In this document: positions 1 to 64,000 of the stretch, one piece after another | Numbering within the stretch: the first letter of the stretch is position 1 | How the letters are laid out: the number at the start of each line of letters is the position of its first letter | IMG/VR virus record: IMGVR_UViG_3300046507_000667 | Span: 62,001 to 126,000 of that record | Direction: 5' to 3' (one strand) | Length of the DNA stretch: 64,000 bases | Notes under the pieces: model-generated | Seen by the model: only the letters and a program-made list of their open reading frames with translations | Databases searched by the model: none | What the model was told of the DNA's origin: nothing | Made by a program: the position numbers and the translations under genes

Positions 1-2
1 AT

Positions 3-254
3 ACTGGGTGGTTTGATTTTTCATATAAGCCAGATGTCCTTGGTCCAGTAGTTCGTATTGCTGGTAATAAGTCAGTAGATGCATTTATTAGCCTAGCTAA
101 GAAGTATAAAGCTCGTGCTGATGAGATTGCAGGACTTATTAAGAAAGATCCACGTAATGCTAAGGCAGTTAAACATGAAATGAAGATTGTTGCTGCAGGT
201 GCAATGGATTTTGATTTAATGGTTAAAAACCTAGTACGTATGGCAGCAGTGTAA
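3..254 (+). CDS. 3' end of a hypothetical protein, truncated by the window edge
   Basis: Open frame from the window start (TGWFDFSYKPDV...VRMAAV) to TAA at 252-254, followed by a hairpin. Confidence 0.7.
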   Translation, partial: TGWFDFSYKPDVLGPVVRIAGNKSVDAFISLAKKYKARADEIAGLIKKDPRNAKAVKHEMKIVAAGAMDFDLMVKNLVRMAAV

Positions 255-261
255 TAAGTAT

Positions 262-291
262 CCCTTAACTCTCTTTACTGAGGGTTAAGGG
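262..291 (+). terminator. Hairpin/terminator of the CCCTWAC family
   Basis: CCCTTAAC...GTTAAGGG followed by a T-rich tract. Confidence 0.7.
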
Positions 292-304
292 GTTTTATTT
301 TTCC

Positions 305-316
305 AACAATTCCTTA
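305..316 (+). promoter_or_regulatory. Late-type promoter AACA-N6-TA
   Basis: AACA-ATTCCT-TA 22 nt before the ATG at 339; same motif precedes many structural genes. Confidence 0.7.
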
Positions 317-338
317 GTTTTCAATAGGAATTTAGAAT

Positions 339-1511
339 ATGTCAAGAATTCTCCTAGATACATATGGATCTTTGATTCATACTGCAGTAAACGATAAACC
401 TAGATTAACTAAATTTATCACTCATATTGAGAAGTACTTTGATAAGAACCATGCTATCGTTTTTGATCAAGGACCAACTAAGAAATTACTATTTGCTAAT
501 AGTGATAAGCAAGTAGTATATGATTTTCTCGGTATGTCCGATAAAGATGTAGCTGATGTAAAGAAAGTTATTAAGACAGTACCTACTATTTACTCTAAAG
601 GTATTATGCTTAATGACCCATTCGTCATCTTATCAGTATATATTGTACGTGAACTTCATGTTCAAAAGCTTGTTAGACAGCGTGATTTAGTTCTTATGTA
701 TTTAGCATTTAAGAACTATTCAAGCTCTCAGAATAAGTTCTTCAAGTATGGTGCTAATGAACAGGTTATGGCCTTTACTTTGAATAATCTATCAGATAAG
801 TTCAAATATAAGGTATTAAAGAATAACTATGCTGTACTTAAAGATACAGTAATGAATTCACACATGACATATGAAAAACTGTTAGAAACTGGCACAGATG
901 ATATGCCGCCAATTTACTATATTCAGTTACATAGTCGTGTCAATAAGATCATTCGTAATATTGCTGGGGAGTATTACACAAACTATAATGAGAAGCGTTA
1001 TATCAATTCAGTTAAGACCTATGATGAAGAATCAGGTGGACTTATTGATTATGAAAATTCTTCTGCTCTTATTAGTGGTTTAGCTGAAGGTACACTAAGC
1101 TATTTTCTAAGCTCTTCTGTCAATATGAATCTTGTAAAGACAGTATCTGAACGAAATTCTATTCCTTCTAGTACTGTATTTCAGGCTCTTAATGCTATTA
1201 AGAAAGAAGAAGATCCTTTAGTAATCCAACTAATGATTACTAAGATTCTAACGATTATCTATGATGATAATCCAGATCTTTTAGGACGAGTTTGTTCACA
1301 AGACTTTGCAATTAATGCTATTAAGCAATTGTCAATTTCTAATACAACTAATCCTAATCTTATTGAGCTAAAGAATATTCTTGATAAGTGGCTAATGACA
1401 TACAATATTAAGTATGCACAGACACAACGATTAGCTACTAAGATGGCTTATCGTAATGCATTATATAGCTACTTTGTATATATTCTTATTCTCAATAAGT
1501 GTAAGAGTTAA
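339..1511 (+). CDS. Hypothetical protein, 390 aa, late operon
   Basis: Long ORF downstream of a late motif; no family recognised. Confidence 0.85.
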   Translation: MSRILLDTYGSLIHTAVNDKPRLTKFITHIEKYFDKNHAIVFDQGPTKKLLFANSDKQVVYDFLGMSDKDVADVKKVIKTVPTIYSKGIMLNDPFVILSVYIVRELHVQKLVRQRDLVLMYLAFKNYSSSQNKFFKYGANEQVMAFTLNNLSDKFKYKVLKNNYAVLKDTVMNSHMTYEKLLETGTDDMPPIYYIQLHSRVNKIIRNIAGEYYTNYNEKRYINSVKTYDEESGGLIDYENSSALISGLAEGTLSYFLSSSVNMNLVKTVSERNSIPSSTVFQALNAIKKEEDPLVIQLMITKILTIIYDDNPDLLGRVCSQDFAINAIKQLSISNTTNPNLIELKNILDKWLMTYNIKYAQTQRLATKMAYRNALYSYFVYILILNKCKS

Positions 1512-1519
1512 GGAATAAT

Positions 1520-3019
1520 ATGCTCATTAATTCATTAGAAGAAGCAGGTATTATTAGGCAAGAGTATAAACCTACTCTACTTGAAGCGGTATATAAGAGA
1601 CATCCAGTTCTTATTCAATGTGAAAAACTACTAGATCAATATATTCAAAAAGTAACTTCACCATTAAATGCTAATTTCTTTGATAGCGAAAAGATTCTTC
1701 AAGAAGTTCAGACTTTACTAGGAAAGCATTTTGGATATAGCGAGTTAGTTATTTCCAACCAACGGTTTTCATTTGGTAGACAAACTGAAACTACTGTCTA
1801 TAAGGATGGTAATACTGTAACTGGTATTGAATCTAAAGAAGTAGTTAACTTTAGAACAAACTTCAAGAATATTGATGCTCATACTTTTAAGTCTATTTCA
1901 GTACAGAAATTAAATCCTTTTGTAGATGACTTAGATATATATGAAAATACAGGCTATAATATTCGATATAAGCCTGGAATGAATTCATTCAATCTTATCC
2001 ATATTTCTCCAGCAATGGTTGCTGCAGGTCTTAATGGTGCTGAATTACTAGCAATATTACTTCATGAGATTGGACATGATTTCTACAATACATCAATTCT
2101 TACTAAGTCATTTAGATTACTAGCAATTATTGGTAATGCTCTAGAAATGGCTACTAGCGTAGTGATTCATTATATCACTAGACTACCATCTATTCTAGTA
2201 CCAGATAATCTAATTACTCAAGTAATTGGTGCGGTTATTGCATTCTTTGAATCATTAGCTACAGATGTAATGTATATGATTAAGCATCGAAAGATGACAA
2301 ATGCATTAGCACAAAGTCTTGGAGTTATTGGTGAATTCATCAATACTATCTTTGGTATTGTAGGTGATTATGCTACTACTCTAAAAAATATTTTTGTTGG
2401 TCCACTTTTGCTAATTCTTGCATTACCAAAGCAGCTACTAAGTTTCTTCCTCATGGATGGTCTTACTGAAGAAAAATTCTGTGATGAATTTGCAGCTATT
2501 CATGGCTATGGTGGTGAATTAGCTTCAGCATTAATGAAGACAAAGAATCCTACTTTATTGTATGATTCAAATCAGGGCACAATCCAAGGTCAAATTGCAG
2601 TATTAAGTGCATATTTTAAAGATTGGTCTAATTCAGCTATTAATCTTCTTGATCCACATCCATCAATTCAGACTAGAGCTAACTATATGGCGGATGCTTT
2701 AAAGAGTCACTTAAAGCATGCTAAAACTCCTGAAGAACGTGCATTGATTAATAGTCAGCTTAGAGCAGTTATTAAGGGTAGTTATTTAGCCACTATTAAT
2801 CGAAATATTACTGGCAGCTCTAAAGATATTGAAAATGCAATGATGACTGCAAATACTACTTCATCATTTAAATTTACATCTGACTTATTTGCAAGTGTTC
2901 CAAAGATTGCTACTGATTTAATCTTGTCTCTCTTCAGTTTCTTTGGACCTGAAGGTAAGCGTCCAGATTCAGTACTTAAGCTACAGCAGAATCTTGTAAA
3001 ACAAGGCTCTAGTAAGTAA
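1520..3019 (+). CDS. Zn-metallopeptidase-like (HEXXH) probable virion protein
   Basis: LLHEIGH, EEKFCDEFAAIHGYG and DPHP..R motifs of zincin/M48-like type. Confidence 0.65.
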   Translation: MLINSLEEAGIIRQEYKPTLLEAVYKRHPVLIQCEKLLDQYIQKVTSPLNANFFDSEKILQEVQTLLGKHFGYSELVISNQRFSFGRQTETTVYKDGNTVTGIESKEVVNFRTNFKNIDAHTFKSISVQKLNPFVDDLDIYENTGYNIRYKPGMNSFNLIHISPAMVAAGLNGAELLAILLHEIGHDFYNTSILTKSFRLLAIIGNALEMATSVVIHYITRLPSILVPDNLITQVIGAVIAFFESLATDVMYMIKHRKMTNALAQSLGVIGEFINTIFGIVGDYATTLKNIFVGPLLLILALPKQLLSFFLMDGLTEEKFCDEFAAIHGYGGELASALMKTKNPTLLYDSNQGTIQGQIAVLSAYFKDWSNSAINLLDPHPSIQTRANYMADALKSHLKHAKTPEERALINSQLRAVIKGSYLATINRNITGSSKDIENAMMTANTTSSFKFTSDLFASVPKIATDLILSLFSFFGPEGKRPDSVLKLQQNLVKQGSSK

Positions 3020-3039
3020 CTAATATAATAAGGAAGCAT

Positions 3040-4217
3040 ATGGCAATTACAGCTAAAAATCGTAAAAAGGCAGAGAAGTTAATCCTTGATACTTTAAGTA
3101 AGCTTGAGCCATCAGGTATGAATACCGAGAAGTATCGAAAGATCTTCTCGGAAATGTCGGATAAACAGTTCGTAGATTACTTCAAAAAACTTAAAGAAGA
3201 TCGTAATGCACACTTATATGTGGAGTGTGACTTATACGGTAAAAATCAGATTACTTTAGGATCAATCCAAAAAGCTGCTGATTTCTTGAAAGTACCTTTA
3301 GAAGAATATGTTTATATTCGACATAAAACACCTGATGGAACTCCTATCAGAAGTAAGTTCCGTGTACCGGTGATGTATATTCATTTGAAGCGTAATTGCG
3401 CCCATATACTAGAAATAGTGTATGCGTATTACATTAATTGCTGGAAGTCCCTAAAGCTAGTTTAATCTAGATTGAGTATAGCCAAAAGCTATATTTCTAT
3501 ACAATGGGTAATCAGCAGCACTATTTTAACTTATACTTTACCTCGTAAAAATAAATAGTGTTCAACGACTATTCCTGCAATGGAAGTACATATCAAGTGA
3601 TATGGAAATGTGTAATATCCTTCTAGGATAATGATATAGTCTCTTCTTATGTGAAAGCATAAGCTGATAGTTAACAACTATCAATAAGATTAAGTATGCA
3701 ACAGATCCAGACTAAGAAAGTCAAGACTTCTATTGATATTGAATCTGGTAATGTACGTTCGAATATTACTGGTAACTTAAATCAAGATAATAAGTCGGGC
3801 CGATTCACTGATGCAGATACACAAGCTTTTCTATCTATCTTATCTGATAAGAAACTTGAAATTGGAAAGACTGGTAAGAAAGAATCTGCTATTCTTAATG
3901 AATTACTATTGGCTCGTGGTGGTAATGCTGCTATGAAAGCTGCAATGTCAAAGAATATTTCACTCTTTGGCGCTGCTTCCCTACAAGACGTTGATGTAGG
4001 TACATCATATGCAGCAGTATCACCGGGAATTAGTAGTGCATCAGCTATTACAGCAGAACCAGCTAAGAATACTATTGATGCATTCTTAATTGGTGCTGGT
4101 ATGAAGTCTGACATCATCTATAAGTCATTAGTTACACTACAAGGTGAAGCTAGTAAGTCTGAAGGTGGTGATGGTGATGAATTTGCATCATTAAGCAGAG
4201 CATTAGGTCGTGAATAA
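3040..4217 (+). CDS. RNA polymerase beta-like C-terminal subunit, probably virion RNAP; join(3040..3393,3699..4217), about 290 aa
   Basis: Joined sequence MYIHLKR|QQIQTKK...GRFTDADTQAFL resembles the beta C-terminal YMLKL..H....K...GGQRFGEME..AL region; two ORFs separated by an intron core. Confidence 0.7.
3394..3698 (+). ncRNA. Group I intron (IA2-like), ORF-less, cis
   Basis: P1 GCGU/GCGC; P2 with GAAA loop; P AATTGCTGGAA; Q AATCAGCAGC; P6a CACTATTT/AAATAGTG; R TTCAACGACTA; S GATATAGTC. Confidence 0.9.
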
Positions 4218-4223
4218 AATAGT

Positions 4224-4308
4224 CCCTATACCTTCGAAAAGAGAGTATAGGGATTTATTTTAAATTTTGAATAAAGAAAACCCCTAACCTCCAATTGGAA
4301 GTTAGGGG
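4224..4308. terminator. Two back-to-back hairpins at a convergent gene junction
   Basis: CCCTATAC/GTATAGGG (4224-4252) and CCCCTAAC/GTTAGGGG (4281-4308). Confidence 0.75.
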
Positions 4309-4340
4309 ATTCTTTTCTACTACATTTTTTTTTCTAAATA

Positions 4341-5087
4341 TTAGCCTGTGAAGGTACCAATATTGTCGAAAGAATTTTCTGTGTAGAATGGGTAGACGCG
4401 ATCGGCAATATAACTTGATGCAAAAGCGTCAACAGCCTGACCAAAGTTTAGAACAGCCGAGAAAGGTTGATCTAGCTCTGCTAGGTTGTGGTCGCCTGAA
4501 GCAAAGTTATAGTGCTCAAGGTTCAGACGTTTTGGCATGACATGTGTCCACAGGAAAGCACGCTCGATGTTTTTACCTGAAAAATTATCAGCATCGGGAC
4601 GTGTCACCACGTAGAGAAGCACACCGGTATGGTTTGAGCTATGATATTCTAAGTTATACTGCTTAGGATATGTAGCAATACCAGTTTTAGGATCACGAAT
4701 ACCTGATACCCATTGATCGTAGCACTTTGTCAATGGGGAACCAGAGTGTTCTTGATACTGTAGTGTAAATTCAGTTGGCTTACCTGCCATGCTCTTAGCA
4801 TAGTGGGTTTCGTTAGAAGTAAATCCAGCATGTACGCCATCTGTATCAATATCAAGGTTGCTTAGACCTTGGAACGATTTGAAGTTTTTCTGTGATAGTT
4901 GCTTAAATTCTTCAACGTTATCTAACCATGTTGGAACCTTAATCCAGGTAATGAAAGCATAACCCGATACATATGGGTCAAAGCTTCCAGAACCTGTATT
5001 AATAGAACCAGTGAAAAAGTTAGTAGCGGTAGCTGAAGCGTCATGTGACGTTAGGCTCTGATCACGTGAAAGTGTATTACCTGCCAT
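4341..5087 (-). CDS. Tail tube protein
   Basis: 248 aa directly after the sheath gene; FDPYVSGY, YQEHSG, W..GIRDP.TG motifs typical of jumbo-phage tube proteins. Confidence 0.75.
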   Translation of the reverse strand: MAGNTLSRDQSLTSHDASATATNFFTGSINTGSGSFDPYVSGYAFITWIKVPTWLDNVEEFKQLSQKNFKSFQGLSNLDIDTDGVHAGFTSNETHYAKSMAGKPTEFTLQYQEHSGSPLTKCYDQWVSGIRDPKTGIATYPKQYNLEYHSSNHTGVLLYVVTRPDADNFSGKNIERAFLWTHVMPKRLNLEHYNFASGDHNLAELDQPFSAVLNFGQAVDAFASSYIADRVYPFYTENSFDNIGTFTG

Positions 5088-5112
5088 AATTTTTCCCTAG
5101 CTATAGTTTGGA

Positions 5113-6942
5113 TTATCGGTTTACAACGATATCAGTGTAAATACGCTCAATGATACCTGTAAATTCTAGTTCAATACGTACGCGAGCAATCTTTTGCTGA
5201 CGATCGTAATCTGAGGCATATACGGTCGCAGTAATGTATGTTAGCGCACGATTTGATACCCACTTCTGTAGATTGTTATTAAGATTGTAATTAATAGAAT
5301 CGTAAGTGTTCTTATCGTTGAACTCCATACGATAATCGCTAAGCATTGTCTCTGTTTCACGCTTAATACGTAGAAGAGCACGGACATTGTTGATGTCTGA
5401 AAGTGCTGATGCTACTGTTTGTGTAGTAAGCTGTGTAGCAAAGTTAGTCTTACGTGGATCACGTTCGATATAGTTAACTTGTGCCTTGTAGAGATTTTCC
5501 TTCCACATTTCGTTAGGAATGAAGTTAATGTTATCGAAACCACTGATAACACCACGACGTGGACCAACAAATGGCCATTGAATACCGAATGCGGCATCAT
5601 TGGCTGGAATCATGCTTGCTAGTAGATATAGTGATGTAACAGTGACTGTTTCGCCATTGTATGCATCATAAATATCACCATGCTGTGCATAGATACCTGT
5701 GTAGAAGTTAGACATTGAGATTGAGCTACGACGGAAGTCGATAGACTGTTGCTCATTGCCTTGGAAACCTACATCTAGAAGACCAATACAATCCTGACGA
5801 GTATCTACAATTAGATCACTAATTGCATTCTTGACAGCGGCATCATAGTTAGCATCAAGAATAACGTCAACTTCATAGATCTTTGGATCTAGAAGGTTGT
5901 TATCGATTAGACCTGAGTATGCCTTAACATATAGTGCTTCTTCAGCATTACCACCTGTCCAAGTACCTTCTGAGCCTGAAGCTAGATGAATAACTGAATT
6001 AAGGTCGGTACCAGTTGCATCCCATGTAGCGCCACCATGAATTGGTGCTGGAGCTGGTGTGCTATAAACACTACGCTCTTGACCAAATAGGATATCAATG
6101 AAAGCTGGATTGGTTGTACTAGCTAGATCGCCAAGAATCATTGCTGCAATCTTGTCGAAGTTATCACGACGACCAAGAATCTGGAAATAGTCTGAAGCGT
6201 ACTTGTTCACTACTGTTGGTAGGAACATTGAAGCACGTGACTTATCCTTAGCATCTGGATCAAGACTTACTAGGAATGGACCTGCTACTACTACGTCTGC
6301 ACCAGTCGCATCTTTAGCAGTGATTGAGAAGTTATAAGTACGTGAATCGTATGTTGAATCAAGATCGCTACGGAGAGAGATCTGCATACCCATACCATTA
6401 TAACCATCACCACGACCGGGAGGTAGTGCTACGAATAGTGGTAGTTCATATGTAGTTGAACCATCTTCATTTGTAGTTGTCTTATCTTGATTAAGAACTG
6501 TTTGAACTGCTGCTTTTGAAGTAATGCTTGCAACTAGAGGAGCAAAAACAGGTTTAACCTTAACTGAGCGTGGTACACCTACTACTGGTGGTTGTGCATC
6601 TGGATCAGCAACAACTTCTGGTGTTACAGTAACGATAAGCTTAGCCATGACGTTTGCAAAAGTTGCATCGTCTGGTAGAATACGTAGACCATATACGCCA
6701 CCACCGCCACGTAGCCATTGAGCGGCATTGTAAGCTGCTTGACCATATTTAGAAAGATTGGGAACACCAGTCTTAAATAGGAATTCAGCTTCAGAACCGT
6801 ATTCAACGATCTGATTATCGACACCAAGTGGAGAACGGAAAGCAACAAAGAGTTTTGTAGTACCTTGTGCTGTCTGAAAAACTTGAGAGTTATCGATAAT
6901 TCTTGTGGCTACTGACGGATGTAAATATTCTGTATTAGCCAT
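5113..6942 (-). CDS. Tail sheath protein
   Basis: N-terminal YLHPSV..RIIDNS; C-terminal WPFVGPRRG, NNVRALLRIKR, F.GIIERI sheath signatures. Confidence 0.9.
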   Translation of the reverse strand: MANTEYLHPSVATRIIDNSQVFQTAQGTTKLFVAFRSPLGVDNQIVEYGSEAEFLFKTGVPNLSKYGQAAYNAAQWLRGGGGVYGLRILPDDATFANVMAKLIVTVTPEVVADPDAQPPVVGVPRSVKVKPVFAPLVASITSKAAVQTVLNQDKTTTNEDGSTTYELPLFVALPPGRGDGYNGMGMQISLRSDLDSTYDSRTYNFSITAKDATGADVVVAGPFLVSLDPDAKDKSRASMFLPTVVNKYASDYFQILGRRDNFDKIAAMILGDLASTTNPAFIDILFGQERSVYSTPAPAPIHGGATWDATGTDLNSVIHLASGSEGTWTGGNAEEALYVKAYSGLIDNNLLDPKIYEVDVILDANYDAAVKNAISDLIVDTRQDCIGLLDVGFQGNEQQSIDFRRSSISMSNFYTGIYAQHGDIYDAYNGETVTVTSLYLLASMIPANDAAFGIQWPFVGPRRGVISGFDNINFIPNEMWKENLYKAQVNYIERDPRKTNFATQLTTQTVASALSDINNVRALLRIKRETETMLSDYRMEFNDKNTYDSINYNLNNNLQKWVSNRALTYITATVYASDYDRQQKIARVRIELEFTGIIERIYTDIVVNR

Positions 6943-7022
6943 TACATTTCCTTAAAAATAAAAATTAGCTTCATTTCCATAGTTTTTTGAATAATGGATT
7001 TTCTTCGAAAAATTCAAGAATC

Positions 7023-7034
7023 TAATTTTTTGTT
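7023..7034 (-). promoter_or_regulatory. Late-type promoter for sheath/tube
   Basis: AACA-AAAAAT-TA on the minus strand. Confidence 0.7.
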
Positions 7035-7076
7035 GATTGTTTATTATAAACAACCCATAGAAAATTCATTATCCGT

Positions 7077-7772
7077 TTAGGCAAGATCAATTAGATCATC
7101 AACCGGGGAAACATTGTCCATACTCTTTGTTCTTGAGAGATAAACACCTGCTTGCAAGGATTTCTTTACATCTTCAAAAGAAAGAGCACCAAATACTGAA
7201 CGATTACGCCCAATATCCTTAATATTGATTAGCGTATAGTCAGTTGGACTTACACCTTTCTTGTCAATAGCCATTCGGAAAGGCATAGTTAAATCATCTT
7301 TATATCTGACCATTTCAGAAATCATTGCTTCTAGAAGTTCACTAGGTACATTTAGTGATACACCATTAAAAGACATATTTTGAATGAATAATTTCAGTAG
7401 ATCTTCGAAGTTATCTACTGGAATTCGAGCAGATGTAAAGTACTTCATAAATCTATCAGCAGATTTAACGTGTCCAACGAAATATTGCTGTTCTACAATA
7501 ATATCATTAGTTTTATAAAAGAGAGTAACACTTTCTCCATCTGACTCTCGTTCAAGGACATTTAACTTTATAGCTAATGGAAATTTTACTGTGAACTGAT
7601 CTTTATCATCAATAGAATGGATTCTGAAGAGGCCATATGTAGAGATATTAGAATCTACTTCTTCTGCAAGACCATTATCAAACATATCTTTTGAAATGAT
7701 AATTTTAAGGTCTTTCTTAGCAATAAGTTGGATTCCGTCTTTATAAAGATACTGATCAATTTTGTTAGCCAT
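7077..7772 (-). CDS. RNA polymerase beta'-like extreme C-terminal fragment (small subunit)
   Basis: VSLNVPSELLEAMISEM...SVFGALSFEDVKKSL parallels the beta' C-terminal (H)IE.IVRQM...SFISAASFQETT.VL region. Confidence 0.6.
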   Translation of the reverse strand: MANKIDQYLYKDGIQLIAKKDLKIIISKDMFDNGLAEEVDSNISTYGLFRIHSIDDKDQFTVKFPLAIKLNVLERESDGESVTLFYKTNDIIVEQQYFVGHVKSADRFMKYFTSARIPVDNFEDLLKLFIQNMSFNGVSLNVPSELLEAMISEMVRYKDDLTMPFRMAIDKKGVSPTDYTLINIKDIGRNRSVFGALSFEDVKKSLQAGVYLSRTKSMDNVSPVDDLIDLA

Positions 7773-7840
7773 TGTTTTTCCAATAATAAAAGCATAAAGA
7801 ACCCTATACCTTTGTTTAAAAGGTATAGGGACTTAAATAT

Positions 7841-8623
7841 TTACTTCATCGACTTGCGATAATCACATACTTTATTGATGAAGCTTACATCAGATGCAGT
7901 TGAGAATGCCACTGTAAGAATATTTGTAGTAAGCTTTGCATAAATCAGCTTGCTCTGCATAATATCTTTACGGTTAGCATTAACGAACTTCAAGAAGAAA
8001 TACACAAAGTCAATCTTATTCTGCATAAACTTACGACCTTCAGGCTTAATAGCATGAATCTTCTGAAGAAGAACGCCAAGACCTTCAAAGAACTTAAGCT
8101 TATTAGTACGAGCAAAATGGTCAACCTTATCGTATTCCATTTGTACTAGACCAAGAGAGATTTCTAGTTGTGGATTAATAGTCTTACCAACAAAAAGAAT
8201 CAGTGATGATTGCTCTTCAAATTCATGAATATTCTCTAGAAGAAGACGAGCATTCGCTAGTTGCTGAAGCTGTTCTGCAGTAGGAGCCGAAGTTAGTTGC
8301 TGAATATCAGAAATTACAGTAGTTGCTGAAGTTTTAAGATTTTCTACCATCTTTTCAGCTACATTTTGTACATGCTGTACAGCTTTAAGATTCTGATTAT
8401 CCATTGCAGATTCCAGAGTCTTTACATCTTGCTGAAGCTCTTCAGGAGTCTTCTTAGCTAATTCTTCTTCGCTTGTATTTAGAAGACTTTCAATCTTTGC
8501 TTCATCAGCAATAATCTCAGTAGTAGCAGCATCTAGTTCATTTAAAAGAACTGCATCTGAGTCAACTACAGGAGCAGCTTCAACTACTGGTTGAGTATTA
8601 TGATTATGATGATGGTTGGACAT
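7841..8623 (-). CDS. Hypothetical protein, 260 aa
   Basis: ORF with phage-like codon use. Confidence 0.8.
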   Translation of the reverse strand: MSNHHHNHNTQPVVEAAPVVDSDAVLLNELDAATTEIIADEAKIESLLNTSEEELAKKTPEELQQDVKTLESAMDNQNLKAVQHVQNVAEKMVENLKTSATTVISDIQQLTSAPTAEQLQQLANARLLLENIHEFEEQSSLILFVGKTINPQLEISLGLVQMEYDKVDHFARTNKLKFFEGLGVLLQKIHAIKPEGRKFMQNKIDFVYFFLKFVNANRKDIMQSKLIYAKLTTNILTVAFSTASDVSFINKVCDYRKSMK

Positions 8624-8650
8624 GATGTAGTTCCTAAGTGTAATTTACTA

Positions 8651-9412
8651 TTATGCTGTTGGTGCAGCTACGATTTGCTTAATTGTGTCAATAAGTCTAT
8701 GCTTAAATGCAATTAAGAAATCGGGGAAGTGTTCTGATGAAAGAACGTTAGACATAAGAGTTTGATATGATTCACATGATTCCGAATCAAATAACTCATC
8801 AAGTGCTTCTCGTTCTTCAGAAGTTAGGTCGATATAATCAAAGAATGTACCAATATCAACATTTTCAGCACCTAGTACTGTATTAGCAATATCTAATGCA
8901 TTAACGATAAGAATGATATATTCAGGATTATCTAGATTAAGCTCAGTCTTGATATTCTGATATACTAGATCTTTTCTAGGTGTAGATTGCTTAAACTCAG
9001 GAGCAAGAGTCTTCTTATTGTTATAAGCAAAGCTAATTAGATAAGTTAGTAGATTCTCACGGAATCCAATATAGAAAGTATTGTAAATCAAATTAACTAA
9101 GAAGCGTGCCTGTGGTGCTTCATTAAATTGGTCTGAAATAGCTTTCTTATCAACACCAAAATCTTGACAGAATTGATTGACAATTAATGTATTAGCGGCA
9201 GCTTCTACATTAGTTGCATCATCAATTTGATCTTGATCTAAATCAAATCTATCTTTAATAAAATCAACTTTAGTTACAATCGTATTGTATAAATCATTAG
9301 ATGGTTTATTTGCAATAAGATCTTGGCGGTTTGATAGATATTCATCTAATCCTTCTTGTAAAATGGAGGCTGTCTCCTTTACAAGAATACTGTCACTGTC
9401 TAAACTAAACAT
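8651..9412 (-). CDS. Hypothetical acidic protein, 253 aa
   Basis: ORF closely coupled to the end of terminase exon 2. Confidence 0.8.
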   Translation of the reverse strand: MFSLDSDSILVKETASILQEGLDEYLSNRQDLIANKPSNDLYNTIVTKVDFIKDRFDLDQDQIDDATNVEAAANTLIVNQFCQDFGVDKKAISDQFNEAPQARFLVNLIYNTFYIGFRENLLTYLISFAYNNKKTLAPEFKQSTPRKDLVYQNIKTELNLDNPEYIILIVNALDIANTVLGAENVDIGTFFDYIDLTSEEREALDELFDSESCESYQTLMSNVLSSEHFPDFLIAFKHRLIDTIKQIVAAPTA

Positions 9413-9419
9413 AATTGTC

Positions 9420-10838
9420 TCACGATCTAAAATGTCTTAAAGGGTCAGCACTAGCTTTACCAGCTAGCATATTGGCTAAATTAGTATCGATACCACTTGA
9501 CTGTGGTCCCTTTACCTTATTATTTTTCTGTCCTAGAATCTTAGCTAGCTGGTCTGGTGGTACACCGTCTAGGATCATTTGGGTTAGTTCAGCAAAGTCA
9601 TGATTTTGACCCTTATTAACTGCAGGATCATCCACAACTTTTCGAGTAATAGCATTGAAATTCTTAGCATTTTGAGCAACTTTAGCTCGTGTTCTTAAGA
9701 ATCTACCAATATTATTACCATATCGAACTACATATTTTACGAATAAGTATGAGAATAAGACGTCATCATGCATACCTACTTCGTGGTCAATACGTCCATT
9801 CTTATAGATAAGACCTTTGACATCATCATATAACTCTGGAATTGCTAAAAGCTCAGGTTCATCTGCAACGATTTCTTTAAGAATATCGATCATTAGAGGA
9901 CGTGAGGCTTTATCAGTAGTAATACCATACTTAATACTATCTGTCTTAGTAGCAGGATTATTAGCTGTTTTGTCTTTATCAGCTAATTTATATTCATAGT
10001 AAATATTCTTAGGAATTACATCTAAGAGATTTTCTACCAGACCTTTACCATAACTATTAAATTCAGGGACTACAATACAGTTAGGCAATTCTTCTTGAAC
10101 TAGCTGTGCAATAAGAGAGCTATATACATTAATATCAATAGTATTATGCTTAAATACTGCTACAGGAGCAAAATCTTTTTCAGGATCAGTAATAGTAAAT
10201 GCTGAATTATCTGCATCAAGACCACCTGCAGTATCAACACCCATGAAATAGACTTTCTCTTTCTTTAGTTCTTCATAGAGTACGATAGGGAATTTGAAAG
10301 TACGGATTTCACCAGTACTCTTGATTACCTTCTTGATATCCATATATTTGATACCAATAGGTGTTCTTTTCTTACTATCAATAATATCTAATTGCTCTTC
10401 AGTAAAGACCGAATTATCTGATGATTTTGTCCATTGTAGGTCAATTTCACGTTTGATAATAGCACGGTCATTATTAAGAACACGACATTCTTTCTTATAC
10501 CACTCTTCATCAAGACCTAATTGTTTCCATGTATAAGAAATATACAAGAAGTCATTTGATGAGTTAGTAGCAATGTAATCTTTTAATATATCACGGTCCC
10601 AATCATACATCTCTTCAACGAAGACACAAGCGTTATCTATAAGACCTTTACAGAAAGCGCCCGCCGGATTGTCAATGTTTGAAGGAGTTGTAGAGATAAT
10701 ACGACCGTGTGGTCTACCATGAGCTTCAGCAATTTCAGATACTTTTGAAATAGCTGGACCTGCTGACTTAAAGATAATATCGTTATACTTTAAGAATGCG
10801 AATTCGTCAGGCCAATAGATCGGGATAGACATACCACG
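9420..10838 (-). CDS. terL: Terminase large subunit exon 2 (Walker B plus RNase H-like nuclease), 472 aa
   Basis: RGMSIPIYWPDEFAF (Walker B), STTP, GVDTAGG, HDDVLFS; starts right after the intron terminal G at 10839. Confidence 0.9.
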   Translation of the reverse strand, partial: RGMSIPIYWPDEFAFLKYNDIIFKSAGPAISKVSEIAEAHGRPHGRIISTTPSNIDNPAGAFCKGLIDNACVFVEEMYDWDRDILKDYIATNSSNDFLYISYTWKQLGLDEEWYKKECRVLNNDRAIIKREIDLQWTKSSDNSVFTEEQLDIIDSKKRTPIGIKYMDIKKVIKSTGEIRTFKFPIVLYEELKKEKVYFMGVDTAGGLDADNSAFTITDPEKDFAPVAVFKHNTIDINVYSSLIAQLVQEELPNCIVVPEFNSYGKGLVENLLDVIPKNIYYEYKLADKDKTANNPATKTDSIKYGITTDKASRPLMIDILKEIVADEPELLAIPELYDDVKGLIYKNGRIDHEVGMHDDVLFSYLFVKYVVRYGNNIGRFLRTRAKVAQNAKNFNAITRKVVDDPAVNKGQNHDFAELTQMILDGVPPDQLAKILGQKNNKVKGPQSSGIDTNLANMLAGKASADPLRHFRS

Positions 10839-10976
10839 CTTATGTTATATGATAATCGTTAATTATCAAGCTTATGCTTTCACATAAGATCAGACTATAT
10901 CTTCACCTGTTAAGGGTTCTACATTTCCATTCTACTTAGAATGTACGTAATAGTCGTTGAACAAATTCATCAAAAT
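10839..10976 (-). ncRNA. 3' half of a group I intron (P6a 3' strand, P7-P9, terminal G)
   Basis: TTGATGAATTTG-TTCAACGACTA...GAAGATATAGTCT-GATCTTATGTGAAAGCATAAGC...CATAAG|CGTGGT. Confidence 0.9.
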
Positions 10977-10987
10977 TTTTGTATGTT
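10976..10987 (-). promoter_or_regulatory. Late-type promoter-like motif for the 3' intron half
   Basis: AACA-TACAAA-AA; AACA exact, -1 position is A rather than T; predicted +1 at 10976. Confidence 0.5.
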
Positions 10988-10989
10988 CC

Positions 10990-11017
10990 AAAAAAAACCT
11001 ATGATTTCTCATAGGTT
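10990..11017 (-). terminator. Intrinsic terminator
   Basis: AACCTATGA-GAAA-TCATAGGTT followed by a T run on the minus strand. Confidence 0.85.
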
Positions 11018-11032
11018 GCTAACTCCTAAGAG

Positions 11033-11662
11033 TTAGACTTCAAAGGTTTGAATGGTAACTCGGAAACGACCCGGAAGAGAATGTACTTCATCCGAATCAA
11101 GAGTTTTGAAAGTATGTGGACTTGACATAACTTTCTTACCAGTCAGTTTACCATCAATCTTTTCGATCATATCTACTACACGATCGTAATGCTCTTTCAG
11201 TTGATCTGCAAAATCTACTTGATCATGCTTATTGCGAAGTTCCCATTCACCATGAAGAAGTTCTTCCAAATAGTGAGGTAGATGTGTAAGGGAATAGTCT
11301 ATGGAAATACCATCCAATCCCTTTTCATCCAATTCTTCTTTCGAAACATCACGAGTTACTGACCAATCAGCAGCATCACTCAGTTGTCCATAGGACGCAT
11401 AAGGATATTGATTATGCCAAACTCGGTCATCGCCAACTATTTGGCTCTTGAAGATAAAGCCATCATGCTTAGGCTCTGCATCTTCACGATCCCATTCATT
11501 ACGAACCTTATGGTGTTCTGTACATTTCAACCAGAAAATGTGAATTCCTTTCAGAGTATTATCCCAAGGGAGATAAGTATTGCTCATCAAAGCATCATTA
11601 CCATTTGCATAATTGAAATGGACACGAATGAACGGAATGATCGAACCGACTTGAAAACGCAT
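11033..11662 (-). CDS. Hypothetical protein, 209 aa
   Basis: ORF with AAGGA SD. Confidence 0.8.
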   Translation of the reverse strand: MRFQVGSIIPFIRVHFNYANGNDALMSNTYLPWDNTLKGIHIFWLKCTEHHKVRNEWDREDAEPKHDGFIFKSQIVGDDRVWHNQYPYASYGQLSDAADWSVTRDVSKEELDEKGLDGISIDYSLTHLPHYLEELLHGEWELRNKHDQVDFADQLKEHYDRVVDMIEKIDGKLTGKKVMSSPHTFKTLDSDEVHSLPGRFRVTIQTFEV

Positions 11663-11688
11663 GATAATTTCCTTAAATAGAAGAATAG

Positions 11689-12060
11689 TTATTTAGGAGC
11701 AGTAAGACGAATTAGCGTCAATTCTGCATCCTTATAGTAGCCATGTGGATCATCCACTGTTCGGCATTGAATTAAAGCTTCTTCCAAGCTAGATGCTTGA
11801 TATTTGAATTCTTTTGTATCTGACCACCTACCTGTAGTTTTTCTTTGGATATGGTAGGTAGCTCTAATATTAGGCCACTTAATACAATGTAGCTCTGATA
11901 CCATACTGATGCCTTTCAATTTCCATTGAGCACCAATTTCGTCTTCCAAGATTCCAACAAGTGTTACTACATGCTCATGTGCTTGAAAATCAGTATCAAT
12001 TAGTTTTAAAGTACCTGTTGGCATAAGCCATTCAGTGAACTGATTGAAACGAGGTTTCAT
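11689..12060 (-). CDS. Hypothetical protein, 123 aa
   Basis: ATGA-coupled ORF. Confidence 0.75.
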   Translation of the reverse strand: MKPRFNQFTEWLMPTGTLKLIDTDFQAHEHVVTLVGILEDEIGAQWKLKGISMVSELHCIKWPNIRATYHIQRKTTGRWSDTKEFKYQASSLEEALIQCRTVDDPHGYYKDAELTLIRLTAPK

Positions 12061-12548
12061 AGCGTAATAGTAACTGCATCAGGAAACAGTTTTTGCAGAT
12101 GATTTTCCATTTCCTTACGACGAGCTTCACGAATATGAAAATCCGAATTTGGCGAATCATCACCAAGAAAGAATTCATATACTCGCTTTGGTTCTTCAAT
12201 TCCTTTTTCTTTTCGAAGCGCTATAAGCTTTTCACGCATAGGAGAAGGAGCATGATAAGTATGAACACGCTTAATTGCTTCATCAATACAATTAGTAATG
12301 GATTCTTCATTATCACCAAAGTATTGACCACTACCTTCTTGATAATTATGTAATTGGCGAATAGCAAAGCTAAATCCACCAACAGTCATAGTACGACGAA
12401 TACGAAGAAGTGATAGGAATCCTCCCGGATTATCCTTTACACCATATTCAATATAATTGAAAAGACCTTCTTTCAAAAGAACCATCATAGATGTCAGTTG
12501 CTTCTTAACTTGAAGTTCCTGATCAATCTTTTCTTGAGTCATCAGCAT
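12057..12548 (-). CDS. Hypothetical protein, 163 aa
   Basis: ORF in a tightly packed operon. Confidence 0.75.
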   Translation of the reverse strand: MLMTQEKIDQELQVKKQLTSMMVLLKEGLFNYIEYGVKDNPGGFLSLLRIRRTMTVGGFSFAIRQLHNYQEGSGQYFGDNEESITNCIDEAIKRVHTYHAPSPMREKLIALRKEKGIEEPKRVYEFFLGDDSPNSDFHIREARRKEMENHLQKLFPDAVTITL

Positions 12549-12554
12549 AATTCT

Positions 12555-12770
12555 TTACCGTTTAATTTCAGGAGGAAGAGCATTATAATAATGATAATTA
12601 GCAAGCCAACCATTAATCAATGCTTTAGCAAGAGTCTCATCTTCAGTGTAATACAATGAAGGCCAAGATTCCTTGACATACATATTGCAAAATCGTTGTC
12701 CAAGGCGAAGTTTATCTTGTTTCCTTGCATTATGGAGACTCAAGAATTTTGCATATGCTTCAGTAGTCAT
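12555..12770 (-). CDS. Hypothetical protein, 71 aa
   Basis: ATGA-coupled ORF. Confidence 0.75.
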   Translation of the reverse strand: MTTEAYAKFLSLHNARKQDKLRLGQRFCNMYVKESWPSLYYTEDETLAKALINGWLANYHYYNALPPEIKR

Positions 12771-13048
12771 TGATCACCCTCATCAAGCCACTTCATAATA
12801 CGTTCAAAAAGCGACTCCTTTACTTCACGAAATTCATTAACACAATGAAATCGCTTCTCTCCAGCACCCATAGTACGAAAGGTAATGCTAAACCAATCTC
12901 CAGTTCGATTATCGAAACAAGGATCGACATACTTAATGGAAGGACGATACTTTCCATTAGGAAGAAGACAAGTCCTAAAAGGACTATTTTCTTCTGCAAC
13001 CTTCTTAAGAACTTGTGTAAGTTCTTCATGGGTCATTGGACGGCTCAT
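12767..13048 (-). CDS. Hypothetical protein, 93 aa
   Basis: ORF with AAGGA SD. Confidence 0.75.
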   Translation of the reverse strand: MSRPMTHEELTQVLKKVAEENSPFRTCLLPNGKYRPSIKYVDPCFDNRTGDWFSITFRTMGAGEKRFHCVNEFREVKESLFERIMKWLDEGDQ

Positions 13049-13057
13049 GTCTTTTCC

Positions 13058-13309
13058 TTAATGACGAATAATTTTGAAATAGTCCGCAGTGATATTACCA
13101 GCACCTTCAAGGCGCTTGCTATTGTGACCAACCACTCCCCACACAATTGAAGCATTTTTATGTGAATCTACACTGTGGGCAGTTACCATAGCACGTTCAA
13201 GTACATCAAAGTTGGCGAACGGTTTGGTAAATTCAATGATACTACCAGTCTTAACGTTCATCTTCTTTCCAAAAATTAAAATGTTTATTAGGAAAGTGGG
13301 AGAGACCAT
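13058..13309 (-). CDS. Hypothetical protein; start possibly at MNVKTG
   Basis: ORF in operon. Confidence 0.65.
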   Translation of the reverse strand: MVSPTFLINILIFGKKMNVKTGSIIEFTKPFANFDVLERAMVTAHSVDSHKNASIVWGVVGHNSKRLEGAGNITADYFKIIRH

Positions 13310-13339
13310 TTAGATCTCTCCCTTCGTCAATCTGCTTGC

Positions 13340-14440
13340 TTATGCAAACGGATTGAAGAATTCATACCAACGACCATGGTTCAGACGATAGCTCGTTTGC
13401 ATGTTACGAAGCTTTTCAGCTTCGGTATACTTCCAATTGAACAGAATGTCCTTGAAGCCTTCGCCCAGCGTTTTCAGGCATTCACCTGCATCACGCAGAA
13501 CATAGAGCGTCTTGTCAACGATAAAACCACAAACCTTCTTGGTCTTATCGATAACATAGACAGTCACCTTCTTGGTACCATTCCATGCATACACACAAAC
13601 CGACTGAACACCTTCAATCGTCCAGTTGATTGCCTTACCAGCACCTTCAACAACGTCACCGCAGAAGTCGCCAATCTTGTCGAGGATCGTAACTTGTTCG
13701 ACCTTCGCATTCACGGCAGCATTTGCAATTTCTTCTTCAACATCGACACCAGCAGCATGCAGTTGCTCTTCGATAGCGCCTTTCAAGATCTCATTGTCCA
13801 CTGCTTCTTGGACCGATTCCGGCTTGGGCATCGATGCTGAAACTGCTTCTTGCACGATTTCCTTTGCGGGAAGATGTGCATGTTCTGCAGCATTAACGAT
13901 GTTAACCATCGCTTCAGCAGCATTAGCTACTTTCGATGCAATCGGACCGAGATCAGCAGATTCCTTCACTGCTTGAACTTGAGCCTTGATATCGACAACT
14001 TCGATATCTTTCGGAAGAATCAGCATGAAAAGTACGTTGTGATGCTTTTCATCGCTCGTAACCGAAACGATTTCTGCATCAGCACCGCATTCATGAGCGA
14101 TGTGTTGAAGACGAACTTCAACTTCATCACCATTGCTAGGTGCTGCAACTTCTTGACCATCGATTTTTGCATCAAGAGAAACATGCAGAATCTGAGCCTG
14201 ATGGCCATTCAGATCAAGTTGTTCTTCAAGTGCAAAGAACGAATCCTTGAACGTTGCTTGATACACTTTCAGCGATTCTTCCAGCTTGGTCAAGCTGAAT
14301 TTCGAAGCATCCGTATTGAAAGTCGGGATGACGACTTTGATGTCCTTCATCGAACGTGCAACCGGTTTCTTAGCCGAAACCTTCTTAGCTGCTGCGTTGA
14401 CGTTACCATTCTTTGCTGCGACGTTGATGTTCTTTGCCAT
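13340..14440 (-). CDS. Hypothetical protein, 366 aa, with Ala/Lys-rich N-terminus and amphipathic repeats near the C-terminus
   Basis: ORF after the early motif at 14524-14532. Confidence 0.85.
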   Translation of the reverse strand: MAKNINVAAKNGNVNAAAKKVSAKKPVARSMKDIKVVIPTFNTDASKFSLTKLEESLKVYQATFKDSFFALEEQLDLNGHQAQILHVSLDAKIDGQEVAAPSNGDEVEVRLQHIAHECGADAEIVSVTSDEKHHNVLFMLILPKDIEVVDIKAQVQAVKESADLGPIASKVANAAEAMVNIVNAAEHAHLPAKEIVQEAVSASMPKPESVQEAVDNEILKGAIEEQLHAAGVDVEEEIANAAVNAKVEQVTILDKIGDFCGDVVEGAGKAINWTIEGVQSVCVYAWNGTKKVTVYVIDKTKKVCGFIVDKTLYVLRDAGECLKTLGEGFKDILFNWKYTEAEKLRNMQTSYRLNHGRWYEFFNPFA

Positions 14441-14579
14441 GATTGAAAGAGACCTTATAGAGAATTAGAAGAGTTATTACTAAGTGTCTTGAATTTCGAA
14501 TATTTCTATTCGTGATCAGGTGAATAATATATCAGCATTATATGCTTTAATACGCTTATTTCACCGGATCATACAAATA

Positions 14580-15176
14580 TTACAAAGAGATAAAGCTACG
14601 TGCATTCAAAAGGAAGTCTTCAAATTCAGGAAGTTCCTTTTGCACATGAAGCAGATTGTTGAAGAGGCTCGTAAGGAATGCTGCCATATCTTCAGAAACT
14701 TCGATAGACGTACGGCCATTCAAACGATATACGATATTGACTTCCTGAACGATACTACAGATAATATCTGAAGCAGCATTAGCAAGATCTTTATCTTCAA
14801 ATCGTTCAATACGAGAAGCAATTGCAAGCAACGTTACAGCCGTATCATTCCAAAGGTGAATTCTCGGAAGATATGCTTCGAAGTTATACTTTAGATAGAT
14901 CTTGAATGATGTCAGATCGACTTCAGTACCTTCTTCCATTGCTCGTTCAATAGCATGCTGAGAAAGACGTGAAAGAGTCTTTTCAATTCTACTATCAGAA
15001 TTATCTCCCAACATACCTTGCTTCTTTAATTCTCCAACGAAATCTTTAATCACTTCATTAGTCTGAAGTTCTTCAAAGAAATTCAGAACACGAGAAGGAT
15101 CTTCCTTATCTAGCTTAATCAGCAGTGCAGCTGCTTTGTTAATGGCTTTATTCGTCAGATTGAAATTCTTCGACAT
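14580..15176 (-). CDS. Hypothetical protein, 198 aa
   Basis: ORF with AAGGA SD. Confidence 0.8.
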   Translation of the reverse strand: MSKNFNLTNKAINKAAALLIKLDKEDPSRVLNFFEELQTNEVIKDFVGELKKQGMLGDNSDSRIEKTLSRLSQHAIERAMEEGTEVDLTSFKIYLKYNFEAYLPRIHLWNDTAVTLLAIASRIERFEDKDLANAASDIICSIVQEVNIVYRLNGRTSIEVSEDMAAFLTSLFNNLLHVQKELPEFEDFLLNARSFISL

Positions 15177-15257
15177 GATTCTTTTTCCTTGAGAATGTTG
15201 GAATGCTTATATTGCGATCAAGGAAAAAATATATACTTATTAGCTATTTAAATACGA

Positions 15258-15491
15258 TTAATCGTTAGTCTGAATATTACCCAATTTCTTGGGAATTAAT
15301 ACTTCCTTAGCTACTTGCTCAAATTCGGGCCATAGCTTACGAAACTTGACAAAAGGAATAGAAATTGTTACTCCTTCAACTTCAATTTCAACTTCACGCT
15401 TTTCTTTATTTGCTTTGATAGATGATGACATTTTCTTTCCTAAATAGTTAACAAAAATCTCGACTCCGCATATCTGGGTCATAGGCACCAA
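15258..15491 (-). CDS. Hypothetical protein; start possibly at MSSSIK
   Basis: ORF after the early motif at 15496-15504. Confidence 0.65.
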   Translation of the reverse strand: MVPMTQICGVEIFVNYLGKKMSSSIKANKEKREVEIEVEGVTISIPFVKFRKLWPEFEQVAKEVLIPKKLGNIQTND

Positions 15492-15525
15492 GATAATAAT
15501 ATATTTCTGAAGTATTAGTTAATGC

Positions 15526-15638
15526 TTGATGAATTTGCTGCTGATTGCCATAGATACTAATTTACATTTTTCCGGAATGCTAGTTAGGATCTTTACGGGG
15601 TTCCAGCAATTAATAGAATTTATACAGAGCCGTAAGTA
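15526..15638 (-). ncRNA. 5' half of a group I intron (P1/IGS, P3-P5, P6a 5' strand)
   Basis: Exon ACAGGGU pairs with IGS GCUCUGU; P AATTGCTGGAAC; Q AATCAGCAGC; ends CAAATTCATCAA. Confidence 0.9.
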
Positions 15639-16307
15639 ACCCTGTTTGTCTGCTTGTTCTTCAGAAATTGGCTGACCATTGACGTCGATCTTATTATTAC
15701 GCTGCACACTATGTACTGATTCAAGATTATCAGTATCACCTCTATCTGCTAAGGCATCTTGAATGTATTTAGGTAAATGTAATGTAATATCCTTAAATCG
15801 CTTTAAGTTATTCTTAGCATCACCTAAGCTCTTATTTGCAAAGAGCATATTAGTATTTTTAGTACTAAAGTTATAGATGTAATTTAGTGCTGCTGCAATA
15901 GAAATTGTTTTACCACGCTGACGAGATAGTAAGCATATCAAGTCAAAGTTATTAAAAATTGCCCAAGTAATAGCTAAGTTACCCGGATGCAATTCAAATT
16001 TAACAGTACCACCCGGAGCTACAATCTTTACTACTTCTCTTAGATAGTAGTAAGGATTTTTTGTAATTTCCGTAATGATTTTTGTCTTTTGTAACTCAGT
16101 TAGATTTTTTCTATGAGGATCAATACCTTTTAAACTTTTATCATAGAGTCGTAGAAAGAACTTGTTATTTTTAATACCACGTTCCTTCAAATACTTAAAC
16201 ATCTTGATGAAAGAAAGGTTCTTAGTCTCGGTGTCAATTACATAGTCACCATAGTCCGTTTCCCCATAGATAGCTTTATTGTAAGCTGCTTTACTAAGCG
16301 ATACCAT
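15639..16307 (-). CDS. terL: Terminase large subunit exon 1 (N-terminal ATPase), 223 aa
   Basis: NPYYYLRE, LHPGNLA, LLSRQRGKT Walker A; coding ends at ...ADKQG where the intron begins. Confidence 0.9.
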
Positions 16308-16335
16308 AAGCTTTCCTTTAAAAAGAGGGATTTAC

Positions 16336-16347
16336 TATGTGAGTGTT
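16336..16347 (-). promoter_or_regulatory. Late-type promoter for terL exon 1
   Basis: AACA-CTCACA-TA. Confidence 0.7.
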
Positions 16348-16434
16348 CAACTTCTCCGTTCACACAAAAAATTCAAGAAAATTGAAAAAAAAAGAAGCCC
16401 CGTTAGAGGCTTCTTCCTAGCTATAAGCTGGAAG

Positions 16435-17772
16435 TTACTTCATTTTGACATCTGCAACAATCGCTAAAAGAACTGACTGTTGTTGTGCATTGAGAGTGAA
16501 GCCACTCTTGATGCCAGAGAGGAATGCAATCTTTTCCTCTTTCGTGATGTCAAGTCTAGCACCAGCTCCAAGAATTGCATCCTTGTAAGTAGCATAGACT
16601 TTCTTGTTGATACTGAAGAATTGGCATTCATTCATTTCTTCAATTTCAACAAGCTTCAGCTTAATGAGCCTATCGACAGCCTGAACGAATGCATATTTGG
16701 TTGCACGCAATCCATTTTCCAATTCATCGAGATAAATCGGAGTAGGATGAACCATGATACGTTCGATCAATGTCGTTTCAAGCAAAGAGAAAGCTACTTC
16801 AGTCTTTGGCTTGGGAGGACGAACAACTGCTCGACGAACAATGTCAGGAGTCTTTTTGCTTGAAGTTTCTGATTCAGGCTCTTTGACAGGAGGTGTTTCT
16901 GTCGGTTCTTCTTTCCTAGGCACGCTCGGAGTTTCTTCCGGTTGTGGTTGAGGAACTGGTTTCGAAGGTACATCCTCGGAAGGAGTGTTATTTGAAACCA
17001 ATGCCAGTTGAGTAGGAAATTTTTCTACTGGCGTGATCATCGGAGAACCTGACTTTGTGTTCGAATACTTCTGAACGATTTCAGTAGTAGGAGAGACCAT
17101 CTTGGCATCCTTCTTTCCAGAGTTCTTATCAGCGTGCATTGCGCTTAATCCGATTGATCTTTCAACATTCAATCCCAATGCATTAAGAATCTTGTCAGCC
17201 ATTTTGTCATCGGGATTGATTTGGTAGGAATAGCGACGATGCGTTCCTTCACGAATAATCATACCAGTCTTATACAACGTAGACAAAGTAGCACTCGTGA
17301 TATTAAACGGTACACCAATTTTCTTGCTGATCATTCCAGAATCATACTTAATTCCATAATTATCAAACAAGAGTTGAAGTACCTCATACAGGATGGTAAA
17401 TTTCCGTTCTTTCTTATCCTTTGTAAGAGAATAAGTTTGATTTACAACGTCATAATCAAAGCCATAATAATGACAAAGACGTTCAACGTCACCAATAGTT
17501 GCAGGAAGGTCATACTTCCTTTCACCATTTGAAGCCTTAAAGGTAATGAGAAAACCGGGATAAACATTGGTCGTGAGATACATACGCTCAATGTAATCTT
17601 CAGTCTTATCATTCCACCCAAGCAGCTTATGAATCTTCTCACAAGAAAGACTACCTTTCTCTTTAAGAAGATTAAGAATATTCAGGAAGTTCTCCTTAGT
17701 ATTCTTAGAGTTAAACTCTGCTGCAGCTGCTTCATTTTCCATTTCGACAACTGACAAAGCCATTGCTTTCAT
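16435..17772 (-). CDS. Putative DNA-binding protein with several wHTH-like segments and a Pro/Glu-rich linker
   Basis: SGMISKKIGVPFNITSATLSTLYKTGMIIREG is wHTH-like; early motif at 17835. Confidence 0.55.
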   Translation of the reverse strand: MKAMALSVVEMENEAAAAEFNSKNTKENFLNILNLLKEKGSLSCEKIHKLLGWNDKTEDYIERMYLTTNVYPGFLITFKASNGERKYDLPATIGDVERLCHYYGFDYDVVNQTYSLTKDKKERKFTILYEVLQLLFDNYGIKYDSGMISKKIGVPFNITSATLSTLYKTGMIIREGTHRRYSYQINPDDKMADKILNALGLNVERSIGLSAMHADKNSGKKDAKMVSPTTEIVQKYSNTKSGSPMITPVEKFPTQLALVSNNTPSEDVPSKPVPQPQPEETPSVPRKEEPTETPPVKEPESETSSKKTPDIVRRAVVRPPKPKTEVAFSLLETTLIERIMVHPTPIYLDELENGLRATKYAFVQAVDRLIKLKLVEIEEMNECQFFSINKKVYATYKDAILGAGARLDITKEEKIAFLSGIKSGFTLNAQQQSVLLAIVADVKMK

Positions 17773-17867
17773 TGCATTTTCCTTGAATTGAATATTTCTT
17801 ATTAGCGACTAAATTCTTCGATCTAGTCATTAGTATAATATATTCCTATATACTGCTATAATACGAA

Positions 17868-18233
17868 TTATACTTGCCAAGCTAAGTTAGTGACATCGTT
17901 ATTAGTAAGATCACCATCTTTGAAAACTAGCTTATTCAAGTTATTGGGACACTTGCCAAGAAATGCTTCAGCAACTAGCCATGCTACTCGAAAGCTTTTT
18001 GATTTACCTTCCTTACTAAGATTCACACCAATATAGTCAGTAGTATGACTAAGGGCCATCATTTTGCCCTTAATAATGGTAGTCTTTTCAGGTTGATTCA
18101 ATGCAATAGTTGCACCACCTTGACTTAATACTTTTACTTTTCTTGGACGATCTTCTGAACGCACTTTACCAGTATTACTAACTGAATAAGAACCTTCATA
18201 GCCAACTACAGGCTTCCATACAACAGTATTCAT
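17868..18233 (-). CDS. NUMOD4 plus degenerate HNH protein
   Basis: WKPVVGYEGSYSVSNTGKVRS (NUMOD4); VAWLVAEAF...LVFKDGDLTNNDVTNL.W lacks the His residues of VHRLVA/NHKDG. Confidence 0.75.
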   Translation of the reverse strand: MNTVVWKPVVGYEGSYSVSNTGKVRSEDRPRKVKVLSQGGATIALNQPEKTTIIKGKMMALSHTTDYIGVNLSKEGKSKSFRVAWLVAEAFLGKCPNNLNKLVFKDGDLTNNDVTNLAWQV

Positions 18234-18291
18234 TTATTTTCCTTAGTATAGTAAAACTCCCTATCCCTCTTTTTGAAGGATAGGGATTACA

Positions 18292-18570
18292 TCAGTTTGC
18301 TAGTAATGCACCAATCGTATTAAACAAGAGGTAATCTTTAACTCGTTTTTGACGTGGCAATGAAGTATAAGGAATATCGCCATCATAGAAATCTTCTACT
18401 GAAGCTCCAGGTTGTGAAACCATTTGAGCAATAAATCCAATATATGCTTCTTGTTGCTTATCAGTCAAAACGTCCCAATTAGGAATAAGTTCGCCGATAG
18501 TTTTGCAATATGCTTGTTGTGCAGCATGAGCAACTTTTGCAATATCTACGAAGCTAATTGAAGTGGACAT
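18292..18570 (-). CDS. Hypothetical protein, 92 aa
   Basis: ORF with SD. Confidence 0.75.
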   Translation of the reverse strand: MSTSISFVDIAKVAHAAQQAYCKTIGELIPNWDVLTDKQQEAYIGFIAQMVSQPGASVEDFYDGDIPYTSLPRQKRVKDYLLFNTIGALLAN

Positions 18571-18579
18571 TTCTTTCCT

Positions 18580-18852
18580 TTAATTAATGAAAAAATCAGG
18601 TGATCCTTCAATGTTGGTAGAACCATCATCTAAGGAATCACCAACTCTAGCTACTGGAAGGCTATTTATGAATACATCAGGTGAACCTGATTCTTGCACT
18701 GCTTCATGACCATTGCATTCAGCATACTTGTCAGTTACCCTGACTATTCCTTTACCATTTACTGCAGTGTCTTCAGATGCAGTAATACTAGGTCTAGGTT
18801 GACAACTATCATGAGCAGAACATCTATCACCTAATCTTACTACAGCTGGCAT
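18580..18852 (-). CDS. PAAR-domain spike-tip protein
   Basis: PAVVRLGD.CSAH, VNGKGIVRVTD, VFINSLPVARVGD repeats. Confidence 0.9.
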   Translation of the reverse strand: MPAVVRLGDRCSAHDSCQPRPSITASEDTAVNGKGIVRVTDKYAECNGHEAVQESGSPDVFINSLPVARVGDSLDDGSTNIEGSPDFFIN

Positions 18853-18861
18853 AGTATTCCT

Positions 18862-19149
18862 TTAAGCGTCTTTATCAGCACTAAAGACACATCGAGTATT
18901 TTCATATGAAATATTACCATCTATCCACCATGCTGTGCCGAACATGTTGTGATGGTCAGGTAGCTTATGTACCTTTTCTAAATCTTTTTCTTCAATTGAT
19001 AGGATTATACTTCTACCAGTTTTTACACACCATGCCAAAGCTGCTTGAAGATTACTAAATCCTCGAACAGGACTACAAATATGTCCTGTGTCTTTATATA
19101 ATTTTGCTTTTTTAGGAGTAGTGCAATGAAAAAGAATTTGTGGTTTCAT
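18862..19149 (-). CDS. Hypothetical protein, 95 aa
   Basis: ATGA-coupled ORF; N-terminal LFHCTT motif. Confidence 0.75.
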   Translation of the reverse strand: MKPQILFHCTTPKKAKLYKDTGHICSPVRGFSNLQAALAWCVKTGRSIILSIEEKDLEKVHKLPDHHNMFGTAWWIDGNISYENTRCVFSADKDA

Positions 19150-19451
19150 TTAGATTGAATATGATCTTCTAATTGATCAATCGGAACAAGCTTATTTTTC
19201 TTATCACGAGGGTTAATATGAACGACTTTATACTTATTAGGCACTTCACCATCTGCATTGGATCGTAGGACAATACTCTTATTAGAACCAATGATAAGAT
19301 TTTCAATCGCCTTCATAACTACTTTATTTTTACTTTGAATAACGATTTGATCAATATTATCTAGATCAATAAACAAAGTTCTATCTTCAACTCGAAGTAC
19401 AGGAAGTTTAGTTTCCTGTTTTGTATCTTCTTTAATTTCCGGCATTAGCAA
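19146..19451 (-). CDS. Hypothetical protein, about 100 aa
   Basis: ORF in operon. Confidence 0.7.
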   Translation of the reverse strand: MLMPEIKEDTKQETKLPVLRVEDRTLFIDLDNIDQIVIQSKNKVVMKAIENLIIGSNKSIVLRSNADGEVPNKYKVVHINPRDKKNKLVPIDQLEDHIQSK

Positions 19452-19972
19452 AAATCTCCAATACGCTTCCGATTATTATTTCCTGCCAATCTAGTTTGCA
19501 TAAGACCCAAGAATGTCTCATTGGATGAGATATCTCTAATTTTACGTTTCATTTCTTGATACTTAGCATTATTCGGAAGACTTAGATTACGCAGAGGAAT
19601 ATTGCGCTCTTCACCATTAATTAGTACTTGACGAGTAGTGTGTCCTTCATCATTAAGTACTTTACCATAACCTTCAGTACAAATAACAATAGTACCATTT
19701 GTAAAAGAAGATACTTTTAGGTAATCATGGAATTCAAATTCAATAAGATTCTTTGCCTCAATTGTCTTAAGAGTACGAAGCGGTGATGCTTCCATTACTC
19801 GAAGATGGAGCATACCATTTTTAATAGTCTTAATTTCATCAATAGCCATAATTTGATAGGCATGGTCTTCATCTGTAGGAATGACCATCATACCAATTTC
19901 AAAGCCATAGGACTTCATCATTTGTGCTGCCTTTGCTGCGAATTCTTGATTCATCTTATTAATGTACAACAA
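19445..19972 (-). CDS. Hypothetical protein, about 170 aa
   Basis: ORF. Confidence 0.75.
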   Translation of the reverse strand: MLYINKMNQEFAAKAAQMMKSYGFEIGMMVIPTDEDHAYQIMAIDEIKTIKNGMLHLRVMEASPLRTLKTIEAKNLIEFEFHDYLKVSSFTNGTIVICTEGYGKVLNDEGHTTRQVLINGEERNIPLRNLSLPNNAKYQEMKRKIRDISSNETFLGLMQTRLAGNNNRKRIGDFC

Positions 19973-20037
19973 AAAGAAAATTTATTAAAATTAGAATAAA
20001 AAAGTAAAGGGTACTGCAATCCCTTTACTTTCCTACT

Positions 20038-20421
20038 TTAGAACGATTGAACCCAAGGATGATTAATACCCATATTATCTGTAGAGTAATTAATTACACC
20101 CAAGCAAATGTCACGAAGAGTATATGCACGTGTACCAGATGCAATGCCATGTTCAATCGCCCATTCAATTACATGGAGATAGAAAATAGCACGGGAGAAA
20201 TATAGACCATTCAGTCCATGTTCTCCCATATACGATTTATCTGAGTGACGAGTAAATCTATCTTGAAGCTTTTTGAGTTCACGAAAACGTCCCATAGCAT
20301 TAAGGTAGCTAGCGATGTCAATGTTTCCTCCATTGAAAGTGTCTTTGAATTTTTCAACACAATCAACTTTATTATGCATCAAATGGACTGAACGATTATT
20401 GCTGGAAAACGTTGCGAGCAT
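20038..20421 (-). CDS. Hypothetical protein, 127 aa
   Basis: ORF after the early motif at 20479. Confidence 0.75.
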   Translation of the reverse strand: MLATFSSNNRSVHLMHNKVDCVEKFKDTFNGGNIDIASYLNAMGRFRELKKLQDRFTRHSDKSYMGEHGLNGLYFSRAIFYLHVIEWAIEHGIASGTRAYTLRDICLGVINYSTDNMGINHPWVQSF

Positions 20422-20519
20422 GAAGAACTCCTAAGTTAGTAAATTATTTCGATAGGAGTTTCTTGCTCCTTCACCGAAATAATATATCTATAAAAGTTCA
20501 CCAGTTACGATGTTTCCAA

Positions 20520-20738
20520 TCATTCCCCGTTGTTTCCCTGATTGTGTAAGGCTGCATAGATTGATTGAGCTATACAAAGCGGTGCCCAGATAATCACTAA
20601 TACAAAGCCAGTCACAATTCTACCAGACGGTTGTGGGTTTGCTTCTTCAATCATTTTCCACATATCGGCATTATTATTAATCCATACTAAGCCAATAATT
20701 ACATAAATCACCATCCAAATGATGTAATAGACTATCAC
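20520..20738 (-). CDS. Small two-TM membrane protein
   Basis: Two hydrophobic segments. Confidence 0.7.
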   Translation of the reverse strand: MIVYYIIWMVIYVIIGLVWINNNADMWKMIEEANPQPSGRIVTGFVLVIIWAPLCIAQSIYAALHNQGNNGE

Positions 20739-20778
20739 TTTATACTATCCCAGTTAGTATTGTGAATAACTTAGAAAA

Positions 20779-21117
20779 CTACTCCATATCTTGAAGTAAG
20801 TAGACTAATACTCTTGCTGCATCTTGATAGAATAGTCCATACATTTTTTGATTTTCATCACTGAACCATTCGTTATTTGTTTCTGCTGCTTCTTTACTAA
20901 TGACACTAATCATTGGATTATTCAATGTCATATAGAAAGCAACCCATTGCTCTTTAGCAGATGCTTCAAATAATGCTCCAAAGATAGGAGCTAGAATATT
21001 GTTAGGAGAATGGACCTTTCCCATAAGTTTGGTAAAGGATAAGAAGCTTGTAGGAAAGTATAGAGACTCTCCAGATGACTTCTCAATAACTTCTTCCTGT
21101 TTATTACTAAATCCCAT
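20779..21117 (-). CDS. Hypothetical protein, paralog of 21392-21712
   Basis: Shared LYFP..F, EQW.A.Y and GL(F/Y)YQDA motifs. Confidence 0.8.
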   Translation of the reverse strand: MGFSNKQEEVIEKSSGESLYFPTSFLSFTKLMGKVHSPNNILAPIFGALFEASAKEQWVAFYMTLNNPMISVISKEAAETNNEWFSDENQKMYGLFYQDAARVLVYLLQDME

Positions 21118-21118
21118 A

Positions 21119-21328
21119 TTACTTCCTCACTCTAATCTGTGTTATGAGTTGATTCAAAGGAATTTTATCAGTATTAGCAAGCAATCTTTTAATTTTTAGT
21201 AAATTATGTGGTTTTAATGAGATTGCATTACGAACATCTGAATTCCATATAATATTTTTCGATTTGTCGATACTAGCATAAAACGTATCGCCATATCTGA
21301 TAATACAAGTCCTTCTAATCTTTCTCAT
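21119..21328 (-). CDS. Small basic hypothetical protein
   Basis: ORF with GAGG SD after the early motif at 21359. Confidence 0.7.
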   Translation of the reverse strand: MRKIRRTCIIRYGDTFYASIDKSKNIIWNSDVRNAISLKPHNLLKIKRLLANTDKIPLNQLITQIRVRK

Positions 21329-21391
21329 GATACCTCACTTACAGTACTAGCCAAATTAATAATATATTTGCATAGTAACCGCAAGTACCTA

Positions 21392-21712
21392 CTACCAAGC
21401 AGTTAGTAGGGCAAGCAGCTTACCAGCATCTTGATAATAAAGTCCTTCTTTATCGTTGGTCTTATCTTCAAAATACTGATTATTTTGTCTTGCTAATGGG
21501 TGATGTTCAATATGTACTTTAAGTCGGTTATCCTCAATATAAATTGCAGCCCATTTTTCTCTATATGCTGCACCATAGAGTTCACTAAGCATTTTAGCAT
21601 TAGCTATCTTATGCTTAGGATCTTGTGATGTAAAATAGTCATTGAAGTTTTCTGGAAAGAGATATTCTTCACCATCATATTCTACAACATCTTGAGTGTT
21701 TGCAAATGCCAT
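21392..21712 (-). CDS. Hypothetical protein, paralog of 20779-21117
   Basis: Shared motifs; early motif at 21763. Confidence 0.8.
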   Translation of the reverse strand: MAFANTQDVVEYDGEEYLFPENFNDYFTSQDPKHKIANAKMLSELYGAAYREKWAAIYIEDNRLKVHIEHHPLARQNNQYFEDKTNDKEGLYYQDAGKLLALLTAW

Positions 21713-21848
21713 TACTATACCTATAACGTTAAGTTGATTTTGTTATAGTTGTTATCAATATAATAATATATTCGCAAAAAGCAAATAAAACTCCCTAACC
21801 CTCTTTCGAAGGTTAGGGAGATTATTCCAACAGATACTAAGTTACAGC

Positions 21849-23405
21849 TTAAGCATTGTTAGCAATTGTTACCTTACCAATCATGGGGGTAACCATGTTG
21901 AATAGGTGACGCTTGATCATCTGAATGCTTGGTAGGTTAACTGTGTTTGGTGAAGCTGAACCGCGAACAGTTAGGAAGCTGTATGGGTAGTACTTGAAGG
22001 TTGTGAAGTCTGGTTCTGAAGGAACGTAGATCACAATGAATTCACCTTGTGTGAAGTAAGGTGATTGTAGTAGAGTGTAGGTTGTGATACCTGATGTGAA
22101 GGTACCGACCTTGTAGTCTACTGATACATCATTTGGTTGCTCATCATTGTTGTAAACCCAACGAACGTTTGAAACAACTTGTGCATCGAGTGGGTGTGCG
22201 AAAATAACTGCATGACCACTGTAGATGTTTACTGATGTTTGAAGCTTGGTTACTAGACGATCGAACTTGATCTTGATCTGTTCACGCCATGCTGCATCAC
22301 CTAGAGCGTAGTTGCTTGGGGGAACTACGTCAAATGCTTCAGTGATACCAGCGGATTGCTGGAATGAACGCTTAAGGAAGTCAATACCTTGAAGGTCAGT
22401 AGCATGAGCGATAACAGTTGACATTGACTCTAGGTGAGCTAGAGTTGAGTCAATCTGGTACATTGCCATAACATCAGTGATTTGCTGAATGTTAATTGGG
22501 CTTTCTACTGGCTGTGCGGTACCAACTACTAGTTCGATAGCATCGATATCGAAACCAACTTGTAGTGCAGCATTGTTAGCTTCTGAAGATACATAACCAC
22601 GAATCTTAAAGTCTGATAGAACACCACCGATTGCGGTAGCATCAATTAGACCCTTTTCACGGTTTACCTTAGCTAGGAAGGTAGCTGTATGTTCAGGAAC
22701 TGGTGTAGCGCCACCAACTGCTGGTACTGTAACTTGACCTTGAATAACGTTGATGTTGGTATCAAGCTTGAATTCAACAGGGAAAACAACGCCATCAACT
22801 GTTACTGAAGTAACTGCGAAATTACCATCGATTTCATCGCCGAGTGCTGCATTCTTGCTGATTGGGGTGAGTAGGTCGAAACCTGATACAGCACCACCAG
22901 TTACAGGAACATCAGCATTTAGCTGTGGAAGACCAAATAGGTCACGACGTGCTGTCATTGCACCTGGAAGGTAAACCTTCTCATTGGTAGCATGATCAAC
23001 GATGTAAGGACGCTTTGTAGTAATCTTGAACTTTGGTTGCTCGACTGGTTCGGTAGGAAGACCTTCACGAACAGCAATCTTTGGGAAACCAACGCGTAGA
23101 ATTGGGAGTGAAAGCGCTGTAATTGGGTTCGCACCGGCGATTGTACTTTCGGTAAGAGTACCCATACGGACGTTTTCAGCTAGCATAATAAGGTCTTGAC
23201 GTGTTTGTTCGTCAGTACCTTCAACTAGGCGCTCAACGTATTCGTTGAAAGCTACCTTGTTGCTCATTACGTCTAGAGCTGCTTCTGAGAAAATATTTAC
23301 GCCTTCGCCTTCGAAGTGTTCTTGTAGAGCCTTAACTGTACCAAGAGCCTTTGAAGTATATTGTTGACCACGGCGATGGCTTGGAGCACCATATGAAACT
23401 GCCAT
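21849..23405 (-). CDS. Major capsid protein precursor
   Basis: 518 aa, strongly biased codons; PITALSLPILR.GFP..., FDIDAIELVVG..QP and KR..F..VTP.IGK.TI resemble T4/jumbo HK97-fold MCP; late motif at 23483-23494. Confidence 0.8.
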   Translation of the reverse strand: MAVSYGAPSHRRGQQYTSKALGTVKALQEHFEGEGVNIFSEAALDVMSNKVAFNEYVERLVEGTDEQTRQDLIMLAENVRMGTLTESTIAGANPITALSLPILRVGFPKIAVREGLPTEPVEQPKFKITTKRPYIVDHATNEKVYLPGAMTARRDLFGLPQLNADVPVTGGAVSGFDLLTPISKNAALGDEIDGNFAVTSVTVDGVVFPVEFKLDTNINVIQGQVTVPAVGGATPVPEHTATFLAKVNREKGLIDATAIGGVLSDFKIRGYVSSEANNAALQVGFDIDAIELVVGTAQPVESPINIQQITDVMAMYQIDSTLAHLESMSTVIAHATDLQGIDFLKRSFQQSAGITEAFDVVPPSNYALGDAAWREQIKIKFDRLVTKLQTSVNIYSGHAVIFAHPLDAQVVSNVRWVYNNDEQPNDVSVDYKVGTFTSGITTYTLLQSPYFTQGEFIVIYVPSEPDFTTFKYYPYSFLTVRGSASPNTVNLPSIQMIKRHLFNMVTPMIGKVTIANNA

Positions 23406-23526
23406 TTTGAATTCCTTATTTAAATAAAGTAACCGTAATTTTTAAAAATTAAGGCCGACGACTTCTCAAGTACGTCTGCTTCTATACAAATGTTTGATAC
23501 AGTTACAAATCATTTATAACAAAATC

Positions 23527-24183
23527 CTACTTTGCCTTCTTTTTAGTTTGATTATTAATACTATTAGCCTTAACGAAAAGTTGAAGGTTAGTGTTAATAC
23601 CTCTAAGGTCAGACATATAGGTGTTATAAATTGCTAAAAGATCAGCATATTTTTTTGTGGTGAAAAATTCCACATCAACTAATAGAGAATCCAAACTAGT
23701 AATGTTAAATTGAATCTTATCTTTGATAAATTTAACTGTATATAGATTGGATGCAGGTAAATCTAAGTCTGCTAGCTTAGTATAGATATCTAAAAGATTT
23801 CTATAACTGATTTGTAATTGTGTAAAGAGATCATAGAGAAGCACGCGCTTCTTCTGAGTTTCTTCATCTTCTGGAGTCTCAGGTGATGGAGTATCCGTAT
23901 CTGGATCGAATTCTTGAGAACTATCATCATCAGCCGCCACAGCATTATCTGTGTTCTCACTACCTTCGTTCTCGTCAGGATATTCTACATCATACTGAGA
24001 ATCATCATTGGAAGAATCATCATCAGAATTACTAGAGTCATCATCGGAACTTGAATTATCGCTAGACACATCTTCTTTGTCTGCGGTTATATCTTTGTTG
24101 CTATCGTCTTTATCTGAAGCCTTGGGATCTTGGGTATCTGTATCGCCGTCAGCCTCTAATAAAAACTTAAGAAATGAATCCAT
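23527..24183 (-). CDS. Acidic Asp/Ser-rich probable head or scaffold-associated protein
   Basis: Adjacent to MCP; FLLEADG start; late motif at 24215-24226. Confidence 0.55.
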   Translation of the reverse strand: MDSFLKFLLEADGDTDTQDPKASDKDDSNKDITADKEDVSSDNSSSDDDSSNSDDDSSNDDSQYDVEYPDENEGSENTDNAVAADDDSSQEFDPDTDTPSPETPEDEETQKKRVLLYDLFTQLQISYRNLLDIYTKLADLDLPASNLYTVKFIKDKIQFNITSLDSLLVDVEFFTTKKYADLLAIYNTYMSDLRGINTNLQLFVKANSINNQTKKKAK

Positions 24184-24307
24184 GGTTTCTAGTTCCTATG
24201 ATAATTCTTAAAACTATCTGATTGTTTATTGATTTTCAATAACAGGATGACATTTCGTAAATCTTCTAGAAAAAGAAAAGGCATAGTAACCTATGCCCCT
24301 TCTTTAT

Positions 24308-24796
24308 TTATTTGACAGCATATCCAGTAGTGAATACTTTACTGAATAAATTTGTCATAATATCATTAGCCTCTTCTTCGGGCTTTTCTTTTTTAGAGGG
24401 TCCAACAATAGCTTCAAACATGTCATGAATTTCATTACATGCTTGACAGACAGGTTCCATTGTTTCTAATAACTTAACGAATGGTAGTGTGATTAGGTCT
24501 TTTGCGTCTTGTGAGACAATTAGTTCATTCTGTAGTTCAAAGAAAGAAATTGCTTCAAGTGCTTCTTCTTTTCTTCTTTGAATGTGAACTTTCATATTGA
24601 AAAGCTTTTCATATTCAATGGCCGACTTCTTTAACAGTCTTCGTGCTGACAAAACTGAGATTTCAGTACAATCCTTGTATTTTTCAGTGGTTTTATAAAC
24701 CCAATTGGCAATGCCAATAGTACTGAAATGAAAATTATGAAACTCGATTGCATCATGTATGCGTAGGCCTGTTAGGTCATACATGTCAAACCCCAC
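24308..24796 (-). CDS. Hypothetical protein, about 160 aa
   Basis: ORF. Confidence 0.7.
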   Translation of the reverse strand: MGFDMYDLTGLRIHDAIEFHNFHFSTIGIANWVYKTTEKYKDCTEISVLSARRLLKKSAIEYEKLFNMKVHIQRRKEEALEAISFFELQNELIVSQDAKDLITLPFVKLLETMEPVCQACNEIHDMFEAIVGPSKKEKPEEEANDIMTNLFSKVFTTGYAVK

Positions 24797-24869
24797 TTAT
24801 TTTTATTAAACTAAAAAAAAAAGAAATCCCATAATACTAATTTATGGGATTCCTATTAAACCGTTCTAA

Positions 24870-25280
24870 TTAAAGTGGATACCAGTACACTACTTCGTAG
24901 TGTCTTTTATGTTGACGGAACTTAGCAAGATTTCCATCCATCTTAATAAGTTCATGCCGAACGATCCAATAATCTTTTTCTGTTACAGTTCGTTTGTAAT
25001 TATATTGGGTCTTGCCACCAATCTCAACAGATTGGCGGATATTACCATGAATCTTTACCTTCTTGCGATGTTTTTCAAGATGGTAACCAAGCATGTATGT
25101 AACTCCATCCTTGGTGAAACCGAGTCCGGTCCAACTACGGTTCTCCGCATAACTAGAAGTACCGGTAATGAAAGTCAATCCCGGATACTTGCTGCGGATT
25201 TTTGCCATAGCTTCTGCATGGCTAGATGCACGAAAACTACGTGCTGTTTCAGGACGACTATTGATGAACTTCTTAGACAT
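24870..25280 (-). CDS. Hypothetical basic protein, 136 aa
   Basis: ORF with AAGGA SD. Confidence 0.8.
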   Translation of the reverse strand: MSKKFINSRPETARSFRASSHAEAMAKIRSKYPGLTFITGTSSYAENRSWTGLGFTKDGVTYMLGYHLEKHRKKVKIHGNIRQSVEIGGKTQYNYKRTVTEKDYWIVRHELIKMDGNLAKFRQHKRHYEVVYWYPL

Positions 25281-25417
25281 GATTTTGCTTTCCTTTCTTT
25301 TCTTAGATTTTTATATCAATATTACGACCAAGAATTTCATTAAAAGAAACTTTAATCGTTTCCTGCTTTTGCTGCGGATACTGCTGTTGCTTATATTGCT
25401 GAAGAGAATCAGTTGTC

Positions 25418-25672
25418 CTATAAATAGGACTGATTGGCAGAATTAGCATCGTCAATATCTTTCAGAGTGACAGGAACGAGCACAATAACTTCTTCAGTTA
25501 GCCCATTCTTATTATTGAACTGAGCTTTCTGTATTACTTTAATATCATGCAAAATCAACGGATTATTCGGATCTTGAATCTTTACTATCTTGGCATAATC
25601 GCACAAGAACTCATTATGAAGAGCTTCTTCAAGAGTCTGAGCATCCATACCTACCATAGTTTCCGTTGCCAT
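25418..25672 (-). CDS. Hypothetical protein, 84 aa
   Basis: ORF after the early motif at 25709. Confidence 0.75.
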   Translation of the reverse strand: MATETMVGMDAQTLEEALHNEFLCDYAKIVKIQDPNNPLILHDIKVIQKAQFNNKNGLTEEVIVLVPVTLKDIDDANSANQSYL

Positions 25673-25782
25673 TTCAATTCCTTAATTGAATAGGTTAAAG
25701 TCAGCAATATAATATATCTTCAAAAAGAAGATTAATACAATTTGATTCCCTTAGCTTTTGCCAAGGGAATCATTGTAATACT

Positions 25783-26127
25783 TTATTTACCCGTTGGCCA
25801 ACGAGTTTCCTCTATGGGAATAAATTCTTCACCCTTTTTTCTAGCGAGCATTGTGTATATTTGTAGCTCGTCTTTTTCTTTTACTTCACTATCTAGGACT
25901 TCATAAAAAGTTTCTCCTTTACCAAAGCAAAATCTATGTAGAGGAGTTTTAAATCCATTACTAGCTAAATGGGTACTATATTTAGACACAGTATAATTAT
26001 TATTTATGCTTAAAATGACCCTTCCCGTTTGTATATTAGTACTAGGATCACTTTGAATTTTATTCAGAAATTCTCTACTCTTTGCATGTAAACCAAAGTT
26101 TATAGAATTAGCAGAAGGCTTCAGCAT
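25783..26127 (-). CDS. Hypothetical protein, 114 aa
   Basis: ORF after the early motif at 26174. Confidence 0.7.
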   Translation of the reverse strand: MLKPSANSINFGLHAKSREFLNKIQSDPSTNIQTGRVILSINNNYTVSKYSTHLASNGFKTPLHRFCFGKGETFYEVLDSEVKEKDELQIYTMLARKKGEEFIPIEETRWPTGK

Positions 26128-26272
26128 AAATACTTTTCCTAAAGAGTTATATTAATTACAGTACTACATAAATATAATATATTTTCAAGATGATTGCAAC
26201 TACAATGTAAAAGCAAAGAAAACCCCATAACCCTTTTTTCAAGAGTTATGGGGAGATTATAAGCTAATTAGC

Positions 26273-26680
26273 TTACTTCTTCTTTGCTACGACAACCTTC
26301 TTAGCTGGTGCAGCAACTACCTTCTTGGCAGGAGCAGCAGGAGTCTTCTTAGCAGCAGGAGCTGCCTTCTTTGCTGGAGCGGCTTCTGCTTCAGCAGCAA
26401 CTTCTTCACCAATAGCATATGCCTTGAGTGCAAAAGTTTGCTTTGCTGGAACTTCAACTGATTCGCCAGTACGTGGGTTACGTGCTGTACGAGCAGCTTG
26501 GTCCTTACGCTTGAAGGTACCAACGACTGTACGGATTGAACCTTCAGCCATTGCAACCTTACGGATACCCTTTAGAACTGCGTCTAGAGCAACGCCAACG
26601 TCCTTCTTGGTTGAGCTTTCAACACCAGCGGCTGCTAGTTCTGATTGTACTGCTGCGATTAGATCGTCACGATTTGCCAT
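26273..26680 (-). CDS. HU/IHF-family DNA-binding protein with PAKK-rich tail
   Basis: RDDLIAAV...GTFKRKDQAARTARNPRTGESVEVPAK is a canonical HU arm. Confidence 0.92.
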   Translation of the reverse strand: MANRDDLIAAVQSELAAAGVESSTKKDVGVALDAVLKGIRKVAMAEGSIRTVVGTFKRKDQAARTARNPRTGESVEVPAKQTFALKAYAIGEEVAAEAEAAPAKKAAPAAKKTPAAPAKKVVAAPAKKVVVAKKK

Positions 26681-26886
26681 GATAATTTCCTAAAAATGAA
26701 AAGATGATAATGAAGTTAAATTTGAAAATTTATAAATTCTGAATTTCAGAACTCTATACCTATGTTAGTTACAACTCTGAAAATTCTACGATATAAAAGT
26801 GCTTGAATTTTGAGGGGAACTTGTATAGAGTAAGAAGTTCCTTACGGCCGGTTAAAGCCATAAGGAACTAGGGGATTTACTACCTA

Positions 26887-27495
26887 TTACTCTGCTGCGT
26901 CAGCTGCCTTGATGAAACAAACATCAATGATTTCGATAAGGCGATCCTTCTTAGCCGAATCAATCTCAGCGATGATATCTGCTTCTAGGTAAGCTTCGTG
27001 TTTGTGCAACCATCCGCGTAGAAGTGCAACACTCATCTTCTGGTAAGCTTCTAGAGAAAGAATCTCTACTTCGCCTTCCTCACCTGCTTCGCTCTCATCT
27101 GAAGAGGATTCTTCAGACTGCTCTGATTCAGATGATTCTTCAGCTTGATCTTGTGCAGCAATGATCTCAGCGACAGGAGTCTCTGGTTTCACTTCTACTA
27201 CAGGAGGAAGCTCAATTGAAGTTGGAGTTGGTACTAGTGGAGTAGGCATATTCTTTGCGGTTTCTACAACCTCACCTTCAGGGAGTTTGGCGAAAACGTA
27301 AGGAAGTACACGGTTACCAGCAATATCGATCGTCACATCTTTTGTAGCATGCTCTTTTACATCAAAACCCATCTTTTTAAGCTGTGCTGCATGAGTCTTT
27401 AGAATGCTAATTGGTGATGAGATAGGACCGATCTTATTAATAAACGGAATACGCTTATTATTGCTGATTGTAACAAAAACGTTTGTATCAGACAT
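26887..27495 (-). CDS. Hypothetical acidic protein, 202 aa
   Basis: ORF with AGGAGG SD. Confidence 0.8.
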   Translation of the reverse strand: MSDTNVFVTISNNKRIPFINKIGPISSPISILKTHAAQLKKMGFDVKEHATKDVTIDIAGNRVLPYVFAKLPEGEVVETAKNMPTPLVPTPTSIELPPVVEVKPETPVAEIIAAQDQAEESSESEQSEESSSDESEAGEEGEVEILSLEAYQKMSVALLRGWLHKHEAYLEADIIAEIDSAKKDRLIEIIDVCFIKAADAAE

Positions 27496-27533
27496 TATAA
27501 GATGTCCTCCTAAGAGATTATAATTGATTCTTA

Positions 27534-28139
27534 TTAGATTACGAGGTTGTCGTCGTCTGAGTCGTCCCAGCCGTCGTCTTCATCGTCATCCATATCACCA
27601 TCGGAGAGGATGCCTTCTACTTCATTTGCGCCTAGATCATCTAGAGCAACTTCATCATCACCTTGGTCAAGGCTACCAGTGTCAACGCCACCAACTACAC
27701 CACCAACATCGCTGAACTTAACTGAAGAATCTTCAGAAGCTTCGTTGATGCCGAGTAGATAACCGACCATATCTGATTGGCTTTGAGCAGCACTTGTAGC
27801 ACATGATGGCTTTAGTGATGACTCAGGAGCTTCACCTTGATTTTGGTGTTGGAAATAATTATCTGGAGCTAGTGTATCAGTTAGATCATTATCGTTAACT
27901 TGTGGAGCACGATTCTGATTGAAGAACTGAAGATTGTCAACACCAGCATCTGTTGGTTGCTCATGTGGACCAGCGGCATCAATGAAGGTTGCTTCGTCAA
28001 GGCCGATTTCTTCGAAAAGTAGTTCTTCAACTGATTCAGCGATAAAACTTGCTGAATTTTCAAGCATAGAGCCGGTCTCAGCTAGTGCTTCGTTTAGTGA
28101 GATTGCATCTACTTGCTCTTGTAGAGTTAGAGTAGTCAT
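27534..28139 (-). CDS. Very acidic probable internal head protein
   Basis: D/E-rich; repeated L/I-x-E motifs; late motif at 28180-28191. Confidence 0.55.
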   Translation of the reverse strand: MTTLTLQEQVDAISLNEALAETGSMLENSASFIAESVEELLFEEIGLDEATFIDAAGPHEQPTDAGVDNLQFFNQNRAPQVNDNDLTDTLAPDNYFQHQNQGEAPESSLKPSCATSAAQSQSDMVGYLLGINEASEDSSVKFSDVGGVVGGVDTGSLDQGDDEVALDDLGANEVEGILSDGDMDDDEDDGWDDSDDDNLVI

Positions 28140-28190
28140 TTAAAGTTTCCTTACTGTGTTTAAAATAAAACAAACAAGCTATTTGTTTGT

Positions 28191-29444
28191 TTACTCAGCA
28201 TTACTGATATGCTTAAAAATGTCTTTTAATGCAAATAGCAAGAAAGAAGTCAGATAAAAGTCACTAGACGCAATCTTCAATTCTGAAGAGGAGTCTGTAT
28301 ATCTATCTTCAATTGTATGTATTGCATCCAATACGGTATCAAGCTTATCTGAGTCTGTAGCATTTCGCTTCCAATCTAGATACTTGATAAAGAAAATTTC
28401 ATTTGGATCTTCAGTTAGTCCGTCTGCAGGAGTACGGAAAATTTGAGTATTAAATGTATCTAGTAGAGTCTGACGTACATCTAATGGCGTACCATCATAT
28501 AGATAGTCTACGAATGACTGTTTCTTTTGAATATAGAAATTATATCCATAGTCACCAGTAAGTCCAGCCATACTTACAATCTGGAAGGTATTCTGAGTTG
28601 TAGGTAATTTAGATACATCCATCAAGTTATTCTGAAGATAATAAAAGATGGACTTGCGGTAAGTCTGACCTGATGCATACTTCAATACAGTTGGATTGAT
28701 TCGAGTAGAAGTTCTTAATGATTGATAACGTTCAGTCAGCTTATTATCAATTAAAAACTTATTCAAATACTGATCTACTGTACTTCCACTAAGGAAGACC
28801 ATATTAGCTTCTACATAGAAGCGTTCTCGGAAGCATGCAAATACATCATCAAATACTAATCGAATTTGCTTCACAGAGTCGGCATGACTCTTAGGAAGGA
28901 CAGGATTGGTCGATCTACCAATAAGCTTAAAATCTACTTCTAGCTCTTTTACTACCTGTCTAAGAATCTCATCAACTTTATAGTTGCTGATTCTTAAGGT
29001 AATCTTATAAAACTTTTGGTTATTGTAGTTATCTGCTTCTACATTCATAACCGTGAATAGGTATTTCTTAGAGTTTCTACTAATTTCTACCTGATCTTCA
29101 TACATTGGTATGACTGTATCAGGAATAATAATAGCAGTAGTTTCAATCTCACTCTGAATACCATTATCACTTTGACTTGTACCGAAATCTGCCTGTTGCA
29201 GATCGTATAATGGGAAGTTGTCAATCCGATAATAACCAGATGGTGATTCCTCACCCACTGATTCGTTATATGCTGTAAAAGGTACATCAAAATCGGAGGC
29301 AAACTTACTTCGGCTAAAGTATGATACGAATGTCGGTGCTGACTCTAGGAAATTAGAATATCTAGCTGTAGCGTCCTTGACATACTCAGACACATTCATG
29401 TCAATCAGCTCTTCCACAGAAACTACGGAGTTGACGCGTCCCAT
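28191..29444 (-). CDS. Probable virion structural (neck/head-completion-like) protein
   Basis: 417 aa with late motif at 29467-29478; family assignment tentative. Confidence 0.45.
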   Translation of the reverse strand: MGRVNSVVSVEELIDMNVSEYVKDATARYSNFLESAPTFVSYFSRSKFASDFDVPFTAYNESVGEESPSGYYRIDNFPLYDLQQADFGTSQSDNGIQSEIETTAIIIPDTVIPMYEDQVEISRNSKKYLFTVMNVEADNYNNQKFYKITLRISNYKVDEILRQVVKELEVDFKLIGRSTNPVLPKSHADSVKQIRLVFDDVFACFRERFYVEANMVFLSGSTVDQYLNKFLIDNKLTERYQSLRTSTRINPTVLKYASGQTYRKSIFYYLQNNLMDVSKLPTTQNTFQIVSMAGLTGDYGYNFYIQKKQSFVDYLYDGTPLDVRQTLLDTFNTQIFRTPADGLTEDPNEIFFIKYLDWKRNATDSDKLDTVLDAIHTIEDRYTDSSSELKIASSDFYLTSFLLFALKDIFKHISNAE

Positions 29445-29561
29445 AGAAATTCCTTTAAGTTTTTTCTAAAGCTTTGTTATTTTACAAAAATGAGCAAAAA
29501 ATAAAGCAGGATAAAATAAACCCCTATACTCCCAATTAAGGAAGTATAGGGGTATTAAAGC

Positions 29562-29711
29562 TTAACCATTTAGAATCTTGCTAAGTTGCTCAGTTTCTTT
29601 AGTATTGGCAGTTTCTAAGAATCCACCAGAGAAATGATCATCTACCTTTTGATTTTCAATAAGACCTTCACTAACTACTACATCGGGAATTTGATTTACG
29701 TTCTGTTCCAT
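29562..29711 (-). CDS. Small hypothetical protein, 49 aa, not in the ORF track
   Basis: AAGGA SD, MEQNVNQIPD...KILNG, ends just before a hairpin. Confidence 0.55.
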   Translation of the reverse strand: MEQNVNQIPDVVVSEGLIENQKVDDHFSGGFLETANTKETEQLSKILNG

Positions 29712-29720
29712 GATTAATCC

Positions 29721-30095
29721 TTAATGAAAGAATACAGTTTGTTTAGCATGGTGTACTGCATCAGCAAATTGAACGAAAAATTCAATTAGCTTATCTTCAC
29801 TATCGATACTATGATCTCGTAAAGGACGAATCATATTACCAATATTTGCTTTGTCATCTCGTTCATCATAAGCTAAATAGGTGGTACTATAATTAGCTTT
29901 TTCAACTGACTCAAAAGATGCAAATGAACCAATAATCAAATTACCAAGATTTTTGATATTCGGTTGATTATCAATATATACTTGGTTGTCTTCAATATAC
30001 TTTTTCATTTCTGCACGAGTAGCAGTATAGCAGAAATCTAAGTGTGGTTCTGACTTTTCCCTTTTAGGTGGAATAAATTCATCTGAATAAAACAT
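29721..30095 (-). CDS. Hypothetical protein, 124 aa
   Basis: Coupled ORF. Confidence 0.75.
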   Translation of the reverse strand: MFYSDEFIPPKREKSEPHLDFCYTATRAEMKKYIEDNQVYIDNQPNIKNLGNLIIGSFASFESVEKANYSTTYLAYDERDDKANIGNMIRPLRDHSIDSEDKLIEFFVQFADAVHHAKQTVFFH

Positions 30096-30679
30096 TAGCT
30101 AAAGATCCTTTTAATCCAAGATTTCTTATTTAGTTTGGCATCTAACTGCTTTGCTTCGAAAACAGTATCTTTTCTTATTTGCCTAATATTAGTTTTATGA
30201 TTATCAATATCATCAAAGAATTTATCAATATCCTTTGTAATTTTATTAAATTTAGGATATTGAACTTGGTATGTGATATGTAACCACTCTTCACCATTAT
30301 TAAAATTTTCTCTATTCTTTCTTTCAGCCTTAAATGAGGAATACCAAAAGTTATAAGCAATAAACCACTTATTTTTAAATACAGTCAGTACTGAAAGAAT
30401 TTGGCAAATATGCACATGTAGATTGATTGCTGTATCATCATCAAGAAGATAACCAATTCCTTCTTTTAGATATTTACGATATTCTTCTCGAATAATCTTT
30501 TCAACATGATCTACATTGTTTAATAGATCAAAGATATTCAGATTCTCTTCATCAGCATCTCGAAAATTTCTAGTTGACAATTCAAAATCAACTAATTGGC
30601 TAAATGCAATTACTTTGTTCAAGAAATCTAAGTATTCCTTAGACATGATCTTTCCTTTATTCTTCTTCCTCGATAACAA
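30095..30679 (-). CDS. Hypothetical protein; start possibly at MSKEYL
   Basis: ORF. Confidence 0.7.
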   Translation of the reverse strand: MLSRKKNKGKIMSKEYLDFLNKVIAFSQLVDFELSTRNFRDADEENLNIFDLLNNVDHVEKIIREEYRKYLKEGIGYLLDDDTAINLHVHICQILSVLTVFKNKWFIAYNFWYSSFKAERKNRENFNNGEEWLHITYQVQYPKFNKITKDIDKFFDDIDNHKTNIRQIRKDTVFEAKQLDAKLNKKSWIKRIFS

Positions 30680-31295
30680 GGTTAGATTTAAAATATTCCT
30701 TGTTAATAAGCTGATTGGCCATGTGAATCGACAGAAGTGTATTTGCCATTTGAGCTAGATTAAAATCATAGATCATATTAGCAAATACTCGAAATTCTTT
30801 AAGAGGCATAAAATCTGCATGCTCATCAGTTTCAACAAGAATCCGAAATCCTAACTCATAAGGGTCTTCTCCAGAACCACGAAAGTCAGGAATAATCACA
30901 AGTTGTTGATTAGACCGATTAGTCAGTGCATAATCTTTATTGTTTCTTTTAACCTTGAATCTCTTCTTGGTTGGTAAATCAGGGTGTTTGATTTCTTCGA
31001 TAACTGCATCAATATCATCATAAAATGCTAAAGCATTTACAAAGACATCTCGTAAATCATAGATATCAAAGTGTGATACTGCAAACTGCTTAGTTTTATC
31101 AGCCCAATCCATTTCTTCCTTTGGACTGGTAAGTTTAAAAATTAGATATGAAGAAGTAAGGAGGGTCGCAGTATTATTGTACATATTGAACCATCCAGCG
31201 GCCTTACCAGCACGATTTTTACTCTTTCCTTTACTAACTTTAAACTCCAGACTGAAATTACCGAAGCTTAGTAGGATTTGCTTTGGATCTGCCAT
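30657..31295 (-). CDS. Hypothetical protein, 212 aa
   Basis: ORF with late motif at 31333-31344. Confidence 0.8.
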   Translation of the reverse strand: MADPKQILLSFGNFSLEFKVSKGKSKNRAGKAAGWFNMYNNTATLLTSSYLIFKLTSPKEEMDWADKTKQFAVSHFDIYDLRDVFVNALAFYDDIDAVIEEIKHPDLPTKKRFKVKRNNKDYALTNRSNQQLVIIPDFRGSGEDPYELGFRILVETDEHADFMPLKEFRVFANMIYDFNLAQMANTLLSIHMANQLINKEYFKSNLVIEEEE

Positions 31296-31430
31296 TTATA
31301 GGTCTCGTACTAGGACATTTATAGACTAATTATATTCTGATGTTTCATATTCTTTTAAGACCTATTCTACATTAGAATATAATCCCCCTTACCCACATAT
31401 AGTGAGTAAGGAGAACTTTTATGCTAATGC

Positions 31431-31757
31431 TTACTTGCCAAAGCGAGCAACATCTGCACCTGTTGCACCAGCAATTGTTGTTGTAGCTTGATTGTAGTGT
31501 GTTTCAAGCTCAAGAGCGGCTGTAGCTTCATAAATAACTGAATACTTGCCGATTGGTAGAGTATCACCTTCTAGGCCATTCCAAAGCTGTTGCATTTCAC
31601 CAAATGGAATAAGCATTAGACGTGGTTGTTCACCGGGAGCTTGTGGTGGTTGAATATGGATTAGACGTGGTTTACGCATATAAAATTTTGCGTCATCTTC
31701 CTTTGTTACATCACCAACTACTGCTTGATTTGATGTAAGAACTAGAACCTTGATCAT
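31431..31757 (-). CDS. Hypothetical protein, 108 aa
   Basis: ORF with AAGGA SD. Confidence 0.8.
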   Translation of the reverse strand: MIKVLVLTSNQAVVGDVTKEDDAKFYMRKPRLIHIQPPQAPGEQPRLMLIPFGEMQQLWNGLEGDTLPIGKYSVIYEATAALELETHYNQATTTIAGATGADVARFGK

Positions 31758-31786
31758 GATGTTTTCCTTTATTGAAAAAATAAGAA

Positions 31787-32419
31787 TTATTCTTGTACTA
31801 CAGGTGCTTCTTCTGGAAGCATTGCAAAAATCTGGCGGACTGTCAAGCTATTAGCAATGACTGTTTCCAACGGATATTCTTCTTTGTCATCTAGACAGAC
31901 AACATAGCTTTCATCCCATTCATTTGCCATACGAATCTTATCATGGTCAGTTAGAAGACCAAGTTGTAGTGCGGCAATGGGAGATACTTTTTGATGAAGG
32001 CTACCAAATTCAACTAGCTCTTCAGTAAAGACATTAGTACCAAGATGTTTTAATACATTAGTATCAAGTTGCTTTAGATCGCGATCGAGAAGATACTCAG
32101 CGAATTGGCGCTTTGTAAGAAGATGCTCTGCTGGCTGAAGTTGAATGACATCACCATCTTCACTTGCTGGAAGAGCAGCAAGAATTTGACGAACTGACAG
32201 AATGGCCTGTTGCCATTGATCGCCAACCTTCTTTACATAGTGGATAAATACTCCACCACGAGCAGCAGCATACATGTCATGATCTTTGCTAGTAAGCTTA
32301 CCTAGAAATTGAGCAGCAACTGCAAGGGTGCTACTTTGATAAATCAAACCTTGCTCAAATTCTTGTCCATTTAGAACTTGGTCGAAAATGAATTGAGCAA
32401 ATTTGGTTTTAGTCAGCAT
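31787..32419 (-). CDS. Hypothetical protein, 210 aa, with two internally similar halves (LTK.QFA...)
   Basis: MLTKTKFAQFIFD versus LLTKRQFAEYLLD; early motif at 32475. Confidence 0.75.
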   Translation of the reverse strand: MLTKTKFAQFIFDQVLNGQEFEQGLIYQSSTLAVAAQFLGKLTSKDHDMYAAARGGVFIHYVKKVGDQWQQAILSVRQILAALPASEDGDVIQLQPAEHLLTKRQFAEYLLDRDLKQLDTNVLKHLGTNVFTEELVEFGSLHQKVSPIAALQLGLLTDHDKIRMANEWDESYVVCLDDKEEYPLETVIANSLTVRQIFAMLPEEAPVVQE

Positions 32420-32537
32420 CTACTTTTCCTTAGAAGTTTAATGAAAGCACTTTATTATAGTTGTGCTCAATTTAATAATATATTTCTAAATTGAGGTTTA
32501 AAATCCTATAGCAGTTTGCACCACTATAGGATTTTCT

Positions 32538-34052
32538 TTACTCATCTTCTTCTTCGACATTTGTCTCAGGAGGATTCAATGTTACTTTGTGAATTTCAGT
32601 ACAAATATCTTCGACAGTTCGAGTCTCATTGTAAAGACTCTTTTTACACTTCTTAAGTGTACCATCACATAATTGCATAAATATACTCTTCTTATTAGGC
32701 TCATCACGAATACGTCCCATGATTTGCTTAATATGTGATTCAGAAGTAATTGGATAGATATTGATAATTACTTCTAAGTCTTTGATGTTGATAATACCAG
32801 CAAAACTTTTATCAGTACTTACAATAAGTTGAGCATCAGTTTCTTTCCAACGTTCATCAATATCTTCAATATCACTATTGAATAAGCCAACTGTCCTCTT
32901 AGGATACTTTTCTTTTAAGTAACTATAGATAATGTCATTGTCTTCTTTAGTTCTACCAAGAATAGCAATCTTATTGGTAGGCTTAGATAGCATCTTAGTA
33001 GCTTGATTGACACATTTCCTAATAACTGTATCTAAGAAGAAATCCCTATAAGGTAATTCTTTATTAGGATTAAAAATGATTTTCTTACCATAGTTGATAT
33101 AGTCAAAACCATTTGGTTTAGCTAAACCTTTAGTATGCCCCTTTGGTGCATTTGAATGATATGTAAGTGCCCAGAAATCAAACCTCTGCTTTGCACCTTC
33201 ATCATAAATACACTCTTCAGAAGGCATTAATGATTCTAATAACTTAGTCTCCTTATACATCTTTCGAGTAGGAGTTGCTGTTAGATATAAAGTATTCTTG
33301 GATGAAACCATCATCTCAAGATAGAAAAGTACAATGATATTTAAGTGAACTTCATCGTGCACCATAAGACCCGGTTGAAGTTCATCAAAAAAGTTTTGCA
33401 TTAGATCAAATTGTCGATCAATAATAAGACTACTAAAAGTCTTAGATGATGCTAAGACTAATTTGTACTTTTCTTTATTCTTTAAAAGCTTAGCTAATGA
33501 ATCTCTACCAGCAAGAGTAAAGATTTCTGTAGGTTTGATATCAGTAAATTTCTCTGCTTCTTGTTTCCAAGTAAGAATAGCTTTATCATCTGGACAGTTG
33601 ATGAATGCTAAAGTTTTCTTAATTGAAATGTATTTTAGAGTTAAGAAAGTTTTACCAGTACCAGTACTAGCAAATAATGCCCTTCTAGCTAACTTAGCAA
33701 GCTTACTATAATTTCCTCTGCCTAAAAGAAAATCAAGCATTTCTGCTTGTAACTCACTTCTTGGCTCAGCTTCTACATTGACATCTCTAGATGATGCAGG
33801 AATGTAGTATGAATCTTTGATTTGTTCCGAGGTATCAGCAATATCTTCTAGAATATCTCGTTTAAAGCGTCGTGGTACTGCAATGGCAGGTTCTCCATTA
33901 TACATTACTTCAAATGCAGCTACCCATTCAGATAGCCTCTCGAAGTACATACCTGTCTTTACAATAGTTACCCAACGCAGAAACTTTTGAAAAGCATCAT
34001 CATCTCTGAATTCTGTTATCAAAAGCCTCTTAGGTTGTAAGATAATAGCCAT
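32538..34052 (-). CDS. Superfamily 2 helicase (UvsW-like)
   Basis: ASTGTGKT, DEVH, LTATP and QIMGRIR motifs. Confidence 0.9.
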   Translation of the reverse strand: MAIILQPKRLLITEFRDDDAFQKFLRWVTIVKTGMYFERLSEWVAAFEVMYNGEPAIAVPRRFKRDILEDIADTSEQIKDSYYIPASSRDVNVEAEPRSELQAEMLDFLLGRGNYSKLAKLARRALFASTGTGKTFLTLKYISIKKTLAFINCPDDKAILTWKQEAEKFTDIKPTEIFTLAGRDSLAKLLKNKEKYKLVLASSKTFSSLIIDRQFDLMQNFFDELQPGLMVHDEVHLNIIVLFYLEMMVSSKNTLYLTATPTRKMYKETKLLESLMPSEECIYDEGAKQRFDFWALTYHSNAPKGHTKGLAKPNGFDYINYGKKIIFNPNKELPYRDFFLDTVIRKCVNQATKMLSKPTNKIAILGRTKEDNDIIYSYLKEKYPKRTVGLFNSDIEDIDERWKETDAQLIVSTDKSFAGIINIKDLEVIINIYPITSESHIKQIMGRIRDEPNKKSIFMQLCDGTLKKCKKSLYNETRTVEDICTEIHKVTLNPPETNVEEEDE

Positions 34053-34189
34053 GATTTTTCTTCACAATAAGGTGAACAGTATAACTTATTGTTATATTTT
34101 CATGGAATTTTACAAAAAATAAAGGAAGTATAAAGAAGTCCCTTACTACCCGGAGGTAGTAAGGGATTTAGCTTATAAACGTTTATATG

Positions 34190-34732
34190 CTATTGATATT
34201 CGTCCTCTTCCATTTCTTCTGGAGAGAGAACTTCATCAATACTTCCATCATTGTCCCAACGCCGAACTCTATCATCGATAGAACGTCTAACATTTAGGAC
34301 TTGCATTACCTTTACTCCATGCTTATCTAGCCATAGAGCACCTTCACCATCATCATGATTTTCTAGAAAGAAGACTTTTGAAATTCCTGCTTCCAGAATC
34401 CTAGCTGCGCATCTAAGACATGGGCACAATGTGACGAATAGGTAATTACCTTCGCATAGCTTATGACCTGCTTTAATGATTGCTCGTTCTTCAGCATGAA
34501 GTAGAGTAACATCAGACTTACCGGTCCTTGGATCGACACAGTCATGATATGTATCTACTCCAAGTGGTTTTGCATTAAAACCAGTACTGATAATTTCATA
34601 TTTAGTATCAGTAATAATGCAACCTACTTGCTTACGAAGATCTGGAGAACGATGAGCTTCTATAAGAGCTTGCTCAAAAATCCGCTTATAATGGCCATGC
34701 GGACCTTGGTAAAAAGTCTTTGATTTTGCCAT
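34190..34732 (-). CDS. dCMP deaminase
   Basis: QVGCII, GFNA.P, HAEE, PCLRCA motifs. Confidence 0.9.
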   Translation of the reverse strand: MAKSKTFYQGPHGHYKRIFEQALIEAHRSPDLRKQVGCIITDTKYEIISTGFNAKPLGVDTYHDCVDPRTGKSDVTLLHAEERAIIKAGHKLCEGNYLFVTLCPCLRCAARILEAGISKVFFLENHDDGEGALWLDKHGVKVMQVLNVRRSIDDRVRRWDNDGSIDEVLSPEEMEEDEYQ

Positions 34733-34765
34733 AATTCCCTATTCTTATTAATAGGAAAAGACTAT

Positions 34766-36571
34766 TTAGAAAATACCATCAATAATCGATTCCTCTGTCT
34801 TATCAAACAGGTTAGTTTCTAGAAGCTGGCGGAGTCGTTCGAATGCCAATGATACAGCAACCGAATTAGAATTGATAATTGCATTGGTTAGCTTAAGGAA
34901 ATAAGGACGAGTTCCTTGAGCATGACGTCGTTGAATATTTTCAGGATCACGAGCCAGTTCCCGTACAATCATTTCTACACCGACAGATGAGGAGCGGATG
35001 TTTGACTTGTTAAGCAAGTCGATGATATCTGCTACTAATTCATCTGTTGATTCACGCTTATTCAATTCTTCTTCAGATTCGAGCAGCTTTAGCAGTTTCT
35101 TGAGTGGTGCCGAGATTTCATTATTCTCGATCGACATACGGAATACTTCTTCTCCTTTTCGAATGTCAACACGGTTTTCTTCATCAAGGCGATTTTCAAT
35201 ATTGTCAGCAAAGAGTTCGATGTCTTCAATACTGAATTCATATGCTTCTTCTTCAGAATGTACAGTTAGCTTACCAACTGTCTTTGTATTAGATTCTTCA
35301 TCTGTTACAAATTCATCGATAGAGATAGTGAATCCATCTTTAGCAATCAAGGAATTCTTATCAATATCAAAGAAGTCTTCCATACCTACTGGAAGTTCAA
35401 TCTTATCAGTCTTAACTGCAAGCAAATGCTTAGATGATAATAGCATCTGAGTAATCTGTTCAGTCAAGAGCAGAACTGCAGCCATACCAATATGATAATC
35501 ATTCATATCAGCTAGACCACCATAACATGCTTTACAAATCTTATTGCCTGTGAGACTACAGCCAATTGGACCACGCATGTGGATGGTTTTGCCGATTAGA
35601 TAATTGCCATCTGGACCTGAGTCACTGAATCCTTCATCGCCTTCTTCAAAATAGAATCGATGTAGGACTCGCTTTGCAATATCTTTATCTTTGATTTCTA
35701 GACTTGTATATTCTTCAGAGCCACAGTCTTCTTCATCACGAGCAAGTGTTGTATTAATCAATAGCAATGCTAATTTCCGTGACAGATAACCTGCACTACG
35801 AACTTGAGTTGCATTGATAATTAATGCTTTACGTGCGCCCAGAGCATTTGTAAAGTAGTCTGTAGAATTACGAAGACCACGATAGAATGATGTATTAATA
35901 GGCTTCTCAATAATCCGACCATATAGATCTGGCTTAAGAGAAATATTTACGAACACTTGCTGGAATTGCTTCAAAGATACTGAACTTAAAAGATTCTTAT
36001 AGCATGTATCTGATGCTTTCAAGATCTCAATGAGTTTCTTAGCCTGCTCTTCAACTGTACGTTCAATTTCAGAAAACTGTGAATTCTCATTGGATTCAAA
36101 TTCTAATAGCTTCTTGACTTCTGGATAATCTTTTGCAAGATGCACCATGTCATAAATATTAATTGAATTACCCTTTAAGTAATTAATTTGCCAAGCATAT
36201 CGTGCCAATTCTTTAGCAGTATTTGCCATAGCGTCAGTGAGACTAATACGATCTTCGCCATCATATGTAATGATAGACTCATTAAAATACTTCAAAATCG
36301 TACCATTTACATCACCTGTGACATTAACGAAATCATCGAATGTCAACTTACGCTTAAATGAGAATCTTGTACGAATTAGCAGTAATGATAAGATCAAATC
36401 ATTGACCTTAATCTCTTTTGTCTTCTTTCCTAGTTGTAGAGTTACTACTTCGTCTTTATAGGCGAAATCACCTTTGATTAAATCAATAAGCCCGTCAATA
36501 AGTTTATTGACTTCCTCTGAGCTTTTATTATTAATATAATCTACATTAATAACTTCAGTAGTTTCTGACAT
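34766..36571 (-). CDS. RNA polymerase beta'-like C-terminal subunit, probably non-virion RNAP
   Basis: GARKALI....VRSAGYLSRKL bridge helix; Zn site C..ICKACYG; EQITQMLLSSKH trigger loop. Confidence 0.88.
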   Translation of the reverse strand: MSETTEVINVDYINNKSSEEVNKLIDGLIDLIKGDFAYKDEVVTLQLGKKTKEIKVNDLILSLLLIRTRFSFKRKLTFDDFVNVTGDVNGTILKYFNESIITYDGEDRISLTDAMANTAKELARYAWQINYLKGNSINIYDMVHLAKDYPEVKKLLEFESNENSQFSEIERTVEEQAKKLIEILKASDTCYKNLLSSVSLKQFQQVFVNISLKPDLYGRIIEKPINTSFYRGLRNSTDYFTNALGARKALIINATQVRSAGYLSRKLALLLINTTLARDEEDCGSEEYTSLEIKDKDIAKRVLHRFYFEEGDEGFSDSGPDGNYLIGKTIHMRGPIGCSLTGNKICKACYGGLADMNDYHIGMAAVLLLTEQITQMLLSSKHLLAVKTDKIELPVGMEDFFDIDKNSLIAKDGFTISIDEFVTDEESNTKTVGKLTVHSEEEAYEFSIEDIELFADNIENRLDEENRVDIRKGEEVFRMSIENNEISAPLKKLLKLLESEEELNKRESTDELVADIIDLLNKSNIRSSSVGVEMIVRELARDPENIQRRHAQGTRPYFLKLTNAIINSNSVAVSLAFERLRQLLETNLFDKTEESIIDGIF

Positions 36572-36577
36572 GTATCA

Positions 36578-36865
36578 TTATTTTAAGAAACTGGCAAGTT
36601 TACCAGTGAAATCAGGAAACGCAATTCCAATCTTATTCTTTCTATCATTGGTAGAAGTTGAATTAGAATTGTTCGAATGGACATTGATTACAACTGACTG
36701 TGCAGTGATAGATGGAAGCTGACTCAATACATCAGAGACATTAACCACCGACTTCGATGCACTATTCTTAGGTTTATTTTTTGTCTTGCTTGAATCGCTC
36801 TTTTGACGGTTCATAGACTTTTTTTGCTTTCCTTTAGTGTTTACATAACTACCGACATTACTCAT
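36578..36865 (-). CDS. Small basic Ser/Lys-rich protein
   Basis: ORF. Confidence 0.6.
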   Translation of the reverse strand: MSNVGSYVNTKGKQKKSMNRQKSDSSKTKNKPKNSASKSVVNVSDVLSQLPSITAQSVVINVHSNNSNSTSTNDRKNKIGIAFPDFTGKLASFLK

Positions 36866-37239
36866 TTTATACGCCCTTTATAATAAGTCTAAGAGGGACG
36901 AATAAAACCTGATCAATCTAAGAATTTTATTTTACGAACTGTTTCATGTCTATGAATTTAAGTATGTTTCTTATTGAGAAACAGGGACTAAATTGATTCC
37001 AACCGGTACCAACCTCAGATTGCCTTATTATTAATATTCCGGCGCGCTTATGGTTTACAGGCGCATTTGAAAAGCTAAAATTACATCAGATTTCAAGTTA
37101 ATTCGCTATTTTTATTTATATTCAATCAGATACTACTAAATAACAAATAGTGATTATTTTGAAAAATAAAACTTTGGGTAAAACCCCCTATACCACCGGG
37201 AAGGTAGTATAGGGGTTACAGTTTTAAAGCTTTACTGAT

Positions 37240-38166
37240 TTACTTCTTGCCTTTCGCTGCAGGAGTGAAAGTTTGTTGACCTTCTTCATCGGTTGACCAA
37301 GTACCGGCAACAAAGTTACCCTTGGCGTCGAGATTACCTTCAACGAATTCACCATCATCGTTCACTTGACCCTTAACGCTTACCTTACCAATAGCAATGC
37401 TTGCCTTGATAGCGATATGCTCATGGACGAATGTAGCGAGTGGGTTTGCTTCAACTTCCAGACCACCTGTACCAGCATAGATACGGCTTTGAACTGGTGA
37501 GCGACGGAACTTAACACCGAATAGATTGACGCTATACTTCGGGAAGATTTCTTCAGCGAAGAATGCTTCAAACTTTTCAAGAGTACGACGTGCATCAGCG
37601 ATCGTAACGCCTTCCTTCTCTGCAAACATACGGAGGAAATCATCGCGTGGAATGATCGAACCTTCGTTTGGCAGTTCCTTGGGTTGACGTGGTTGACGAG
37701 CAGCACCGAAAAGTGTCTTAGCCTTAGCACCACCTTCTTCAGCAGCAGCTGCCTTAGCAACTGGCTTCTTGGTAGCAACTGGACCTGCCTTCTTGACAGC
37801 TACAGGAGCCTTCTTAGCAACGACAGTCTTCTTTGCAGCAGGTGCAGGAGCAGCTTCTTCTTCAGCAACTTCTTCTTCACCCTGATCTTCTTCACCAGCA
37901 ACTTCTTCACCAGCGGTATCTTCTTCGCCAGTTACTTCTTCTTCACCTTGCTCTTCGTCAGCAGCGGCTTCTTGTTCTTCTTCGCTTGGCTCTTCAACAA
38001 CAGGAGCAGCCTTCTTTACAATAGCCTTCTTACCAGGAAGAGTCTTCTTTGCAGCAGGAGCAGCAGCGGCTTCTTCTTCGTCTTGCGCTTCTACTTCATT
38101 AGCTTCAACTTGTGCCTTAACGGGAGCCTTTGCAACGATCTTCTTCTTGAGTTGTGGTAGTGCCAT
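37240..38166 (-). CDS. Histone-like (PAAKK plus acidic) protein with possible divergent HU-like C-terminal domain
   Basis: Low-complexity N-terminus; RDDFLRMFAEKEGVTIADARRTLEKF resembles HU helices 1-2. Confidence 0.55.
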   Translation of the reverse strand: MALPQLKKKIVAKAPVKAQVEANEVEAQDEEEAAAAPAAKKTLPGKKAIVKKAAPVVEEPSEEEQEAAADEEQGEEEVTGEEDTAGEEVAGEEDQGEEEVAEEEAAPAPAAKKTVVAKKAPVAVKKAGPVATKKPVAKAAAAEEGGAKAKTLFGAARQPRQPKELPNEGSIIPRDDFLRMFAEKEGVTIADARRTLEKFEAFFAEEIFPKYSVNLFGVKFRRSPVQSRIYAGTGGLEVEANPLATFVHEHIAIKASIAIGKVSVKGQVNDDGEFVEGNLDAKGNFVAGTWSTDEEGQQTFTPAAKGKK

Positions 38167-38379
38167 GATGATGTATTCCTAAGTTGTGTTAAAATAAAAT
38201 TTATAAAGTTTTCAAACTTACTACGAGATGGAAATTGCAAGAATTTATAGATTTTATTAAAATTCTTTCTTCTCTCCATTAAAATAATATATCTCTATTT
38301 TAGTCTTTAAATTTTTGACCTCATATGACCTCAAGTATCTTATTGTTGAACATCTACCAAATTTACATAAGGTAAGGAT

Positions 38380-39441
38380 TTACTTTACGTAAAGGCTCAA
38401 AACGATTTTCTCAAGGATCTCGACGAAGACATTATCAAATGCCTTTCCTCGATGATCATTGTTCACCTTTGTCGCAGGATCCAGTGAATCCAGTGGCTCT
38501 TCAAATCCATTCGGAATGAAGATTGGATTATATCCAAGTGGTGTCTGATAATGATTCAATAGATGTGCTAGGAAGTTAGAATATCCAATCTTTCCATAGC
38601 GATAATCTGTATAAAGTCCCAACCAAATCTTTCCAGCAAATACTCCAGTATGATTACTAATTTCACTCTGGAACATAGAAGCTGATGCAGTTGTGCTTAG
38701 AAAAGCTGGTACATATCTAGGAGGTTTCTGTCCACTCTTAATATATTTATGGAACAGATTGTCTAGAAGCACAATATTATTTAGCGTACCCACATGAAGC
38801 TTCAAAGCTGCAGAACCCATTGCATCTTCAATACGCTTCAGAGTAGCTTTATTCTTATCTAGACGACTATAACGAGCAGATACTACTCCGGGATCACCAT
38901 TAAGAGAAGGTACAATCAAACCAGAGTCTTCTGAAATTACTACTCGGAAAGAATCATTGTCTTCCCTTTGTGAATGAATAAATGCATCATTCTCAATACT
39001 CTTAGTACAAGCATTTTCAATAAAGCTGTACTCATTCTCAGGTGTATCTAGTAGATTAAAAATTCCCATATCTTCTAAAGAAGTAAAATGGAAGATTCTT
39101 TCAATCAAGCGATACAGCTTATTCTCTTCTAAATACTCTACAAATTCCTTATTCTTTCCAGGATTTGTAGAAGCAAATGTCATCTTAATCCTACCTGCAG
39201 GATTAACTACATTACGGATATTCAATACTTCCATATGTGTAGCTAATTGATAACTATCAAGCTTACTTAGTTCTTTAATAAGCTCATTAGCTCGATTAGT
39301 TATGCTAGATAGTCTTACTGCTAGATTGGTATGATGATGCTGATGATTATTCTGCATGAAATCATAGATATCACCATTACTTACATATTCTCTAATAAGC
39401 TTAAGAAGATATTTCAAACGATATTGATTTTCTGAATCCAT
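38380..39441 (-). CDS. rdgB: Non-canonical purine NTP pyrophosphatase (RdgB/HAM1 family) with N-terminal extension
   Basis: FASTNPGK..E, ENA..K, EDSGL.V.SLNG.PGV.SARY, GYNPIF, HRGKA motifs. Confidence 0.85.
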   Translation of the reverse strand: MDSENQYRLKYLLKLIREYVSNGDIYDFMQNNHQHHHTNLAVRLSSITNRANELIKELSKLDSYQLATHMEVLNIRNVVNPAGRIKMTFASTNPGKNKEFVEYLEENKLYRLIERIFHFTSLEDMGIFNLLDTPENEYSFIENACTKSIENDAFIHSQREDNDSFRVVISEDSGLIVPSLNGDPGVVSARYSRLDKNKATLKRIEDAMGSAALKLHVGTLNNIVLLDNLFHKYIKSGQKPPRYVPAFLSTTASASMFQSEISNHTGVFAGKIWLGLYTDYRYGKIGYSNFLAHLLNHYQTPLGYNPIFIPNGFEEPLDSLDPATKVNNDHRGKAFDNVFVEILEKIVLSLYVK

Positions 39442-39599
39442 ACCAATTCTTTATGGTTAGTCTAATGGAGAATTTTAACTGATTTCTACTTAATAGTATA
39501 CTTTCATCAAGAAAATAATATATACCTATCTTGAGAGTTAAATTTGGATATACCATCTTTCGACAGTATATCCAGTTTCAAAGTTCCATATTTCGCTTT

Positions 39600-39835
39600 T
39601 ATATTAATATTTTAAGACTCGTTAGAGGATTAAAATATTAATATAAATTAATTAAATAATTTAATTTTTTAAAATATAAAGAATATTTATTAATTTTTAA
39701 AATTTTATAAATAGTTTAAATTTTTAATAAAGTATTAATTAAATATATTTAATATTGACGCTTAAGCGTCAATAATTTATTAATACTTAATCGGCTTCGC
39801 CGTTAAAATTATTAAATTATTTAAAATATCAATTA
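39600..39835. other. Extremely AT-rich tract with a 22-bp perfect palindrome; candidate replication origin
   Basis: Almost purely A/T; TATTGACGCTTAAGCGTCAATA at 39753-39774; lies at the minus-to-plus coding strand switch. Confidence 0.5.
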
Positions 39836-40133
39836 AACGCGCGAGGGCACAAAAAAGCCATGGATTTTCCATTCTGCTATTTTGGCCTCAAGGCGTAGTT
39901 CTCCCGGCTTCATTTCTGAAGAAACTGCATGGCATGTGCACGCATGGAAGTTCAATGAAGTACTGTGATCAGCAAATACCCCAAGGAGAATAATATCCAT
40001 CTGCAGATGGACAATCCTAACTGGTTGTTGGAAATTTGAATGAAGCATGATCTTTCCAGAAAGTCCTTTAGTTATATCCAATTTACTGATAGATACTGAT
40101 ACCTCTTTTTGAGGCAAAAATCCTATGATTTTT

Positions 40134-40145
40134 AACAAACTTTTA
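40134..40145 (+). promoter_or_regulatory. Late-type promoter for the large beta-like gene
   Basis: AACA-AACTTT-TA. Confidence 0.7.
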
Positions 40146-40167
40146 GAATCTTAAAGGAAGATATATC

Positions 40168-43100
40168 ATGTCTGTAATTAACCTAGCAAGAATGAATTCT
40201 TCGAAGCTTTACAAGGCTTCTCAGTTACTTATTGTCAACAACTCACGCACTAAGCCAGTTCTTAACCTCTTCTTCGGTAAGGAAGGGACGACTGACAGTC
40301 TCGTTGAGGACGTTAATTATATTCACTTTTCGCCAAATGCGCCGAAGAAAATTTGGTTCCCGGACTATAAACTTAACGTCGCAAACCTAAAGACCTCCAG
40401 AGACCTTACAGTTCGTAATAGTTTCTTCAACGATCTTAAGTCTCATAAGCTTAGCTTCAATAAGGTGAATAACCTAGCTACCATTGATGATAAATGGGCT
40501 AAAAAGCCTATTATTGTAGACCTAAGCAAGTTCCGTGACGAGTACAATCAATACTGTAACGACCATAAGAAGACATATACTACAGGATATCGTTTCCTAA
40601 AGGCTATGCTTCAATTGGTACTTAAAAATCTTCCTACTGGAATGGAAACTCGATTCTTTATTGAGATTCCTTCAGAGCAAGATACATTTATCAAAAGTCT
40701 TAAATATGGTCTAGACCATGACTATAAAGCGCTACATCCAATTTTAAAGGACTATAATGTCATTTTCTACAATCCCAATACAGGGATAGTGTATAAAACT
40801 GACTTTAATAATCCTCAGATGAAGGCAAGAGGCAATATCCTGATTGGTAAGTTTATGCGTATGCATACTACTGGTCTACCAGATGATGCTATTCTTGCTA
40901 ACGATCCAGATATTGAAGTAACAACAGATGCTAATACGCCTACTGAAGATAAGAAGATTGTTGCAGCTACACAAGATGTAGTTCGTGATGAATCAGATAA
41001 AGATCAGAATGGCGATTCAGAGGAAGTTGAAACTACTATTCCAGCTAAGCCTACAGAGCCATTAGATGATGAATCTGATGAATCTGAAGAAGTACAGCCA
41101 GATCAAGTTGCACCAGCAGAAGAAGAGCAACAAGCTCCTCTTGACCTAAGTATGATTCTTAGTACTGCTGAAACTGAAATTAATACTCTTTATGCAGAAA
41201 ATCAAGCATTTCTTAAAAAGCACATGCCTAAACAAGAGGCTGCTTTAAAAGAACTTGAAAAGGAAGCAGATAAGCTTGCTGCAGATAAGACATTGGATCC
41301 ACTAGTGATTAATGATAAGACAATTATCAATGATCACGTTCGTGAAACTACAATGTCATCCATTACAAATGGATACTATAAGAAGCAATTTAAGCGAGAT
41401 GTGCTTAATATTGTAAAAACATTAAATACTGATCCAGAGAATCCAGTAGTCATTACTAAATTTGCAGTCAATGATAGTTCTACAGCTATTAGCCGACTAG
41501 ATGAACTTCATATTGAATTTATTGATAAAAAGTTCAAGAAGCATACTTTCAAAGTAGATGTACCACGTCTAAGTCACGATGGTTTCCTTTATATAAATGG
41601 TAATAAGCAATTTATTAGTAAGCAAGCAACGCTTCTGCCAATTATTAAAGAAGCAGATGATCGAGTTCAGATTACTACCAATTACCAGAAGACCTTCTTA
41701 TTCCGTAAAGGAGATAAGATTAATGGTCAAGTTGATAGAATTCTAAGACTTATTGTAGGTACAAAGTTTGATTCAATTAGTAAAATTCCCGGTAATTCTA
41801 CTGAATCTAACCTTGGATACAATGTATCTATTCCTTATAACTATCTTGCCAAGAAGCTATTCACTGCAAAGTTTAATGGTGCAGAAGGAATTATTTTCTT
41901 CTTTAACCAACAAAATGCAAGAGAAAAAGCTGAAGAAGCTGGTTTTAAGGTTGACTATACAAAGTACAATGTAGTTGGTGCATATTTATTACATGACAAG
42001 GAACAAGATTTAATTCTTGAAGATATCAATGATCGTTCTATTTGGCAATACTATAGACCAAATCAACGCAATGTCAATTCTGGAAAGATTGTAAAACTTG
42101 ATACATCAATTGTAGGATTTCTTACAAGTATTATTTCAGTATCAAAAGATGAATCGCTTCAAACTGCATATCGTGCATTAAAGCCTTCTTTAAGTCTTTC
42201 CTTCACAGAAGTAAAGATTGCAGCAAAAGCTATGGGTCTTGGACCACTTATTGCATCATTCAAGGGTCTCATTCCAGCACTTGATCTTTATCATGTGAAG
42301 TATCATATTGAAGAGAAACGTATTGCTAAAAAAGAAAGTGAAATCATGCTTGCTTTTAAGGATTACTATCTCTACATTGATACAGAATTTGATTCAGCTA
42401 AAGAACTTTATGTAAATAGCTTACTAGCTTTAAATAGTGCTGATTATACTTTAGCAGAAACAACTCGCATGTCACCAATTTTCCTTGAATATTATGAGGA
42501 ATATACTGGTAATCGTAATACAGCTAAGGCTCTTTTGAACTTTGAATCATCAATGATTGATCCGATTACAAAAGAAATCTTAGAAGAAATGAAGCTTCCA
42601 ACAGATTTTCCAGAGCTTCTTCTTGTAGCTAATACGATGCTAGGTGACTATCAGCGTAAGCTTAAGAATGACATGAGTAACTTCCGTTTCCGTGATTCGG
42701 AAGTAATTGCAACAGCAGTCTATAACGTACTCCGTGATTCATTTAATGCTTACAAGCGTACAGTTCGTTCTGGTACAGTACAGCCTATTTCTGCAAAAAA
42801 GGATGAGGTTATTAAGCGCATTCAATCAATGCCTAATGTTGAACCATATTCAACACTTAATCCATTCCTTGAGCTAGAAACTAAAGCAAAATCAACTTTT
42901 AAGGGACCATCTGGATTAAATCCAACATATCCTTAATATGTTTTAGGGTATGTTTTATGAGAAAAGCATTAACAACAGAAAAATTTCAAGAAAATGTAAA
43001 TACTATTTTTGGAGCTGATACATATACTGTAATTTCAGAGTATACCAAATCTAGTGGATATATTTCAATTAAGCATTCAAAATGTGGAAATACATTTGAT

Positions 43101-45533
43101 ATAGTTGCCAATGATTTTACCAAAGAGTCTAAAAGGGCTAGATTTTATGATACATGTCCAGCATGTAGAACTTCTAAAAGAAGTCCTTTGGATAAGGTAA
43201 AAGAAGATATCAGAATTGCTACTAAAGATAGATTATTACTTTTAGAATATGGTGGAACAACACATACCCCATCTAAATTTAAATGTAAAATCTGTAATTA
43301 TGATGATATCAAAATATCTACGCATAGTTTATTAGGAAATTTAAAGTCAAGATCAAATTCTAATTCATGGGGATGTGCTGTTTGTTCAAAAAAGAAACAG
43401 AAAACTACTCAAGAATTTAATAAAGAAATTGATCAACTTTTTAATGGTAATATTGCACTTATTTCAGAATATGTAAATGTAGGGACTTATGTATCTTTGA
43501 AATGTAATAAATGTACATATGAATGGAATACCATGCCATCAACTATTCTAGGCGGATCCCAGTGTCCAGCATGCTTAAGAAGTTTTAGAGATTCTAAGCA
43601 AATTAGAAGAGTGATTGAATTTCTTGATAAATATGAAGTACCTTTTGAAAGAGAAGTAACTTTTGAAGGTCTAGTTTATAAAAAGCAACTGTATTTTGAT
43701 TTTTGTATTGAAACAGAAGATACTTATTTCTTGATTGAATTCGATGGACAGCAGCATTTTAGAGGCTGGCAAGGTAATGAAGATAATCTAAATGAAAACC
43801 AAATTCGAGATAATATCAAGAATGATTTTTGTAAAGATAATGATCTTCCTTTACTTCGTTTGCATTATAAAATGACTCTGTCTGAAATTGATAAGGCTAT
43901 TTATGATTTTCTCTTCAGTCCAGAATAAACTTCTTTAATTGCTGGAAACCCTCTAACAAAGGCAATCAGCAGCGAAGCCCTTAATTGGGAACGTTCAACG
44001 ACTATTATGTACTTATCAAATGATAAGGAAATAGGAAGCACCTAATTAGGTGAAGATATAGTCTATTCTTATATGAAAATATAAGTTATGAGCTAATGAC
44101 TCATAGTAAATATAAAAGTAAATTCAGATGATGCATATACGCCTGAAATTCGTGCATATGATAAGTCAATGCTAGGTGTGTATGGTATTTATACGCCTAT
44201 TTCATCACAAGTTGGTGTAAGTCGTGGTCTTGTAATGAATCCACGCTATCATTCAACTCGTGGCTATCTAAAGGATATGGATCTAAAGACTGCTCGTGCT
44301 GATAATTTATTCACTGCGGCAGAACTTCTAAATGTCTTTACACCAAAGCATGCTGATAGTCCTCGTGCTATTATGGCTTCAGTACAAGGTCGTCACTTGA
44401 CACCAACAAAAGTACAGGATCCTTACCTAGTTGGTAGTGGTGTTGATAAAGCACTTCCGCATATGGTTGGTCAAGACTTCGCCTTTAAAGCAACAGATGA
44501 TGGCACAGTTATTAAGATTGACCAGAAGAAAGAACTAGCAATTCTACAATATAAGAATGGCGAGAAAGCAGCAATTGATTTCTCACCAAAACCAGCTAAA
44601 AATAGTGGTGGTGGCTTCTTTATTCAGAATAAGCTTGATCTTAATGCAGAAGTTAAGGTAGGCTATAAATTCAAGAAAGGTGATATTCTTGCTAAGGATG
44701 ATAACTTCTTCAAGGATATGCTAGATGGTTCTACTGGCTTTGCGGCTGGTCGTCTATCAAAGCTTGCTGTTCTCGCTCTACCTGAGACATTCGAAGATTC
44801 GTGTGTTATTACACAACAAGTTGTAAGTGATATGTCATCGGATATTATTAATGAACGTGAAGTAGTTTTAAAGAAAAATTCACGTATCATTAGTGTGGCT
44901 AACGTTGGTGATGAAGTTGAAGTTGATACACCACTAGTTGTATTCGAAGAAGTAGGTTCTGATGAAACATTAGCTGTTGCTGCTTTAGAAAAGCTTGATG
45001 CACAAACTAAAGGCACTATCAGTGAACTAGCTCGTTCGACTGCAAAGTCAAAGTTTGCTGGTAAGATTTTCGCTATTCGTATTTATTACAATGCAGAATT
45101 AGATGAAATGCATCCAACGCTAAAGAATATTGTCGAGCAGTACAAAGACAAATATGATTCTAAGGCAAAGATCATTCAGACACTGAAGAAGGATGAAATT
45201 ATTCAGCAACCTTCAACTGAAAAGCATAATGGTGAAAAGCTATTAGGTAATGATGTTGATGGTGTTGTTATCAAGTTCTTCATCATGCATGATGATAAGA
45301 TGGCTATTGGTTCAAAGGTAACTGCATTCACTTCACTAAAGTGTATTATTGCAGAGACTATTCCAGAAGGAAAGGAACCATATACAGAGTACAATAAGGA
45401 TGAAGAACTATCAATGTTCCTAAGTCCATTATCTATTGTCTCTCGTATGACTACTGACTTCTATCTCTTAGGCTTTAGTAATAAAGTTATTATTGAACTA
45501 GAGAATCAAGTATTAGATCTTCTAGAAGAATAA
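40168..45533 (+). CDS. Large RNA polymerase beta-like subunit, probably virion RNAP; join(40168..42916,44119..45533), about 1387 aa
   Basis: GFLYINGNK, spliced FKGPSGLNSDDAYT, DSPRAIMASVQGRH, TFEDS.VI, GSKV....LKC.I, SPLSIVSRM motifs. Confidence 0.88.
42917..44118 (+). mobile_element. Group I intron carrying a homing endonuclease in the P1 loop
   Basis: Exon UCUGGAU pairs with IGS GUCCAGA (43918-43924); P, Q, R and S elements at about 43935-44060; terminal G at 44118 restores the frame. Confidence 0.9.
42957..43928 (+). CDS. Intron-encoded homing endonuclease: Zn-ribbon repeats plus Vsr/PD-(D/E)XK-like domain
   Basis: Repeated C..C units; FEREVTF...FDF...LIEFDGQQHF C-terminal nuclease motif. 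Confidence 0.8.
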   Translation: MRKALTTEKFQENVNTIFGADTYTVISEYTKSSGYISIKHSKCGNTFDIVANDFTKESKRARFYDTCPACRTSKRSPLDKVKEDIRIATKDRLLLLEYGGTTHTPSKFKCKICNYDDIKISTHSLLGNLKSRSNSNSWGCAVCSKKKQKTTQEFNKEIDQLFNGNIALISEYVNVGTYVSLKCNKCTYEWNTMPSTILGGSQCPACLRSFRDSKQIRRVIEFLDKYEVPFEREVTFEGLVYKKQLYFDFCIETEDTYFLIEFDGQQHFRGWQGNEDNLNENQIRDNIKNDFCKDNDLPLLRLHYKMTLSEIDKAIYDFLFSPE

Positions 45534-45675
45534 TACAAAACTTAAATTCCCCTATACTCTAACATTGGAGTATAGGGGATATTTTTGTGTGATCCGATAA
45601 CATGCTTTATTTCAAGGATATATTATTTGAGTGGATAGAAGTACATGACTCTCTTAATAATTCAGAAGGTATACT

Positions 45676-45870
45676 ATGTTTCATATTGATAGTTTTACTC
45701 TTTTCGTTATTACACTTGGCCTTGCATTGATTGGCATGATTGTATTTGCATTTTTCAATAATGCACGTATTAAACGTGAATCGAGAGAACTTAACAGGAT
45801 ACGTGCCAATATGTTGAATACACTTCCTATTGATATGCGTGAAAAACTGCTTGCAAATAAGCAGACTTAA
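45676..45870 (+). CDS. Small single-TM membrane protein
   Basis: N-terminal hydrophobic helix, basic tail. Confidence 0.7.
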   Translation: MFHIDSFTLFVITLGLALIGMIVFAFFNNARIKRESRELNRIRANMLNTLPIDMREKLLANKQT

Positions 45871-45906
45871 AAAACAAGTCTCAACTTGTTTTTTCTTGGA
45901 GAATTT

Positions 45907-46077
45907 ATGACACATCGAGATTATTCTAGTAGTCCATGTGTGGGTATCTGTACTACACTTTTTGATGAAGTTTGCAAAGGTTGTGGTAGAACTGCAACTG
46001 AAGTATCTCATTGGGTTCTTATGACTAATGAAGAAAAGGAAATAGTTTGGCAAAGGCTTGAGAAAAATAAAAGCTAG
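45907..46077 (+). CDS. DUF1289-family Cys-rich protein
   Basis: SSPCVGICT....CKGCGRT..E...W..M...EK..VW. Confidence 0.85.
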   Translation: MTHRDYSSSPCVGICTTLFDEVCKGCGRTATEVSHWVLMTNEEKEIVWQRLEKNKS

Positions 46078-46138
46078 AATGTAAATATATTATTTAATTG
46101 AAGTAAATCGATAATACTTTTTACAAAGAGAAAGAATT

Positions 46139-46555
46139 ATGCTGAACCACAAAGCTTTGATCCAAGAAGAATTTGAAGCAAATACACATATTGTTAATCT
46201 AGCTCAAGCTATGACTAATCTTGGTGACGAGATTATGTATAGTAAGGGAACTACTAAGATTGACAATATCTCTGGTAGAGATGGCTTTGCAGTTACAGTA
46301 CAGCTTTCAAAAGAAGTTGCAATTAAGAAAGTAGTACCTGCTGCAATTGTTTCTGCAACTGAGAATCAGCTTATTACAATTGTAGAGCAAGCTCTTGAAG
46401 AGTTGGTGGTACTTGCCATTAATTCTAAAGATGAAAAACGTAAGCTTACGTCAATTATCAATAAGATTAATAAGCATATGGATCGAGTCACAAGGATCCA
46501 GCCTACTAGCTTTCAACCTAAATTGTCGTTGAAAGAAGTAAAAGACAACTTCTAA
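46139..46555 (+). CDS. Hypothetical protein, 138 aa
   Basis: ORF after the early motif at 46085. Confidence 0.75.
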   Translation: MLNHKALIQEEFEANTHIVNLAQAMTNLGDEIMYSKGTTKIDNISGRDGFAVTVQLSKEVAIKKVVPAAIVSATENQLITIVEQALEELVVLAINSKDEKRKLTSIINKINKHMDRVTRIQPTSFQPKLSLKEVKDNF

Positions 46556-46559
46556 TTAA

Positions 46560-46997
46560 ATGCATCAAACAAATAAATCTAAAAGATATTTTGATGCTGC
46601 TGAGATTGCTGCAATGACATCTACTCATAGATGTCAAATCGGTGCTGTTATTGTATATAAAAATAAGATCATCTCGGCAGCAAATAATGAGTCAGAAAAG
46701 ACTCATCCAATGCAGTACAAATACAACCAAGTAAGTAAAAGACTTCCTAGCTTTAGGGCTGGTCGAATCCATGCTGAAATGGCAGCAATCATTAGGGTTC
46801 GAGATAGAGAAGTATTGAAGAAGTCTACGATGTATATCTTTAGAAGAAACCGTGATGGTAAAATCGGTATGTGTCGTCCTTGTACTACCTGCATGGAAGC
46901 AATCAAGGATTATGAAATCGGGGAAGTTTGTTACACAACTCCAGAGGGTTTTGCCTCGGAATTGATTGAATCAATCAATAATTCTACCAATAGGTAA
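46560..46997 (+). CDS. Second cytidine/deoxycytidylate deaminase-fold protein
   Basis: IGAVIV, IHAEMAAI and RPCTTC motifs. Confidence 0.8.
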   Translation: MHQTNKSKRYFDAAEIAAMTSTHRCQIGAVIVYKNKIISAANNESEKTHPMQYKYNQVSKRLPSFRAGRIHAEMAAIIRVRDREVLKKSTMYIFRRNRDGKIGMCRPCTTCMEAIKDYEIGEVCYTTPEGFASELIESINNSTNR

Positions 46998-47001
46998 TAG
47001 T

Positions 47002-47403
47002 ATGGCTCTATTTCATAAGGCACTTTCACGGAATAATAAAGAACGTGCTAATGGAACAACATTGTTTGGTGTAAAGAGGTTGAATGATCAAGGAGAAGAA
47101 GAATATCTTCGTAAAGTATTTTCATATCCTGATATTGCAGTAGATGCAATGCTTAATGCTATTGAACGAAAGTTCAATAATAGTATTAAACGAAATGATC
47201 CTAAGTTCAAGTATATCTTTACAGAAGCTCAAGCAATTGCTCATCGTGAAGAAATTGTAAAGAGACTTCAAGAATCTGGACAGAAGGAATTCAGTTATAC
47301 TATTCTGTACAATCAACCTAATGGTACAGAAAGTGCAGAATATTTCAAGATCTTTCCAGTGTCACTTCATTGTGATCCTTATAATATTCCACAAAGAATG
47401 TAA
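47002..47403 (+). CDS. Hypothetical protein, about 133 aa
   Basis: ORF; start placed at MALFHK. Confidence 0.7.
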   Translation: MALFHKALSRNNKERANGTTLFGVKRLNDQGEEEYLRKVFSYPDIAVDAMLNAIERKFNNSIKRNDPKFKYIFTEAQAIAHREEIVKRLQESGQKEFSYTILYNQPNGTESAEYFKIFPVSLHCDPYNIPQRM

Positions 47404-47507
47404 TCTCTAAGAAAGTCTCAACCTTCGAAAGAGGGTTGAGATAGTACTCTACCTTTAGTATCCTCGATTAGATCAAACAAGAGAATACTAATTCTAGAGT
47501 ACTAAGA

Positions 47508-47581
47508 GCGACTATAGTTCAGACGGATAGAACACAAGCCTTCTAAGCTTGGGGTCACTGGTTCGAATCCAGTTAGTCGCA
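47508..47581 (+). tRNA. tRNA-Arg(UCU), CCA not encoded
   Basis: Acceptor GCGACTA/TAGTCGC; anticodon arm CAAGC-CTTCTAA-GCTTG; T arm GGTTCGAATCC; late motif at 47476-47487. Confidence 0.92.
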
Positions 47582-47620
47582 CTTAGAATTTTAGTTTTAA
47601 ATCACAAATATTTTAAAGAA

Positions 47621-48373
47621 ATGGCTAAGCATCTTACACCAGAAGAATTCTTCGAAAAAGCTCGTCTCTCGCATGGTTTGAAATATGACTATACAAAGAC
47701 TAAATTTGAAGGTACAACTAAGCTTGTAAATATTACTTGTAATCTTCATGGTGAATTCTTCGTTCTTGGTTCAACACATCTTAGGGGTGAAGGTTGTCCT
47801 AAATGTGATTCAGATAAAGTTACAAAGAATTTCATTGGTCAATCTATCATTGTTCATGGTGATAAATATGACTATAGTAAAGCTGTAGTAACCAAGTACA
47901 AGATTCCAGTAACTATCATTTGTCGTGAACATGGTCCATTTGAAATGATACCACGTGTGCATGCAATTGAAGGCAAATCTTGTCCCAAGTGTGTGCCAGA
48001 TAGAAAGAAAGTTGGAACCTACACTCCAGAAGAACTTCATAAGATTTTTGTGAAATCTCGTATGGGAGTTTTCTTTAGAATTAAAGAGGACTTTGTAAAA
48101 TCATTTGTAACAGCTGATAGTACGCTGCCAATCTATTGTATTAGCTGTGACAATCGCATGTTTACAACTTTGCTTAAGATTAAATCAAGAGCATTGCATC
48201 GTTGTTTTATCTGTAATCCTGTAAAAAAGAAACCTAAATCACAATCAAAAATAAAGGCAGAAGTACATGAAGAAATACTAAACACTAACGAAGATAAACA
48301 AGATGCACCTAAAGACATGAAAGCTAATTCAAATGTCTTTAGTATGGTCAATTCAATCTTTTCAGTAAAATAA
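47621..48373 (+). CDS. DUF723-like Zn-repeat protein without an evident nuclease domain
   Basis: Two KYDY.K..., ITC..HGEF and GCPKC units; charged, low-complexity C-terminus. Confidence 0.7.
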   Translation: MAKHLTPEEFFEKARLSHGLKYDYTKTKFEGTTKLVNITCNLHGEFFVLGSTHLRGEGCPKCDSDKVTKNFIGQSIIVHGDKYDYSKAVVTKYKIPVTIICREHGPFEMIPRVHAIEGKSCPKCVPDRKKVGTYTPEELHKIFVKSRMGVFFRIKEDFVKSFVTADSTLPIYCISCDNRMFTTLLKIKSRALHRCFICNPVKKKPKSQSKIKAEVHEEILNTNEDKQDAPKDMKANSNVFSMVNSIFSVK

Positions 48374-48406
48374 TTCTTTTAACTTTTCATTTATATCAAT
48401 ATCATC

Positions 48407-48679
48407 ATGGCAAAGAATAATCAAGCTCAAGCTAAGGTACAAGACCAAGAACGTCAAGGCCAAATCGTTTACCTGACGAAAACCTTTGCAAATAAAGAAG
48501 AGTATAAAACCCATGTCGTGACTGCTGCAAATATTATGCTTCAGCTTAAGGGTATGCGTGCTCGTCCAGAAGCAATCGAACGTGCTATGAAGCGTTTTGA
48601 ACATGTAATGAGTGAGCAAAGTCTTAATAGCATCATTCGCAAGATTCGTATTGAATCTGGTGAAGATCTTAAAAACTAA
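48407..48679 (+). CDS. Hypothetical protein, 90 aa
   Basis: ORF ending before a hairpin. Confidence 0.75.
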   Translation: MAKNNQAQAKVQDQERQGQIVYLTKTFANKEEYKTHVVTAANIMLQLKGMRARPEAIERAMKRFEHVMSEQSLNSIIRKIRIESGEDLKN

Positions 48680-48817
48680 GTAGTGTTTGATTCCCTAACC
48701 TTCGAAAGAGGGTTAGGGAATATATTCTAATGTATTTCTTTTTATGTATTAGAATTGCATTAAAGTATATATTATTTGAGTGAAGTAATTATAACTCTTT
48801 TAACTAAAGGAAAGAAG

Positions 48818-49345
48818 ATGTCTGACTTGCATTCGATGATCAATGAGCCGATTACTTTCCCATGGACTTTGACAGTCTATGAACTCAGTGATACGCTCTG
48901 GATTCATCATAGCAAAATTGGTTTTGTGCAATTTCAGCCAGTAAGTAAGTGTGTGGTTGAAACGTTGGCAGCTTTTGCCAATGGTACTACCAATGGTGTT
49001 CGAGAAGTCTTGAAACACAATCCCAAAGCATCAATTGCATGGGATGTCAAAATCAAAATGATAAAGGCGCTTCGTAGTCTCTTTACCCGGTTAGATGTCC
49101 ATGCAGGAAAAGTTCTTCAGGAATTCATTCTTGAGGGAAAGAAAGAAGATGAATCTGGTCGTCAGATTGTCTTTTGGATGAAGTCTAATGGTATTGAAGA
49201 TACACGAAAGGTTCTTTCTGACTTTAATAAAATCTTCCAGACAGATCAAGAGTGCTTTGATATCCTTGTAAAAAATACAGAAGATGCCTCTGATGCAAAG
49301 CTAGTTGAATTTGCTGGTATGCAAGGTTTTCGTGTCAATAACTAA
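48818..49345 (+). CDS. Hypothetical protein, about 175 aa
   Basis: ORF after the early motif at 48767; start placed at MSDLHS. Confidence 0.75.
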   Translation: MSDLHSMINEPITFPWTLTVYELSDTLWIHHSKIGFVQFQPVSKCVVETLAAFANGTTNGVREVLKHNPKASIAWDVKIKMIKALRSLFTRLDVHAGKVLQEFILEGKKEDESGRQIVFWMKSNGIEDTRKVLSDFNKIFQTDQECFDILVKNTEDASDAKLVEFAGMQGFRVNN

Positions 49346-49397
49346 TTGAAGTAATAAGAGCCAGAAATTTCTGGCTTTCTTTTTTCTTGAAAAGAAT

Positions 49398-49688
49398 ATG
49401 GATAAATATCTTGAATTAGTAGAACGCTTTCAACGTCTTGCTAAAATTACTGGTAAAAGTAAGATGGACTCATATGAAGTTACTCTTACAGCAATTCCGC
49501 CAGTATATGATTCTGAACCTGTTAAGTATGCAATGTGTCTTGAAGCGGCTGATGTGCCGGGAATGAGTACTCATCATCGAATTGGAAATACTCACGATAA
49601 TCCTATTCTTTGGGATGATCTTTTGCTGGTTCTTGATGAAACAGTCAAACAAGCTGAATACAACGTCATTCAAGCTAGCTGTGCTTAA
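49398..49688 (+). CDS. Hypothetical protein, 96 aa
   Basis: ORF. Confidence 0.75.
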   Translation: MDKYLELVERFQRLAKITGKSKMDSYEVTLTAIPPVYDSEPVKYAMCLEAADVPGMSTHHRIGNTHDNPILWDDLLLVLDETVKQAEYNVIQASCA

Positions 49689-49749
49689 ATTGGCTATTTA
49701 AATAAAGATTCTTACAAACTACTAACTGAAAACTTGAATAACATAAGTA

Positions 49750-49960
49750 TAGTTATGCGGTTGAGCCTTGCGGTTCTGGTCGGTTGGCATGATTGTCTCC
49801 TTTCTCCTTGTGGTTGAGTAGGTGAATCCTAGTTCTTTTGGTTTTCATATTCCTCCTTTGTTGTTGACCTTTTGTAAAGCTTCGTCCCTTTACTTATTGA
49901 ACTAGGTAGTAACCACTTCTTTTATCCCATATCCCTCTACAAAGGGATATGGGATTTTTT
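49750..49960 (+). ncRNA. Candidate structured small RNA with repeated CUCCUU motifs
   Basis: Intergenic; long-range stem CCTAGTTC/GAACTAGG and GTGGTT/AACCAC; ends in hairpin plus T tract at 49925-49960. Confidence 0.4.
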
Positions 49961-49976
49961 ATTCTTTTAAAATATT

Positions 49977-50306
49977 ATGAATATCTTTCTGAAACTTACT
50001 GTTGGTTTTACAGATAAAACTCAAGATCCAATGAAGACTGCCATGGATCAATACTACTATCCAGTTCAGCAAGCTGATGGTACTATTACTATTGAGAAAC
50101 TGGATGATCAATCAAAGGCAATGCAATTTGATTCAGCAGATCAAATTGATCTTGCTGTCAAAGATGTATTCGGTCCACTAATTAAAGAAAAGTATGCCGA
50201 TACTCTTCTTTGTGATATGGAATTCCAGACCAATAAGTATGTAGCATACCATGTACTTGCTGCAGCTTATACTGAAACTCAATTCAAGCGAGTAGCCGTT
50301 TTCTAA
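49977..50306 (+). CDS. Hypothetical protein, 109 aa
   Basis: ORF. Confidence 0.75.
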   Translation: MNIFLKLTVGFTDKTQDPMKTAMDQYYYPVQQADGTITIEKLDDQSKAMQFDSADQIDLAVKDVFGPLIKEKYADTLLCDMEFQTNKYVAYHVLAAAYTETQFKRVAVF

Positions 50307-50382
50307 TGAAAAAGTTCTTAATGAAAATTTATACTTCTTTACATTTATGTAGCAATACCGCTACAACTAATGAGAGAGAAGT

Positions 50383-50700
50383 ATGGCACGCACCATTCGT
50401 CGTAAAAACATCCACAAAGCATATCGCTGGCTGACTGATTTTAATATCAATGAACATGGTTGTTTGCAGTGGATGCTTTTCAAGGACTCTAAGGAAGCTG
50501 ATAAGAAAAAAATCATGCTCTTTGGAGATAACCATGCTGGTAAATGGAGTGGCTACAAATCCACTCGTCAACGCAACCAACGTAAATATCGCAAAGAATG
50601 TCGTGAGCAAATTCGCTACTTCATGTTGAATTCTGAGTTCGAAATTCAGCTAGATCGGAAGCCGGACTGCTGCTGTGATATTTGGGGTGATCCCTTGTAA
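50383..50700 (+). CDS. Hypothetical basic protein (MARTIRRKN...)
   Basis: ORF ending before a hairpin. Confidence 0.8.
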   Translation: MARTIRRKNIHKAYRWLTDFNINEHGCLQWMLFKDSKEADKKKIMLFGDNHAGKWSGYKSTRQRNQRKYRKECREQIRYFMLNSEFEIQLDRKPDCCCDIWGDPL

Positions 50701-50752
50701 TTAATATACCCTAACTCTCACTTCCGAGGGTTAGGGTTCTTTCTAGTTAAAA

Positions 50753-51190
50753 GTGAAAATGGAAAACAATACTCGTCGTAAACGTCAGTATCCCTTTGCT
50801 CTCAATATGGAATTGATTGATATGGAATTTTTGATTGATTCTATCTTAGATCAAGTCTGGCATCGTCGTGTTGAAATTGTTCCTGATTACATGCCTCCTT
50901 TTCCGAGCGATGATACGAAGCCTAAGTGTATTGTCCGCTATAAGACTGAAAGTGGTAATTATACTTATCTTCGTTATGGTCGTGGTCCGCTTCCTGATTA
51001 CTTCTGGGATCTCTATGGTGATGACTTCCATCAACCGGAATGTGCATTGCTGTGTATTGCAAAGGCACCCGCTCCTCGTGGCGTAGATACCTATCCAGCA
51101 ATGGATAATGGTGTATATTATGATATGCAAGATCGCAATGAAGCACGTCGTGAAAAGCATGGCATTCAGCAAGAAGCAAAACCGAACTAA
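50753..51190 (+). CDS. Hypothetical protein, about 143 aa
   Basis: ORF. Confidence 0.75.
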   Translation: MKMENNTRRKRQYPFALNMELIDMEFLIDSILDQVWHRRVEIVPDYMPPFPSDDTKPKCIVRYKTESGNYTYLRYGRGPLPDYFWDLYGDDFHQPECALLCIAKAPAPRGVDTYPAMDNGVYYDMQDRNEARREKHGIQQEAKPN

Positions 51191-51270
51191 ATAGATGGAT
51201 AGGGATATATTATCACTGTGATTAGAATAATAAATTCATCGGGGATTCTTAGAACTACTTGGAGTAAGGA

Positions 51271-51414
51271 ATGCCTTGGATTTATGACCGTGCACATTAT
51301 ACTAAGCAGCAGAGATTGAAATCTATCGGTAGATTTTTCGGTGGACTTCTTATTACTATGCTTGTAGCATCGTTTCTTCATTCACTTTATAATATGGCTG
51401 CATTGCTAAAATGA
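51271..51414 (+). CDS. Small membrane protein, 47 aa, not in the ORF track
   Basis: MPWIYDRAHYTKQQRLKSIGRFFGGLLITMLVASFLHSLYNMAALLK; AAGGA SD; early motif at 51205. Confidence 0.65.
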   Translation: MPWIYDRAHYTKQQRLKSIGRFFGGLLITMLVASFLHSLYNMAALLK

Positions 51415-51542
51415 AAAGTATTCGAAAGCAAAAAGGTTTCACCCTCATTGAAATTACCGTAGTGCTTGGTGGTTTGGGCGCTCTTGCTGCAGTTTGTGGT
51501 GTGCTTTATATGGCTGCACATTTCATCAGCAAATGGTGGTAA
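51411..51542 (+). CDS. Mini type IV prepilin-like protein, 43 aa, not in the ORF track
   Basis: MKSIRKQKG|FTLIEITVVLGGLGALAAVCGVLYMAAHFISKWW; class III signal motif; ATGA coupling to the upstream ORF. Confidence 0.75.
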   Translation: MKSIRKQKGFTLIEITVVLGGLGALAAVCGVLYMAAHFISKWW

Positions 51543-51548
51543 ATAAAA

Positions 51549-51911
51549 ATGAACGATAATATCTATACCCCTCGCATTTGCATTAACCTCATTCAACGTA
51601 AGCCTACAAATGGTGTCAATACTGCAGTAGTAATTCCTTATCGGGATTACGAAATCAGTATTGGTATGGATGATAGTTGTGGAGCCATGGAAAATCTTGG
51701 TCGCTCTGATCTTATCATTATGAAAAATGGTAAGAATGTAACTGGTGATTTCTTTGCCGGTTATACCAAGGGAACTATCATTACTGCAACTGCAGCCCAT
51801 TTGAAGATTATGATGGACGCAATTGACCATCATTATCGAAATAAGGATTCGTTCTTTAAGACTAAAATCGAAATTCCAAATCCAGATAATCAGGACTTGG
51901 TGATCCGATAA
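51549..51911 (+). CDS. Hypothetical protein, 120 aa
   Basis: ORF. Confidence 0.75.
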   Translation: MNDNIYTPRICINLIQRKPTNGVNTAVVIPYRDYEISIGMDDSCGAMENLGRSDLIIMKNGKNVTGDFFAGYTKGTIITATAAHLKIMMDAIDHHYRNKDSFFKTKIEIPNPDNQDLVIR

Positions 51912-51921
51912 CTCGAAAGTC

Positions 51922-52041
51922 ATGTATAGCAAGAGCAATAGAAATAGTCTTAATACTACTGACATAGTAATTCTTTCTAGTTGGGCTGTAGTTTTAATTA
52001 TATTTAGTTTTACTACAGCTAAATTGCTTGTCAGTATTTAA
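51922..52041 (+). CDS. Small membrane peptide, 39 aa, not in the ORF track
   Basis: MYSKSNRNSLNTTDIVILSSWAVVLIIFSFTTAKLLVSI, followed by a UUCG-loop hairpin. Confidence 0.5.
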   Translation: MYSKSNRNSLNTTDIVILSSWAVVLIIFSFTTAKLLVSI

Positions 52042-52301
52042 TCTGAAATTACCCTTACAATACTTCGGTATTGTAAGGGAGATTAAACTTCTTTCTATTT
52101 TTTATCTTATTTCTAAGGGACAGAACGAAAAAGCACATCAAAATGAAGCACTGCAACTTCTTGCAATTCCATGCCGCATCTGGCATGGTGGAAAACTTAC
52201 CTTAGTTTTTTGATTTCTATTTTACAAATAACATAAGAATACTTATTGCATTTCATGCATTTAATTTTCTTAACTTCTTTAGAAAGATATAAATAATTCC
52301 T

Positions 52302-53330
52302 ATGACTACATCAAGCGGGCGTGTTAATGCAGCTGACAAGCGCATCATTAATGGACAAACTGACGTCAATCAGTTAGTACCATTCAAGTACAAATGGGCA
52401 TGGGAAAAATACCTTGCTGGTTGTGCTAATCATTGGATGCCACAAGAAGTAAATATGTCTAAAGATATCGCTCAGTGGAAAACTCCTGGATTTCTATCTG
52501 AAGATGAGAAGCGCATTGTTAAACGCAATCTTGGCTTCTTTGTTACTGCTGACTCACTAGCAGCAAATAACATCGTTCTTGGTACATATCGTTTTATTAC
52601 TGCTCCTGAATGCCGTCAGTATCTACTACGTCAAGCATTCGAAGAAGCAATTCATACACATACTTATCAGTACATTGTAGAATCACTCGGTATTGATGAG
52701 TCAGAGACTTTCAATGCATATAATGAAATTAAGTCCATTAAGGACAAGGATGATTTCCTAATTTCATTTATTAATACAATTACCGATCCAGAATTCACAA
52801 CTGGTACTCTTGAGAATGATCAACGTCTTCTTAAGTGTCTAATTGTATTTGCTTGTATTATGGAAGGTCTATTCTTCTATGTGGGCTTTACACAGATTCT
52901 AGCTCTTGGTCGTTCTGGTAAGATGACTGGTGCTGCAGAGCAGTATCAATATATTCTTCGTGATGAATCTCTACATTGTAACTTTGGTGTTGACCTTATC
53001 AATACTATTAAGTTAGAGAATCCACATCTTTGGACACCAGAGTTCCAAGAAGAAATTAAGGATCTATTTCGTCAAGCAGTTGAACTTGAATATCGTTATG
53101 CAGAAGATACAATGCCACGTGGCATTCTTGGTCTAAATGCAACTCTATTCAAGAGCTATCTACGTTTTATTTGTAATCGTCGTTGTCAGCAAATTGGTCT
53201 ACCTGAACTGTTCCCCGGTGAAGAAAATCCTTTCCCATGGATGTCAGAAATGGTTGACCTTAAGAAGGAAAAGAACTTCTTTGAAACTCGTGTTACCGAC
53301 TATCAGTCCGGTGGTGGACTAGAGTGGTAA
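52302..53330 (+). CDS. nrdB: Ribonucleotide reductase class I beta subunit
   Basis: [46 protein letters not shown]; late motif at 52230-52241. Confidence 0.95.
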
Positions 53331-53364
53331 TCTCTTTTTAATTTTTTCTTTAAAGGTAATCAAA

Positions 53365-53496
53365 ATGTCACAAGAGCAAGTACAAGCAGTTGAACCTGTA
53401 GTTGAACAAGTTGCTGCAGAAGAAGATGATTTTCTAGCTGAATTCTCAGCACCAGCAGTTTGCTCAATGGAAGAAGGTTGCGAAAGCTGCCAGTAA
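53365..53496 (+). CDS. Stand-alone 43-aa peptide resembling the NrdA C-terminal redox tail, not in the ORF track
   Basis: MSQEQVQAVEPVVEQVAAEEDDFLAEFSAPAVCSMEEGCESCQ; AAAGG SD; biased codons like nrdB. Confidence 0.7.
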   Translation: MSQEQVQAVEPVVEQVAAEEDDFLAEFSAPAVCSMEEGCESCQ

Positions 53497-53595
53497 TCCA
53501 AAGTCATTTAAGAATATATTATTTAAATGATTAAAATTCTCCCTAACCTTCTGAAAAGAGGGTTAGGGAGTTTAATAACACAGAAAGGAGGGTTC

Positions 53596-53850
53596 ATGCG
53601 TATCTTGTTTGATGATAAAGATATTTCCCTCTTGTTATTATCAGAAAAAGAAAGCATTATTAACATCGATGGTTATATGATGGTAATAGGCAAGCAAGAT
53701 GATGATAATTATTACATACGGAAAGAAGGGGATTTTCTCTTTTATGACAAAGTGGAATTGATTGAAGTTCTGAATTCCAAGAATGTAATACTACCATCAG
53801 CTTCATATCAAATCCTTCTTATAAGATACATGTTTGACAATCTTAAATAA
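53596..53850 (+). CDS. Hypothetical protein, paralog 1 of a tandem triplet
   Basis: AGGAG SD; MRILFDDKDI start. Confidence 0.75.
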   Translation: MRILFDDKDISLLLLSEKESIINIDGYMMVIGKQDDDNYYIRKEGDFLFYDKVELIEVLNSKNVILPSASYQILLIRYMFDNLK

Positions 53851-53858
53851 GGATTATA

Positions 53859-54110
53859 ATGAAAGTCATATTGAATATGATAGATATTGCATGGGTAGCC
53901 GATATGAATCCAACTGTCGTACTGGACTCTGGAGATAGATACATATTATCATCGGCATCCTATGCATACATTCTCACTTCAGATAATCCTATAAAAAGTA
54001 AAAGATTCAAAGAAGGAGAGATATGTGAGTTTCTATATGACAATGGTGCAAAGTATAGCCGTGATGTAGTAACTGCAATTCTAAAGCATTTTCCAGATCT
54101 TTACTTTTAG
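53859..54110 (+). CDS. Hypothetical protein, paralog 2
   Basis: MKVILNMIDI...LYDNGAKY. Confidence 0.75.
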   Translation: MKVILNMIDIAWVADMNPTVVLDSGDRYILSSASYAYILTSDNPIKSKRFKEGEICEFLYDNGAKYSRDVVTAILKHFPDLYF

Positions 54111-54121
54111 GAATCATAAAT

Positions 54122-54373
54122 ATGCAAATCGAGTTGTCTGAAGATGATATTCAAGTTCTCTTTACTGAATTTGAAGAAATCGATGTAATAATCGATTATA
54201 ATAATTGTCAAATTCGACGCTTAAATGACGGCATATACAAACTAGAAAATAGTCATGGCATAGAAAGAGATCGACAGTTTCCTAATGCTCAGAAATTGGT
54301 ATATTATTTGAATAATAATGCCGCCAAATATCACGATGCTACTCTTCTATTCCTCAATGGATTAAACGAGTAG
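54122..54373 (+). CDS. Hypothetical protein, paralog 3
   Basis: MQIELSEDDI...LNNNAAKY. Confidence 0.75.
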   Translation: MQIELSEDDIQVLFTEFEEIDVIIDYNNCQIRRLNDGIYKLENSHGIERDRQFPNAQKLVYYLNNNAAKYHDATLLFLNGLNE

Positions 54374-54433
54374 TAAAACCCCTATACCTTCTTTTCAGAA
54401 GGTATAGGGGAACAATCGGAATTTGTTTTTTTT

Positions 54434-55066
54434 TTAGTACATGAACTCAAGAAGGAATTCAGTATCATTATCTAGATTAGCCTCAACTGGAGCAAAGTGA
54501 ATACCACTAGTTGCAGAGAATAGGAAACCTAGAAGGTCTGGATCAATGACATTACCTTCTTTATCCCTTTTGGGGAAAATATTAGTAATAGTGCCACGTA
54601 GACGTTCGACATCCTTATCTTGAATAAGTGAATAAATCTTATCAGCATAAGGTAGATAGTTCTTAGGAATTTCACCATTAACGATGTACATGAATGTACC
54701 GATAATGATATCAACGAACTTAACTACTACCTCATCACGGACAATGATTTTACGAGCATCACATACCTTTCGATGAGCATCTTCAGCTTTAAATGACTTG
54801 CTAATTTTACTTTGGTAAAGATCTTTAGCATTTGGATAAGCCTTTTGAGCCGCTTCCAAGTCTAGTTGAAGTTGAAGCATAGGACGTGTTGGTGAGATAA
54901 ATTTAGCAGCACGCTCACTAATAAATGAAATGCAGCTACTATTTTGAATCAGCTCACGAATGATATCAACTACATTCTGACGATCCAGTGATGATGCGAT
55001 TCCTTTCTTGATTTCATAAAGCTTATCTAAGCCTTCGTCATCAATGTTATCAATTATATTTGACAT
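54434..55066 (-). CDS. Hypothetical protein, 210 aa
   Basis: ORF at the end of a late operon. Confidence 0.8.
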   Translation of the reverse strand: MSNIIDNIDDEGLDKLYEIKKGIASSLDRQNVVDIIRELIQNSSCISFISERAAKFISPTRPMLQLQLDLEAAQKAYPNAKDLYQSKISKSFKAEDAHRKVCDARKIIVRDEVVVKFVDIIIGTFMYIVNGEIPKNYLPYADKIYSLIQDKDVERLRGTITNIFPKRDKEGNVIDPDLLGFLFSATSGIHFAPVEANLDNDTEFLLEFMY

Positions 55067-55138
55067 TTTTGTATGATCCGTAAGAAGTTTTATATTAGTA
55101 GAATTAACTAATGCTAGGTTCCACTAATCAAAACTATG

Positions 55139-56419
55139 TCAAAGGAACTCAACTTCTAAGCTCTGGGAGGAGTTCTTAGGAGAGCTTAGTACTACTTTGC
55201 TTACATCATGACCTTCAAATGTATATGGTAAAGTAATATGAATTCCGTTAGTTAATGATAAGACACCGAAATTAATATCTAAAGCTCCGCTCTTGATATC
55301 ACTGACTAGCCTATTGCTATCAATACCAACTAGTGAAAAGTCCACGGCCATTCCTCTTAAATGCATAGAAAAGGAACTACCGCCAACCTCACTTGTGGTC
55401 ATTTTAAGATCGCAGAGACCAAAAATGATATGTATTTGGCATACTGGAGGAGCAGAAGCTCCGTAGTAATAATTATAAATTGGAAGAAGGATAGAATCAT
55501 GGATTTTCCTAATATTGTCTTTCTTATCCTGAGTAATTAAAGGAACACTTGTTTTACTCATGAATAAGTAGTTATTAAGATCAAAGTCTGGTACAAAACA
55601 CTTGTAATGAGAACTATCAAACGTTAAATTCAATAGGTCATCATCTGGGATATTAGGAAGAATATTCGCACCAGTGCTGATAGTGCCACCAGCTTTAGTA
55701 CCAATATTTCCAATTGATCCAGACCCTCCATTACTACCATTATTTGGAAATATATCGTCTAATGGATTACCATCGGCATCTTTGCCATTGTTGTATCCAC
55801 TATCGATAGGAAACATATCCCCTAGCCCTGGCCCGCTTGAACCGCCACCGCCACCGGACCCATTAGTATTAGAACCGTTGCCGTTAGTTGAAGAACCGGA
55901 TGATGAGTTATTACTGCCGCCAGTAGGTTTACCAGCATTAGTAGTAGAACCACCATTGTTTTTACCATTGCCATTTTGGTCTCTTATAAAATTATCATTA
56001 TTGGCTAAATCATCTGCAATAGCGCCTTTTTGTGCATCAGTAAGAGTAGGAGGAAATGCTGGAAGGCTTCCACCACCATATTGATTCCATAGGTCGTCTA
56101 ATTCAGTTCCTTTACCATCACATTTAAGCTTATCAAATTCATCGATAGCTTGAATGAGAAGATCTCTAGAACCCTTTGCAGTGACATGGCTTAGATCGTA
56201 TGGTTGATTTGTACGATCTTTAGCATATAGATCATCAACTAATTTCTTTAAAGCATACACATTTAGTGCATTGAAATTAGCAAGACCTGTACGTCGTGTA
56301 CCATTATTAGTACATGACATCATATCAGTCATTAAATCAGCCAACCAGCTAGGAAGTAACTTCTTAAACTGGTTGGTAAGATTTTGAACTGAAAGACCAT
56401 AACAGTTTTTCAATGGCAT
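55139..56419 (-). CDS. Probable virion protein with Gly/Asn/Ser linker and C-terminal peptidase M15-like domain
   Basis: SMHLRGMAVDF matches the S.H..G.A.D motif. Confidence 0.65.
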   Translation of the reverse strand: MPLKNCYGLSVQNLTNQFKKLLPSWLADLMTDMMSCTNNGTRRTGLANFNALNVYALKKLVDDLYAKDRTNQPYDLSHVTAKGSRDLLIQAIDEFDKLKCDGKGTELDDLWNQYGGGSLPAFPPTLTDAQKGAIADDLANNDNFIRDQNGNGKNNGGSTTNAGKPTGGSNNSSSGSSTNGNGSNTNGSGGGGGSSGPGLGDMFPIDSGYNNGKDADGNPLDDIFPNNGSNGGSGSIGNIGTKAGGTISTGANILPNIPDDDLLNLTFDSSHYKCFVPDFDLNNYLFMSKTSVPLITQDKKDNIRKIHDSILLPIYNYYYGASAPPVCQIHIIFGLCDLKMTTSEVGGSSFSMHLRGMAVDFSLVGIDSNRLVSDIKSGALDINFGVLSLTNGIHITLPYTFEGHDVSKVVLSSPKNSSQSLEVEFL

Positions 56420-56426
56420 AAGTACC

Positions 56427-56684
56427 TCATACTAATTTAGAATACTTACGATCAATGAAAATGGATTGGAAAAGTGACTCATATTCCATTCCAGTATACT
56501 TGATGAATAGCTGATTTCGAATAGCTCTTGCTCTTTCAGCAAAAATATCATCAGCAGAGTTTACACTGTTACCTGCTTTAATAGTCTTAATTGCATTGGC
56601 AGTAGCCTCAATAAGACGTTTTGCAGTATCATTTAAATTATTGGAGTCTAAGTATATTAGTCTCTCATTACTATCAAGAGCCAT
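56427..56684 (-). CDS. Hypothetical protein, 85 aa
   Basis: Coupled ORF. Confidence 0.7.
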   Translation of the reverse strand: MALDSNERLIYLDSNNLNDTAKRLIEATANAIKTIKAGNSVNSADDIFAERARAIRNQLFIKYTGMEYESLFQSIFIDRKYSKLV

Positions 56685-58137
56685 TTAAATCTCCTGCATT
56701 TAAAAAGATAACTTCATTGTCAAAGATATCATATAGCTGTAGAAAGTTACCTACATTGTCTGAATTAACCTTTACATTTACTCCAGATGTAGCTAGATTT
56801 CGGATTGGTAGCAAATAAGCTTGTACCGTACTAATATCTTTCTGCTTAGTTGTAAATGTAATCTGTTCTAGATTGACATTAACTGATTCAAGATCAAGCT
56901 TGGTTAGTTCAAAGTCAAAAGCCGATAGTTGAATACGTTCGTATACTTCTAGCCTAAAATATTCAAAATTTACTCTATCAACATTGATCTTAAAGGTGTC
57001 ATTCACACCATCTACTTGATATACCTGAAGGATGCCTTTTGGTAGCAATTCGGCATATTGCTGTAGAGTAATCTTATTGATCAAGTCAGGATTGAGAATA
57101 TCTCGGATAAAAATAGCTCGACCTGATTGAGCAGAACTGAATTTGACAGTTAATACTGTTTTTGTTGAATCTACAGTAAAAGTAGCCTTATCTGTAATTC
57201 GATTACCATTAGGATCAAATATTTCACAGATGTAGTTAGCAAAACCCTTTTCTGTATCAGTAATTGTCCATGTTGAAGCTGGTGATACTTGTACAAAGAA
57301 TGTAGTATCAAGTCTTACATTAGGTGATTTCTTATTAAGAGCAATTTCAATAGATCTCTTTAAGAATTCAGCTTCATCCATCCTAACAGCAGTATCATTA
57401 TTGGTCTGAACTAAACTAGCATTACTAAATTTGTAGATTAGATTCTTTTTAAGATCAATAATATCTTGCTCGAATTCTTTCATTGTATCTGAATAATCAA
57501 TCTGGATAAATTCAGAGATACCTTGAAGAGTTTGCATATGAATAGATGCAGTAATCGAATTACCAATCATCTTAAGCATCTTCTGTACATACTTAACGTC
57601 ATCATACATATTCTGATCCATAAGACCATCATAGTATTTAGACTTATTAACTACATCATGTACAGCATCACCAGTAGAAATTGGAAGAATTGTCTTAGTA
57701 TTGGAATCAAGATCATTATAGTTTTTACTTATACCTAATGCTTCTTGAATAAGAGGTACTTTACGACGCTCTCGCACCGTAAAGTAGCTAGTACTTGACA
57801 ATTCACTTACTGTTTTATCAATAACTCGCCGTCGTACTAAAGGAGGCTTCCTAATATCTTTGACAAGTACTTTAATCAAAATTACATCTAATTCTTCATT
57901 CTCAGAATACGTTAAAGTTTGATCGAAAAAGTTACCCATTAATACCTTTTTAAGGGTATCAATGGGTATGTCGATTTTAAGATCTTCCTTAGAGGTATCT
58001 GCACTGCCAGTAACCTTATGCTTAAGGGAATTGAATAATGTGACTGCTCTCTTATACTGAGTGGAATCAAAAAATCCACTTCCCTTTTGCTTCAAGTAAC
58101 TAATTGGCAGATTTTTGATATTAAAATCGTATGCCAT
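56674..58137 (-). CDS. Hypothetical probable virion protein, 487 aa
   Basis: Long ORF in a late operon. Confidence 0.75.
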   Translation of the reverse strand: MAYDFNIKNLPISYLKQKGSGFFDSTQYKRAVTLFNSLKHKVTGSADTSKEDLKIDIPIDTLKKVLMGNFFDQTLTYSENEELDVILIKVLVKDIRKPPLVRRRVIDKTVSELSSTSYFTVRERRKVPLIQEALGISKNYNDLDSNTKTILPISTGDAVHDVVNKSKYYDGLMDQNMYDDVKYVQKMLKMIGNSITASIHMQTLQGISEFIQIDYSDTMKEFEQDIIDLKKNLIYKFSNASLVQTNNDTAVRMDEAEFLKRSIEIALNKKSPNVRLDTTFFVQVSPASTWTITDTEKGFANYICEIFDPNGNRITDKATFTVDSTKTVLTVKFSSAQSGRAIFIRDILNPDLINKITLQQYAELLPKGILQVYQVDGVNDTFKINVDRVNFEYFRLEVYERIQLSAFDFELTKLDLESVNVNLEQITFTTKQKDISTVQAYLLPIRNLATSGVNVKVNSDNVGNFLQLYDIFDNEVIFLNAGDLNGS

Positions 58138-58140
58138 ATT

Positions 58141-58677
58141 TTACTTTTTAAATAAAATATCTACTTCCACTCTAGGTTTGCAACTATAGAACTTTTCATG
58201 ATTACCCTTAATGACTACCGAGTCATCAGTATAAAGCAGACCGTGAAGTGCATCATAGAATAACTTTTCATAGTTATCTAAGTCAGGCTTCTTTAATGGT
58301 CTAAATACACCCATTTCAGCTAGAATCTTATTGACTCTGGATTCACCTTTGGGAGTAGTTCTATAATACCTAGCAGTAAAGTAAATTTCTTTTGAAATTG
58401 GTTTAAAGTTGTTACCTAGCTGGTGACGAACCTGTTCATTAATATATTGCTTGAATGACTTACTTGGATCGTAAAAATGACTTAGGTTACTAACAGCCCT
58501 AGCACGAGCTTGAGCCTTTGGTTCACCATAGTAAACAAAGCTCATTTTCTCATAGGTACTTTCATCGAAATAATCAGCATGAGCTTTTTCAATTTGGGCA
58601 TATTCTTTGTCAGTAACACCTAACTCATCCATCACTTCTTGTGCCAATTGATTCATTAAATCTGTTGGTTCGATCAT
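58141..58677 (-). CDS. rusA: RusA-like Holliday junction resolvase
   Basis: GEPKAQAR.R, KPDLDNYEK..YDAL.G..Y.DDS.V; late motif at 58699-58710. Confidence 0.85.
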   Translation of the reverse strand: MIEPTDLMNQLAQEVMDELGVTDKEYAQIEKAHADYFDESTYEKMSFVYYGEPKAQARARAVSNLSHFYDPSKSFKQYINEQVRHQLGNNFKPISKEIYFTARYYRTTPKGESRVNKILAEMGVFRPLKKPDLDNYEKLFYDALHGLLYTDDSVVIKGNHEKFYSCKPRVEVDILFKK

Positions 58678-58709
58678 GATCTTTTCCTTATTTTTAACTA
58701 ACTTTTTGT

Positions 58710-64000: not shown

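Follow-up and report, generated by a model that had tools for sequence, protein, structure and literature searches.

A group I intron in a phage terminase gene carries a cassette of predicted early genes in its P6/P6a loop

The td intron of phage T4 is an IA-type phage intron that holds the I-TevI ORF, equipped with its own promoter, in its P6a loop, and in its natural form it is spliced in cis from an intron of about 1 kb without a terminator. Split in L6a into two RNAs, H1 and H2, that contain 131 and 147 intron nucleotides, it trans-splices in vitro (Galloway Salvo et al. 1990, via PMC3201874), but these engineered pieces required 55 °C or RNA chaperones. Group I introns that are trans-spliced in nature are described from organelles, in cox1, rns and rnl of Trichoplax, Isoetes, Helicosporidium, Gigaspora and Prasinoderma (PMC3873408). 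In these introns, as in the locus described here, the ribozyme is bipartite and the break falls in a loop that carries an ORF in cis relatives; in some, a gene lies between two pieces encoded on the same strand (PMC3873408). Unlike the present locus, they are mitochondrial, break in L8, L9 or after P9.1 and not in L6, and often have their halves dispersed or on opposite strands, whereas the halves reported here are collinear.

The sequence-only reading of this DNA knew of no trans-spliced example from phages, and our literature check likewise found no natural trans-spliced group I intron for phages. It did lead to the closest described case, which is the g189/g190 intron of phage AR9. In this late gene, which encodes the virion RNA polymerase beta subunit, an early promoter and the gene g190 are looped out from L6, the promoter directly follows the P6 5' strand, a 9-bp P6 flanks the insert, and Rfam returns two half-matches of 30.7 and 48.6 bits. 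Its insert, however, is only about 0.8 kb long, holds one HNH homing-endonuclease gene and lacks a terminator ahead of the P6 3' strand. The first terL intron of AR9 and PBS1 shares the insertion site of the intron described here (after ..GGT, before CGTGG) and has a homologous core, but as a cis orthologue it carries a short P6 hairpin, no cargo and a contiguous Rfam match of 82 bits.

The window analysed here, 64,000 nt from IMG/VR record IMGVR_UViG_3300046507_000667, contains a terL gene that is interrupted by one IA-type group I intron with its halves 4.55 kb apart (Table 1). This intron is orthologous to terL intron 1 of Bacillus phage AR9. Nine ORFs separate its halves, and the break lies in L6, the loop that holds g190 in AR9. 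Compared with the g189 intron, the loop comprises nine non-endonuclease ORFs in 4.55 kb, two early promoters and a strong terminator, and it is closed by a P6 of 12–14 bp.

Table 1. Positions of the terL exons, intron halves and transcription signals, numbered within the window.
Feature	Position	Strand	Remarks
Upstream-unit intrinsic terminator	16389..16418	(-)	12–13 bp stem, then T-run
terL late promoter (non-virion RNA polymerase)	16336..16347	(-)	AACA-N6-TA(G); fits the AR9 late consensus AACA-6N-TA/G (PMC5312081)
terL exon 1	15639..16307	(-)	223 codons; Walker A-like SRQRGKT; last base is the U of the U.G splice-site pair
Intron 5' half	15526..15638	(-)	P1 loop and guide sequence 15638-15624; P3 5' strand 15618-15614; P4-P5-P4'; P6 5' strand 15537-15526
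Early promoter 1 (virion RNA polymerase)	15489..15504	(-)	ATATATTAT-6N-G; directly 3' of the P6 5' strand
Cargo	11033..15482	(-)	nine same-strand ORFs, function unassigned, each with an AAGGA-type ribosome-binding site
Early promoter 2	14517..14532	(-)	before the 366-aa ORF
Cargo-end strong intrinsic terminator	10990..11017	(-)	9-bp stem and T-run
Doubtful late promoter AACA-N6-AA	10976..10987	(-)	between terminator and P6 3' strand; A replaces conserved T
Intron 3' half	10839..10973	(-)	P6 3' strand 10973-10962; R element 10961-10951; P7.1/7.2; P3 3' strand 10921-10917; P8; S element 10904-10892; P9 and P9.x; terminal G 10839
terL exon 2	9420..10838	(-)	472 codons and stop; opens RGMSIPIYWPDE, Walker B acidic pair

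Exon 1 ends in CAGGGT at 15639, followed by the first intron base at 15638, and exon 2 begins with C 10838 after the terminal intron G at 10839. Joined in frame, the exons encode 223 + 472 = 695 aa. Both pieces were identified as TerL by matches to PHROG 32359 (E 4e-90) and phrog_2, while a Pfam search of exon pieces and cargo and a megablast of the region against GenBank phages gave no match and a PDB sequence search with both exon pieces no useful one. The two TerL matches abut exactly at the junction in relatives that lack the intron (L004, BpSp, Goe21, Staphylococcus phage S6 and many IMG/VR loci), and by this comparison removal of the intron leaves an uninterrupted, conserved TerL. The sequence-only reading had proposed this very junction and product, and on rechecking, the junction, the reading frame and all of its coordinates proved correct; the comparison with related terL genes that it had suggested places the junction at the same point.

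The conserved group I core is present with P3–P9 and the R and S elements, and the joined halves (113 nt and 135 nt, close to the intron parts of the split td RNAs) give a collinear alignment with AR9 terL intron 1 and the window's two cis introns. Against Rfam RF00028 the 3' half scores 36.3 bits (E 1.6e-6), which, with only half of the model present, falls short of the gathering score of 50, and the 5' half 17.1 bits (E 0.9). The latter is nevertheless the window's top match (nhmmer, E 5.9e-8) to a profile made from the 5' portions of five cis introns of other genomes. As in the AR9 g189/g190 intron, no single contiguous match reaches the gathering score, since the core is cut, here by 4.55 kb. 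P1 with its U.G splice-site pair and a 5-bp P10, both claimed before, can be read from the sequence, P1 also being predicted by cofolding; the U.G pair, the terminal G and a possible P10 hold in all nine relatives too. The window's two cis introns carry a short P6/P6a hairpin at the position of the break, and the break, earlier assigned to L6a, lies in L6/L6a.

Two helices bridge the halves. The P6 5' strand CAAATTCATCAA (15537-15526) meets its exact complement TTGATGAATTTG (10973-10962) in a 12-bp helix, as had been noted before, which turned out to be extendable to 14 bp and far stronger than expected by chance, with a cofold gain of -14.6 kcal/mol compared to -5.9 ± 2.3 kcal/mol for shuffles. 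Its duplex energy is -17 kcal/mol, and it is continuous, whereas cis relatives have a 2-bp P6, an internal loop and a P6a of about 6 bp. The second bridge, a P3 of 5 bp, had been missed. Covariation, which we tabulated by hand from printed sequences, is found in both helices across nine phages: P6 occurs in seven sequence versions, every one with 8–13 perfect pairs and with a compensatory A-U to G-C change between L006/L268 and L265/L266, and P3 in four versions that all keep the pairing. This covariation argues that the bipartite arrangement is functional.

The P6/P6a loop thus bridged appears to house early genes as a cassette that runs from promoter to terminator. Its early-promoter motif, which is the AR9 early consensus (PMC5312081), occurs 16 times in the window against 2.9 expected, and late-promoter-type AACA-N6-TA(G) sites lie upstream of genes in at least 18 places. 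The loop insert totals 4.55 kb with two early promoters and the terminal terminator, and the ORFs encode 74, 198, 366, 83, 93, 71, 163, 123 and 209 aa. Looped-out ORFs with their own promoter are known from ORF-bearing phage introns; the homing endonuclease of such introns was not found here, as none of the nine ORFs gave a Pfam, NCBIfam or homing-endonuclease match, nor was an endonuclease domain detected in the cargo of phage phiR1-37 or L006. The 209-aa ORF is homologous to hypothetical proteins of other large phages. BLAST of the window's ORFs against the cargo of the relatives gave no similarity, and a weak C-terminal profile match of the 366-aa ORF is the sole hint of homology between them. 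A group I intron loop can, as such, be a stable expression site for ordinary phage genes beyond homing endonucleases, nine of them in this case.

Eight other phages share the layout with different cargo of 0.95–4.55 kb, namely the cultured Yersinia phage phiR1-37 (L001), L006, L260, L262/L263, L265, L266, L267 and L268. The order is constant: P4', P6 5' strand, early promoter, same-strand cargo, a hairpin with T-run, P6 3' strand and R element. Wherever a contig is long enough to judge, both halves lie collinear and in one orientation, and none of the relatives has them dispersed or inverted in the manner of organellar trans-spliced introns. All nine phages have a strong terminator immediately 5' of the 3' half. 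Its T-run abuts the P6 3' strand in seven of the eight relatives, where a promoter would not fit (in the eighth, L267, the spacer measures 8 nt), so that their 3' halves would be reachable only via read-through. The T-run even adds 3–5 pairs to P6 in phiR1-37, L006, L262, L265/L266 and L268, and about two in L260. The ribozyme would be kept functional over about 1–4.6 kb by a helix that in most relatives partly consists of the terminator U-tract. A gapped pattern scan of metagenome contigs returned 62 loci, one of which was relevant (a short phiR1-37-like fragment), the remainder belonging to the same intron family in other genes and serving as cis comparators; an exact 14-mer scan of IMG/VR gave mostly chance matches.

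The metagenomic origin of the window and the breaks in assembly graphs at the repeated core of the intron, around 10871-10908, raise the question of a misassembly, or of a recent insertion that inactivated terL. Contigs of 3.7 kb (10872-14584), 521 nt (14555-15075) and 3.75 kb (15046-16400 here), however, tile the region without differences at a depth of about 240–290x, and the same sequence recurs in several samples. Given the same layout in cultured phiR1-37 and seven further phages, artefact or decay is contradicted by comparative evidence to the point of being effectively refuted, and we consider it exceedingly improbable. Since phiR1-37 forms plaques in culture, the arrangement must give a working terminase. 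A contig joint from 10903 to 15593 was considered as an insert-free variant and rejected, as it has 32 nt on one side and lies inside the repeated intron core; we treated it as a paralogous intron or graph artefact. The search of sequencing runs yielded rhizosphere DNA metagenomes and one RNA run, from which a contig covers 248 nt of exon 2 of a relative and ends 24 nt short of the junction.

A working terminase might also be assembled without any RNA splicing from two separately translated pieces, comparable to the split RNA polymerase subunits of these phages. Exon 1 indeed has its own start and an in-frame stop (in phiR1-37 a TAA right at the junction), three codons into exon 2 there is an ATG (10832), the phiR1-37 pieces are annotated as separate genes g143 and g145, and an AACA-N6-TG motif overlaps the 3' splice site (10846-10835). 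That motif is not conserved in the relatives, and as a promoter for exon 2 only it was rejected as a general feature because they lack the spacing. The exon 2 ATG lacks the AAGGA ribosome-binding site that precedes exon 1 and all nine cargo ORFs, and its methionine also occurs in intron-less relatives and is therefore ancestral. The cut would moreover separate Walker A from Walker B of a single ATPase fold, and conserved ribozyme halves with compensatory changes in P3 and P6 over nine phages would go unexplained without RNA folding. We regard a two-subunit terminase as very unlikely, and the phiR1-37 annotation, which lists g143 and g145 as two genes, can be corrected.

As for the route of splicing, we take cis splicing of a single read-through precursor across the giant loop as the baseline, which would be sufficient and to which two-RNA assembly may add; we put this reading at a probability of roughly 0.5. 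Early in infection, virion RNA polymerase would start at the two internal promoters and produce abundant cargo mRNA ending at the terminator at 11017-10990, which would shield exon 2 from early transcription. Exon 1, the 5' half and the cargo would be transcribed late in infection by the non-virion polymerase, starting at 16347-16336, and some of these polymerases would run past the terminator and copy the 3' half and exon 2 as well. In the read-through RNA, the 12–14 bp P6 and the 5-bp P3 would close the 4.55 kb loop and allow the core to fold, whereupon guanosine would attack after U15639 and ligation to C10838 would yield the mRNA for the 695-aa TerL.

Both halves and the nine intervening ORFs lie on one strand and in order, and neither a terminator nor a dedicated 3'-end signal was found after the 5' half in the window. 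Five of about 16 strong coding-strand terminators in the window precede genes without their own promoter, and one of these (60242-60189) stands between a late promoter and its gene; terminator read-through appears to be common in this phage. With collinear halves, seven of eight relatives lacking promoter room and read-through being common, a single read-through precursor would suffice. That the AR9 annotation treats the g189 intron, whose L6 contains an early promoter and g190, as an ordinary one also counts for the cis route.

Several observations run against the cis route. The cargo terminator is strong, and in AR9 the terminators predicted for all operons were reported to terminate strongly. 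The 3' half would be synthesized about 100 s after the 5' half. The exon-1 reading frame continues across the entire 5' half up to a TAA at 15521-15519, and ribosomes on exon 1 can traverse the whole 5' half in this phage. The unusually long, unbroken P6 would also suit assembly of two molecules. In phiR1-37, for which RNA-seq is public (GEO GSE77068; counts from Table S2), the cargo gene g144 stands far ahead of all others in read count among the roughly 90 genes of that table examined, and reads per nucleotide amount to about 1.2 for g143, 124 for g144 and 1.5 for g145. If the late polymerase stops alike, the roughly 100-fold fall from g144 to g145 would leave about 1% of terL transcripts competent for cis splicing.

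The strong terminator and this step in RNA level make two-RNA assembly plausible. As the main route, it would mean that most late terL RNAs stop at the cargo terminator and carry exon 1 with the 5' half, while a partner RNA with the 3' half and exon 2 arises by read-through from the highly active internal early promoters or, in this phage, starts at the AACA motif at 10987-10976, the two pairing via P6 and P3 and splicing between molecules. The terminator immediately before the 3' half in nine phages, the strong termination in AR9 and the continuous P6, where cis relatives have an interrupted P6/P6a, agree with this, as does the in vitro trans-splicing of td RNA split in L6a, and 1% read-through from the phiR1-37 g144 promoter alone would bring exon-2 RNA to the level of exon-1 RNA. 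The spacer of the window also has its AACA motif where late promoters usually follow terminators. This motif, however, has an A for the conserved T, where all 33 listed late sites have TA (the search itself required the T), and an AACA core would occur in the spacer by chance with a probability of 5%. Seven of eight relatives lack promoter space, and their 3' piece would need read-through anyway; the missing 3'-end signal downstream of the 5' half, the lack of relatives with dispersed or inverted halves and the conditions required by the split td RNAs also speak against it, and the similarity of the g143 and g145 levels would be expected just as well of an RNA that is spliced or co-transcribed. 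Trans-splicing as the main route is plausible but less likely than the cis route.

Of the earlier proposal of a bipartite, probably trans-splicing intron, the single intron, its break, the long P6 and the junction therefore hold, whereas "probably trans-splicing" is not supported as stated, given collinear halves on the same strand, no terminator after the 5' half and a doubtful 3' promoter; cis splicing of a read-through precursor is at least as likely. That the clade of phiR1-37-like jumbo phages makes its terL mRNA mainly by intermolecular splicing is a tentative idea, which, if true, would be the first case in nature of a group I intron splicing in trans beyond organelles and would couple the production of terminase to the early and the late transcription programme alike. 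With its public RNA-seq data, culturable phiR1-37 offers a system for asking about natural trans-splicing in a bacterial cell. In a further phage, L264, an inverted cassette lies within a neighbouring terL intron; our scan found no sense-strand promoter motif there, which leaves upstream read-through as the only evident route to its 3' half and is a further point in favour of the cis route.

The two parts of the window's large terminase gene (terL) are contiguous, reading from ADKxG straight into RG, in L004, the closest intron-less relative, and in dozens of others. Re-reading of the sequence confirmed every coordinate that the sequence-only reading had given for the exons and intron halves. 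Downstream of exon 1 come P1, whose splice-site pair is U.G, then P3, P4, P5 and the P6 5' strand. The stretch that ends at exon 2 opens with a perfect complement to this strand and goes on through the R element, P7.1/7.2, the P3 3' strand, P8, the S element and P9 to the terminal G. The 3' half matches RF00028 with 36.3 bits (E 1.6e-6); the 5' half has a weak Rfam match and was the top window match (E 5.9e-8) of a profile built on the corresponding 5' regions of five cis introns taken from unrelated genomes. When joined, the halves can be aligned over their full length to terL intron 1 of Bacillus phage AR9 and to the two cis introns found in the window; these two are complete, lie in genes other than terL and have cores paralogous to that of the terL intron. 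All three show a short hairpin where the terL intron is broken, which bears out the earlier placement of the break in the P6a loop. The exon-1 frame stays open past the splice site, so that ribosomes could unfold the whole 5' half in the window's phage; ribosomes entering intron cores can impair splicing. In phiR1-37, AR9, L260, L267 and L268, a TAA directly follows the splice site.

The window's phage is a jumbo phage from rhizosphere metagenomes (contig IMG/VR UViG_3300046507_000667, 249 kb), with Yersinia phage phiR1-37 as a relative and the Bacillus phages AR9 and PBS1 as more distant ones. AR9 has two promoter classes, early and late (PMC5312081), both of which are used by the window's phage according to motif comparison. 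The early motif ATATATTAT-6N-G is present in 16 copies versus 2.9 expected, on the coding strand in every case; a (C/T)GTAT element lies about 22-25 nt upstream, and the motif matches the promoter of the AR9 virion RNA polymerase. The late motif AACA-N6-TA, mostly with G next, precedes many window genes and is under-represented elsewhere. With promoters and terminators assigned by motif, the gap between the halves is a tidy cassette and not random DNA, and its terminator is separated from the P6 3' strand by 16 nt. Domain and family searches found no resemblance to a homing endonuclease or a named family for any of the nine cargo ORFs, one of which has hypothetical homologues in other large phages.

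Features of the split terL locus, of other window regions and of related phages (window positions unless another sequence is named)
Feature	Position	Strand	Remarks
terL exon 1	16307-15639	-	N-terminal part of large terminase
Open exon-1 frame past splice site	15638-15519	-	39 codons through P1-P6 of 5' half, then stop
Early promoter	15504-15489	-	directly 3' of P6 5' strand
Second early promoter	14532-14517	-	
Cargo, nine closely packed ORFs		-	AAGGA-type ribosome-binding site before each
366-aa cargo ORF	13343-14440	-	
Terminator	11017-10990	-	only strong one in interval
AACA-N6-TG motif	10846-10835	-	across 3' splice site
terL exon 2	10838-9420	-	C-terminal part of large terminase
Cis group I intron	3382-3663	+	69.8 bits; split ORF pair 3040-3465/3696-4217
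Cis group I intron	43854-44085	+	94.5 bits; split ORF pair 42957-43928/44169-45533
Early motif, examples among 16 sites	15504-15496, 14532-14524, 21771-21763, 48767-48775		
Strong terminators directly 5' of genes without recognisable promoter	49357-49378, 49924-49955, 50709-50736	+	
Strong terminators directly 5' of genes without recognisable promoter	24853-24823, 60216-60189	-	
Late promoter separated from its gene by such a terminator	60242-60231		
Late promoters inside terminator hairpins	7830-7802, 28191-28180	-	AACA-N6-TA
Late promoter inside terminator hairpin	45548-45579	+	AACA-N6-TA
tRNA gene	47508-47581	+	72 bits
Late-promoter motif upstream of tRNA gene	47476-47487		
phiR1-37 (AJ972879) predicted exon junction			..AAACAGGGT joined to CGTGGTATG..
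phiR1-37 g144	L001 7230-8810		inside terL intron
L262 mini-exon before second terL intron (cis)	~11825-11860		
L264 second-site terL intron	8700-9420		inverted cassette in L6
L264 114-aa ORF	9198-8854		

Searching short proteins with the exon-1 protein gave 27 N-terminal TerL fragments that stand alone, and their contigs, together with the IMG/VR locus L006, revealed the layout in nine distinct phages (the window, phiR1-37, L006, L260, L262/L263, L265, L266, L267 and L268). All nine keep the order P4', P6 5' strand, early promoter, same-strand cargo, hairpin with T-run, P6 3' strand and R element. The cargo, 0.95-4.55 kb long, varies in content: one fast-evolving protein family is common to L006, L265, L266 and L268, and weakly to L260, and the cargoes of phiR1-37, L262, L267 and the window are unrelated at BLAST level. 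The last ~55 residues of the window's 366-aa ORF align weakly with the C-terminus of this family (hhalign against the cargo proteins of L006, L265, L266 and L268, E 0.007), and the two may represent a very diverged common cargo gene. In phiR1-37, terL is split at the same codon, in the order g143, 5' half, an RNA-seq-verified promoter, g144, terminator, 3' half and g145; the phiR1-37 paper texts that were searched do not mention an intron. RNA-seq data from phiR1-37 infection are public (GEO GSE77068). The g144 gene, without a family match, accounts for ~196,000 total gene reads, which is ~100-fold more per nucleotide than in the two adjoining terL exons, and no other table row examined comes near it. 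In several relatives (L262, L266, L267), terL is interrupted again after W.DE, 12-13 codons further on, by a group I intron of the cis type, so that 36-39 nt of terL, a mini-exon, separate the two introns.

P3 and P6, which draw one strand from each half, both covary in helix tables read by eye from the printed sequences, which supports a joint function of the halves. P6 occurs in seven different sequences with 8-13 perfect pairs each, including a double change, A-U to G-C, that distinguishes L006/L268 from L265/L266, and P3 in four versions (TTCTA/TAGAA, TTCCG/CGGAA, TACC(A)/(T)GGTA, CACTA/TAGTG). For the window, phiR1-37 and L006, the three phages submitted to cofolding, the predicted structures contain P1, P4-P5 and an intermolecular P6; the window's inter-half helix spans 14 bp, and its duplex energy is -17 kcal/mol. 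In phiR1-37, L006, L262, L265/L266 and L268, the terminator U-tract pairs with an A-run that follows the P6 5' strand and so supplies the outer 3-5 P6 pairs, against about two pairs in L260. In cis members of the intron family, by contrast, P6 has 2 bp and is separated by an internal loop from a P6a of ~6 bp. Since phiR1-37 is viable and terminase is essential, the split arrangement must deliver TerL. Every other gene here has a ribosome-binding site but exon 2 has none, and its internal ATG is present in intron-less relatives too; RNA splicing is therefore much more likely than separate translation of two TerL polypeptides. An AACA-N6-TG motif across the 3' splice site could start an RNA just 5' of the exon-2 ATG; its spacing is not kept in relatives, and no ribosome-binding site follows.

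Group I introns are common in phage terL. The ORF of the T4 td intron sits in the P6a loop. AR9 terL intron 1 (82 bits) shares the insertion site of the window's terL intron. An early promoter and a gene inside the L6 loop of a late-gene intron are described for AR9 g189/g190 (PMC5312081), an anatomy that we confirmed (9-bp P6, promoter abutting a P6 strand, HNH endonuclease, two Rfam half-hits). That intron has no terminator. All reports of natural trans-splicing by group I introns concern mitochondria, with breaks in L8, L9 or after P9.1 (PMC3873408), and the literature check called for earlier found none from phages or bacteria in the open-access and bioRxiv literature. The non-endonuclease cargo of up to nine genes, the terminator fused to the P6 3' strand, the lengthened P6 helix and the conservation of the layout across a clade are new and, as a result, make bimolecular splicing a live possibility.

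Our baseline, at a probability of roughly 0.5, is cis splicing of a read-through RNA. In its favour, the halves and the cargo keep one order and one strand in all cases, and no transcript-ending signal follows the 5' half. A strong terminator, however, stands immediately 5' of the 3' half in all nine phages, and strong termination has been reported at predicted AR9 terminators, which would fit terL mRNA being spliced predominantly in trans from two RNAs, a reading that we consider tentative but worth taking seriously. Total gene reads from the supplementary table divided by gene length give ~1.2 reads/nt for g143, 124 for g144 and 1.5 for g145 in phiR1-37, so 1% read-through from the cargo promoter would already equal the exon-1 RNA; if the late polymerase stopped as often, only 1% of terL transcripts would be cis-competent. 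In favour of two RNAs, splicing in trans has been obtained in vitro with the T4 td intron cut in this loop (PMC3201874). That g143 and g145 come out nearly equal is also compatible with co-transcription or with a ligated product.

A single RNA is also favoured by the position of the T-run, which in seven of the eight relatives lies directly against the P6 3' strand; L267 alone has a spacer there, short and without an AACA motif, and the 3'-half RNAs of the relatives must therefore arise by read-through. Only the window's spacer carries AACA-N6-AA at the place expected for a late promoter, with A replacing the conserved T and a 5% probability of AACA arising by chance. Promoterless genes follow five of the window's ~16 strong terminators, one of which separates a late promoter from its gene, so partial read-through belongs to the ordinary course of expression in the window. 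In the inverted L264 cassette, an opposite-strand early promoter adjoins the P6 3' strand and is followed by the 114-aa ORF, and a two-way hairpin adjoins the P6 5' strand (P6 = CTCTATA/TATAGAG). The scan found no sense-strand promoter motif in it, leaving read-through from upstream as the only evident access to its 3' half.

Elsewhere in the window, a late-promoter motif precedes a tRNA gene, and three late promoters lie inside terminator hairpins with the predicted transcription start in the loop or 3' arm; the transcript, without the 5' arm, would therefore escape termination.

What the first reader, a model, noticed from the sequence alone, without database searches (positions are those of the whole stretch)
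10962..11017. Terminator directly followed by a late-promoter motif at the start of the 3' intron half
On the minus strand, a GAAA-loop hairpin with a T run (11017-10990) is followed within 2 nt by AACA-TACAAA-AA. With the spacing of the other late motifs, +1 falls at 10976, 3 nt before the P6a pairing strand. This is the layout expected if exon 2 with its intron half is an independent late transcript. A second hairpin at about 13295-13325 also lies between the halves. Caveat: the -1 base is A, not the consensus T.
Basis: partly seen in the sequence, partly recalled or inferred. Interest (0 to 1): 0.75.

Follow-up and report, generated by a model that had tools for sequence, protein, structure and literature searches.

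The report
Terminator closing an intron-borne gene cassette
The hairpin and T-run end a nine-gene cassette lodged inside a self-splicing intron of a jumbo phage's DNA-packaging gene, while the "late promoter" beside it is a poor match that relatives lack, so how the gene is expressed across the terminator stays open.

Summary
The sequence is as described. On the minus strand a 9-bp GAAA-loop hairpin with T8 (11017-10990) is followed by AACA-TACAAA-AA (10987-10976), 2-3 nt before the P6 3' strand.

The setting is the large terminase gene of a phiR1-37/AR9-like jumbo phage. It is split at ...ADKQG|RGMSIPIYW... by one 4,800-nt group I intron (15638-10839). Loop L6 of that intron holds a 4.55-kb cassette of nine unknown ORFs, two early-type promoters and this terminator.

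The terminator reading holds. phiR1-37 and three metagenomic relatives have the same layout of promoter, cargo and terminator in L6. In phiR1-37, read density falls about 70-100-fold across it.

The promoter reading does not hold:
- This phage's late promoters are AACA-N6-TAG. The site has A at -1 and T at +2 and scores 5.7 bits against 10.8-19.1 for true sites.
- In all four relatives the terminator T-run runs straight into P6, leaving no room for a promoter.

Exon 2 is therefore most likely reached by read-through, followed by cis-splicing. Trans-splicing of separate RNAs is not excluded. No RNA data could be laid on this phage.

The parts
16335..16347 (-). Consensus late promoter AACACTCACATAG of the terminase gene. 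The predicted start is A at 16336, 29 nt before the ATG at 16307.
   Evidence: Motif scans. It is the only AACA-N5-7-TA match upstream of the intron on this strand. Within the intron there is no N6 match, and the only N5 or N7 matches lie inside exon 1 or cargo ORFs.
15639..16307 (-). Terminase large subunit exon 1 (223 codons, ends ...ADKQG).
   Evidence: PHROG terminase hits. Homology to intact TerL proteins stops exactly at residue 223.
15525..15638 (-). 5' part of the group I intron. It holds the internal guide GGCTCTGT (15631-15624) pairing with the exon end ACAGGGT, the P3 5' strand (15618-15613), P4-P5-P4' (15608-15539) and the P6 5' strand CAAATTCATCAAG (15537-15525).
   Evidence: Rfam Intron_gpI partial hit on model positions 60-140. 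Sequence and comparison with phiR1-37 and AR9. P6 helix of 13 pairs, reached by 0 of 500 shuffles.
15496..15504 (-). Early-type promoter core ATATATTAT, just past the P6 5' strand. It is the first promoter of the cargo.
   Evidence: One of 16 copies of the exact core ATATATTAT in the window. The phiR1-37 counterpart is annotated as a promoter and was verified by RNA-seq.
11033..15431 (-). Cargo in loop L6: nine ORFs, at 15431-15258, 15176-14580, 14440-13340, 13261-13058, 13048-12767, 12770-12555, 12548-12057, 12060-11689 and 11662-11033. None has a known function.
   Evidence: ORF list. No convincing Pfam, PHROG or NCBIfam hits and nothing from the atlas search. No paralogues in the genome and no similarity to phiR1-37 g144. 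One ORF has a homologue outside the intron in L192.
14524..14532 (-). Second early-type promoter core ATATATTAT inside the cargo.
13298..13322 (-). Strong intergenic hairpin without a T-run, between cargo ORFs.
10990..11017 (-). Intrinsic terminator of the cargo operon: 9-bp stem, GAAA loop and T8, starting 15 nt after the last cargo stop codon.
   Evidence: An orthologous terminator sits at the same place in phiR1-37, L192, L193, L195 and L197. Read density drops about 70-100-fold across it in phiR1-37.
10976..10987 (-). Partial late-promoter match AACA-TACAAA-A-A inside a spacer of about 15 nt that only this phage has between the T-run and P6. It is probably fortuitous.
   Evidence: Matrix score 5.7 bits, rank 74 of 127,948 positions. 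Consensus statistics. Absent in relatives. Unchanged in a strain variant that has T9.
10839..10974 (-). 3' part of the group I intron. It holds the P6 3' strand TTTGATGAATTTG (10974-10962), J6/7 and the P7 5' strand TCAACGACTA (10960-10951), a P7.1-like hairpin, the P3 3' strand GTAGAA (10922-10917), P8, the J8/7 and P7 3' strand GAAGATATAGTC, P9 with a GAAA loop (10888-10871) and the terminal G at 10839.
   Evidence: Rfam Intron_gpI, 36.3 bits, E = 1.3e-6. Sequence and comparison.
9420..10838 (-). Terminase exon 2 (RGMSIPIYWPDEF..., with Walker B and the nuclease domain). No Shine-Dalgarno sequence precedes its ATG at 10832.
   Evidence: The junction is colinear with intact TerL proteins (ADKKG-RGNTTACQWLDEY in L004).

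Best explanation
What it is. The element at 11017-10990 is the intrinsic terminator that closes a self-contained cassette of genes under early-type promoters. The cassette has two ATATATTAT-type promoters and nine ORFs. It sits in loop L6 of one 4.8-kb group I intron that interrupts the large terminase gene just before its Walker B motif.

How it works.
- Early in infection the virion RNA polymerase transcribes only the cargo, and the terminator keeps that transcription out of the 3' intron part and exon 2.
- Late in infection the non-virion polymerase starts at the consensus late promoter in front of exon 1 (16347-16335).
- It copies exon 1, the 5' intron part and the cargo. A fraction of polymerases read through the moderately strong terminator into the 3' intron part, exon 2 and the downstream structural gene.
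- P3, the 13-bp P6 and P7 then close the ribozyme core around the looped-out cargo, and the intron splices itself out in cis. This gives a low level of terminase mRNA.
- The AACA-N6-AA just after the terminator is a chance partial match in a spacer peculiar to this phage.

Shown: the anatomy of intron, cargo, promoters and terminator; the splice junction; and the conservation of the layout.

Inferred: the timing, the read-through, and the cis mode of splicing.
For: - Junction. Exon 1 ends and exon 2 starts at adjacent residues of many intact homologues.
- Ribozyme. The two halves match complementary parts of Rfam Intron_gpI. P6 across the insert is 13 bp, reached by 0 of 500 shuffles. It is complementary with quite different sequences in phiR1-37, L192, L193, L195 and L194. 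P3, P7.1 and P8 show compensatory changes against phiR1-37 (sequences).
- Same site. AR9 and Listeria phage LPJP1 carry an uninterrupted intron at this exact position.
- Promoters. The early-type motif occurs 16 times in the window and twice in the insert. The phiR1-37 copy was verified by RNA-seq.
- Late promoters. There is no consensus late promoter inside the intron. A consensus one precedes exon 1.
- Relatives. In four relatives the T-run runs directly into the P6 3' strand, with 5-8 nt to TTCAACGACTA. The 3' part can therefore only be made by read-through.
- phiR1-37 read counts per nt: about 1.2 for exon 1, 108-124 for cargo and 1.1-1.65 for exon 2.
- Candidate promoter. It scores below all true sites. 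T at -1 is nearly invariant in AR9's mapped late starts.
- Precedent. [quoted passage not shown]
Against: - No RNA data exist for this phage. Read laying gave only DNA contigs and one uninformative RNA contig from a relative.
- AR9 transcriptomics reports strong termination at operon ends, so efficient read-through is an assumption.
- If the 70-100-fold drop in phiR1-37 reflects true termination, only about 1% of exon 1 transcripts would reach exon 2 in cis. Yet exon 1 and exon 2 RNA are about equimolar. That fits trans-splicing, polymerase-specific termination or differential RNA stability at least as well.
- The window phage alone has a spacer of about 15 nt after the T-run, and its AACA has the geometry of some true promoters (T-run, 0-2 nt, then AACA).
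- The exon 1 frame runs 39 codons through the 5' intron part, which should hamper folding during a long cis wait.
Confidence: 0.62

Rival explanations
1. Trans-splicing fed by read-through RNAs. Most exon 1 transcripts end at the cargo terminator. They carry exon 1, the 5' intron part and the cargo. The 3' intron part with exon 2 comes mainly from the abundant cargo transcripts that leak through the terminator. The two RNAs associate through P3 and the long P6, and splice in trans.
For: - In phiR1-37, cargo RNA is about 100 times more abundant than either exon, while exon 2 is about equal to exon 1. About 1% leakage from the cargo promoter alone would account for all exon 2 RNA.
- P6 is unusually long across the break, at 9-14 bp in all cargo-bearing relatives, against 4-5 bp in AR9 and L089.
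- The break lies in L6. From my own knowledge, the split T4 td intron can trans-splice there (Galloway-Salvo et al. 1990).
- L199 intron 1 and L088 have a bidirectional terminator directly after the P6 5' strand.
Against: - No natural trans-spliced group I intron from a phage or bacterium turned up in the library searched; the ones found are organellar.
- The halves are colinear and on one strand, so cis transcripts are always possible.
- The read counts are steady-state values confounded by RNA stability.
Confidence: 0.2
2. AACATACAAAAA is a working, if weak, late promoter. The 3' intron part with exon 2 is an independent late transcript starting at 10976 and is trans-spliced to the exon 1 RNA.
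For: - The AACA lies 2 nt after the T-run, a geometry seen at 3 of 41 consensus late promoters.
- The start would fall 2-3 nt before P6.
- It ranks 74th of 127,948 positions under the matrix.
- AR9 has 17 non-consensus late promoters among 118.
- The spacer holding it is an insertion relative to all relatives.
- The downstream structural gene (9412-8651) has no promoter of its own.
Against: - A at -1 and T at +2 replace the TAG core.
- T at -1 is present at all 46 AACA-N6-TA sites that stand out in non-coding DNA here. In AR9's mapped list it is replaced by A only once, at a barely enriched internal start.
- Other AACA-N6-AA sites in this genome do not look like promoters.
- Nothing equivalent exists in phiR1-37, L192, L193, L195 or L197.
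- My estimate is that a match of this quality is about as likely by chance as from a real promoter.
Confidence: 0.08
3. No splicing. The intron is a relic, and the terminase works as two polypeptides: a 262-aa exon 1 product, and an exon 2 product starting at ATG 10832.
For: - phiR1-37 is annotated this way, as g143 and g145.
- An ATG lies 6 nt after the 3' splice site.
- AACATAAGCGTGG at 10846-10834 would put a start 3 nt before that ATG.
Against: - The ribozyme core and its long-range helices are kept by compensatory changes across lineages whose TerL proteins are only about 50-60% identical.
- The split falls inside the ATPase fold, right before Walker B.
- No Shine-Dalgarno sequence precedes ATG 10832.
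- The Met is part of the protein in L089 and L194, where TerL is uninterrupted at this junction.
- The AACA at 10846 is AATG in phiR1-37.
Confidence: 0.04

Closest known systems
Yersinia phage phiR1-37 g143 / g144 / g145 (NC_016163)
   Same: Same terminase split site, a homologous intron core and the same L6 layout: an early-type promoter right after the P6 5' strand, then cargo, then a terminator right before the P6 3' strand. The promoter was verified and the terminator drop is visible in published RNA-seq.
   Different: It carries one unrelated 526-aa cargo gene instead of nine ORFs. The terminator T-run is itself part of P6, with no spacer and no AACA-N6 motif. The record annotates two separate terminase fragments and no intron.
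Bacillus phage AR9 terminase intron 1, and the AR9 g189 intron carrying early gene g190
   Same: AR9 terminase intron 1 sits at the identical codon with a similar guide sequence and core. [quoted passage not shown] The late-promoter grammar is the same, AACA-N6-T-A/G.
   Different: AR9 terminase intron 1 has a minimal P6 and no cargo. The g190 case is a single gene. No multi-gene operon with a terminator is described.
T4 td, nrdB and sunY group I introns with a homing-endonuclease ORF looped out of a peripheral helix (my own knowledge)
   Same: A phage group I intron with an ORF looped out of a peripheral stem, and an ORF with its own promoter. Split td halves can trans-splice at L6a in vitro and in E. 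coli.
   Different: The cargo there is one homing endonuclease tied to intron mobility. Here it is nine non-endonuclease ORFs of unknown function with two promoters and an intrinsic terminator.
Naturally trans-spliced group I introns of organelles (for example Prasinoderma and Helicosporidium mitochondria; PMC3873408, PMC2813288)
   Same: The intron is broken in a peripheral loop, with other genes between the pieces.
   Different: There the pieces are scattered or lie on different strands, so cis transcripts are impossible. Here the pieces are colinear and no separate promoter for the 3' piece is supported.
Phage 'morons' (promoter-gene-terminator cassettes inserted between genes; my own knowledge)
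   Same: An autonomous transcription unit bounded by its own promoter and terminator, with cargo that varies between related phages at a fixed insertion point.
   Different: It is inserted inside a ribozyme loop within an essential gene rather than between genes.

Membership tests
Group I intron (Rfam RF00028) | P1 formed by the exon end and an internal guide sequence, with a U.G pair at the 5' splice site | tested here: met
   ACAGGGU (15645-15639) pairs with GCUCUGU (15630-15624), and the splice-site U pairs with G. The same holds in phiR1-37 and AR9.
Group I intron (Rfam RF00028) | Conserved catalytic core (P4-P6 domain; R and S elements forming P7; P3 and P8) | tested here: met
   The 5' part matches model positions 60-140. 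The 3' part carries UCAACGACUA and GAAGAUAUAGUC aligned to the model. P3 is UUCUAU/GUAGAA here and UUCCGU/GCGGAA in phiR1-37.
Group I intron (Rfam RF00028) | Score at or above the curated gathering threshold (50 bits) | tested here: inconclusive
   The halves score 36.3 and 17.1 bits separately. The model cannot bridge a 4.55-kb insert. Joined sequences could not be submitted to the tool.
Group I intron (Rfam RF00028) | Terminal G before the 3' splice site, and an in-frame exon junction | tested here: met
   G at 10839. The junction ADKQG|RGMSIPIYW is colinear with intact TerL proteins.
Group I intron (Rfam RF00028) | Actual self-splicing | not testable with these tools
   No RNA run holds this phage.
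AR9-type late promoter of the non-virion RNA polymerase (AACA-N6-T-A/G) | AACA at -11 to -8 | tested here: met
   10987-10984.
AR9-type late promoter of the non-virion RNA polymerase (AACA-N6-T-A/G) | T at -1 and a purine at +1 (in this phage TAG at -1 to +2) | tested here: not met
   -1 is A, +1 is A and +2 is T. In the genome 46 non-coding gene-oriented AACA sites carry TA, 28 of them TAG. The AR9 table has one A at -1, at a weak start.
AR9-type late promoter of the non-virion RNA polymerase (AACA-N6-T-A/G) | Score within the range of the phage's own late promoters | tested here: not met
   5.7 bits against 10.8-19.1 for the 18 sites the matrix was built from; leave-one-out scores of those sites run from -0.7 to 15.6.
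AR9-type late promoter of the non-virion RNA polymerase (AACA-N6-T-A/G) | Conserved at the same place in relatives | tested here: not met
   phiR1-37, L192, L193, L195 and L197 have no spacer and no motif.
Intrinsic (factor-independent) terminator | Stable stem-loop directly followed by a T-run, placed after a stop codon | tested here: met
   9-bp stem, -11.1 kcal/mol, T8, 15 nt after the stop at 11035-11033.
Intrinsic (factor-independent) terminator | RNA 3' ends or a coverage drop at the site | not testable with these tools
   There is only indirect evidence: the orthologous phiR1-37 terminator shows a drop of about 70-100-fold in reads per nt.
Naturally split, trans-spliced group I intron | Break in a peripheral loop, with the halves held together by long-range helices | tested here: met
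   The break is in L6. P6 (13 bp) and P3 (6 bp) bridge the halves.
Naturally split, trans-spliced group I intron | The halves cannot be, or are not, co-transcribed: separate loci or strands, or a separate promoter for the 3' piece | tested here: not met
   The halves are colinear on one strand. No consensus promoter precedes the 3' piece.
Naturally split, trans-spliced group I intron | Separate precursor RNAs observed | not testable with these tools
   No RNA data.

The most novel reading that the evidence does not exclude
The terminase mRNA of this phage and of phiR1-37-like phages is assembled by trans-splicing. An exon 1 RNA with the 5' intron part ends at the cargo terminator. A separately initiated RNA carrying the 3' intron part and exon 2 comes from read-through of the cargo promoter or from a weak start at 10976. 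The two are joined through the long P6 and P3. This would be the first natural trans-spliced group I intron outside organelles. It would also make the terminator a device that uncouples an essential late gene from an early operon nested inside it.
Probability: 0.25. Interest if true: 0.85.

Novelty: new variant of a known kind. Interest (0 to 1): 0.5.

Why it matters
Group I introns in phages normally carry at most one homing-endonuclease gene. Here the L6 loop of an intron in an essential late gene serves as a landing pad for whole transcription units, each with promoter, cargo and terminator. The cargo differs in every relative examined, and this phage holds nine genes there.

The arrangement places an intrinsic terminator between the two halves of a ribozyme and between the two halves of the terminase gene. 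The phage must therefore either read through its own terminator or splice in trans. Either answer says something new about termination by the unusual jumbo-phage RNA polymerases, or about intron biology.

phiR1-37 is cultivable and already has RNA-seq data, so the question can be tested directly. The work also corrects a likely annotation error: g143 and g145 of phiR1-37 appear to be two exons of one terminase gene, although that record annotates no intron and splicing has not been shown.

Tried and rejected
- RNA evidence. The DNA and RNA run searches found only rhizosphere DNA runs plus one RNA run of a relative. Laying four runs on 10400-16350 gave no joints and no informative RNA. One 248-nt contig ends 24 nt short of the junction.
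- Near DNA matches in the phage collection: none.
- Cargo function. Pfam, PHROGs, NCBIfam and two atlas searches gave nothing usable.
- Homology between the window cargo and phiR1-37 g144: none.
- Close relatives of exon 2, to test conservation of the spacer: the next best is only 53% identical. The 92% relative of exon 1 sits on a 1.9-kb contig.
- A pattern scan of viral contigs with the guide sequence returned mostly chance hits. Only AR9, phiR1-37 and the window's own contig were relevant.
- A naive best-helix search for P3 was not significant on its own. P3 rests on positional homology and compensatory changes.
- Other ways to read the site as a promoter were rejected: other AACA-to-TA spacings, a sigma-70-type promoter, and other AACA-N6-AA sites in the genome, none of which looks like a promoter.
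- I looked by eye for an anti-terminator pairing between the 5' intron part and the terminator stem. Only a 5-nt match turned up, which I judge to be chance.

Full report
**Observation.** On the minus strand a 9-bp stem closes a GAAA loop: AACCTATGA at 11017-11009 pairs with TCATAGGTT at 11004-10996. A run of eight T follows (10997-10990). The hairpin folds at -11.1 kcal/mol, and 1 of 200 shuffles folds as well. Two bases later come AACA (10987-10984), then TACAAA, then A at 10977 and A at 10976. The second hairpin also exists (13322-13298, -18.8 kcal/mol) but has no T-run.

**What the surroundings are.** The window belongs to a 249-kb phage genome with terminal repeats. The DNA runs that hold it are rhizosphere metagenomes. 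Its nearest cultured relatives are Yersinia phage phiR1-37 and Bacillus phage AR9, jumbo phages reported to carry uracil in place of thymine in their DNA.
- The ORF 16307-15519 is the N-terminal part of the large terminase, and 10832-9420 is the rest.
- Many relatives have an uninterrupted gene. In them, the residue matching the last homologous residue of exon 1 (G223...ADKQG) is directly followed by the residues matching RGMSIPIYWPDEF.
- Exon 1 therefore ends at 15639 and exon 2 starts at 10838.
- The split lies just before the Walker B motif, so neither piece should work alone.

**The 4,800 nt between the exons are one group I intron.**
- The exon end ACAGGGU pairs with the guide GCUCUGU, giving a U.G pair at the splice site. 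A G at 10839 precedes exon 2.
- The 5' part matches the P4-P6 region of Rfam Intron_gpI. The 3' part carries the R and S core elements, P8 and P9 (36.3 bits, E = 1.3e-6).
- The two parts are tied together by a 13-bp P6: CAAAUUCAUCAAG at 15537-15525 with UUUGAUGAAUUUG at 10974-10962. None of 500 shuffles reaches 13 bp. A 6-bp P3 adds to this.
- Against phiR1-37, P6 has a completely different sequence yet is still complementary (UAAUGAAAAA/UUUUUCAUUA). P3 changes from UUCUAU/GUAGAA to UUCCGU/GCGGAA. The P7.1-like hairpin and P8 also co-vary.
- AR9 and Listeria phage LPJP1 have an uninterrupted intron at the same codon.

**What fills loop L6.** The loop (about 15524-10975) holds nine ORFs with no recognisable function. 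It also holds two copies of ATATATTAT, at 15504 and 14532 on the minus strand. That exact 9-mer occurs 16 times in the window, most copies in the extended form ATATATTAT(T)-N4-TG. It resembles the AR9 early promoter. The phiR1-37 promoter between g143 and g144, which RNA-seq verified, has the same form. The terminator under study follows the last cargo stop codon by 15 nt. The insert is thus a complete transcription unit inside a ribozyme loop.

**The layout is conserved while the cargo is not.** I searched for short exon 1-like proteins and fetched their contigs.
- L192, L193 and L195 have the same site and the same order of parts as phiR1-37; L197 is nearly identical to phiR1-37 in the stretches compared. 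The order is: P6 5' strand, early-type promoter, one cargo ORF (278-526 aa; the window's cargo is unrelated to g144 and to these loci), terminator, P6 3' strand.
- L194 shows the same design at a different terminase site.
- In every one of these, the terminator T-run runs straight into the P6 3' strand, with 5-8 nt from the T-run to TTCAACGACTA at the shared site (14 in L194). In the window the distance is 28 nt.
- In those phages no transcript that starts after the terminator could contain a complete P6. The 3' intron part can only be made by polymerases that pass the terminator.
- L088 and L199 carry cargo on the opposite strand, with a bidirectional terminator right after the P6 5' strand.
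- One window cargo ORF has a homologue outside the intron in L192. The cargo therefore consists of ordinary accessory genes.

**Is AACATACAAAAA a late promoter?** AR9 late promoters read AACA-N6-T-A/G, with the last base as the start.
- In this genome, 88 AACA sites lie in non-coding DNA facing a gene. Of these, 46 have TA at -1/+1 and 28 have TAG. The other 42 show no pattern.
- A consensus site, AACACTCACATAG, precedes exon 1. No AACA-N6-TA match lies inside the intron.
- The candidate has A at -1 and T at +2.
- Under a matrix built from 18 well-placed sites it scores 5.7 bits, against 10.8-19.1 for those sites. It ranks 74th of 127,948 positions.
- In the part of AR9's table of mapped late starts that I read, T at -1 is replaced by C four times and by A once, the latter at a barely enriched internal start.
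- The other AACA-N6-AA sites in this genome do not look like promoters.
- A strain variant in another metagenome has T9 instead of T8 and the same spacer, which says nothing either way.
- In favour: the geometry of T-run, two bases, then AACA occurs at some true promoters, and the spacer is peculiar to this phage.
- I estimate that a match of this quality is about as likely by chance as from a real promoter. It therefore adds no support to an independent transcript.

**How exon 2 is reached.** The parsimonious reading is as follows.
- The terminator ends transcription of the cargo from its early-type promoters.
- Late transcription from 16336 runs through the intron.
- Part of it reads through the terminator, which is of middling strength (only three G-C pairs).
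- The intron then folds around the looped-out cargo and splices in cis.

Published phiR1-37 counts (total gene reads, not length-normalised) give about 1.1-1.2 reads per nt for exon 1, 108-124 for the cargo gene and 1.1-1.65 for exon 2, at all stages. This shows that the intron-internal promoter is very active and that RNA falls about 70-100-fold across the terminator.

Those counts do not settle cis against trans. The near-equal exon levels could reflect a stable spliced mRNA. Equally, about 1% leakage from the cargo promoter would account for all exon 2 RNA. In that second case most exon 2 RNA is not physically linked to exon 1, and trans-splicing through the long P6 would be attractive. AR9 work reports strong termination at operon ends, so read-through is an assumption. 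I found no report of a natural trans-spliced group I intron in a phage; the known cases are organellar.

**Verdict.**
- The promoter, and hence the 'independent late transcript', is not supported.
- What is actually there is a terminator-bounded nine-gene cassette under early-type promoters, nested in L6 of the terminase intron. This is a new variant of the known 'ORF in an intron loop' theme, and it recurs across phiR1-37-like phages.
- The open and testable question is whether the terminase mRNA is made by read-through and cis-splicing (my preference, about 0.6) or by trans-splicing (about 0.25 over both versions).

Noticed in passing
window 3382-3663 (+) and 43854-44085 (+): Two complete, compact group I introns (69.8 and 94.5 bits) interrupt other genes: 3040-3465 / 3696-4217 and 42957-43928 / 44169-45533. 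The whole genome has five full Rfam hits.
   Followed up: partly
genome G000:C1:173381-174470 (-), outside the window: Another group I intron has a 329-aa ORF in L6 that resembles the intron ORF of Listeria phage LPJP1 and may be a homing endonuclease. The ORF runs into the P7-P8 core. It has no promoter motif and no terminator, so it is the conventional design, in contrast to the terminase intron.
   Followed up: partly
window 7816-7790 (-), 45546-45575 (+), 28191-28165 (-): Several consensus late promoters are embedded in near-perfect inverted repeats, for example CCCTATACCTTTTAAACAAAGGTATAGGG. The AACA sits in the loop and the TAG start in the 3' arm. This is intriguing because the AR9-type polymerase reads the template strand and can start on single-stranded DNA.
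   Followed up: no
window 10846-10834 (-): A second partial late motif, AACATAAGCGTGG, lies in the last bases of the intron. It would put a start 3 nt before ATG 10832. It is not conserved in phiR1-37, which has AATG.
   Followed up: partly
window 15638-15519 (-): The exon 1 reading frame continues for 39 codons through the whole 5' intron part and stops just past the P6 5' strand. phiR1-37, AR9 and L192 have TAA directly at the 5' splice site. Ribosomes would plough through P3-P6 of unspliced RNA.
   Followed up: no
L196:1000-1300: In a metagenomic relative, the 3' intron part and exon 2 are preceded by two ORFs on the opposite strand, with no terminator. The contig ends before any exon 1 is seen. 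If exon 1 lies elsewhere, this would be a truly split gene.
   Followed up: partly
L199:2860-3640 and L088:1280-2070: These terminase introns, at neighbouring sites, carry a cargo ORF on the opposite strand in L6. A bidirectional terminator sits directly after the P6 5' strand.
   Followed up: partly
L199:3870-4870: Here a consensus late promoter, AACAATAAAATAG, sits inside L6 and drives the intron ORF. Intron cargo in this clade can therefore be early-type or late.
   Followed up: no
L001 (phiR1-37) 8795-10375: By published read counts, the cargo gene g144 is transcribed about 100-fold more than the terminase exons at all stages (about 170,000-196,000 total gene reads). It has no known function.
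   Followed up: no
window 47508-47582 (+): tRNA-Arg (TCT) gene.
   Followed up: no
window 9412-8651 (-): The gene right after exon 2 occupies the same position as phiR1-37 g146, which is annotated as a structural protein. It has no promoter of its own, so its expression also depends on transcription crossing the terminator and the 3' intron part.
   Followed up: no

Follow-up and report, generated by a model that had tools for sequence, protein, structure and literature searches.

Nine predicted early genes in the P6 loop of a group I intron that interrupts the terL gene of an uncultivated jumbo phage

The terL gene of an uncultivated jumbo phage, whose complete 249-kb genome comes from rhizosphere metagenomes and whose relatives include Yersinia phage phiR1-37 and Bacillus phage AR9, is interrupted by a group I intron of 4,800 nt (15638-10839) that falls between the codons for its Walker A and Walker B motifs, and nine genes, here called c1 to c9, lie within the intron loop that is closed by helix P6. 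The window that we analyzed is a stretch of 64,000 nt of this genome, and all of the features for which coordinates are given below lie on its minus strand. The best explanation of the arrangement, to which we would assign a probability of roughly 70%, is that the P6 loop holds a cargo unit expressed early in infection and that terL, a late gene, is expressed by transcriptional read-through of this unit followed by cis-splicing. Introns of this kind normally carry one homing endonuclease or nothing.

The split terL gene and its intron

In a PHROG search the two parts of terL are recovered as separate ORFs, of which the N-half (15519-16307) matches phrog_32359 (E 7.5e-90) and the C-half (9420-10832) matches phrog_2. 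Exon 1 (15639-16307) consists of 223 codons that include Walker A; it ends at the 5' splice site in ...CAG GGU and is colinear with intron-less homologues through residue 223, as determined with tblastn. Exon 2 (9420-10838) provides another 472 codons and the stop, beginning with CGU GGU AUG and reaching Walker B about 8 codons in. The junction between the two exons is exactly colinear, with no gaps, with the uninterrupted terL of L005 and of more than 20 other loci. No ribosome-binding site was found ahead of ATG 10832 in exon 2, and the two codons 5' of this ATG, CGU GGU, restore a GRG motif that is conserved in the intron-less homologues, from which we infer that TerL is made by splicing and not as two polypeptides. 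The reading frame of exon 1 continues for 39 codons into the intron, across P1 to P6, so that coupled translation could disturb folding of the ribozyme.

The 5' half of the intron (15638-15526) comprises P1, the 5' strand of P3, P4, an extended P5, P4' and the 5' strand of P6 (15534-15526), with P1 formed by ACAGGGU and GCUCUGU and a U.G pair at the 5' splice site. The 3' half (10973-10839) starts with the 3' strand of P6 (10973-10965) and proceeds through J6/7, P7, P7.1, P3', P8, P7', P9 and P9.1 to the last nucleotide of the intron, G10839. Because the halves are 4.5 kb apart, Rfam model RF00028 scores the 3' core only, at 36.3 bits (E 1.2e-6), which is below the gathering score of the family (50 bits); the 5' half, P1, P3, P4 and P6 were assigned by comparison with orthologous and paralogous introns. 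Four further introns of this genome, complete and without ORFs, match the two halves column for column, with the cargo located at the apex of the P6 hairpin, in a loop of 4,552 nt. An earlier, sequence-only reading of this DNA had placed the genes in the L6a loop of the terL intron; the RF00028 match and the related introns bear out a group I intron loop, but the cargo sits at the apex of P6, where no separate P6a helix could be made out, and the full feature, 15638-10839, is wider than the span of 11033-15504 given in that reading.

Orthologous introns occupy the same terL site in phiR1-37 and in one metagenomic relative (L006), and P6, which has 9 bp in the window, is a perfect and unusually long helix of 9-11 bp in all three. 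Its strands differ by compensatory changes (AUUCAUCAA/UUGAUGAAU in the window, UAAUGAAAAA/UUUUUCAUUA in phiR1-37 and UAUAGACAAAA/UUUUGUCUAUA in L006), as do those of P3 (UUCUAU/GUAGAA, UUCCGU/GCGGAA and UACC/GGUA, respectively), and P9 and P9.1 likewise covary, these changes having been judged by eye, unscored, from the three printed sequences. In run X4, a diverged strain differs by 10 synonymous changes across 392 nt of exon 1 but by a single change across about 242 nt of ribozyme core, at a position that is unpaired in the predicted MFE fold. Judged by these comparisons, the ribozyme core is intact, covarying and under purifying selection; the intron is T4-like and, as classified by eye, apparently of IA2 type.

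The cargo genes

The nine ORFs between the terL halves are co-oriented, as the sequence-only reading had it, and occupy 90% of the loop. They all score as coding and their codon usage is normal: coding-frame scores range from 0.48 to 0.79, whereas the genes of this genome score 0.68 +/- 0.17, off-frame controls -1.5 +/- 0.49 and overlapping plus-strand ORFs between -0.35 and 0.08, and ribosome-binding sites lend further support. The 15 strain differences within cassette coding sequence consist of 10 synonymous and 5 nonsynonymous changes. The cassette occurs in at least four independent rhizosphere samples, no cassette-less joint was found in the samples that hold it, and the seven public runs with this sequence are all DNA.

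No homologues were found in the collections searched for c1 (15258-15431; 57 aa), c2 (14580-15176; 198 aa; neither a family nor a phage homologue), c3 (13340-14440; 366 aa; 45.5% GC, with a Lys/Ala-rich N-terminus), c4 (13058-13309; 83 aa), c7 (12057-12548; 163 aa) and c8 (11689-12060; 123 aa), the start of which overlaps the c7 stop in ATGA. A 10-bp hairpin (13298-13322; -18.8 kcal/mol, z -4.15) surrounds the ribosome-binding site and AUG of c4. The start of c1 was revised and is most likely ATG 15431, since this codon has a good ribosome-binding site and the predicted transcript start, G15489, is downstream of the rejected candidate TTG 15491; a 1-nt insertion upstream of the ATG in a strain variant would also break the longer frame. 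Homologues of the remaining three genes are free-standing in large phages that are unrelated to this one and infect Proteobacteria from soil and plants. The product of c5 (12767-13048; 93 aa) is 52% identical to a hypothetical protein of the Ralstonia jumbo phage RsoM2USA; c6 (12555-12770; 71 aa) belongs to phrog_6714, of unknown function, with homologues in Burkholderia phages BcepSauron and BcepSaruman, Ralstonia phage RP13 and Pseudomonas phage Lu11; and c9 (11033-11662; 209 aa) is a member of a widespread, uncharacterized family of ~200-aa proteins comprising more than 120 clusters. Structure prediction, which had been suggested for all nine proteins, gave a confident model for c9 (pLDDT 94), which matched no known fold, and no usable model for the six proteins that lack homologues (pLDDT 41 for c3).

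Searches of Pfam, PHROGs, NCBIfam and PADLOC matched none of c1-c9 to an endonuclease, and the c9 model matched no nuclease fold. As positive controls, the PHROG search finds a phrog_559 endonuclease in the DnaB intron of this same genome (E 1e-68) and in the endonuclease-bearing terL introns of four distant relatives, L070, L027, L011 and L019 (E 1e-18 to 1e-77). By these negative searches, no cargo gene is recognizable as a homing endonuclease, in agreement with the sequence-only reading; a transposase, terminal repeats and IS features were also sought in the cassette and not found. It is unlikely, but deserves weighing, that one orphan protein is a homing endonuclease of a new type or a splicing maturase and that the other eight genes are hitch-hikers. 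The most plausible candidate would be c3, because it lies directly behind the ancestral-looking promoter P_E2 described below. This gene shares its slot and type of promoter with the phiR1-37 intron ORF, g144 (526 aa), and with the L006 intron ORF (453 aa); c3 and the latter have weak colinear similarity (BLASTP E 0.011; Smith-Waterman z 3.3, matched by 1 of 500 shuffles) and basic, Lys/Ala-rich segments that could bind nucleic acid, and some mechanism of maintenance is suggested by the fact that three diverged phages have kept an intron at one and the same site. However, c3 has no nuclease motif, no family match and no relative among 1.84 billion representative proteins, and g144 is similar to neither c3 nor the L006 ORF.

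Transcription signals and predicted expression

The P6 loop contains two copies of the early promoter of the AR9 and phiR1-37 virion RNA polymerases, ATATATTAT-N6-G, in a form identical to the AR9 consensus, AAATATATATTAT-(6N)-G+1 (PMC5312081), and to the annotated promoters of phiR1-37. P_E1 (15504-15489; predicted start G15489) is followed by c1 and c2 and lacks the upstream CGTAT element found at many early promoters. P_E2 (14532-14517; predicted start G14517) has this element and is followed by c3 to c9, and its nearest sequence likeness is to the intron promoters of phiR1-37 and L006. There are 16 copies of ATATATTAT in the window, all on the strand of the local genes, versus 2.9 expected, and 56 in the genome, each followed by N6-G. 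Tandem hairpins with a U8 tract form an intrinsic terminator (11038-10988; hairpin proper 11017-10996) that closes the cargo unit, leaving 16 nt to the P6 3' strand, at a position conserved in all three orthologous introns. The sequence-only reading had recognized this terminator and both early motifs (15496-15504 and 14524-14532), and its estimate that the first lies about 22 nt past the 5' half proved exact when counted from the end of the P6 5' strand at 15526.

A late promoter of AR9 type, AACA-N6-TA (16347-16336; predicted start A16336; consensus from PMC5312081), stands ahead of terL exon 1, just downstream of a terminator at 16418-16389. The late motif is enriched ahead of genes: of its 159 matches in the genome, 68 fall in non-coding sequence, which makes up 11.5% of the total, and 50 are located no more than 80 nt upstream of a gene. 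A single late-like motif is found near exon 2 (10846-10835), in the rare TG form, AACA-N6-TG; it ends 3 nt before ATG 10832 and has no counterpart in the phiR1-37 and L006 introns. The proposal that two separately regulated late transcripts are made thus finds no support, the only good late-promoter match being upstream of exon 1.

As predicted from the promoter consensus, the cargo genes are most probably expressed early, from the promoters within the loop; splicing is likewise a prediction. The virion-borne phage RNA polymerase would fire at P_E1 and P_E2, leading to the nine cargo proteins, and the terminator would stop this transcription before it enters the 3' ribozyme core, exon 2 and the late genes that follow. 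Later, the non-virion polymerase would start at 16347-16336 and transcribe exon 1 and the intron. A fraction of the transcripts would pass the terminator by read-through, P6 and P3 would join the ribozyme halves across the cargo, and cis-splicing would connect ...DKQG to RGMSIP... in a TerL of 695 aa. A difficulty for this scheme is that efficient termination within the intron would leave exon 2 short of transcript.

Alternatively, if the internal terminator stopped most late transcripts, the two exons, each with the adjoining half of the intron, might reside mainly on separate RNAs that pair via P6 and P3 and splice in trans, the 3' piece coming from cargo transcripts that run past the terminator or from an unrecognized promoter. 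The T4 td intron, when split in the same loop, has reportedly been shown by experiment to trans-splice. The terminator is canonical and conserved in position, strong termination by AR9-type polymerases has been reported for predicted terminators of this sort (PMC5312081), the long P6 of all three introns would aid bimolecular assembly, and a read-through transcript from P_E1 or P_E2 would include the 3' half and exon 2. We nevertheless consider this arrangement distinctly unlikely: none of the three introns has a conserved promoter in the interval from the terminator to the P6 3' strand, the late-like motif (10846-10835) is downstream of the ribozyme core and so cannot supply the 3' half, the early promoters would have the wrong timing for a late gene, and partial read-through with cis-splicing is simpler.

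It is very improbable that the intron is dead and that TerL consists of two polypeptides (262 aa and 470 aa) which assemble after translation, like the products of phage genes that mobile elements have fragmented, a type of assembly with a precedent in the split nrdA of Aeromonas phage Aeh1 (PMC3045599). Each half is indeed an ORF with an ATG start, the phiR1-37 halves are annotated as separate genes (g143 and g145), and the AACA-N6-TG motif immediately precedes ATG 10832. Against this stand the selected, covarying ribozyme core, the lack of a ribosome-binding site at that ATG, the 39 intron-derived residues in which the N-half would end, the division of one ATPase domain between Walker A and Walker B, and the failure of the late-like motif to be conserved in phiR1-37 and L006. 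Least probable of all is that the intron promoter motifs are unused and the nine genes are expressed only within the late terL precursor, or not at all: P_E1 has no CGTAT element and a predicted AR9 early promoter with one deviation from consensus proved inactive (PMC5312081), but P_E1 and P_E2 match the core consensus exactly, N6-G included, the spacing is kept in 56/56 genomic copies (with 16/16 in the window on the strand of local genes), the orthologous introns retain the same promoter in the same place, and an AR9 intron gene with such a promoter is early by experiment (PMC5312081).

Turnover of the cargo

Synteny across relatives, proposed as a check on the idea that the loop is a landing site for accessory genes, reveals conserved intron halves and variable cargo, in that the phiR1-37 and L006 introns share the promoter-ORF-terminator layout inside P6 yet hold a single, unrelated ORF each. 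These comparisons fit that idea, as do the free-standing homologues of c5, c6 and c9. The intron loop appears to be a safe storage site for accessory genes, in which genes would be replaced and added over time between ribozyme halves that persist. The location in an essential gene would protect the cargo from loss, since terL would not survive an imprecise deletion. An intron with no recognizable endonuclease of its own would therefore be inherited vertically or mobilized in trans.

Comparison with known systems

The closest counterpart is g143-g144-g145 of phiR1-37, the orthologous intron of which sits at the identical terL codon and agrees with the one described here in P1, core and terminal G, as well as in having the same early promoter after the P6 5' strand and a terminator at the P6 3' strand; its database record lists the terL halves as two separate genes and leaves the intron unannotated. 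It differs in carrying the single ORF g144, which is unrelated to c1-c9, in a loop of 1,732 nt as compared to 4,552 nt here.

The td, nrdB and sunY introns of T4 (I-TevI, I-TevII) are of the same structural type, and in them, too, a peripheral helix, which is P6a in td and nrdB, bears a looped-out ORF that is expressed from its own promoter. They hold one endonuclease gene in ~1 kb, in contrast to nine non-endonuclease genes in 4.8 kb and an internal terminator.

In AR9, the early gene g190 lies inside an intron of the late gene g189 (PMC5312081), but there the interrupted gene is that for a virion RNA polymerase beta subunit and the cargo is one gene only, with the annotation of HNH homing endonuclease, and AR9 terL has four short introns without such cargo. 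Among Bastillevirinae and the gut "Jug" jumbo phages, terL is a frequent target of group I introns, the splicing of which has been confirmed by RT-PCR or metatranscriptomes (PMC11878797, PMC12880540); unlike the intron described here, these average 802 +/- 342 nt or ~206 nt, and any cargo is an endonuclease, e.g., phrog_559. IStrons also join a group I ribozyme to more than one protein gene other than a homing endonuclease (PMC4227781), but their cargo is an IS200/IS605 transposon, which supplies mobility. Multi-ORF group I introns are likewise found in the organelle genomes of fungal mitochondria, where five ORFs per intron have been reported as the maximum (PMC11835236); these five all encode LAGLIDADG endonucleases, and neither promoters nor terminators are present within the intron.

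The split terL gene and its group I intron

The record from which this DNA derives is a complete virus of 249,347 bp with direct terminal repeats, of which the window represents bases 62001-126000. Its sequence is present in several rhizosphere metagenomes, all of them DNA (0 RNA runs with the sequence in our run search), and positions 9000-17000 gave 0 DNA matches among cultured phages. Genes around the locus considered here lie on the minus strand, and the large terminase gene (terL) is represented by two of them: an ORF at 15519-16307 (-) encodes the N-terminal ATPase part (phrog_32359, E 7.5e-90, residues 21-223) and an ORF at 9420-10832 (-) encodes the remainder (phrog_2). When the two terL exons were queried separately, the nearest relative of both halves was Yersinia phage phiR1-37 (62% and 51% identity), followed by Bacillus phages AR9, PBS1 and BpSp; all four are jumbo phages with genes for two multisubunit RNA polymerases. 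Exon 1, which reaches residue 223, and exon 2, which starts at RGM, align with no gap to directly neighbouring codons of the uninterrupted terL in L005, and likewise in L010, L020-L031 and other loci; this fixes the splice junction at U15639 | C10838. The predicted spliced TerL has 223 + 472 = 695 residues (...DKQG|RGMSIPIYWPDEF...), and the position of the junction places the intron between Walker A and Walker B, within a single ATPase domain.

Rfam at its gathering threshold left the terL intron unmatched while matching two compact group I introns at other places in the window. At permissive thresholds the 3' core (10871-11021) was recognized as RF00028 with 36.3 bits (E 1.2e-6); this falls short of the gathering score of 50, since 4.5 kb separate the core from the 5' half of the intron. 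The conserved catalytic core (J6/7, P7, P3', P8, J8/7, P7' and P9) is present, P1 is formed by ACAGGGU/GCUCUGU with U15639 paired to G as U.G at the 5' splice site, and the last intron nucleotide is G10839, directly before exon 2; P1 and the terminal G are identical in the terL introns of phiR1-37 and of L006, a metagenomic relative. The intron is T4-like, apparently of type IA2. Its core is colinear with those of four other, ORF-less introns of this genome (70-94 bits), and in local alignment the two ribozyme halves (joined by a 4-nt linker for RNAfold and MAFFT) match these paralogues column for column. The paralogues have a short P6 hairpin; in the terL intron a 9-bp P6 (15534-15526 with 10973-10965) closes a loop of 4,552 nt.

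The introns of phiR1-37 and L006 interrupt exactly the same terL codon, and P6, P3, P9 and P9.1 differ in sequence and keep their pairing across the three orthologous introns, as judged by eye from only three sequences. In a diverged strain of the phage, found in sequencing run X4, exon 1 differs over 392 nt by ten synonymous changes, and about 242 nt of the ribozyme core by a single change, at an unpaired position of the predicted fold. On this comparative evidence we regard the ribozyme as intact and under selection.

There are seven related group I introns in the genome, with copies in the window at 3382-3663 (+) and 43854-44085 (+) and elsewhere at genome positions of about 12.5 kb (-), 44.3 kb (+), 37.5 kb (+) and 173.4 kb (-). 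Four of the seven are the compact, ORF-less introns with Rfam scores of 70-94 bits; a phrog_559 endonuclease of 329 aa is encoded in the intron of a DnaB-like helicase gene and a 187-aa ORF without a family in that of a family B DNA polymerase gene, and these two ORF-bearing introns were unmatched by Rfam even at E = 5. A tRNA gene is found at 47508-47581 (+) in the window (Rfam, 72 bits).

Conserved intron, variable cargo

In each of the three orthologous introns the ribozyme is accompanied by an early promoter directly within P6 and by a terminator at the opposite end of the loop, and they differ in what lies between: g144 (526 aa) in phiR1-37, a 453-aa ORF in L006 and nine genes (c1-c9) in the window phage. 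The sequence-only reading had proposed to check whether cargo varies among relatives while the intron halves stay conserved, and in these three introns it does. No similarity was detected between g144 and either c1-c9 or the L006 ORF; a weak colinear similarity between c3 and the L006 ORF (E 0.011, z 3.3) is the one, doubtful, hint of a common ancestry. In the phiR1-37 record (90178-92127; 3179-5128 of locus L001) terL is annotated as two genes, g143 and g145, which flank g144; an intron feature is absent, and the same group I intron as in the window phage can be recognized at g143-g145. Pattern scans yielded no additional members of the lineage: a 14-mer scan was unspecific, and a P1-anchored scan led only to phiR1-37 (or fragments nearly identical to it), to the contig of L006, to a second contig of the phage itself and to unrelated introns whose P1 is similar.

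The P6 loop is 90% filled by the nine minus-strand ORFs (4.1 kb of coding sequence). Their codon-frame scores (0.48-0.79) lie in the same range as those of genes across the genome (0.68 +/- 0.17) and far above those of off-frame controls, and also above those of overlapping plus-strand ORFs. Ribosome-binding sites are good for six of the nine and weak for c3 and c7, c8 is coupled to c7 through ATGA, and the coding sequence of the cassette shows 15 differences between strains, 10 of them synonymous and 5 not. The start of c1 should be ATG 15431 (57 aa), since the TTG of a longer frame precedes the predicted transcript start and, in strain X4, a 1-nt insertion breaks that frame. Contigs from DNA runs of four further samples cover the cassette, and none of them contains a cassette-less joint.

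Homologues of c5, c6 and c9 are ordinary hypothetical genes of large phages of Ralstonia, Burkholderia, Xanthomonas, Rhizobium, Dickeya and Pseudomonas, and tblastn against cultured phages found 0 homologues of c2, c3, c4, c7 and c8. By their homologues, c5, c6 and c9 suggest that the window phage infects soil Burkholderiales, Ralstonia or Xanthomonas-like hosts. No paralogues of c1-c9 were found elsewhere in the phage's own genome, nor homologues flanking 77 related terL loci. The product of c9 is a member of a widespread family of uncharacterised proteins (about 200 aa, >120 clusters); many clusters of the family (c9 itself is at 11033-11662, -) come from contigs of jumbo-phage size, and a signature, EHH...DGF...WHNQYPxASYGQLSD, is nearly invariant. 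The c9 model is confident (pLDDT 94) and matched no solved fold in the PDB (lowest Foldseek E-value 0.21; VIA-align Z no higher than 5.1, for a helical hairpin only), and from this model c9 may be an uncharacterised enzyme or ligand-binding fold common to large phages. A word-index protein search with c3, and then an exhaustive HMMER search of 1.84 billion representative proteins, recovered only c3 itself, and its AlphaFold model, made without an alignment, was unusable (pLDDT 41). ESM Atlas gave models of low confidence and no usable match for c2 and c9, and PDB sequence searches with c2, c3, c7, c8 and the c9 family returned nothing significant.

At 45.5% GC (GC3 44%), c3 (13340-14440, -) departs from the 36 +/- 3.5% of the genome's genes, which the other eight cargo genes match in composition; this suggests a more recent or foreign origin for c3 than for the other eight. 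A perfect 10-bp hairpin (13298-13322, -; -18.8 kcal/mol, z -4.15) surrounds the ribosome-binding site and AUG of c4 and might act in translational control or mark a site of processing within the cassette.

No recognisable endonuclease in the loop

That the nine ORFs include no homing endonuclease, as had been proposed from the sequence alone, holds for the recognisable types: no LAGLIDADG, GIY-YIG, HNH, His-Cys, PD-(D/E)XK or Vsr-like enzyme was found among c1-c9, for which Pfam, PHROGs, NCBIfam and PADLOC gave sub-threshold noise and one PHROG of unknown function (c6). The searches did recover the phrog_559 endonuclease of the DnaB intron of the same genome (E 1e-68), and phrog_559 or HNH_3 endonucleases in the terL introns of five more distant relatives (L070, L027, L011, L019 and L075), located at the same or neighbouring codons. 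One of c1-c9 may still be an endonuclease of a new type. No protein family could be assigned to g144 or to the 453-aa ORF of L006. Delivery of the cargo by an IStron or transposon has no support: no transposase gene was found, and no direct or inverted repeats flank the cargo. A free-standing NUMOD4 + HNH endonuclease gene (121 aa) lies at 17868-18233 (-), about 1.5 kb upstream of exon 1; enzymes of this kind can mobilise endonuclease-less introns in trans.

Promoters, terminators and expression of terL

The window contains 16 copies of the early motif ATATATTAT, against an expectation of 2.9, and every one is on the strand that carries the local genes; each of the 56 genomic copies is followed by N6-G. 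In AR9 the early promoter has been defined experimentally as AAATATATATTAT-(6N)-G+1, read by the virion RNA polymerase, and the early promoters of phiR1-37, examples of which are annotated in that phage, are of the same kind (PMC5312081). Early-type motifs and a terminator had been ascribed to the cassette, and all are confirmed. The AT-rich consensus ATATATTAT-(6N)-G+1 is exact at both sites, 15504-15489 (P_E1, whose core at 15504-15496 is 22 nt past the 5' strand of P6) and 14532-14517 (P_E2, whose core at 14532-14524 lies ahead of c3 and has an upstream CGTAT element), and at the end of the cargo, 16 nt before the 3' strand of P6, a terminator (11038-10988; -19.7 kcal/mol, z -4.9) consists of two hairpins and U8, the 9-bp stem with a GAAA loop that precedes U8 being itself preceded by the second hairpin.

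Of the 159 genome copies of the late consensus of AR9, AACA-N6-TA, 68 fall in the 11.5% of the genome that is non-coding, 50 copies are <=80 nt upstream of genes, and one (16336-16347) is 29 nt ahead of the terL start, right after a strong terminator. According to the AR9 paper, a late consensus could not be found for phiR1-37 (PMC5312081); AACA-N6-TA(g) is clearly enriched ahead of genes in this relative, and a re-test of phiR1-37 may be worthwhile.

We infer that in the early phase P_E1 and P_E2 would drive the cargo while the terminator insulates the 3' core and the late genes. In the late phase transcription would start at 16336 and partially read through the terminator, and cis-splicing would follow once P6 and P3 have formed across 4.5 kb; for phiR1-37 the expected g143|g145 junction would join ...CAGGGU to CGUGGUAUG. 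The internal terminator is the main uncertainty of this mechanism, because polymerases of the AR9 type are reported to terminate well (PMC5312081). By eye, AUCUAUGG of the P5 region (15551-15558, -) could pair with the 3' arm of the terminator hairpin (10996-11004, -) through 8 bp, two of them wobble; if real, this pairing could weaken the terminator only in late transcripts, since these carry the 5' half.

The most interesting alternative to cis-splicing is trans-splicing, with the ribozyme assembled from two molecules, and no conserved promoter supports it. A candidate promoter for exon 2, AACA-N6-TG at 10846-10835, was rejected, being a rare variant that is unconserved in phiR1-37 and L006 and located downstream of the ribozyme core, and it is probably a chance occurrence. 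It lies within the last intron nucleotides (10835-10846, -), ends 3 nt before ATG 10832 and, if a promoter, would yield a near-leaderless mRNA for the C-terminal half of TerL. Synthesis of TerL as two separate polypeptides, the second from ATG 10832, is unlikely; no ribosome-binding site was found upstream of that codon.

A broader reading, tentative and given about one chance in four, is that the P6 loop of this lineage of terL introns is a true gene-acquisition site, a ribozyme-protected "safe harbour" in an essential late gene, where modules bounded by early promoters and terminators are exchanged and build up (a single gene in phiR1-37 and in L006, nine in the window phage). The cargo would be shielded from deletion because imprecise loss destroys terL, and the output of TerL, hence the onset of packaging, would be gated either by terminator read-through or by a ribozyme that assembles in trans, from two molecules, across the cargo.

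Significance and comparison with known systems

In this lineage of terL introns an ordinary, presumably early transcription unit stands in place of an endonuclease and has grown to nine genes in one phage. If the intron splices, P6 tolerates a translated insert of 4.5 kb with an internal terminator, the loop of an intron can act as a protected store of accessory genes, probably for host takeover or anti-defence, and annotation pipelines overlook both intron and nesting when they split terL into two genes, as was done for phiR1-37. It also raises the question of how late polymerases of the AR9 type get past an intrinsic terminator; phiR1-37, which can be cultivated and shares the layout with a single cargo gene, allows a direct test.

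The usual picture of a phage group I intron is a ribozyme with a homing endonuclease or a bare ribozyme, and the classical arrangement, in T4, is an ORF with its own promoter looped out of P6. An early-promoter gene within a late-gene intron has been documented in AR9 (PMC5312081), where it encodes an HNH endonuclease. terL is a common target of introns, of about 0.2-0.8 kb (PMC11878797, PMC12880540), and a fungal mitochondrial group I intron with five ORFs, all endonucleases, was called unprecedented by those who described it (PMC11835236). Those five are the highest ORF count for one group I intron in the literature that we searched, as compared to nine here, and what is new is a nine-gene, endonuclease-free operon, with promoters and a terminator, inside a phage group I intron.

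What the first reader, a model, noticed from the sequence alone, without database searches (positions are those of the whole stretch)
53365..53496. Free-standing NrdA C-terminal redox tail encoded right after nrdB
The 43-aa acidic peptide ends ...AVCSMEEGCESCQ, closely matching the C-x(n)-CExCQ terminus of proteobacterial class I NrdA. In NrdA that cysteine pair shuttles electrons from thioredoxin or glutaredoxin to the active site. No nrdA body is adjacent, and the peptide has its own SD and start. It may act in trans for a tail-less phage NrdA, stimulate or hijack host NrdA, or act as a thioredoxin decoy.
Basis: partly seen in the sequence, partly recalled or inferred. Interest (0 to 1): 0.75.

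Follow-up and report, generated by a model that had tools for sequence, protein, structure and literature searches.

The report
Stand-alone RNR tail peptide after orphan nrdB
A 249-kb soil phage that carries only the small subunit of ribonucleotide reductase also encodes, right behind it, a 43-residue peptide that copies the cysteine-bearing end of the large subunit, so it most likely acts on the host's enzyme or its thioredoxin partner, and similar overlooked peptides exist in other phages.

Summary
It has an AAGG Shine-Dalgarno-like site and is followed by a strong hairpin. Its last 13 residues (AVCSMEEGCESCQ-stop) are identical to the C-terminus of a full-length metagenomic NrdA, and about 95% of environmental hits to this terminus are NrdA ends. 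The complete phage genome (249,347 bp, terminal repeats) has no NrdA, NrdJ, NrdD, thioredoxin or glutaredoxin. The peptide is not unique. Homologous stand-alone peptides occur in an AT-rich Burkholderiales chromosome, in an Aquitalea prophage and in a Burkholderia siphophage lineage. In that lineage it sits in the same slot in all 17 loci and is under purifying selection. A phage thioredoxin family carries the same module as a C-terminal fusion. The tail type differs from the Burkholderiales NrdA that matches the phage's nrdB, which argues against a simple nrdA deletion remnant. My best reading is a diffusible copy of the alpha-subunit redox arm that relays electrons from host thioredoxin or glutaredoxin to host NrdA, supporting a phage-beta/host-alpha enzyme. 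An inhibitor or decoy role is not excluded. I found no description of it in the literature searched.

The parts
52302..53330 (+). nrdB, class Ia RNR small (radical-generating) subunit, 342 aa. It is the only RNR gene in the phage.
   Evidence: Pfam PF00268, E 2e-91. Single copy in the genome. It is 80-85% identical to Burkholderiales NrdB and 65% to Acinetobacter NrdB. The iron-ligand and tyrosine motifs ([22 protein letters not shown]) and the C-terminal YQ..LEW tail are read directly from the translation.
53352..53357 (+). Shine-Dalgarno-like AAAGGT, 8 nt before the ATG of the peptide ORF
   Evidence: Read from the sequence.
53365..53496 (+). 43-aa acidic peptide ORF (net charge about -11, no basic residue); a stand-alone copy of the NrdA C-terminal tail
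   Evidence: It was called as a gene in 5 near-identical metagenome contigs. tblastn with Acinetobacter NrdA residues 905-944 aligns to it end to end at 42.5% identity. GC3 is 0.21 against a phage mean of 0.25.
53425..53436 (+). DDFL motif (residues 21-24), shared with the other stand-alone peptides, the thioredoxin-tail fusions and the EEDGF of Acinetobacter NrdA
   Evidence: Alignments A2 and A3.
53461..53493 (+). Three-cysteine terminus C33-x5-C39-x2-C42-Q43 (CSMEEGCESCQ), with the presumed redox-active CxxC at the very end
   Evidence: The last 13 aa are identical to the end of the NrdA in L147. C39, E40, C42 and Q43 are invariant in alignment A1 of peptides and NrdA tails. CxxC is the class I consensus C-terminal pair (PMC9669993).
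53539..53570 (+). 14-bp GC-rich stem with a GAAA loop followed by UUUAAU: a terminator-like hairpin closing the nrdB-peptide unit
   Evidence: RNA fold of 53490-53600 gives -34 kcal/mol, z = -5.7, with 0 of 200 shuffles as stable. The simple terminator scan did not list it, because the T-run is too short.
53596..53850 (+). Next gene (84 aa from the ATG behind AAGGAGG), unknown function; not part of the unit
   Evidence: no family hit.

Best explanation
The ORF is a real small gene that encodes a stand-alone copy of the flexible, acidic, cysteine-bearing C-terminal arm of the class I ribonucleotide reductase large subunit (NrdA). It is co-transcribed with an orphan phage nrdB. The phage has no large subunit, thioredoxin or glutaredoxin of its own, so both products must work on host proteins. 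The phage NrdB would pair with the host's NrdA. The peptide would be kept reduced by host thioredoxin or glutaredoxin and would enter the NrdA active site as a diffusible dithiol, re-reducing the catalytic disulfide in parallel with NrdA's own tail. The phage would thereby supply the two parts that limit turnover (radical subunit and re-reduction) without carrying the roughly 950-aa alpha gene.

Shown: identity of the motif, absence of alpha and redoxin genes, the operon-like layout, the existence of a family, and selection on one branch of that family.

Inferred: translation of this copy, binding to host NrdA or thioredoxin, and the direction of the effect (stimulation).
For: The chance expectation is zero. 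Adjacency to the only nrdB on the same strand, out of about 300 genes, together with the SD-like site and the hairpin after the pair, comes.

No NrdA, NrdJ, NrdD, Trx or Grx is present in a complete genome.

The same module (acidic stretch, DF-L, C-x2/3-C-Q-stop) is fused to the C-terminus of a phage thioredoxin family. This ties the tail to thioredoxin-type electron transfer and makes sense as a complete relay.

Stand-alone homologues occur in G359 (with its own SD and terminator), in an Aquitalea prophage and in a Burkholderia siphophage lineage. The siphophage ORF is syntenic in 17 of 17 loci while its flanking proteins have diverged to 44-69% identity, and its pN/pS is 0.03-0.3.

[quoted passage not shown] In yeast R1 the tail is needed to regenerate the catalytic pair, and the inhibitor Sml1 blocks R1 (PMC6382339 citing Zhang 2007). 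That the yeast tail works across subunits is from my own knowledge of Zhang 2007, which I could not read here.
Against: There is no direct evidence that this copy is translated. No RNA run was listed, and only near-identical strains carry it, so no selection test is possible on it.

Host NrdAs of the type matching the phage nrdB already have their own tail, at very high local concentration, so the benefit of a free tail is unclear.

The peptide's terminus (C-x5-CESCQ) is not that of sampled Burkholderiales NrdAs (C-x6/10-CEACQ).

The other family members sit in contexts unrelated to RNR: a tail module, a position upstream of a membrane protein and terminase, and a bacterial island.

Complex prediction with a Burkholderiales NrdA gave no answer (score 0.02). 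A closely related jumbo phage relative that shares the nrdB-peptide pair was not found.
Confidence: 0.4

Rival explanations
1. Competitive mimic or inhibitor (Sml1-like, or a redoxin decoy). The free tail occupies the NrdA active-site entrance or ties up host thioredoxin or glutaredoxin. This would lower host RNR turnover or divert reducing power, for example for host shut-off, for superinfection exclusion in lysogens, or for recruiting thioredoxin to another task.
For: Most family members are in temperate phages with no RNR gene at all. G007 and G010 are complete and lack nrdB, and the conserved slot is in a late or tail module. The mimic differs from the host's own tail in the loop before the CxxC, as a dominant competitor might. 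Small disordered proteins that inhibit R1 are known in yeast (Sml1; PMC6382339).
Against: In this window the peptide is co-oriented and apparently co-transcribed with nrdB, whose product needs an active host NrdA, so inhibition would defeat it. Fusion of the same tail to a thioredoxin is hard to explain as a decoy.
Confidence: 0.22
2. Non-functional remnant. An ancestor carried nrdB followed by nrdA, as in the relative G003. A deletion removed the nrdA body and left its last ~40 codons behind nrdB, with a fortuitous ATG.
For: The position and strand are exactly what such a deletion would leave. The related 263-kb phage G003 has nrdB followed by nrdA. The whole peptide aligns to the last 40 residues of a gammaproteobacterial-type NrdA. 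The chance of a 43-codon open frame in 35% GC DNA is only about 4% against, by my own estimate. No diverged orthologue is available to show constraint on this copy.
Against: The nrdB loci of G000 and G003 are not syntenic, and G003's tail is of the Burkholderiaceae type. NrdBs that accompany NrdAs with the EEGCESCQ terminus are only 48-62% identical to this nrdB, against 80-85% for Burkholderiales, so tail and nrdB did not come from one operon. The ORF keeps a start, an SD-like site, all three cysteines and phage-like GC3 of 0.21. Homologous stand-alone genes elsewhere are conserved.
Confidence: 0.13
3. NrdB helper. The three cysteines and the many glutamates bind iron or deliver an electron to assemble or maintain the diferric-tyrosyl cofactor of the phage NrdB. 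This is the role played by the ferredoxin YfaE, whose gene also follows nrdB in E. coli (own knowledge).
For: The gene position matches that of yfaE. The sequence is rich in Cys and Glu.
Against: It has no ferredoxin fold or family hit, and only three Cys. The terminus is identical to NrdA tails, not to any metal site. Other family members occur without nrdB.
Confidence: 0.07

Closest known systems
C-terminal redox tail of class I RNR large subunit (NrdA; e.g. P. aeruginosa NrdA 5IM3, ending ACSIDNPDCEACQ)
   Same: Acidic disordered stretch and an upstream Cys followed by a terminal C-E-x-C-Q-COOH. The last 13 aa are identical to the end of one metagenomic NrdA.
   Different: It is not attached to any NrdA body, and no NrdA exists in the genome.
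NrdJb, the separately encoded C-terminal cysteine-rich domain of split class II RNR (NrdJa+b) (PMC5704485)
   Same: The electron-transfer end of the catalytic subunit is encoded as its own gene.
   Different: NrdJb is a folded zinc-binding domain of about 230 aa, is encoded next to its catalytic partner nrdJa, and belongs to class II. Here there is a 43-aa disordered class I tail with no catalytic partner in the genome.
Sml1 / Hug1 / Spd1-type small disordered RNR regulators of yeasts
   Same: Small, disordered, acting on RNR subunits. Sml1 blocks R1 regeneration (PMC6382339 citing Zhang 2007).
   Different: They have no sequence similarity and no CxxC terminus. They are eukaryotic and inhibitory; the direction of effect here is unknown.
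Phage and bacterial RNR reductants (T4 thioredoxin NrdC, NrdH, and glutaredoxin fused to NrdB in Facklamia ignava; own knowledge)
   Same: Accessory supply of reducing equivalents encoded with RNR genes. A reductant module can be linked to the beta subunit.
   Different: The peptide has no thioredoxin fold. It copies the acceptor arm, not the redoxin.
YfaE, the 2Fe-2S ferredoxin encoded after nrdB in E. coli (own knowledge)
   Same: A small Cys-containing gene immediately downstream of nrdB.
   Different: It has a different fold, length and cysteine pattern, and there is no family match.
Orphan nrdB in phages (two phages with only nrdB among class Ia carriers; PMC3653736)
   Same: The phage carries nrdB without nrdA.
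   Different: An accompanying alpha-tail peptide was not reported there.

Membership tests
Class I RNR alpha-subunit C-terminal redox tail | Cysteine pair (CxxC, or Cx4C) within the last few residues of the chain | tested here: met
   C39-E-S-C42-Q43-stop. These positions are invariant in alignment A1 with NrdA tails. Class I consensus per PMC9669993.
Class I RNR alpha-subunit C-terminal redox tail | Is the C-terminal end of a polypeptide carrying the RNR alpha/beta barrel (PF02867) | tested here: not met
   nrdB ends 34 nt upstream. There is no PF02867 or TIGR02506 hit in the genome and no tblastn hit to NrdA bodies.
Class I RNR alpha-subunit C-terminal redox tail | Acidic, low-complexity, unstructured linker before the cysteines | tested here: met
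   It has 11 acidic and no basic residues. It aligns with the linker of Acinetobacter NrdA. The partner pLDDT of 37-40 is compatible but weak evidence.
Class I RNR alpha-subunit C-terminal redox tail | Shuttles electrons from thioredoxin or glutaredoxin to the active-site cysteine pair | not testable with these tools
   Complex prediction gave no answer. Enzyme assays are needed.
Split RNR catalytic subunit (NrdJa/NrdJb type) | Catalytic body encoded by a partner gene in the same genome | tested here: not met
   No class I, II or III catalytic gene is present in the complete phage genome.
Stand-alone alpha-tail peptides of phages (family defined here) | 38-60 aa ORF with no NrdA body upstream, ending C-x2/3-EEGCE(S/A)CQ-stop | tested here: met
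   Members are the window peptide, G359/L142, Aquitalea P0025 and the Burkholderia phage ORFs. Fragmented-nrdA look-alikes were excluded as artefacts.
Stand-alone alpha-tail peptides of phages (family defined here) | Conservation under purifying selection | tested here: inconclusive
   Met for the Burkholderia siphophage branch (pN/pS 0.03-0.3; synteny 17/17). It is not testable for the window copy, because only near-identical strains exist.
Thioredoxin / glutaredoxin / NrdH | Thioredoxin fold with an active-site CxxC | tested here: not met
   No Pfam hit, and 43 aa is too short for the fold.
YfaE-type 2Fe-2S ferredoxin | Ferredoxin fold with four cluster-binding cysteines | tested here: not met
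   No Pfam hit and only three cysteines.

The most novel reading that the evidence does not exclude
Phages of Betaproteobacteria carry a previously unannotated family of stand-alone peptides, plus thioredoxin fusions, that copy the redox arm of the RNR large subunit. They use it to take control of the host's RNR or thioredoxin axis. In this jumbo phage the peptide, together with an orphan NrdB, converts the host alpha subunit into a phage-run enzyme. This would be a new class of host-takeover peptide and the first trans-acting class I RNR tail.
Probability: 0.45. Interest if true: 0.78.

Novelty: new variant of a known kind. Interest (0 to 1): 0.64.

Why it matters
Re-reduction of the active site through the alpha C-terminal tail is a slow, poorly visualised step of class I RNR, and the tail is disordered in the structures. 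A natural free-standing tail would be a ready-made tool to study that step in trans. It would also explain how a phage can profit from carrying only nrdB. It points to RNR regeneration and the thioredoxin system as a target of phage manipulation. The family is missed by annotation: it is unannotated in six GenBank Burkholderia phage records. It is also a concrete example of functional micro-proteins hidden in phage genomes.

Tried and rejected
- **Single-sequence protein search:** it found only the peptide itself.
- **Exhaustive profile search of 1.84 billion representatives:** it added only the G359-type peptide; the other hits were repetitive proteins.
- **Short 'NrdA tail' proteins in long contigs (P0105, P0110, the P0041 group) and L170:** rejected as frameshift-fragmented nrdA.
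- **Complex prediction of NrdA(1-905) plus peptide:** no answer, so it is not used as evidence.
- **RNA-seq support:** no run was listed; the DNA runs are from rhizosphere metagenomes.
- **Closer relatives of the phage via the neighbouring 426-aa gene:** none found. Other big contigs with a similar nrdB share nothing else with this phage.
- **Host-type (CEACQ) stand-alone tails in isolated phages:** only full-length NrdAs were found.
- **Read-through or fusion with NrdB:** rejected, because the ORF is in a different frame and the nrdB frame hits further stops.
- **Duplicated 3' end of a host gene at a phage attachment site:** judged unlikely. The genome ends in direct terminal repeats, the ORF sits behind nrdB, and in the siphophages it lies inside the tail module. 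Whether this genome encodes an integrase was not tested.
- **Other CxxC-x-stop ORFs in the genome:** none is tail-like.
- **Taxonomic origin of the NrdA clade ending in EEGCESCQ:** not established. There is a weak Atlas hint to Bacteroidota and no close match among isolated phages.

Full report
**What is in the sequence.** window:53365-53496 (+) is an ATG-started ORF of 43 codons ending in TAA. It begins 34 nt after the stop of a 342-aa ORF (52302-53330) that is a clear class Ia RNR small subunit (Pfam Ribonuc_red_sm, E 2e-91). The iron-ligand and tyrosyl motifs and the C-terminal alpha-binding tail of that subunit are readable in the translation. AAAGG lies 8-9 nt before the peptide's ATG. 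Forty-three nt after its stop there is a 14-bp GC-rich stem with a GAAA loop (53539-53570). The fold of that region is far more stable than shuffles (-34 kcal/mol, z -5.7). The next gene most likely starts at 53596 behind AAGGAGG. nrdB and the small ORF therefore look like one two-gene unit. The peptide has 11 acidic and no basic residues and ends ...EEDDFLAEFSAPAVCSMEEGCESCQ.

**Is the resemblance to NrdA tails real?** Yes.
- A degenerate DNA pattern for EEGCESCQ-stop occurs once in the window and never in 100 shuffles.
- In metagenome contigs the same pattern gave 80 loci. Of these, 75 are C-termini of NrdA genes, mostly 1050-1100 aa proteins ending ...QPRWMKN...C(N/S)(L/M)EEGCESCQ or contig-edge ends followed by nrdB. 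One more is a frameshifted NrdA, three are stand-alone peptides and one is unclear.
- The NrdA in L147 ends with the same 13 residues as the window peptide.
- tblastn with Acinetobacter NrdA aligns its residues 905-944, the very end, to the whole peptide at 42.5% identity, including PVVE, EEDGF/EEDDF and AP..CS.
- A profile of tails and peptides finds one meaningful solved chain, the last 28 residues of P. aeruginosa NrdA, 5IM3.
- CxxC at the extreme C-terminus is the class I consensus redox pair (PMC9669993).

**The genome context changes the interpretation.** The window lies in a 249,347-bp virus record with direct terminal repeats, rated complete, from rhizosphere metagenomes. It has one nrdB. 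It has no RNR large subunit of class I or II (PF02867, TIGR02506) and no class III enzyme. It also has no thioredoxin or glutaredoxin. tblastn with four different NrdAs finds nothing but the tail ORF. Phages with nrdB only are known but rare, and their function is unresolved (PMC3653736).

**Whose nrdB, whose tail?** The phage NrdB is 80-85% identical to NrdB of Burkholderiales such as Caballeronia, Paraburkholderia, Burkholderia and Cupriavidus, and 65% identical to the Acinetobacter protein. NrdAs encoded next to those Burkholderiales nrdB genes end ...CMMRPGDPGFDECEACQ or ...FCAIDDPGCEACQ. Only 1 of 401 sampled Burkholderiales genomes has EGCESCQ-stop at all. NrdBs that accompany NrdAs with the EEGCESCQ end are only 48-62% identical to the phage NrdB. 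Tail and nrdB thus have different affinities. Both have the phage's own codon bias: GC3 is 0.27 for nrdB and 0.21 for the peptide, against a phage mean of 0.25.

The only clear relative found, the 263-kb phage G003, shares 91 ORFs at 25-60% identity. It has nrdB followed by a full nrdA with a Burkholderiaceae-type tail, but at a non-syntenic position. A deletion of nrdA behind nrdB would produce exactly the layout seen here, so the remnant hypothesis deserves a hearing. The discordant tail type, the intact start, SD-like site and cysteines, and the family described next all make it the less likely reading.

**A family of stand-alone tails.**
- *Burkholderia siphophages.* tblastn of the peptide against isolated phages hit an unannotated gap in six ~46-kb Burkholderia siphophages. 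That gap holds a small ORF ending PAVCNFEEGCESCQ. A scan of viral contigs found 15 more loci of this lineage, and two further loci of the same lineage came from the metagenome scan (L153, L194). In 17 of 17 loci examined the ORF sits between the major tail protein gene and the tail assembly chaperone gene, although those proteins have diverged to 44-69% identity. Pairwise pN/pS is 0.03-0.3, with the terminus invariant. Variants ending CEACQ exist. This branch is a conserved, selected gene in phages that have no RNR gene at all (G010 is complete and has no nrdB).
- *Aquitalea prophage.* It encodes a 58-60-aa version with DPDDFL...EEGCESCQ, upstream of a membrane protein and the terminase genes.
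- *A Burkholderiales chromosome.* An AT-rich genome (G359, about 35% GC like the phage) has a 44-aa gene ending DDWLAESTPYCNMEEGCESCQ. The gene has its own SD and a perfect terminator hairpin, and lies between an AhpD-like CMD gene and a nuclease gene. That bacterium also has a normal NrdA with its own tail. None of 30 sampled congeners has the peptide, so it behaves as an accessory gene.
- *Thioredoxin fusions.* A phage thioredoxin family of 149-195 aa, with a GCRxC active site, carries the same module at its C-terminus: acidic stretch, DF-LP, then C-x2/3-C-Q-stop. One member ends EEGCESCQ.

An exhaustive profile search shows that the DDFL-type stand-alone branch is tiny: the window peptide plus the G359 type. 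Across these lineages the terminal motif is written with different codons, for example Ser as AGC, TCT or TCA. This points to independent lineages rather than one recent DNA transfer. The motif itself was the search criterion, so its invariance is partly by construction.

**How it most likely works.** The module occurs in three settings: in cis on NrdA, fused to a thioredoxin, and free. That is what one expects of an autonomous electron-relay arm. In class I RNR the tail dithiol reduces the buried active-site disulfide and is then reduced by thioredoxin or glutaredoxin. In yeast the tail is required for regeneration, and a small protein, Sml1, blocks R1 (PMC6382339). In class II the corresponding domain can be a separate gene, nrdJb (PMC5704485).

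I therefore favour a diffusible tail that is charged by host redoxins and discharges into host NrdA. It is expressed together with a phage NrdB that pairs with the same host NrdA. The adjacency to nrdB has a chance of roughly 1 in 150-300 by gene count (my estimate), and together with the thioredoxin fusion it supports a pro-RNR role. I put this mechanism at about 0.4.

The main rival, at about 0.2, is a competitive mimic that blocks NrdA regeneration or ties up redoxins. That fits the RNR-less temperate phages better but fits the nrdB operon poorly. A functionless remnant (about 0.13) and an NrdB cofactor helper (about 0.07) follow. The rest is unassigned.

Nothing here shows translation of this copy, binding, or the direction of any effect. 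Complex prediction gave no answer, and no RNA data were listed.

**Novelty.** Four literature searches, covering tail mimics, phage inhibitors of NrdA, trans action of the tail, and jumbo phage nrdA/nrdB, found no description of a free-standing class I alpha tail. The GenBank siphophage records leave the ORF unannotated. I rate it a new variant of a known kind: a known functional module, newly found as an independent phage gene. It is interesting mainly because it is directly testable with a synthetic peptide.

Noticed in passing
window:51411-51542 (+): A 43-aa ORF beginning MKSIRKQKGFTLIE... carries a type IV pilin-like N-terminal methylation motif (Pfam N_methyl, 23.4 bits against a cut-off of 21.2). 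It is followed by a hydrophobic helix and looks like a phage-encoded mini-pilin or pseudopilin.
   Followed up: partly
whole genome G000 (window = C1:62001-126000): The complete 249-kb jumbo phage (35% GC) has nrdB as its only RNR-related enzyme gene. It has no nrdA, nrdJ, nrdD, thioredoxin or glutaredoxin.
   Followed up: yes
L031:4995-8966 (phage G003, 263 kb, 55% GC): The distant relative of this phage carries nrdB followed by nrdA, the reverse of the bacterial nrdA-nrdB order, at a position not syntenic with the window's nrdB. Its NrdA tail is of the Burkholderiaceae type.
   Followed up: partly
L002:3890-4045 (Burkholderia phage vB_SBP33) and L004-L022, L153, L194: A conserved small ORF ending C(N/S)FEEGCE(S/A)CQ lies between the major tail and tail chaperone genes in 17 of 17 loci. 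It is unannotated in the GenBank records and under purifying selection.
   Followed up: yes
L010:4155-4625 (+) and alignment A3: A phage thioredoxin family (GCRxC) has a conserved helical extension and an NrdA-like C-terminal tail (..EEPDFLP..C-x2/3-CQ). In L010 it sits next to a holin gene. A few members lack the terminal cysteines.
   Followed up: partly
L142:8472-8606 (bacterial genome G359, contig 19): A chromosomal 44-aa stand-alone tail peptide has its own SD and terminator. It lies between an AhpD-like CMD gene and a non-specific endonuclease gene, near an IS605-type transposase. It was not found in 30 sampled congeners.
   Followed up: partly
L241, L242 (metagenome contigs): Long-read metagenome assemblies split nrdA into several frameshifted pieces. 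This creates spurious 36-44-aa 'NrdA tail' proteins in the protein databases and is a trap for searches like this one.
   Followed up: yes
window:55139-56419 (-): A 426-aa protein has a long Gly/Ser/Asn-rich low-complexity middle and a weak C-terminal Peptidase_M15 / endolysin-like match.
   Followed up: no
L028, L037, L033 (viral contigs G001, G002, G005): Other large phage contigs carry a Burkholderiales-like nrdB (78-82% identical) with no nrdA and no CExCQ-stop anywhere in the record. These records are only 82-87% complete.
   Followed up: partly
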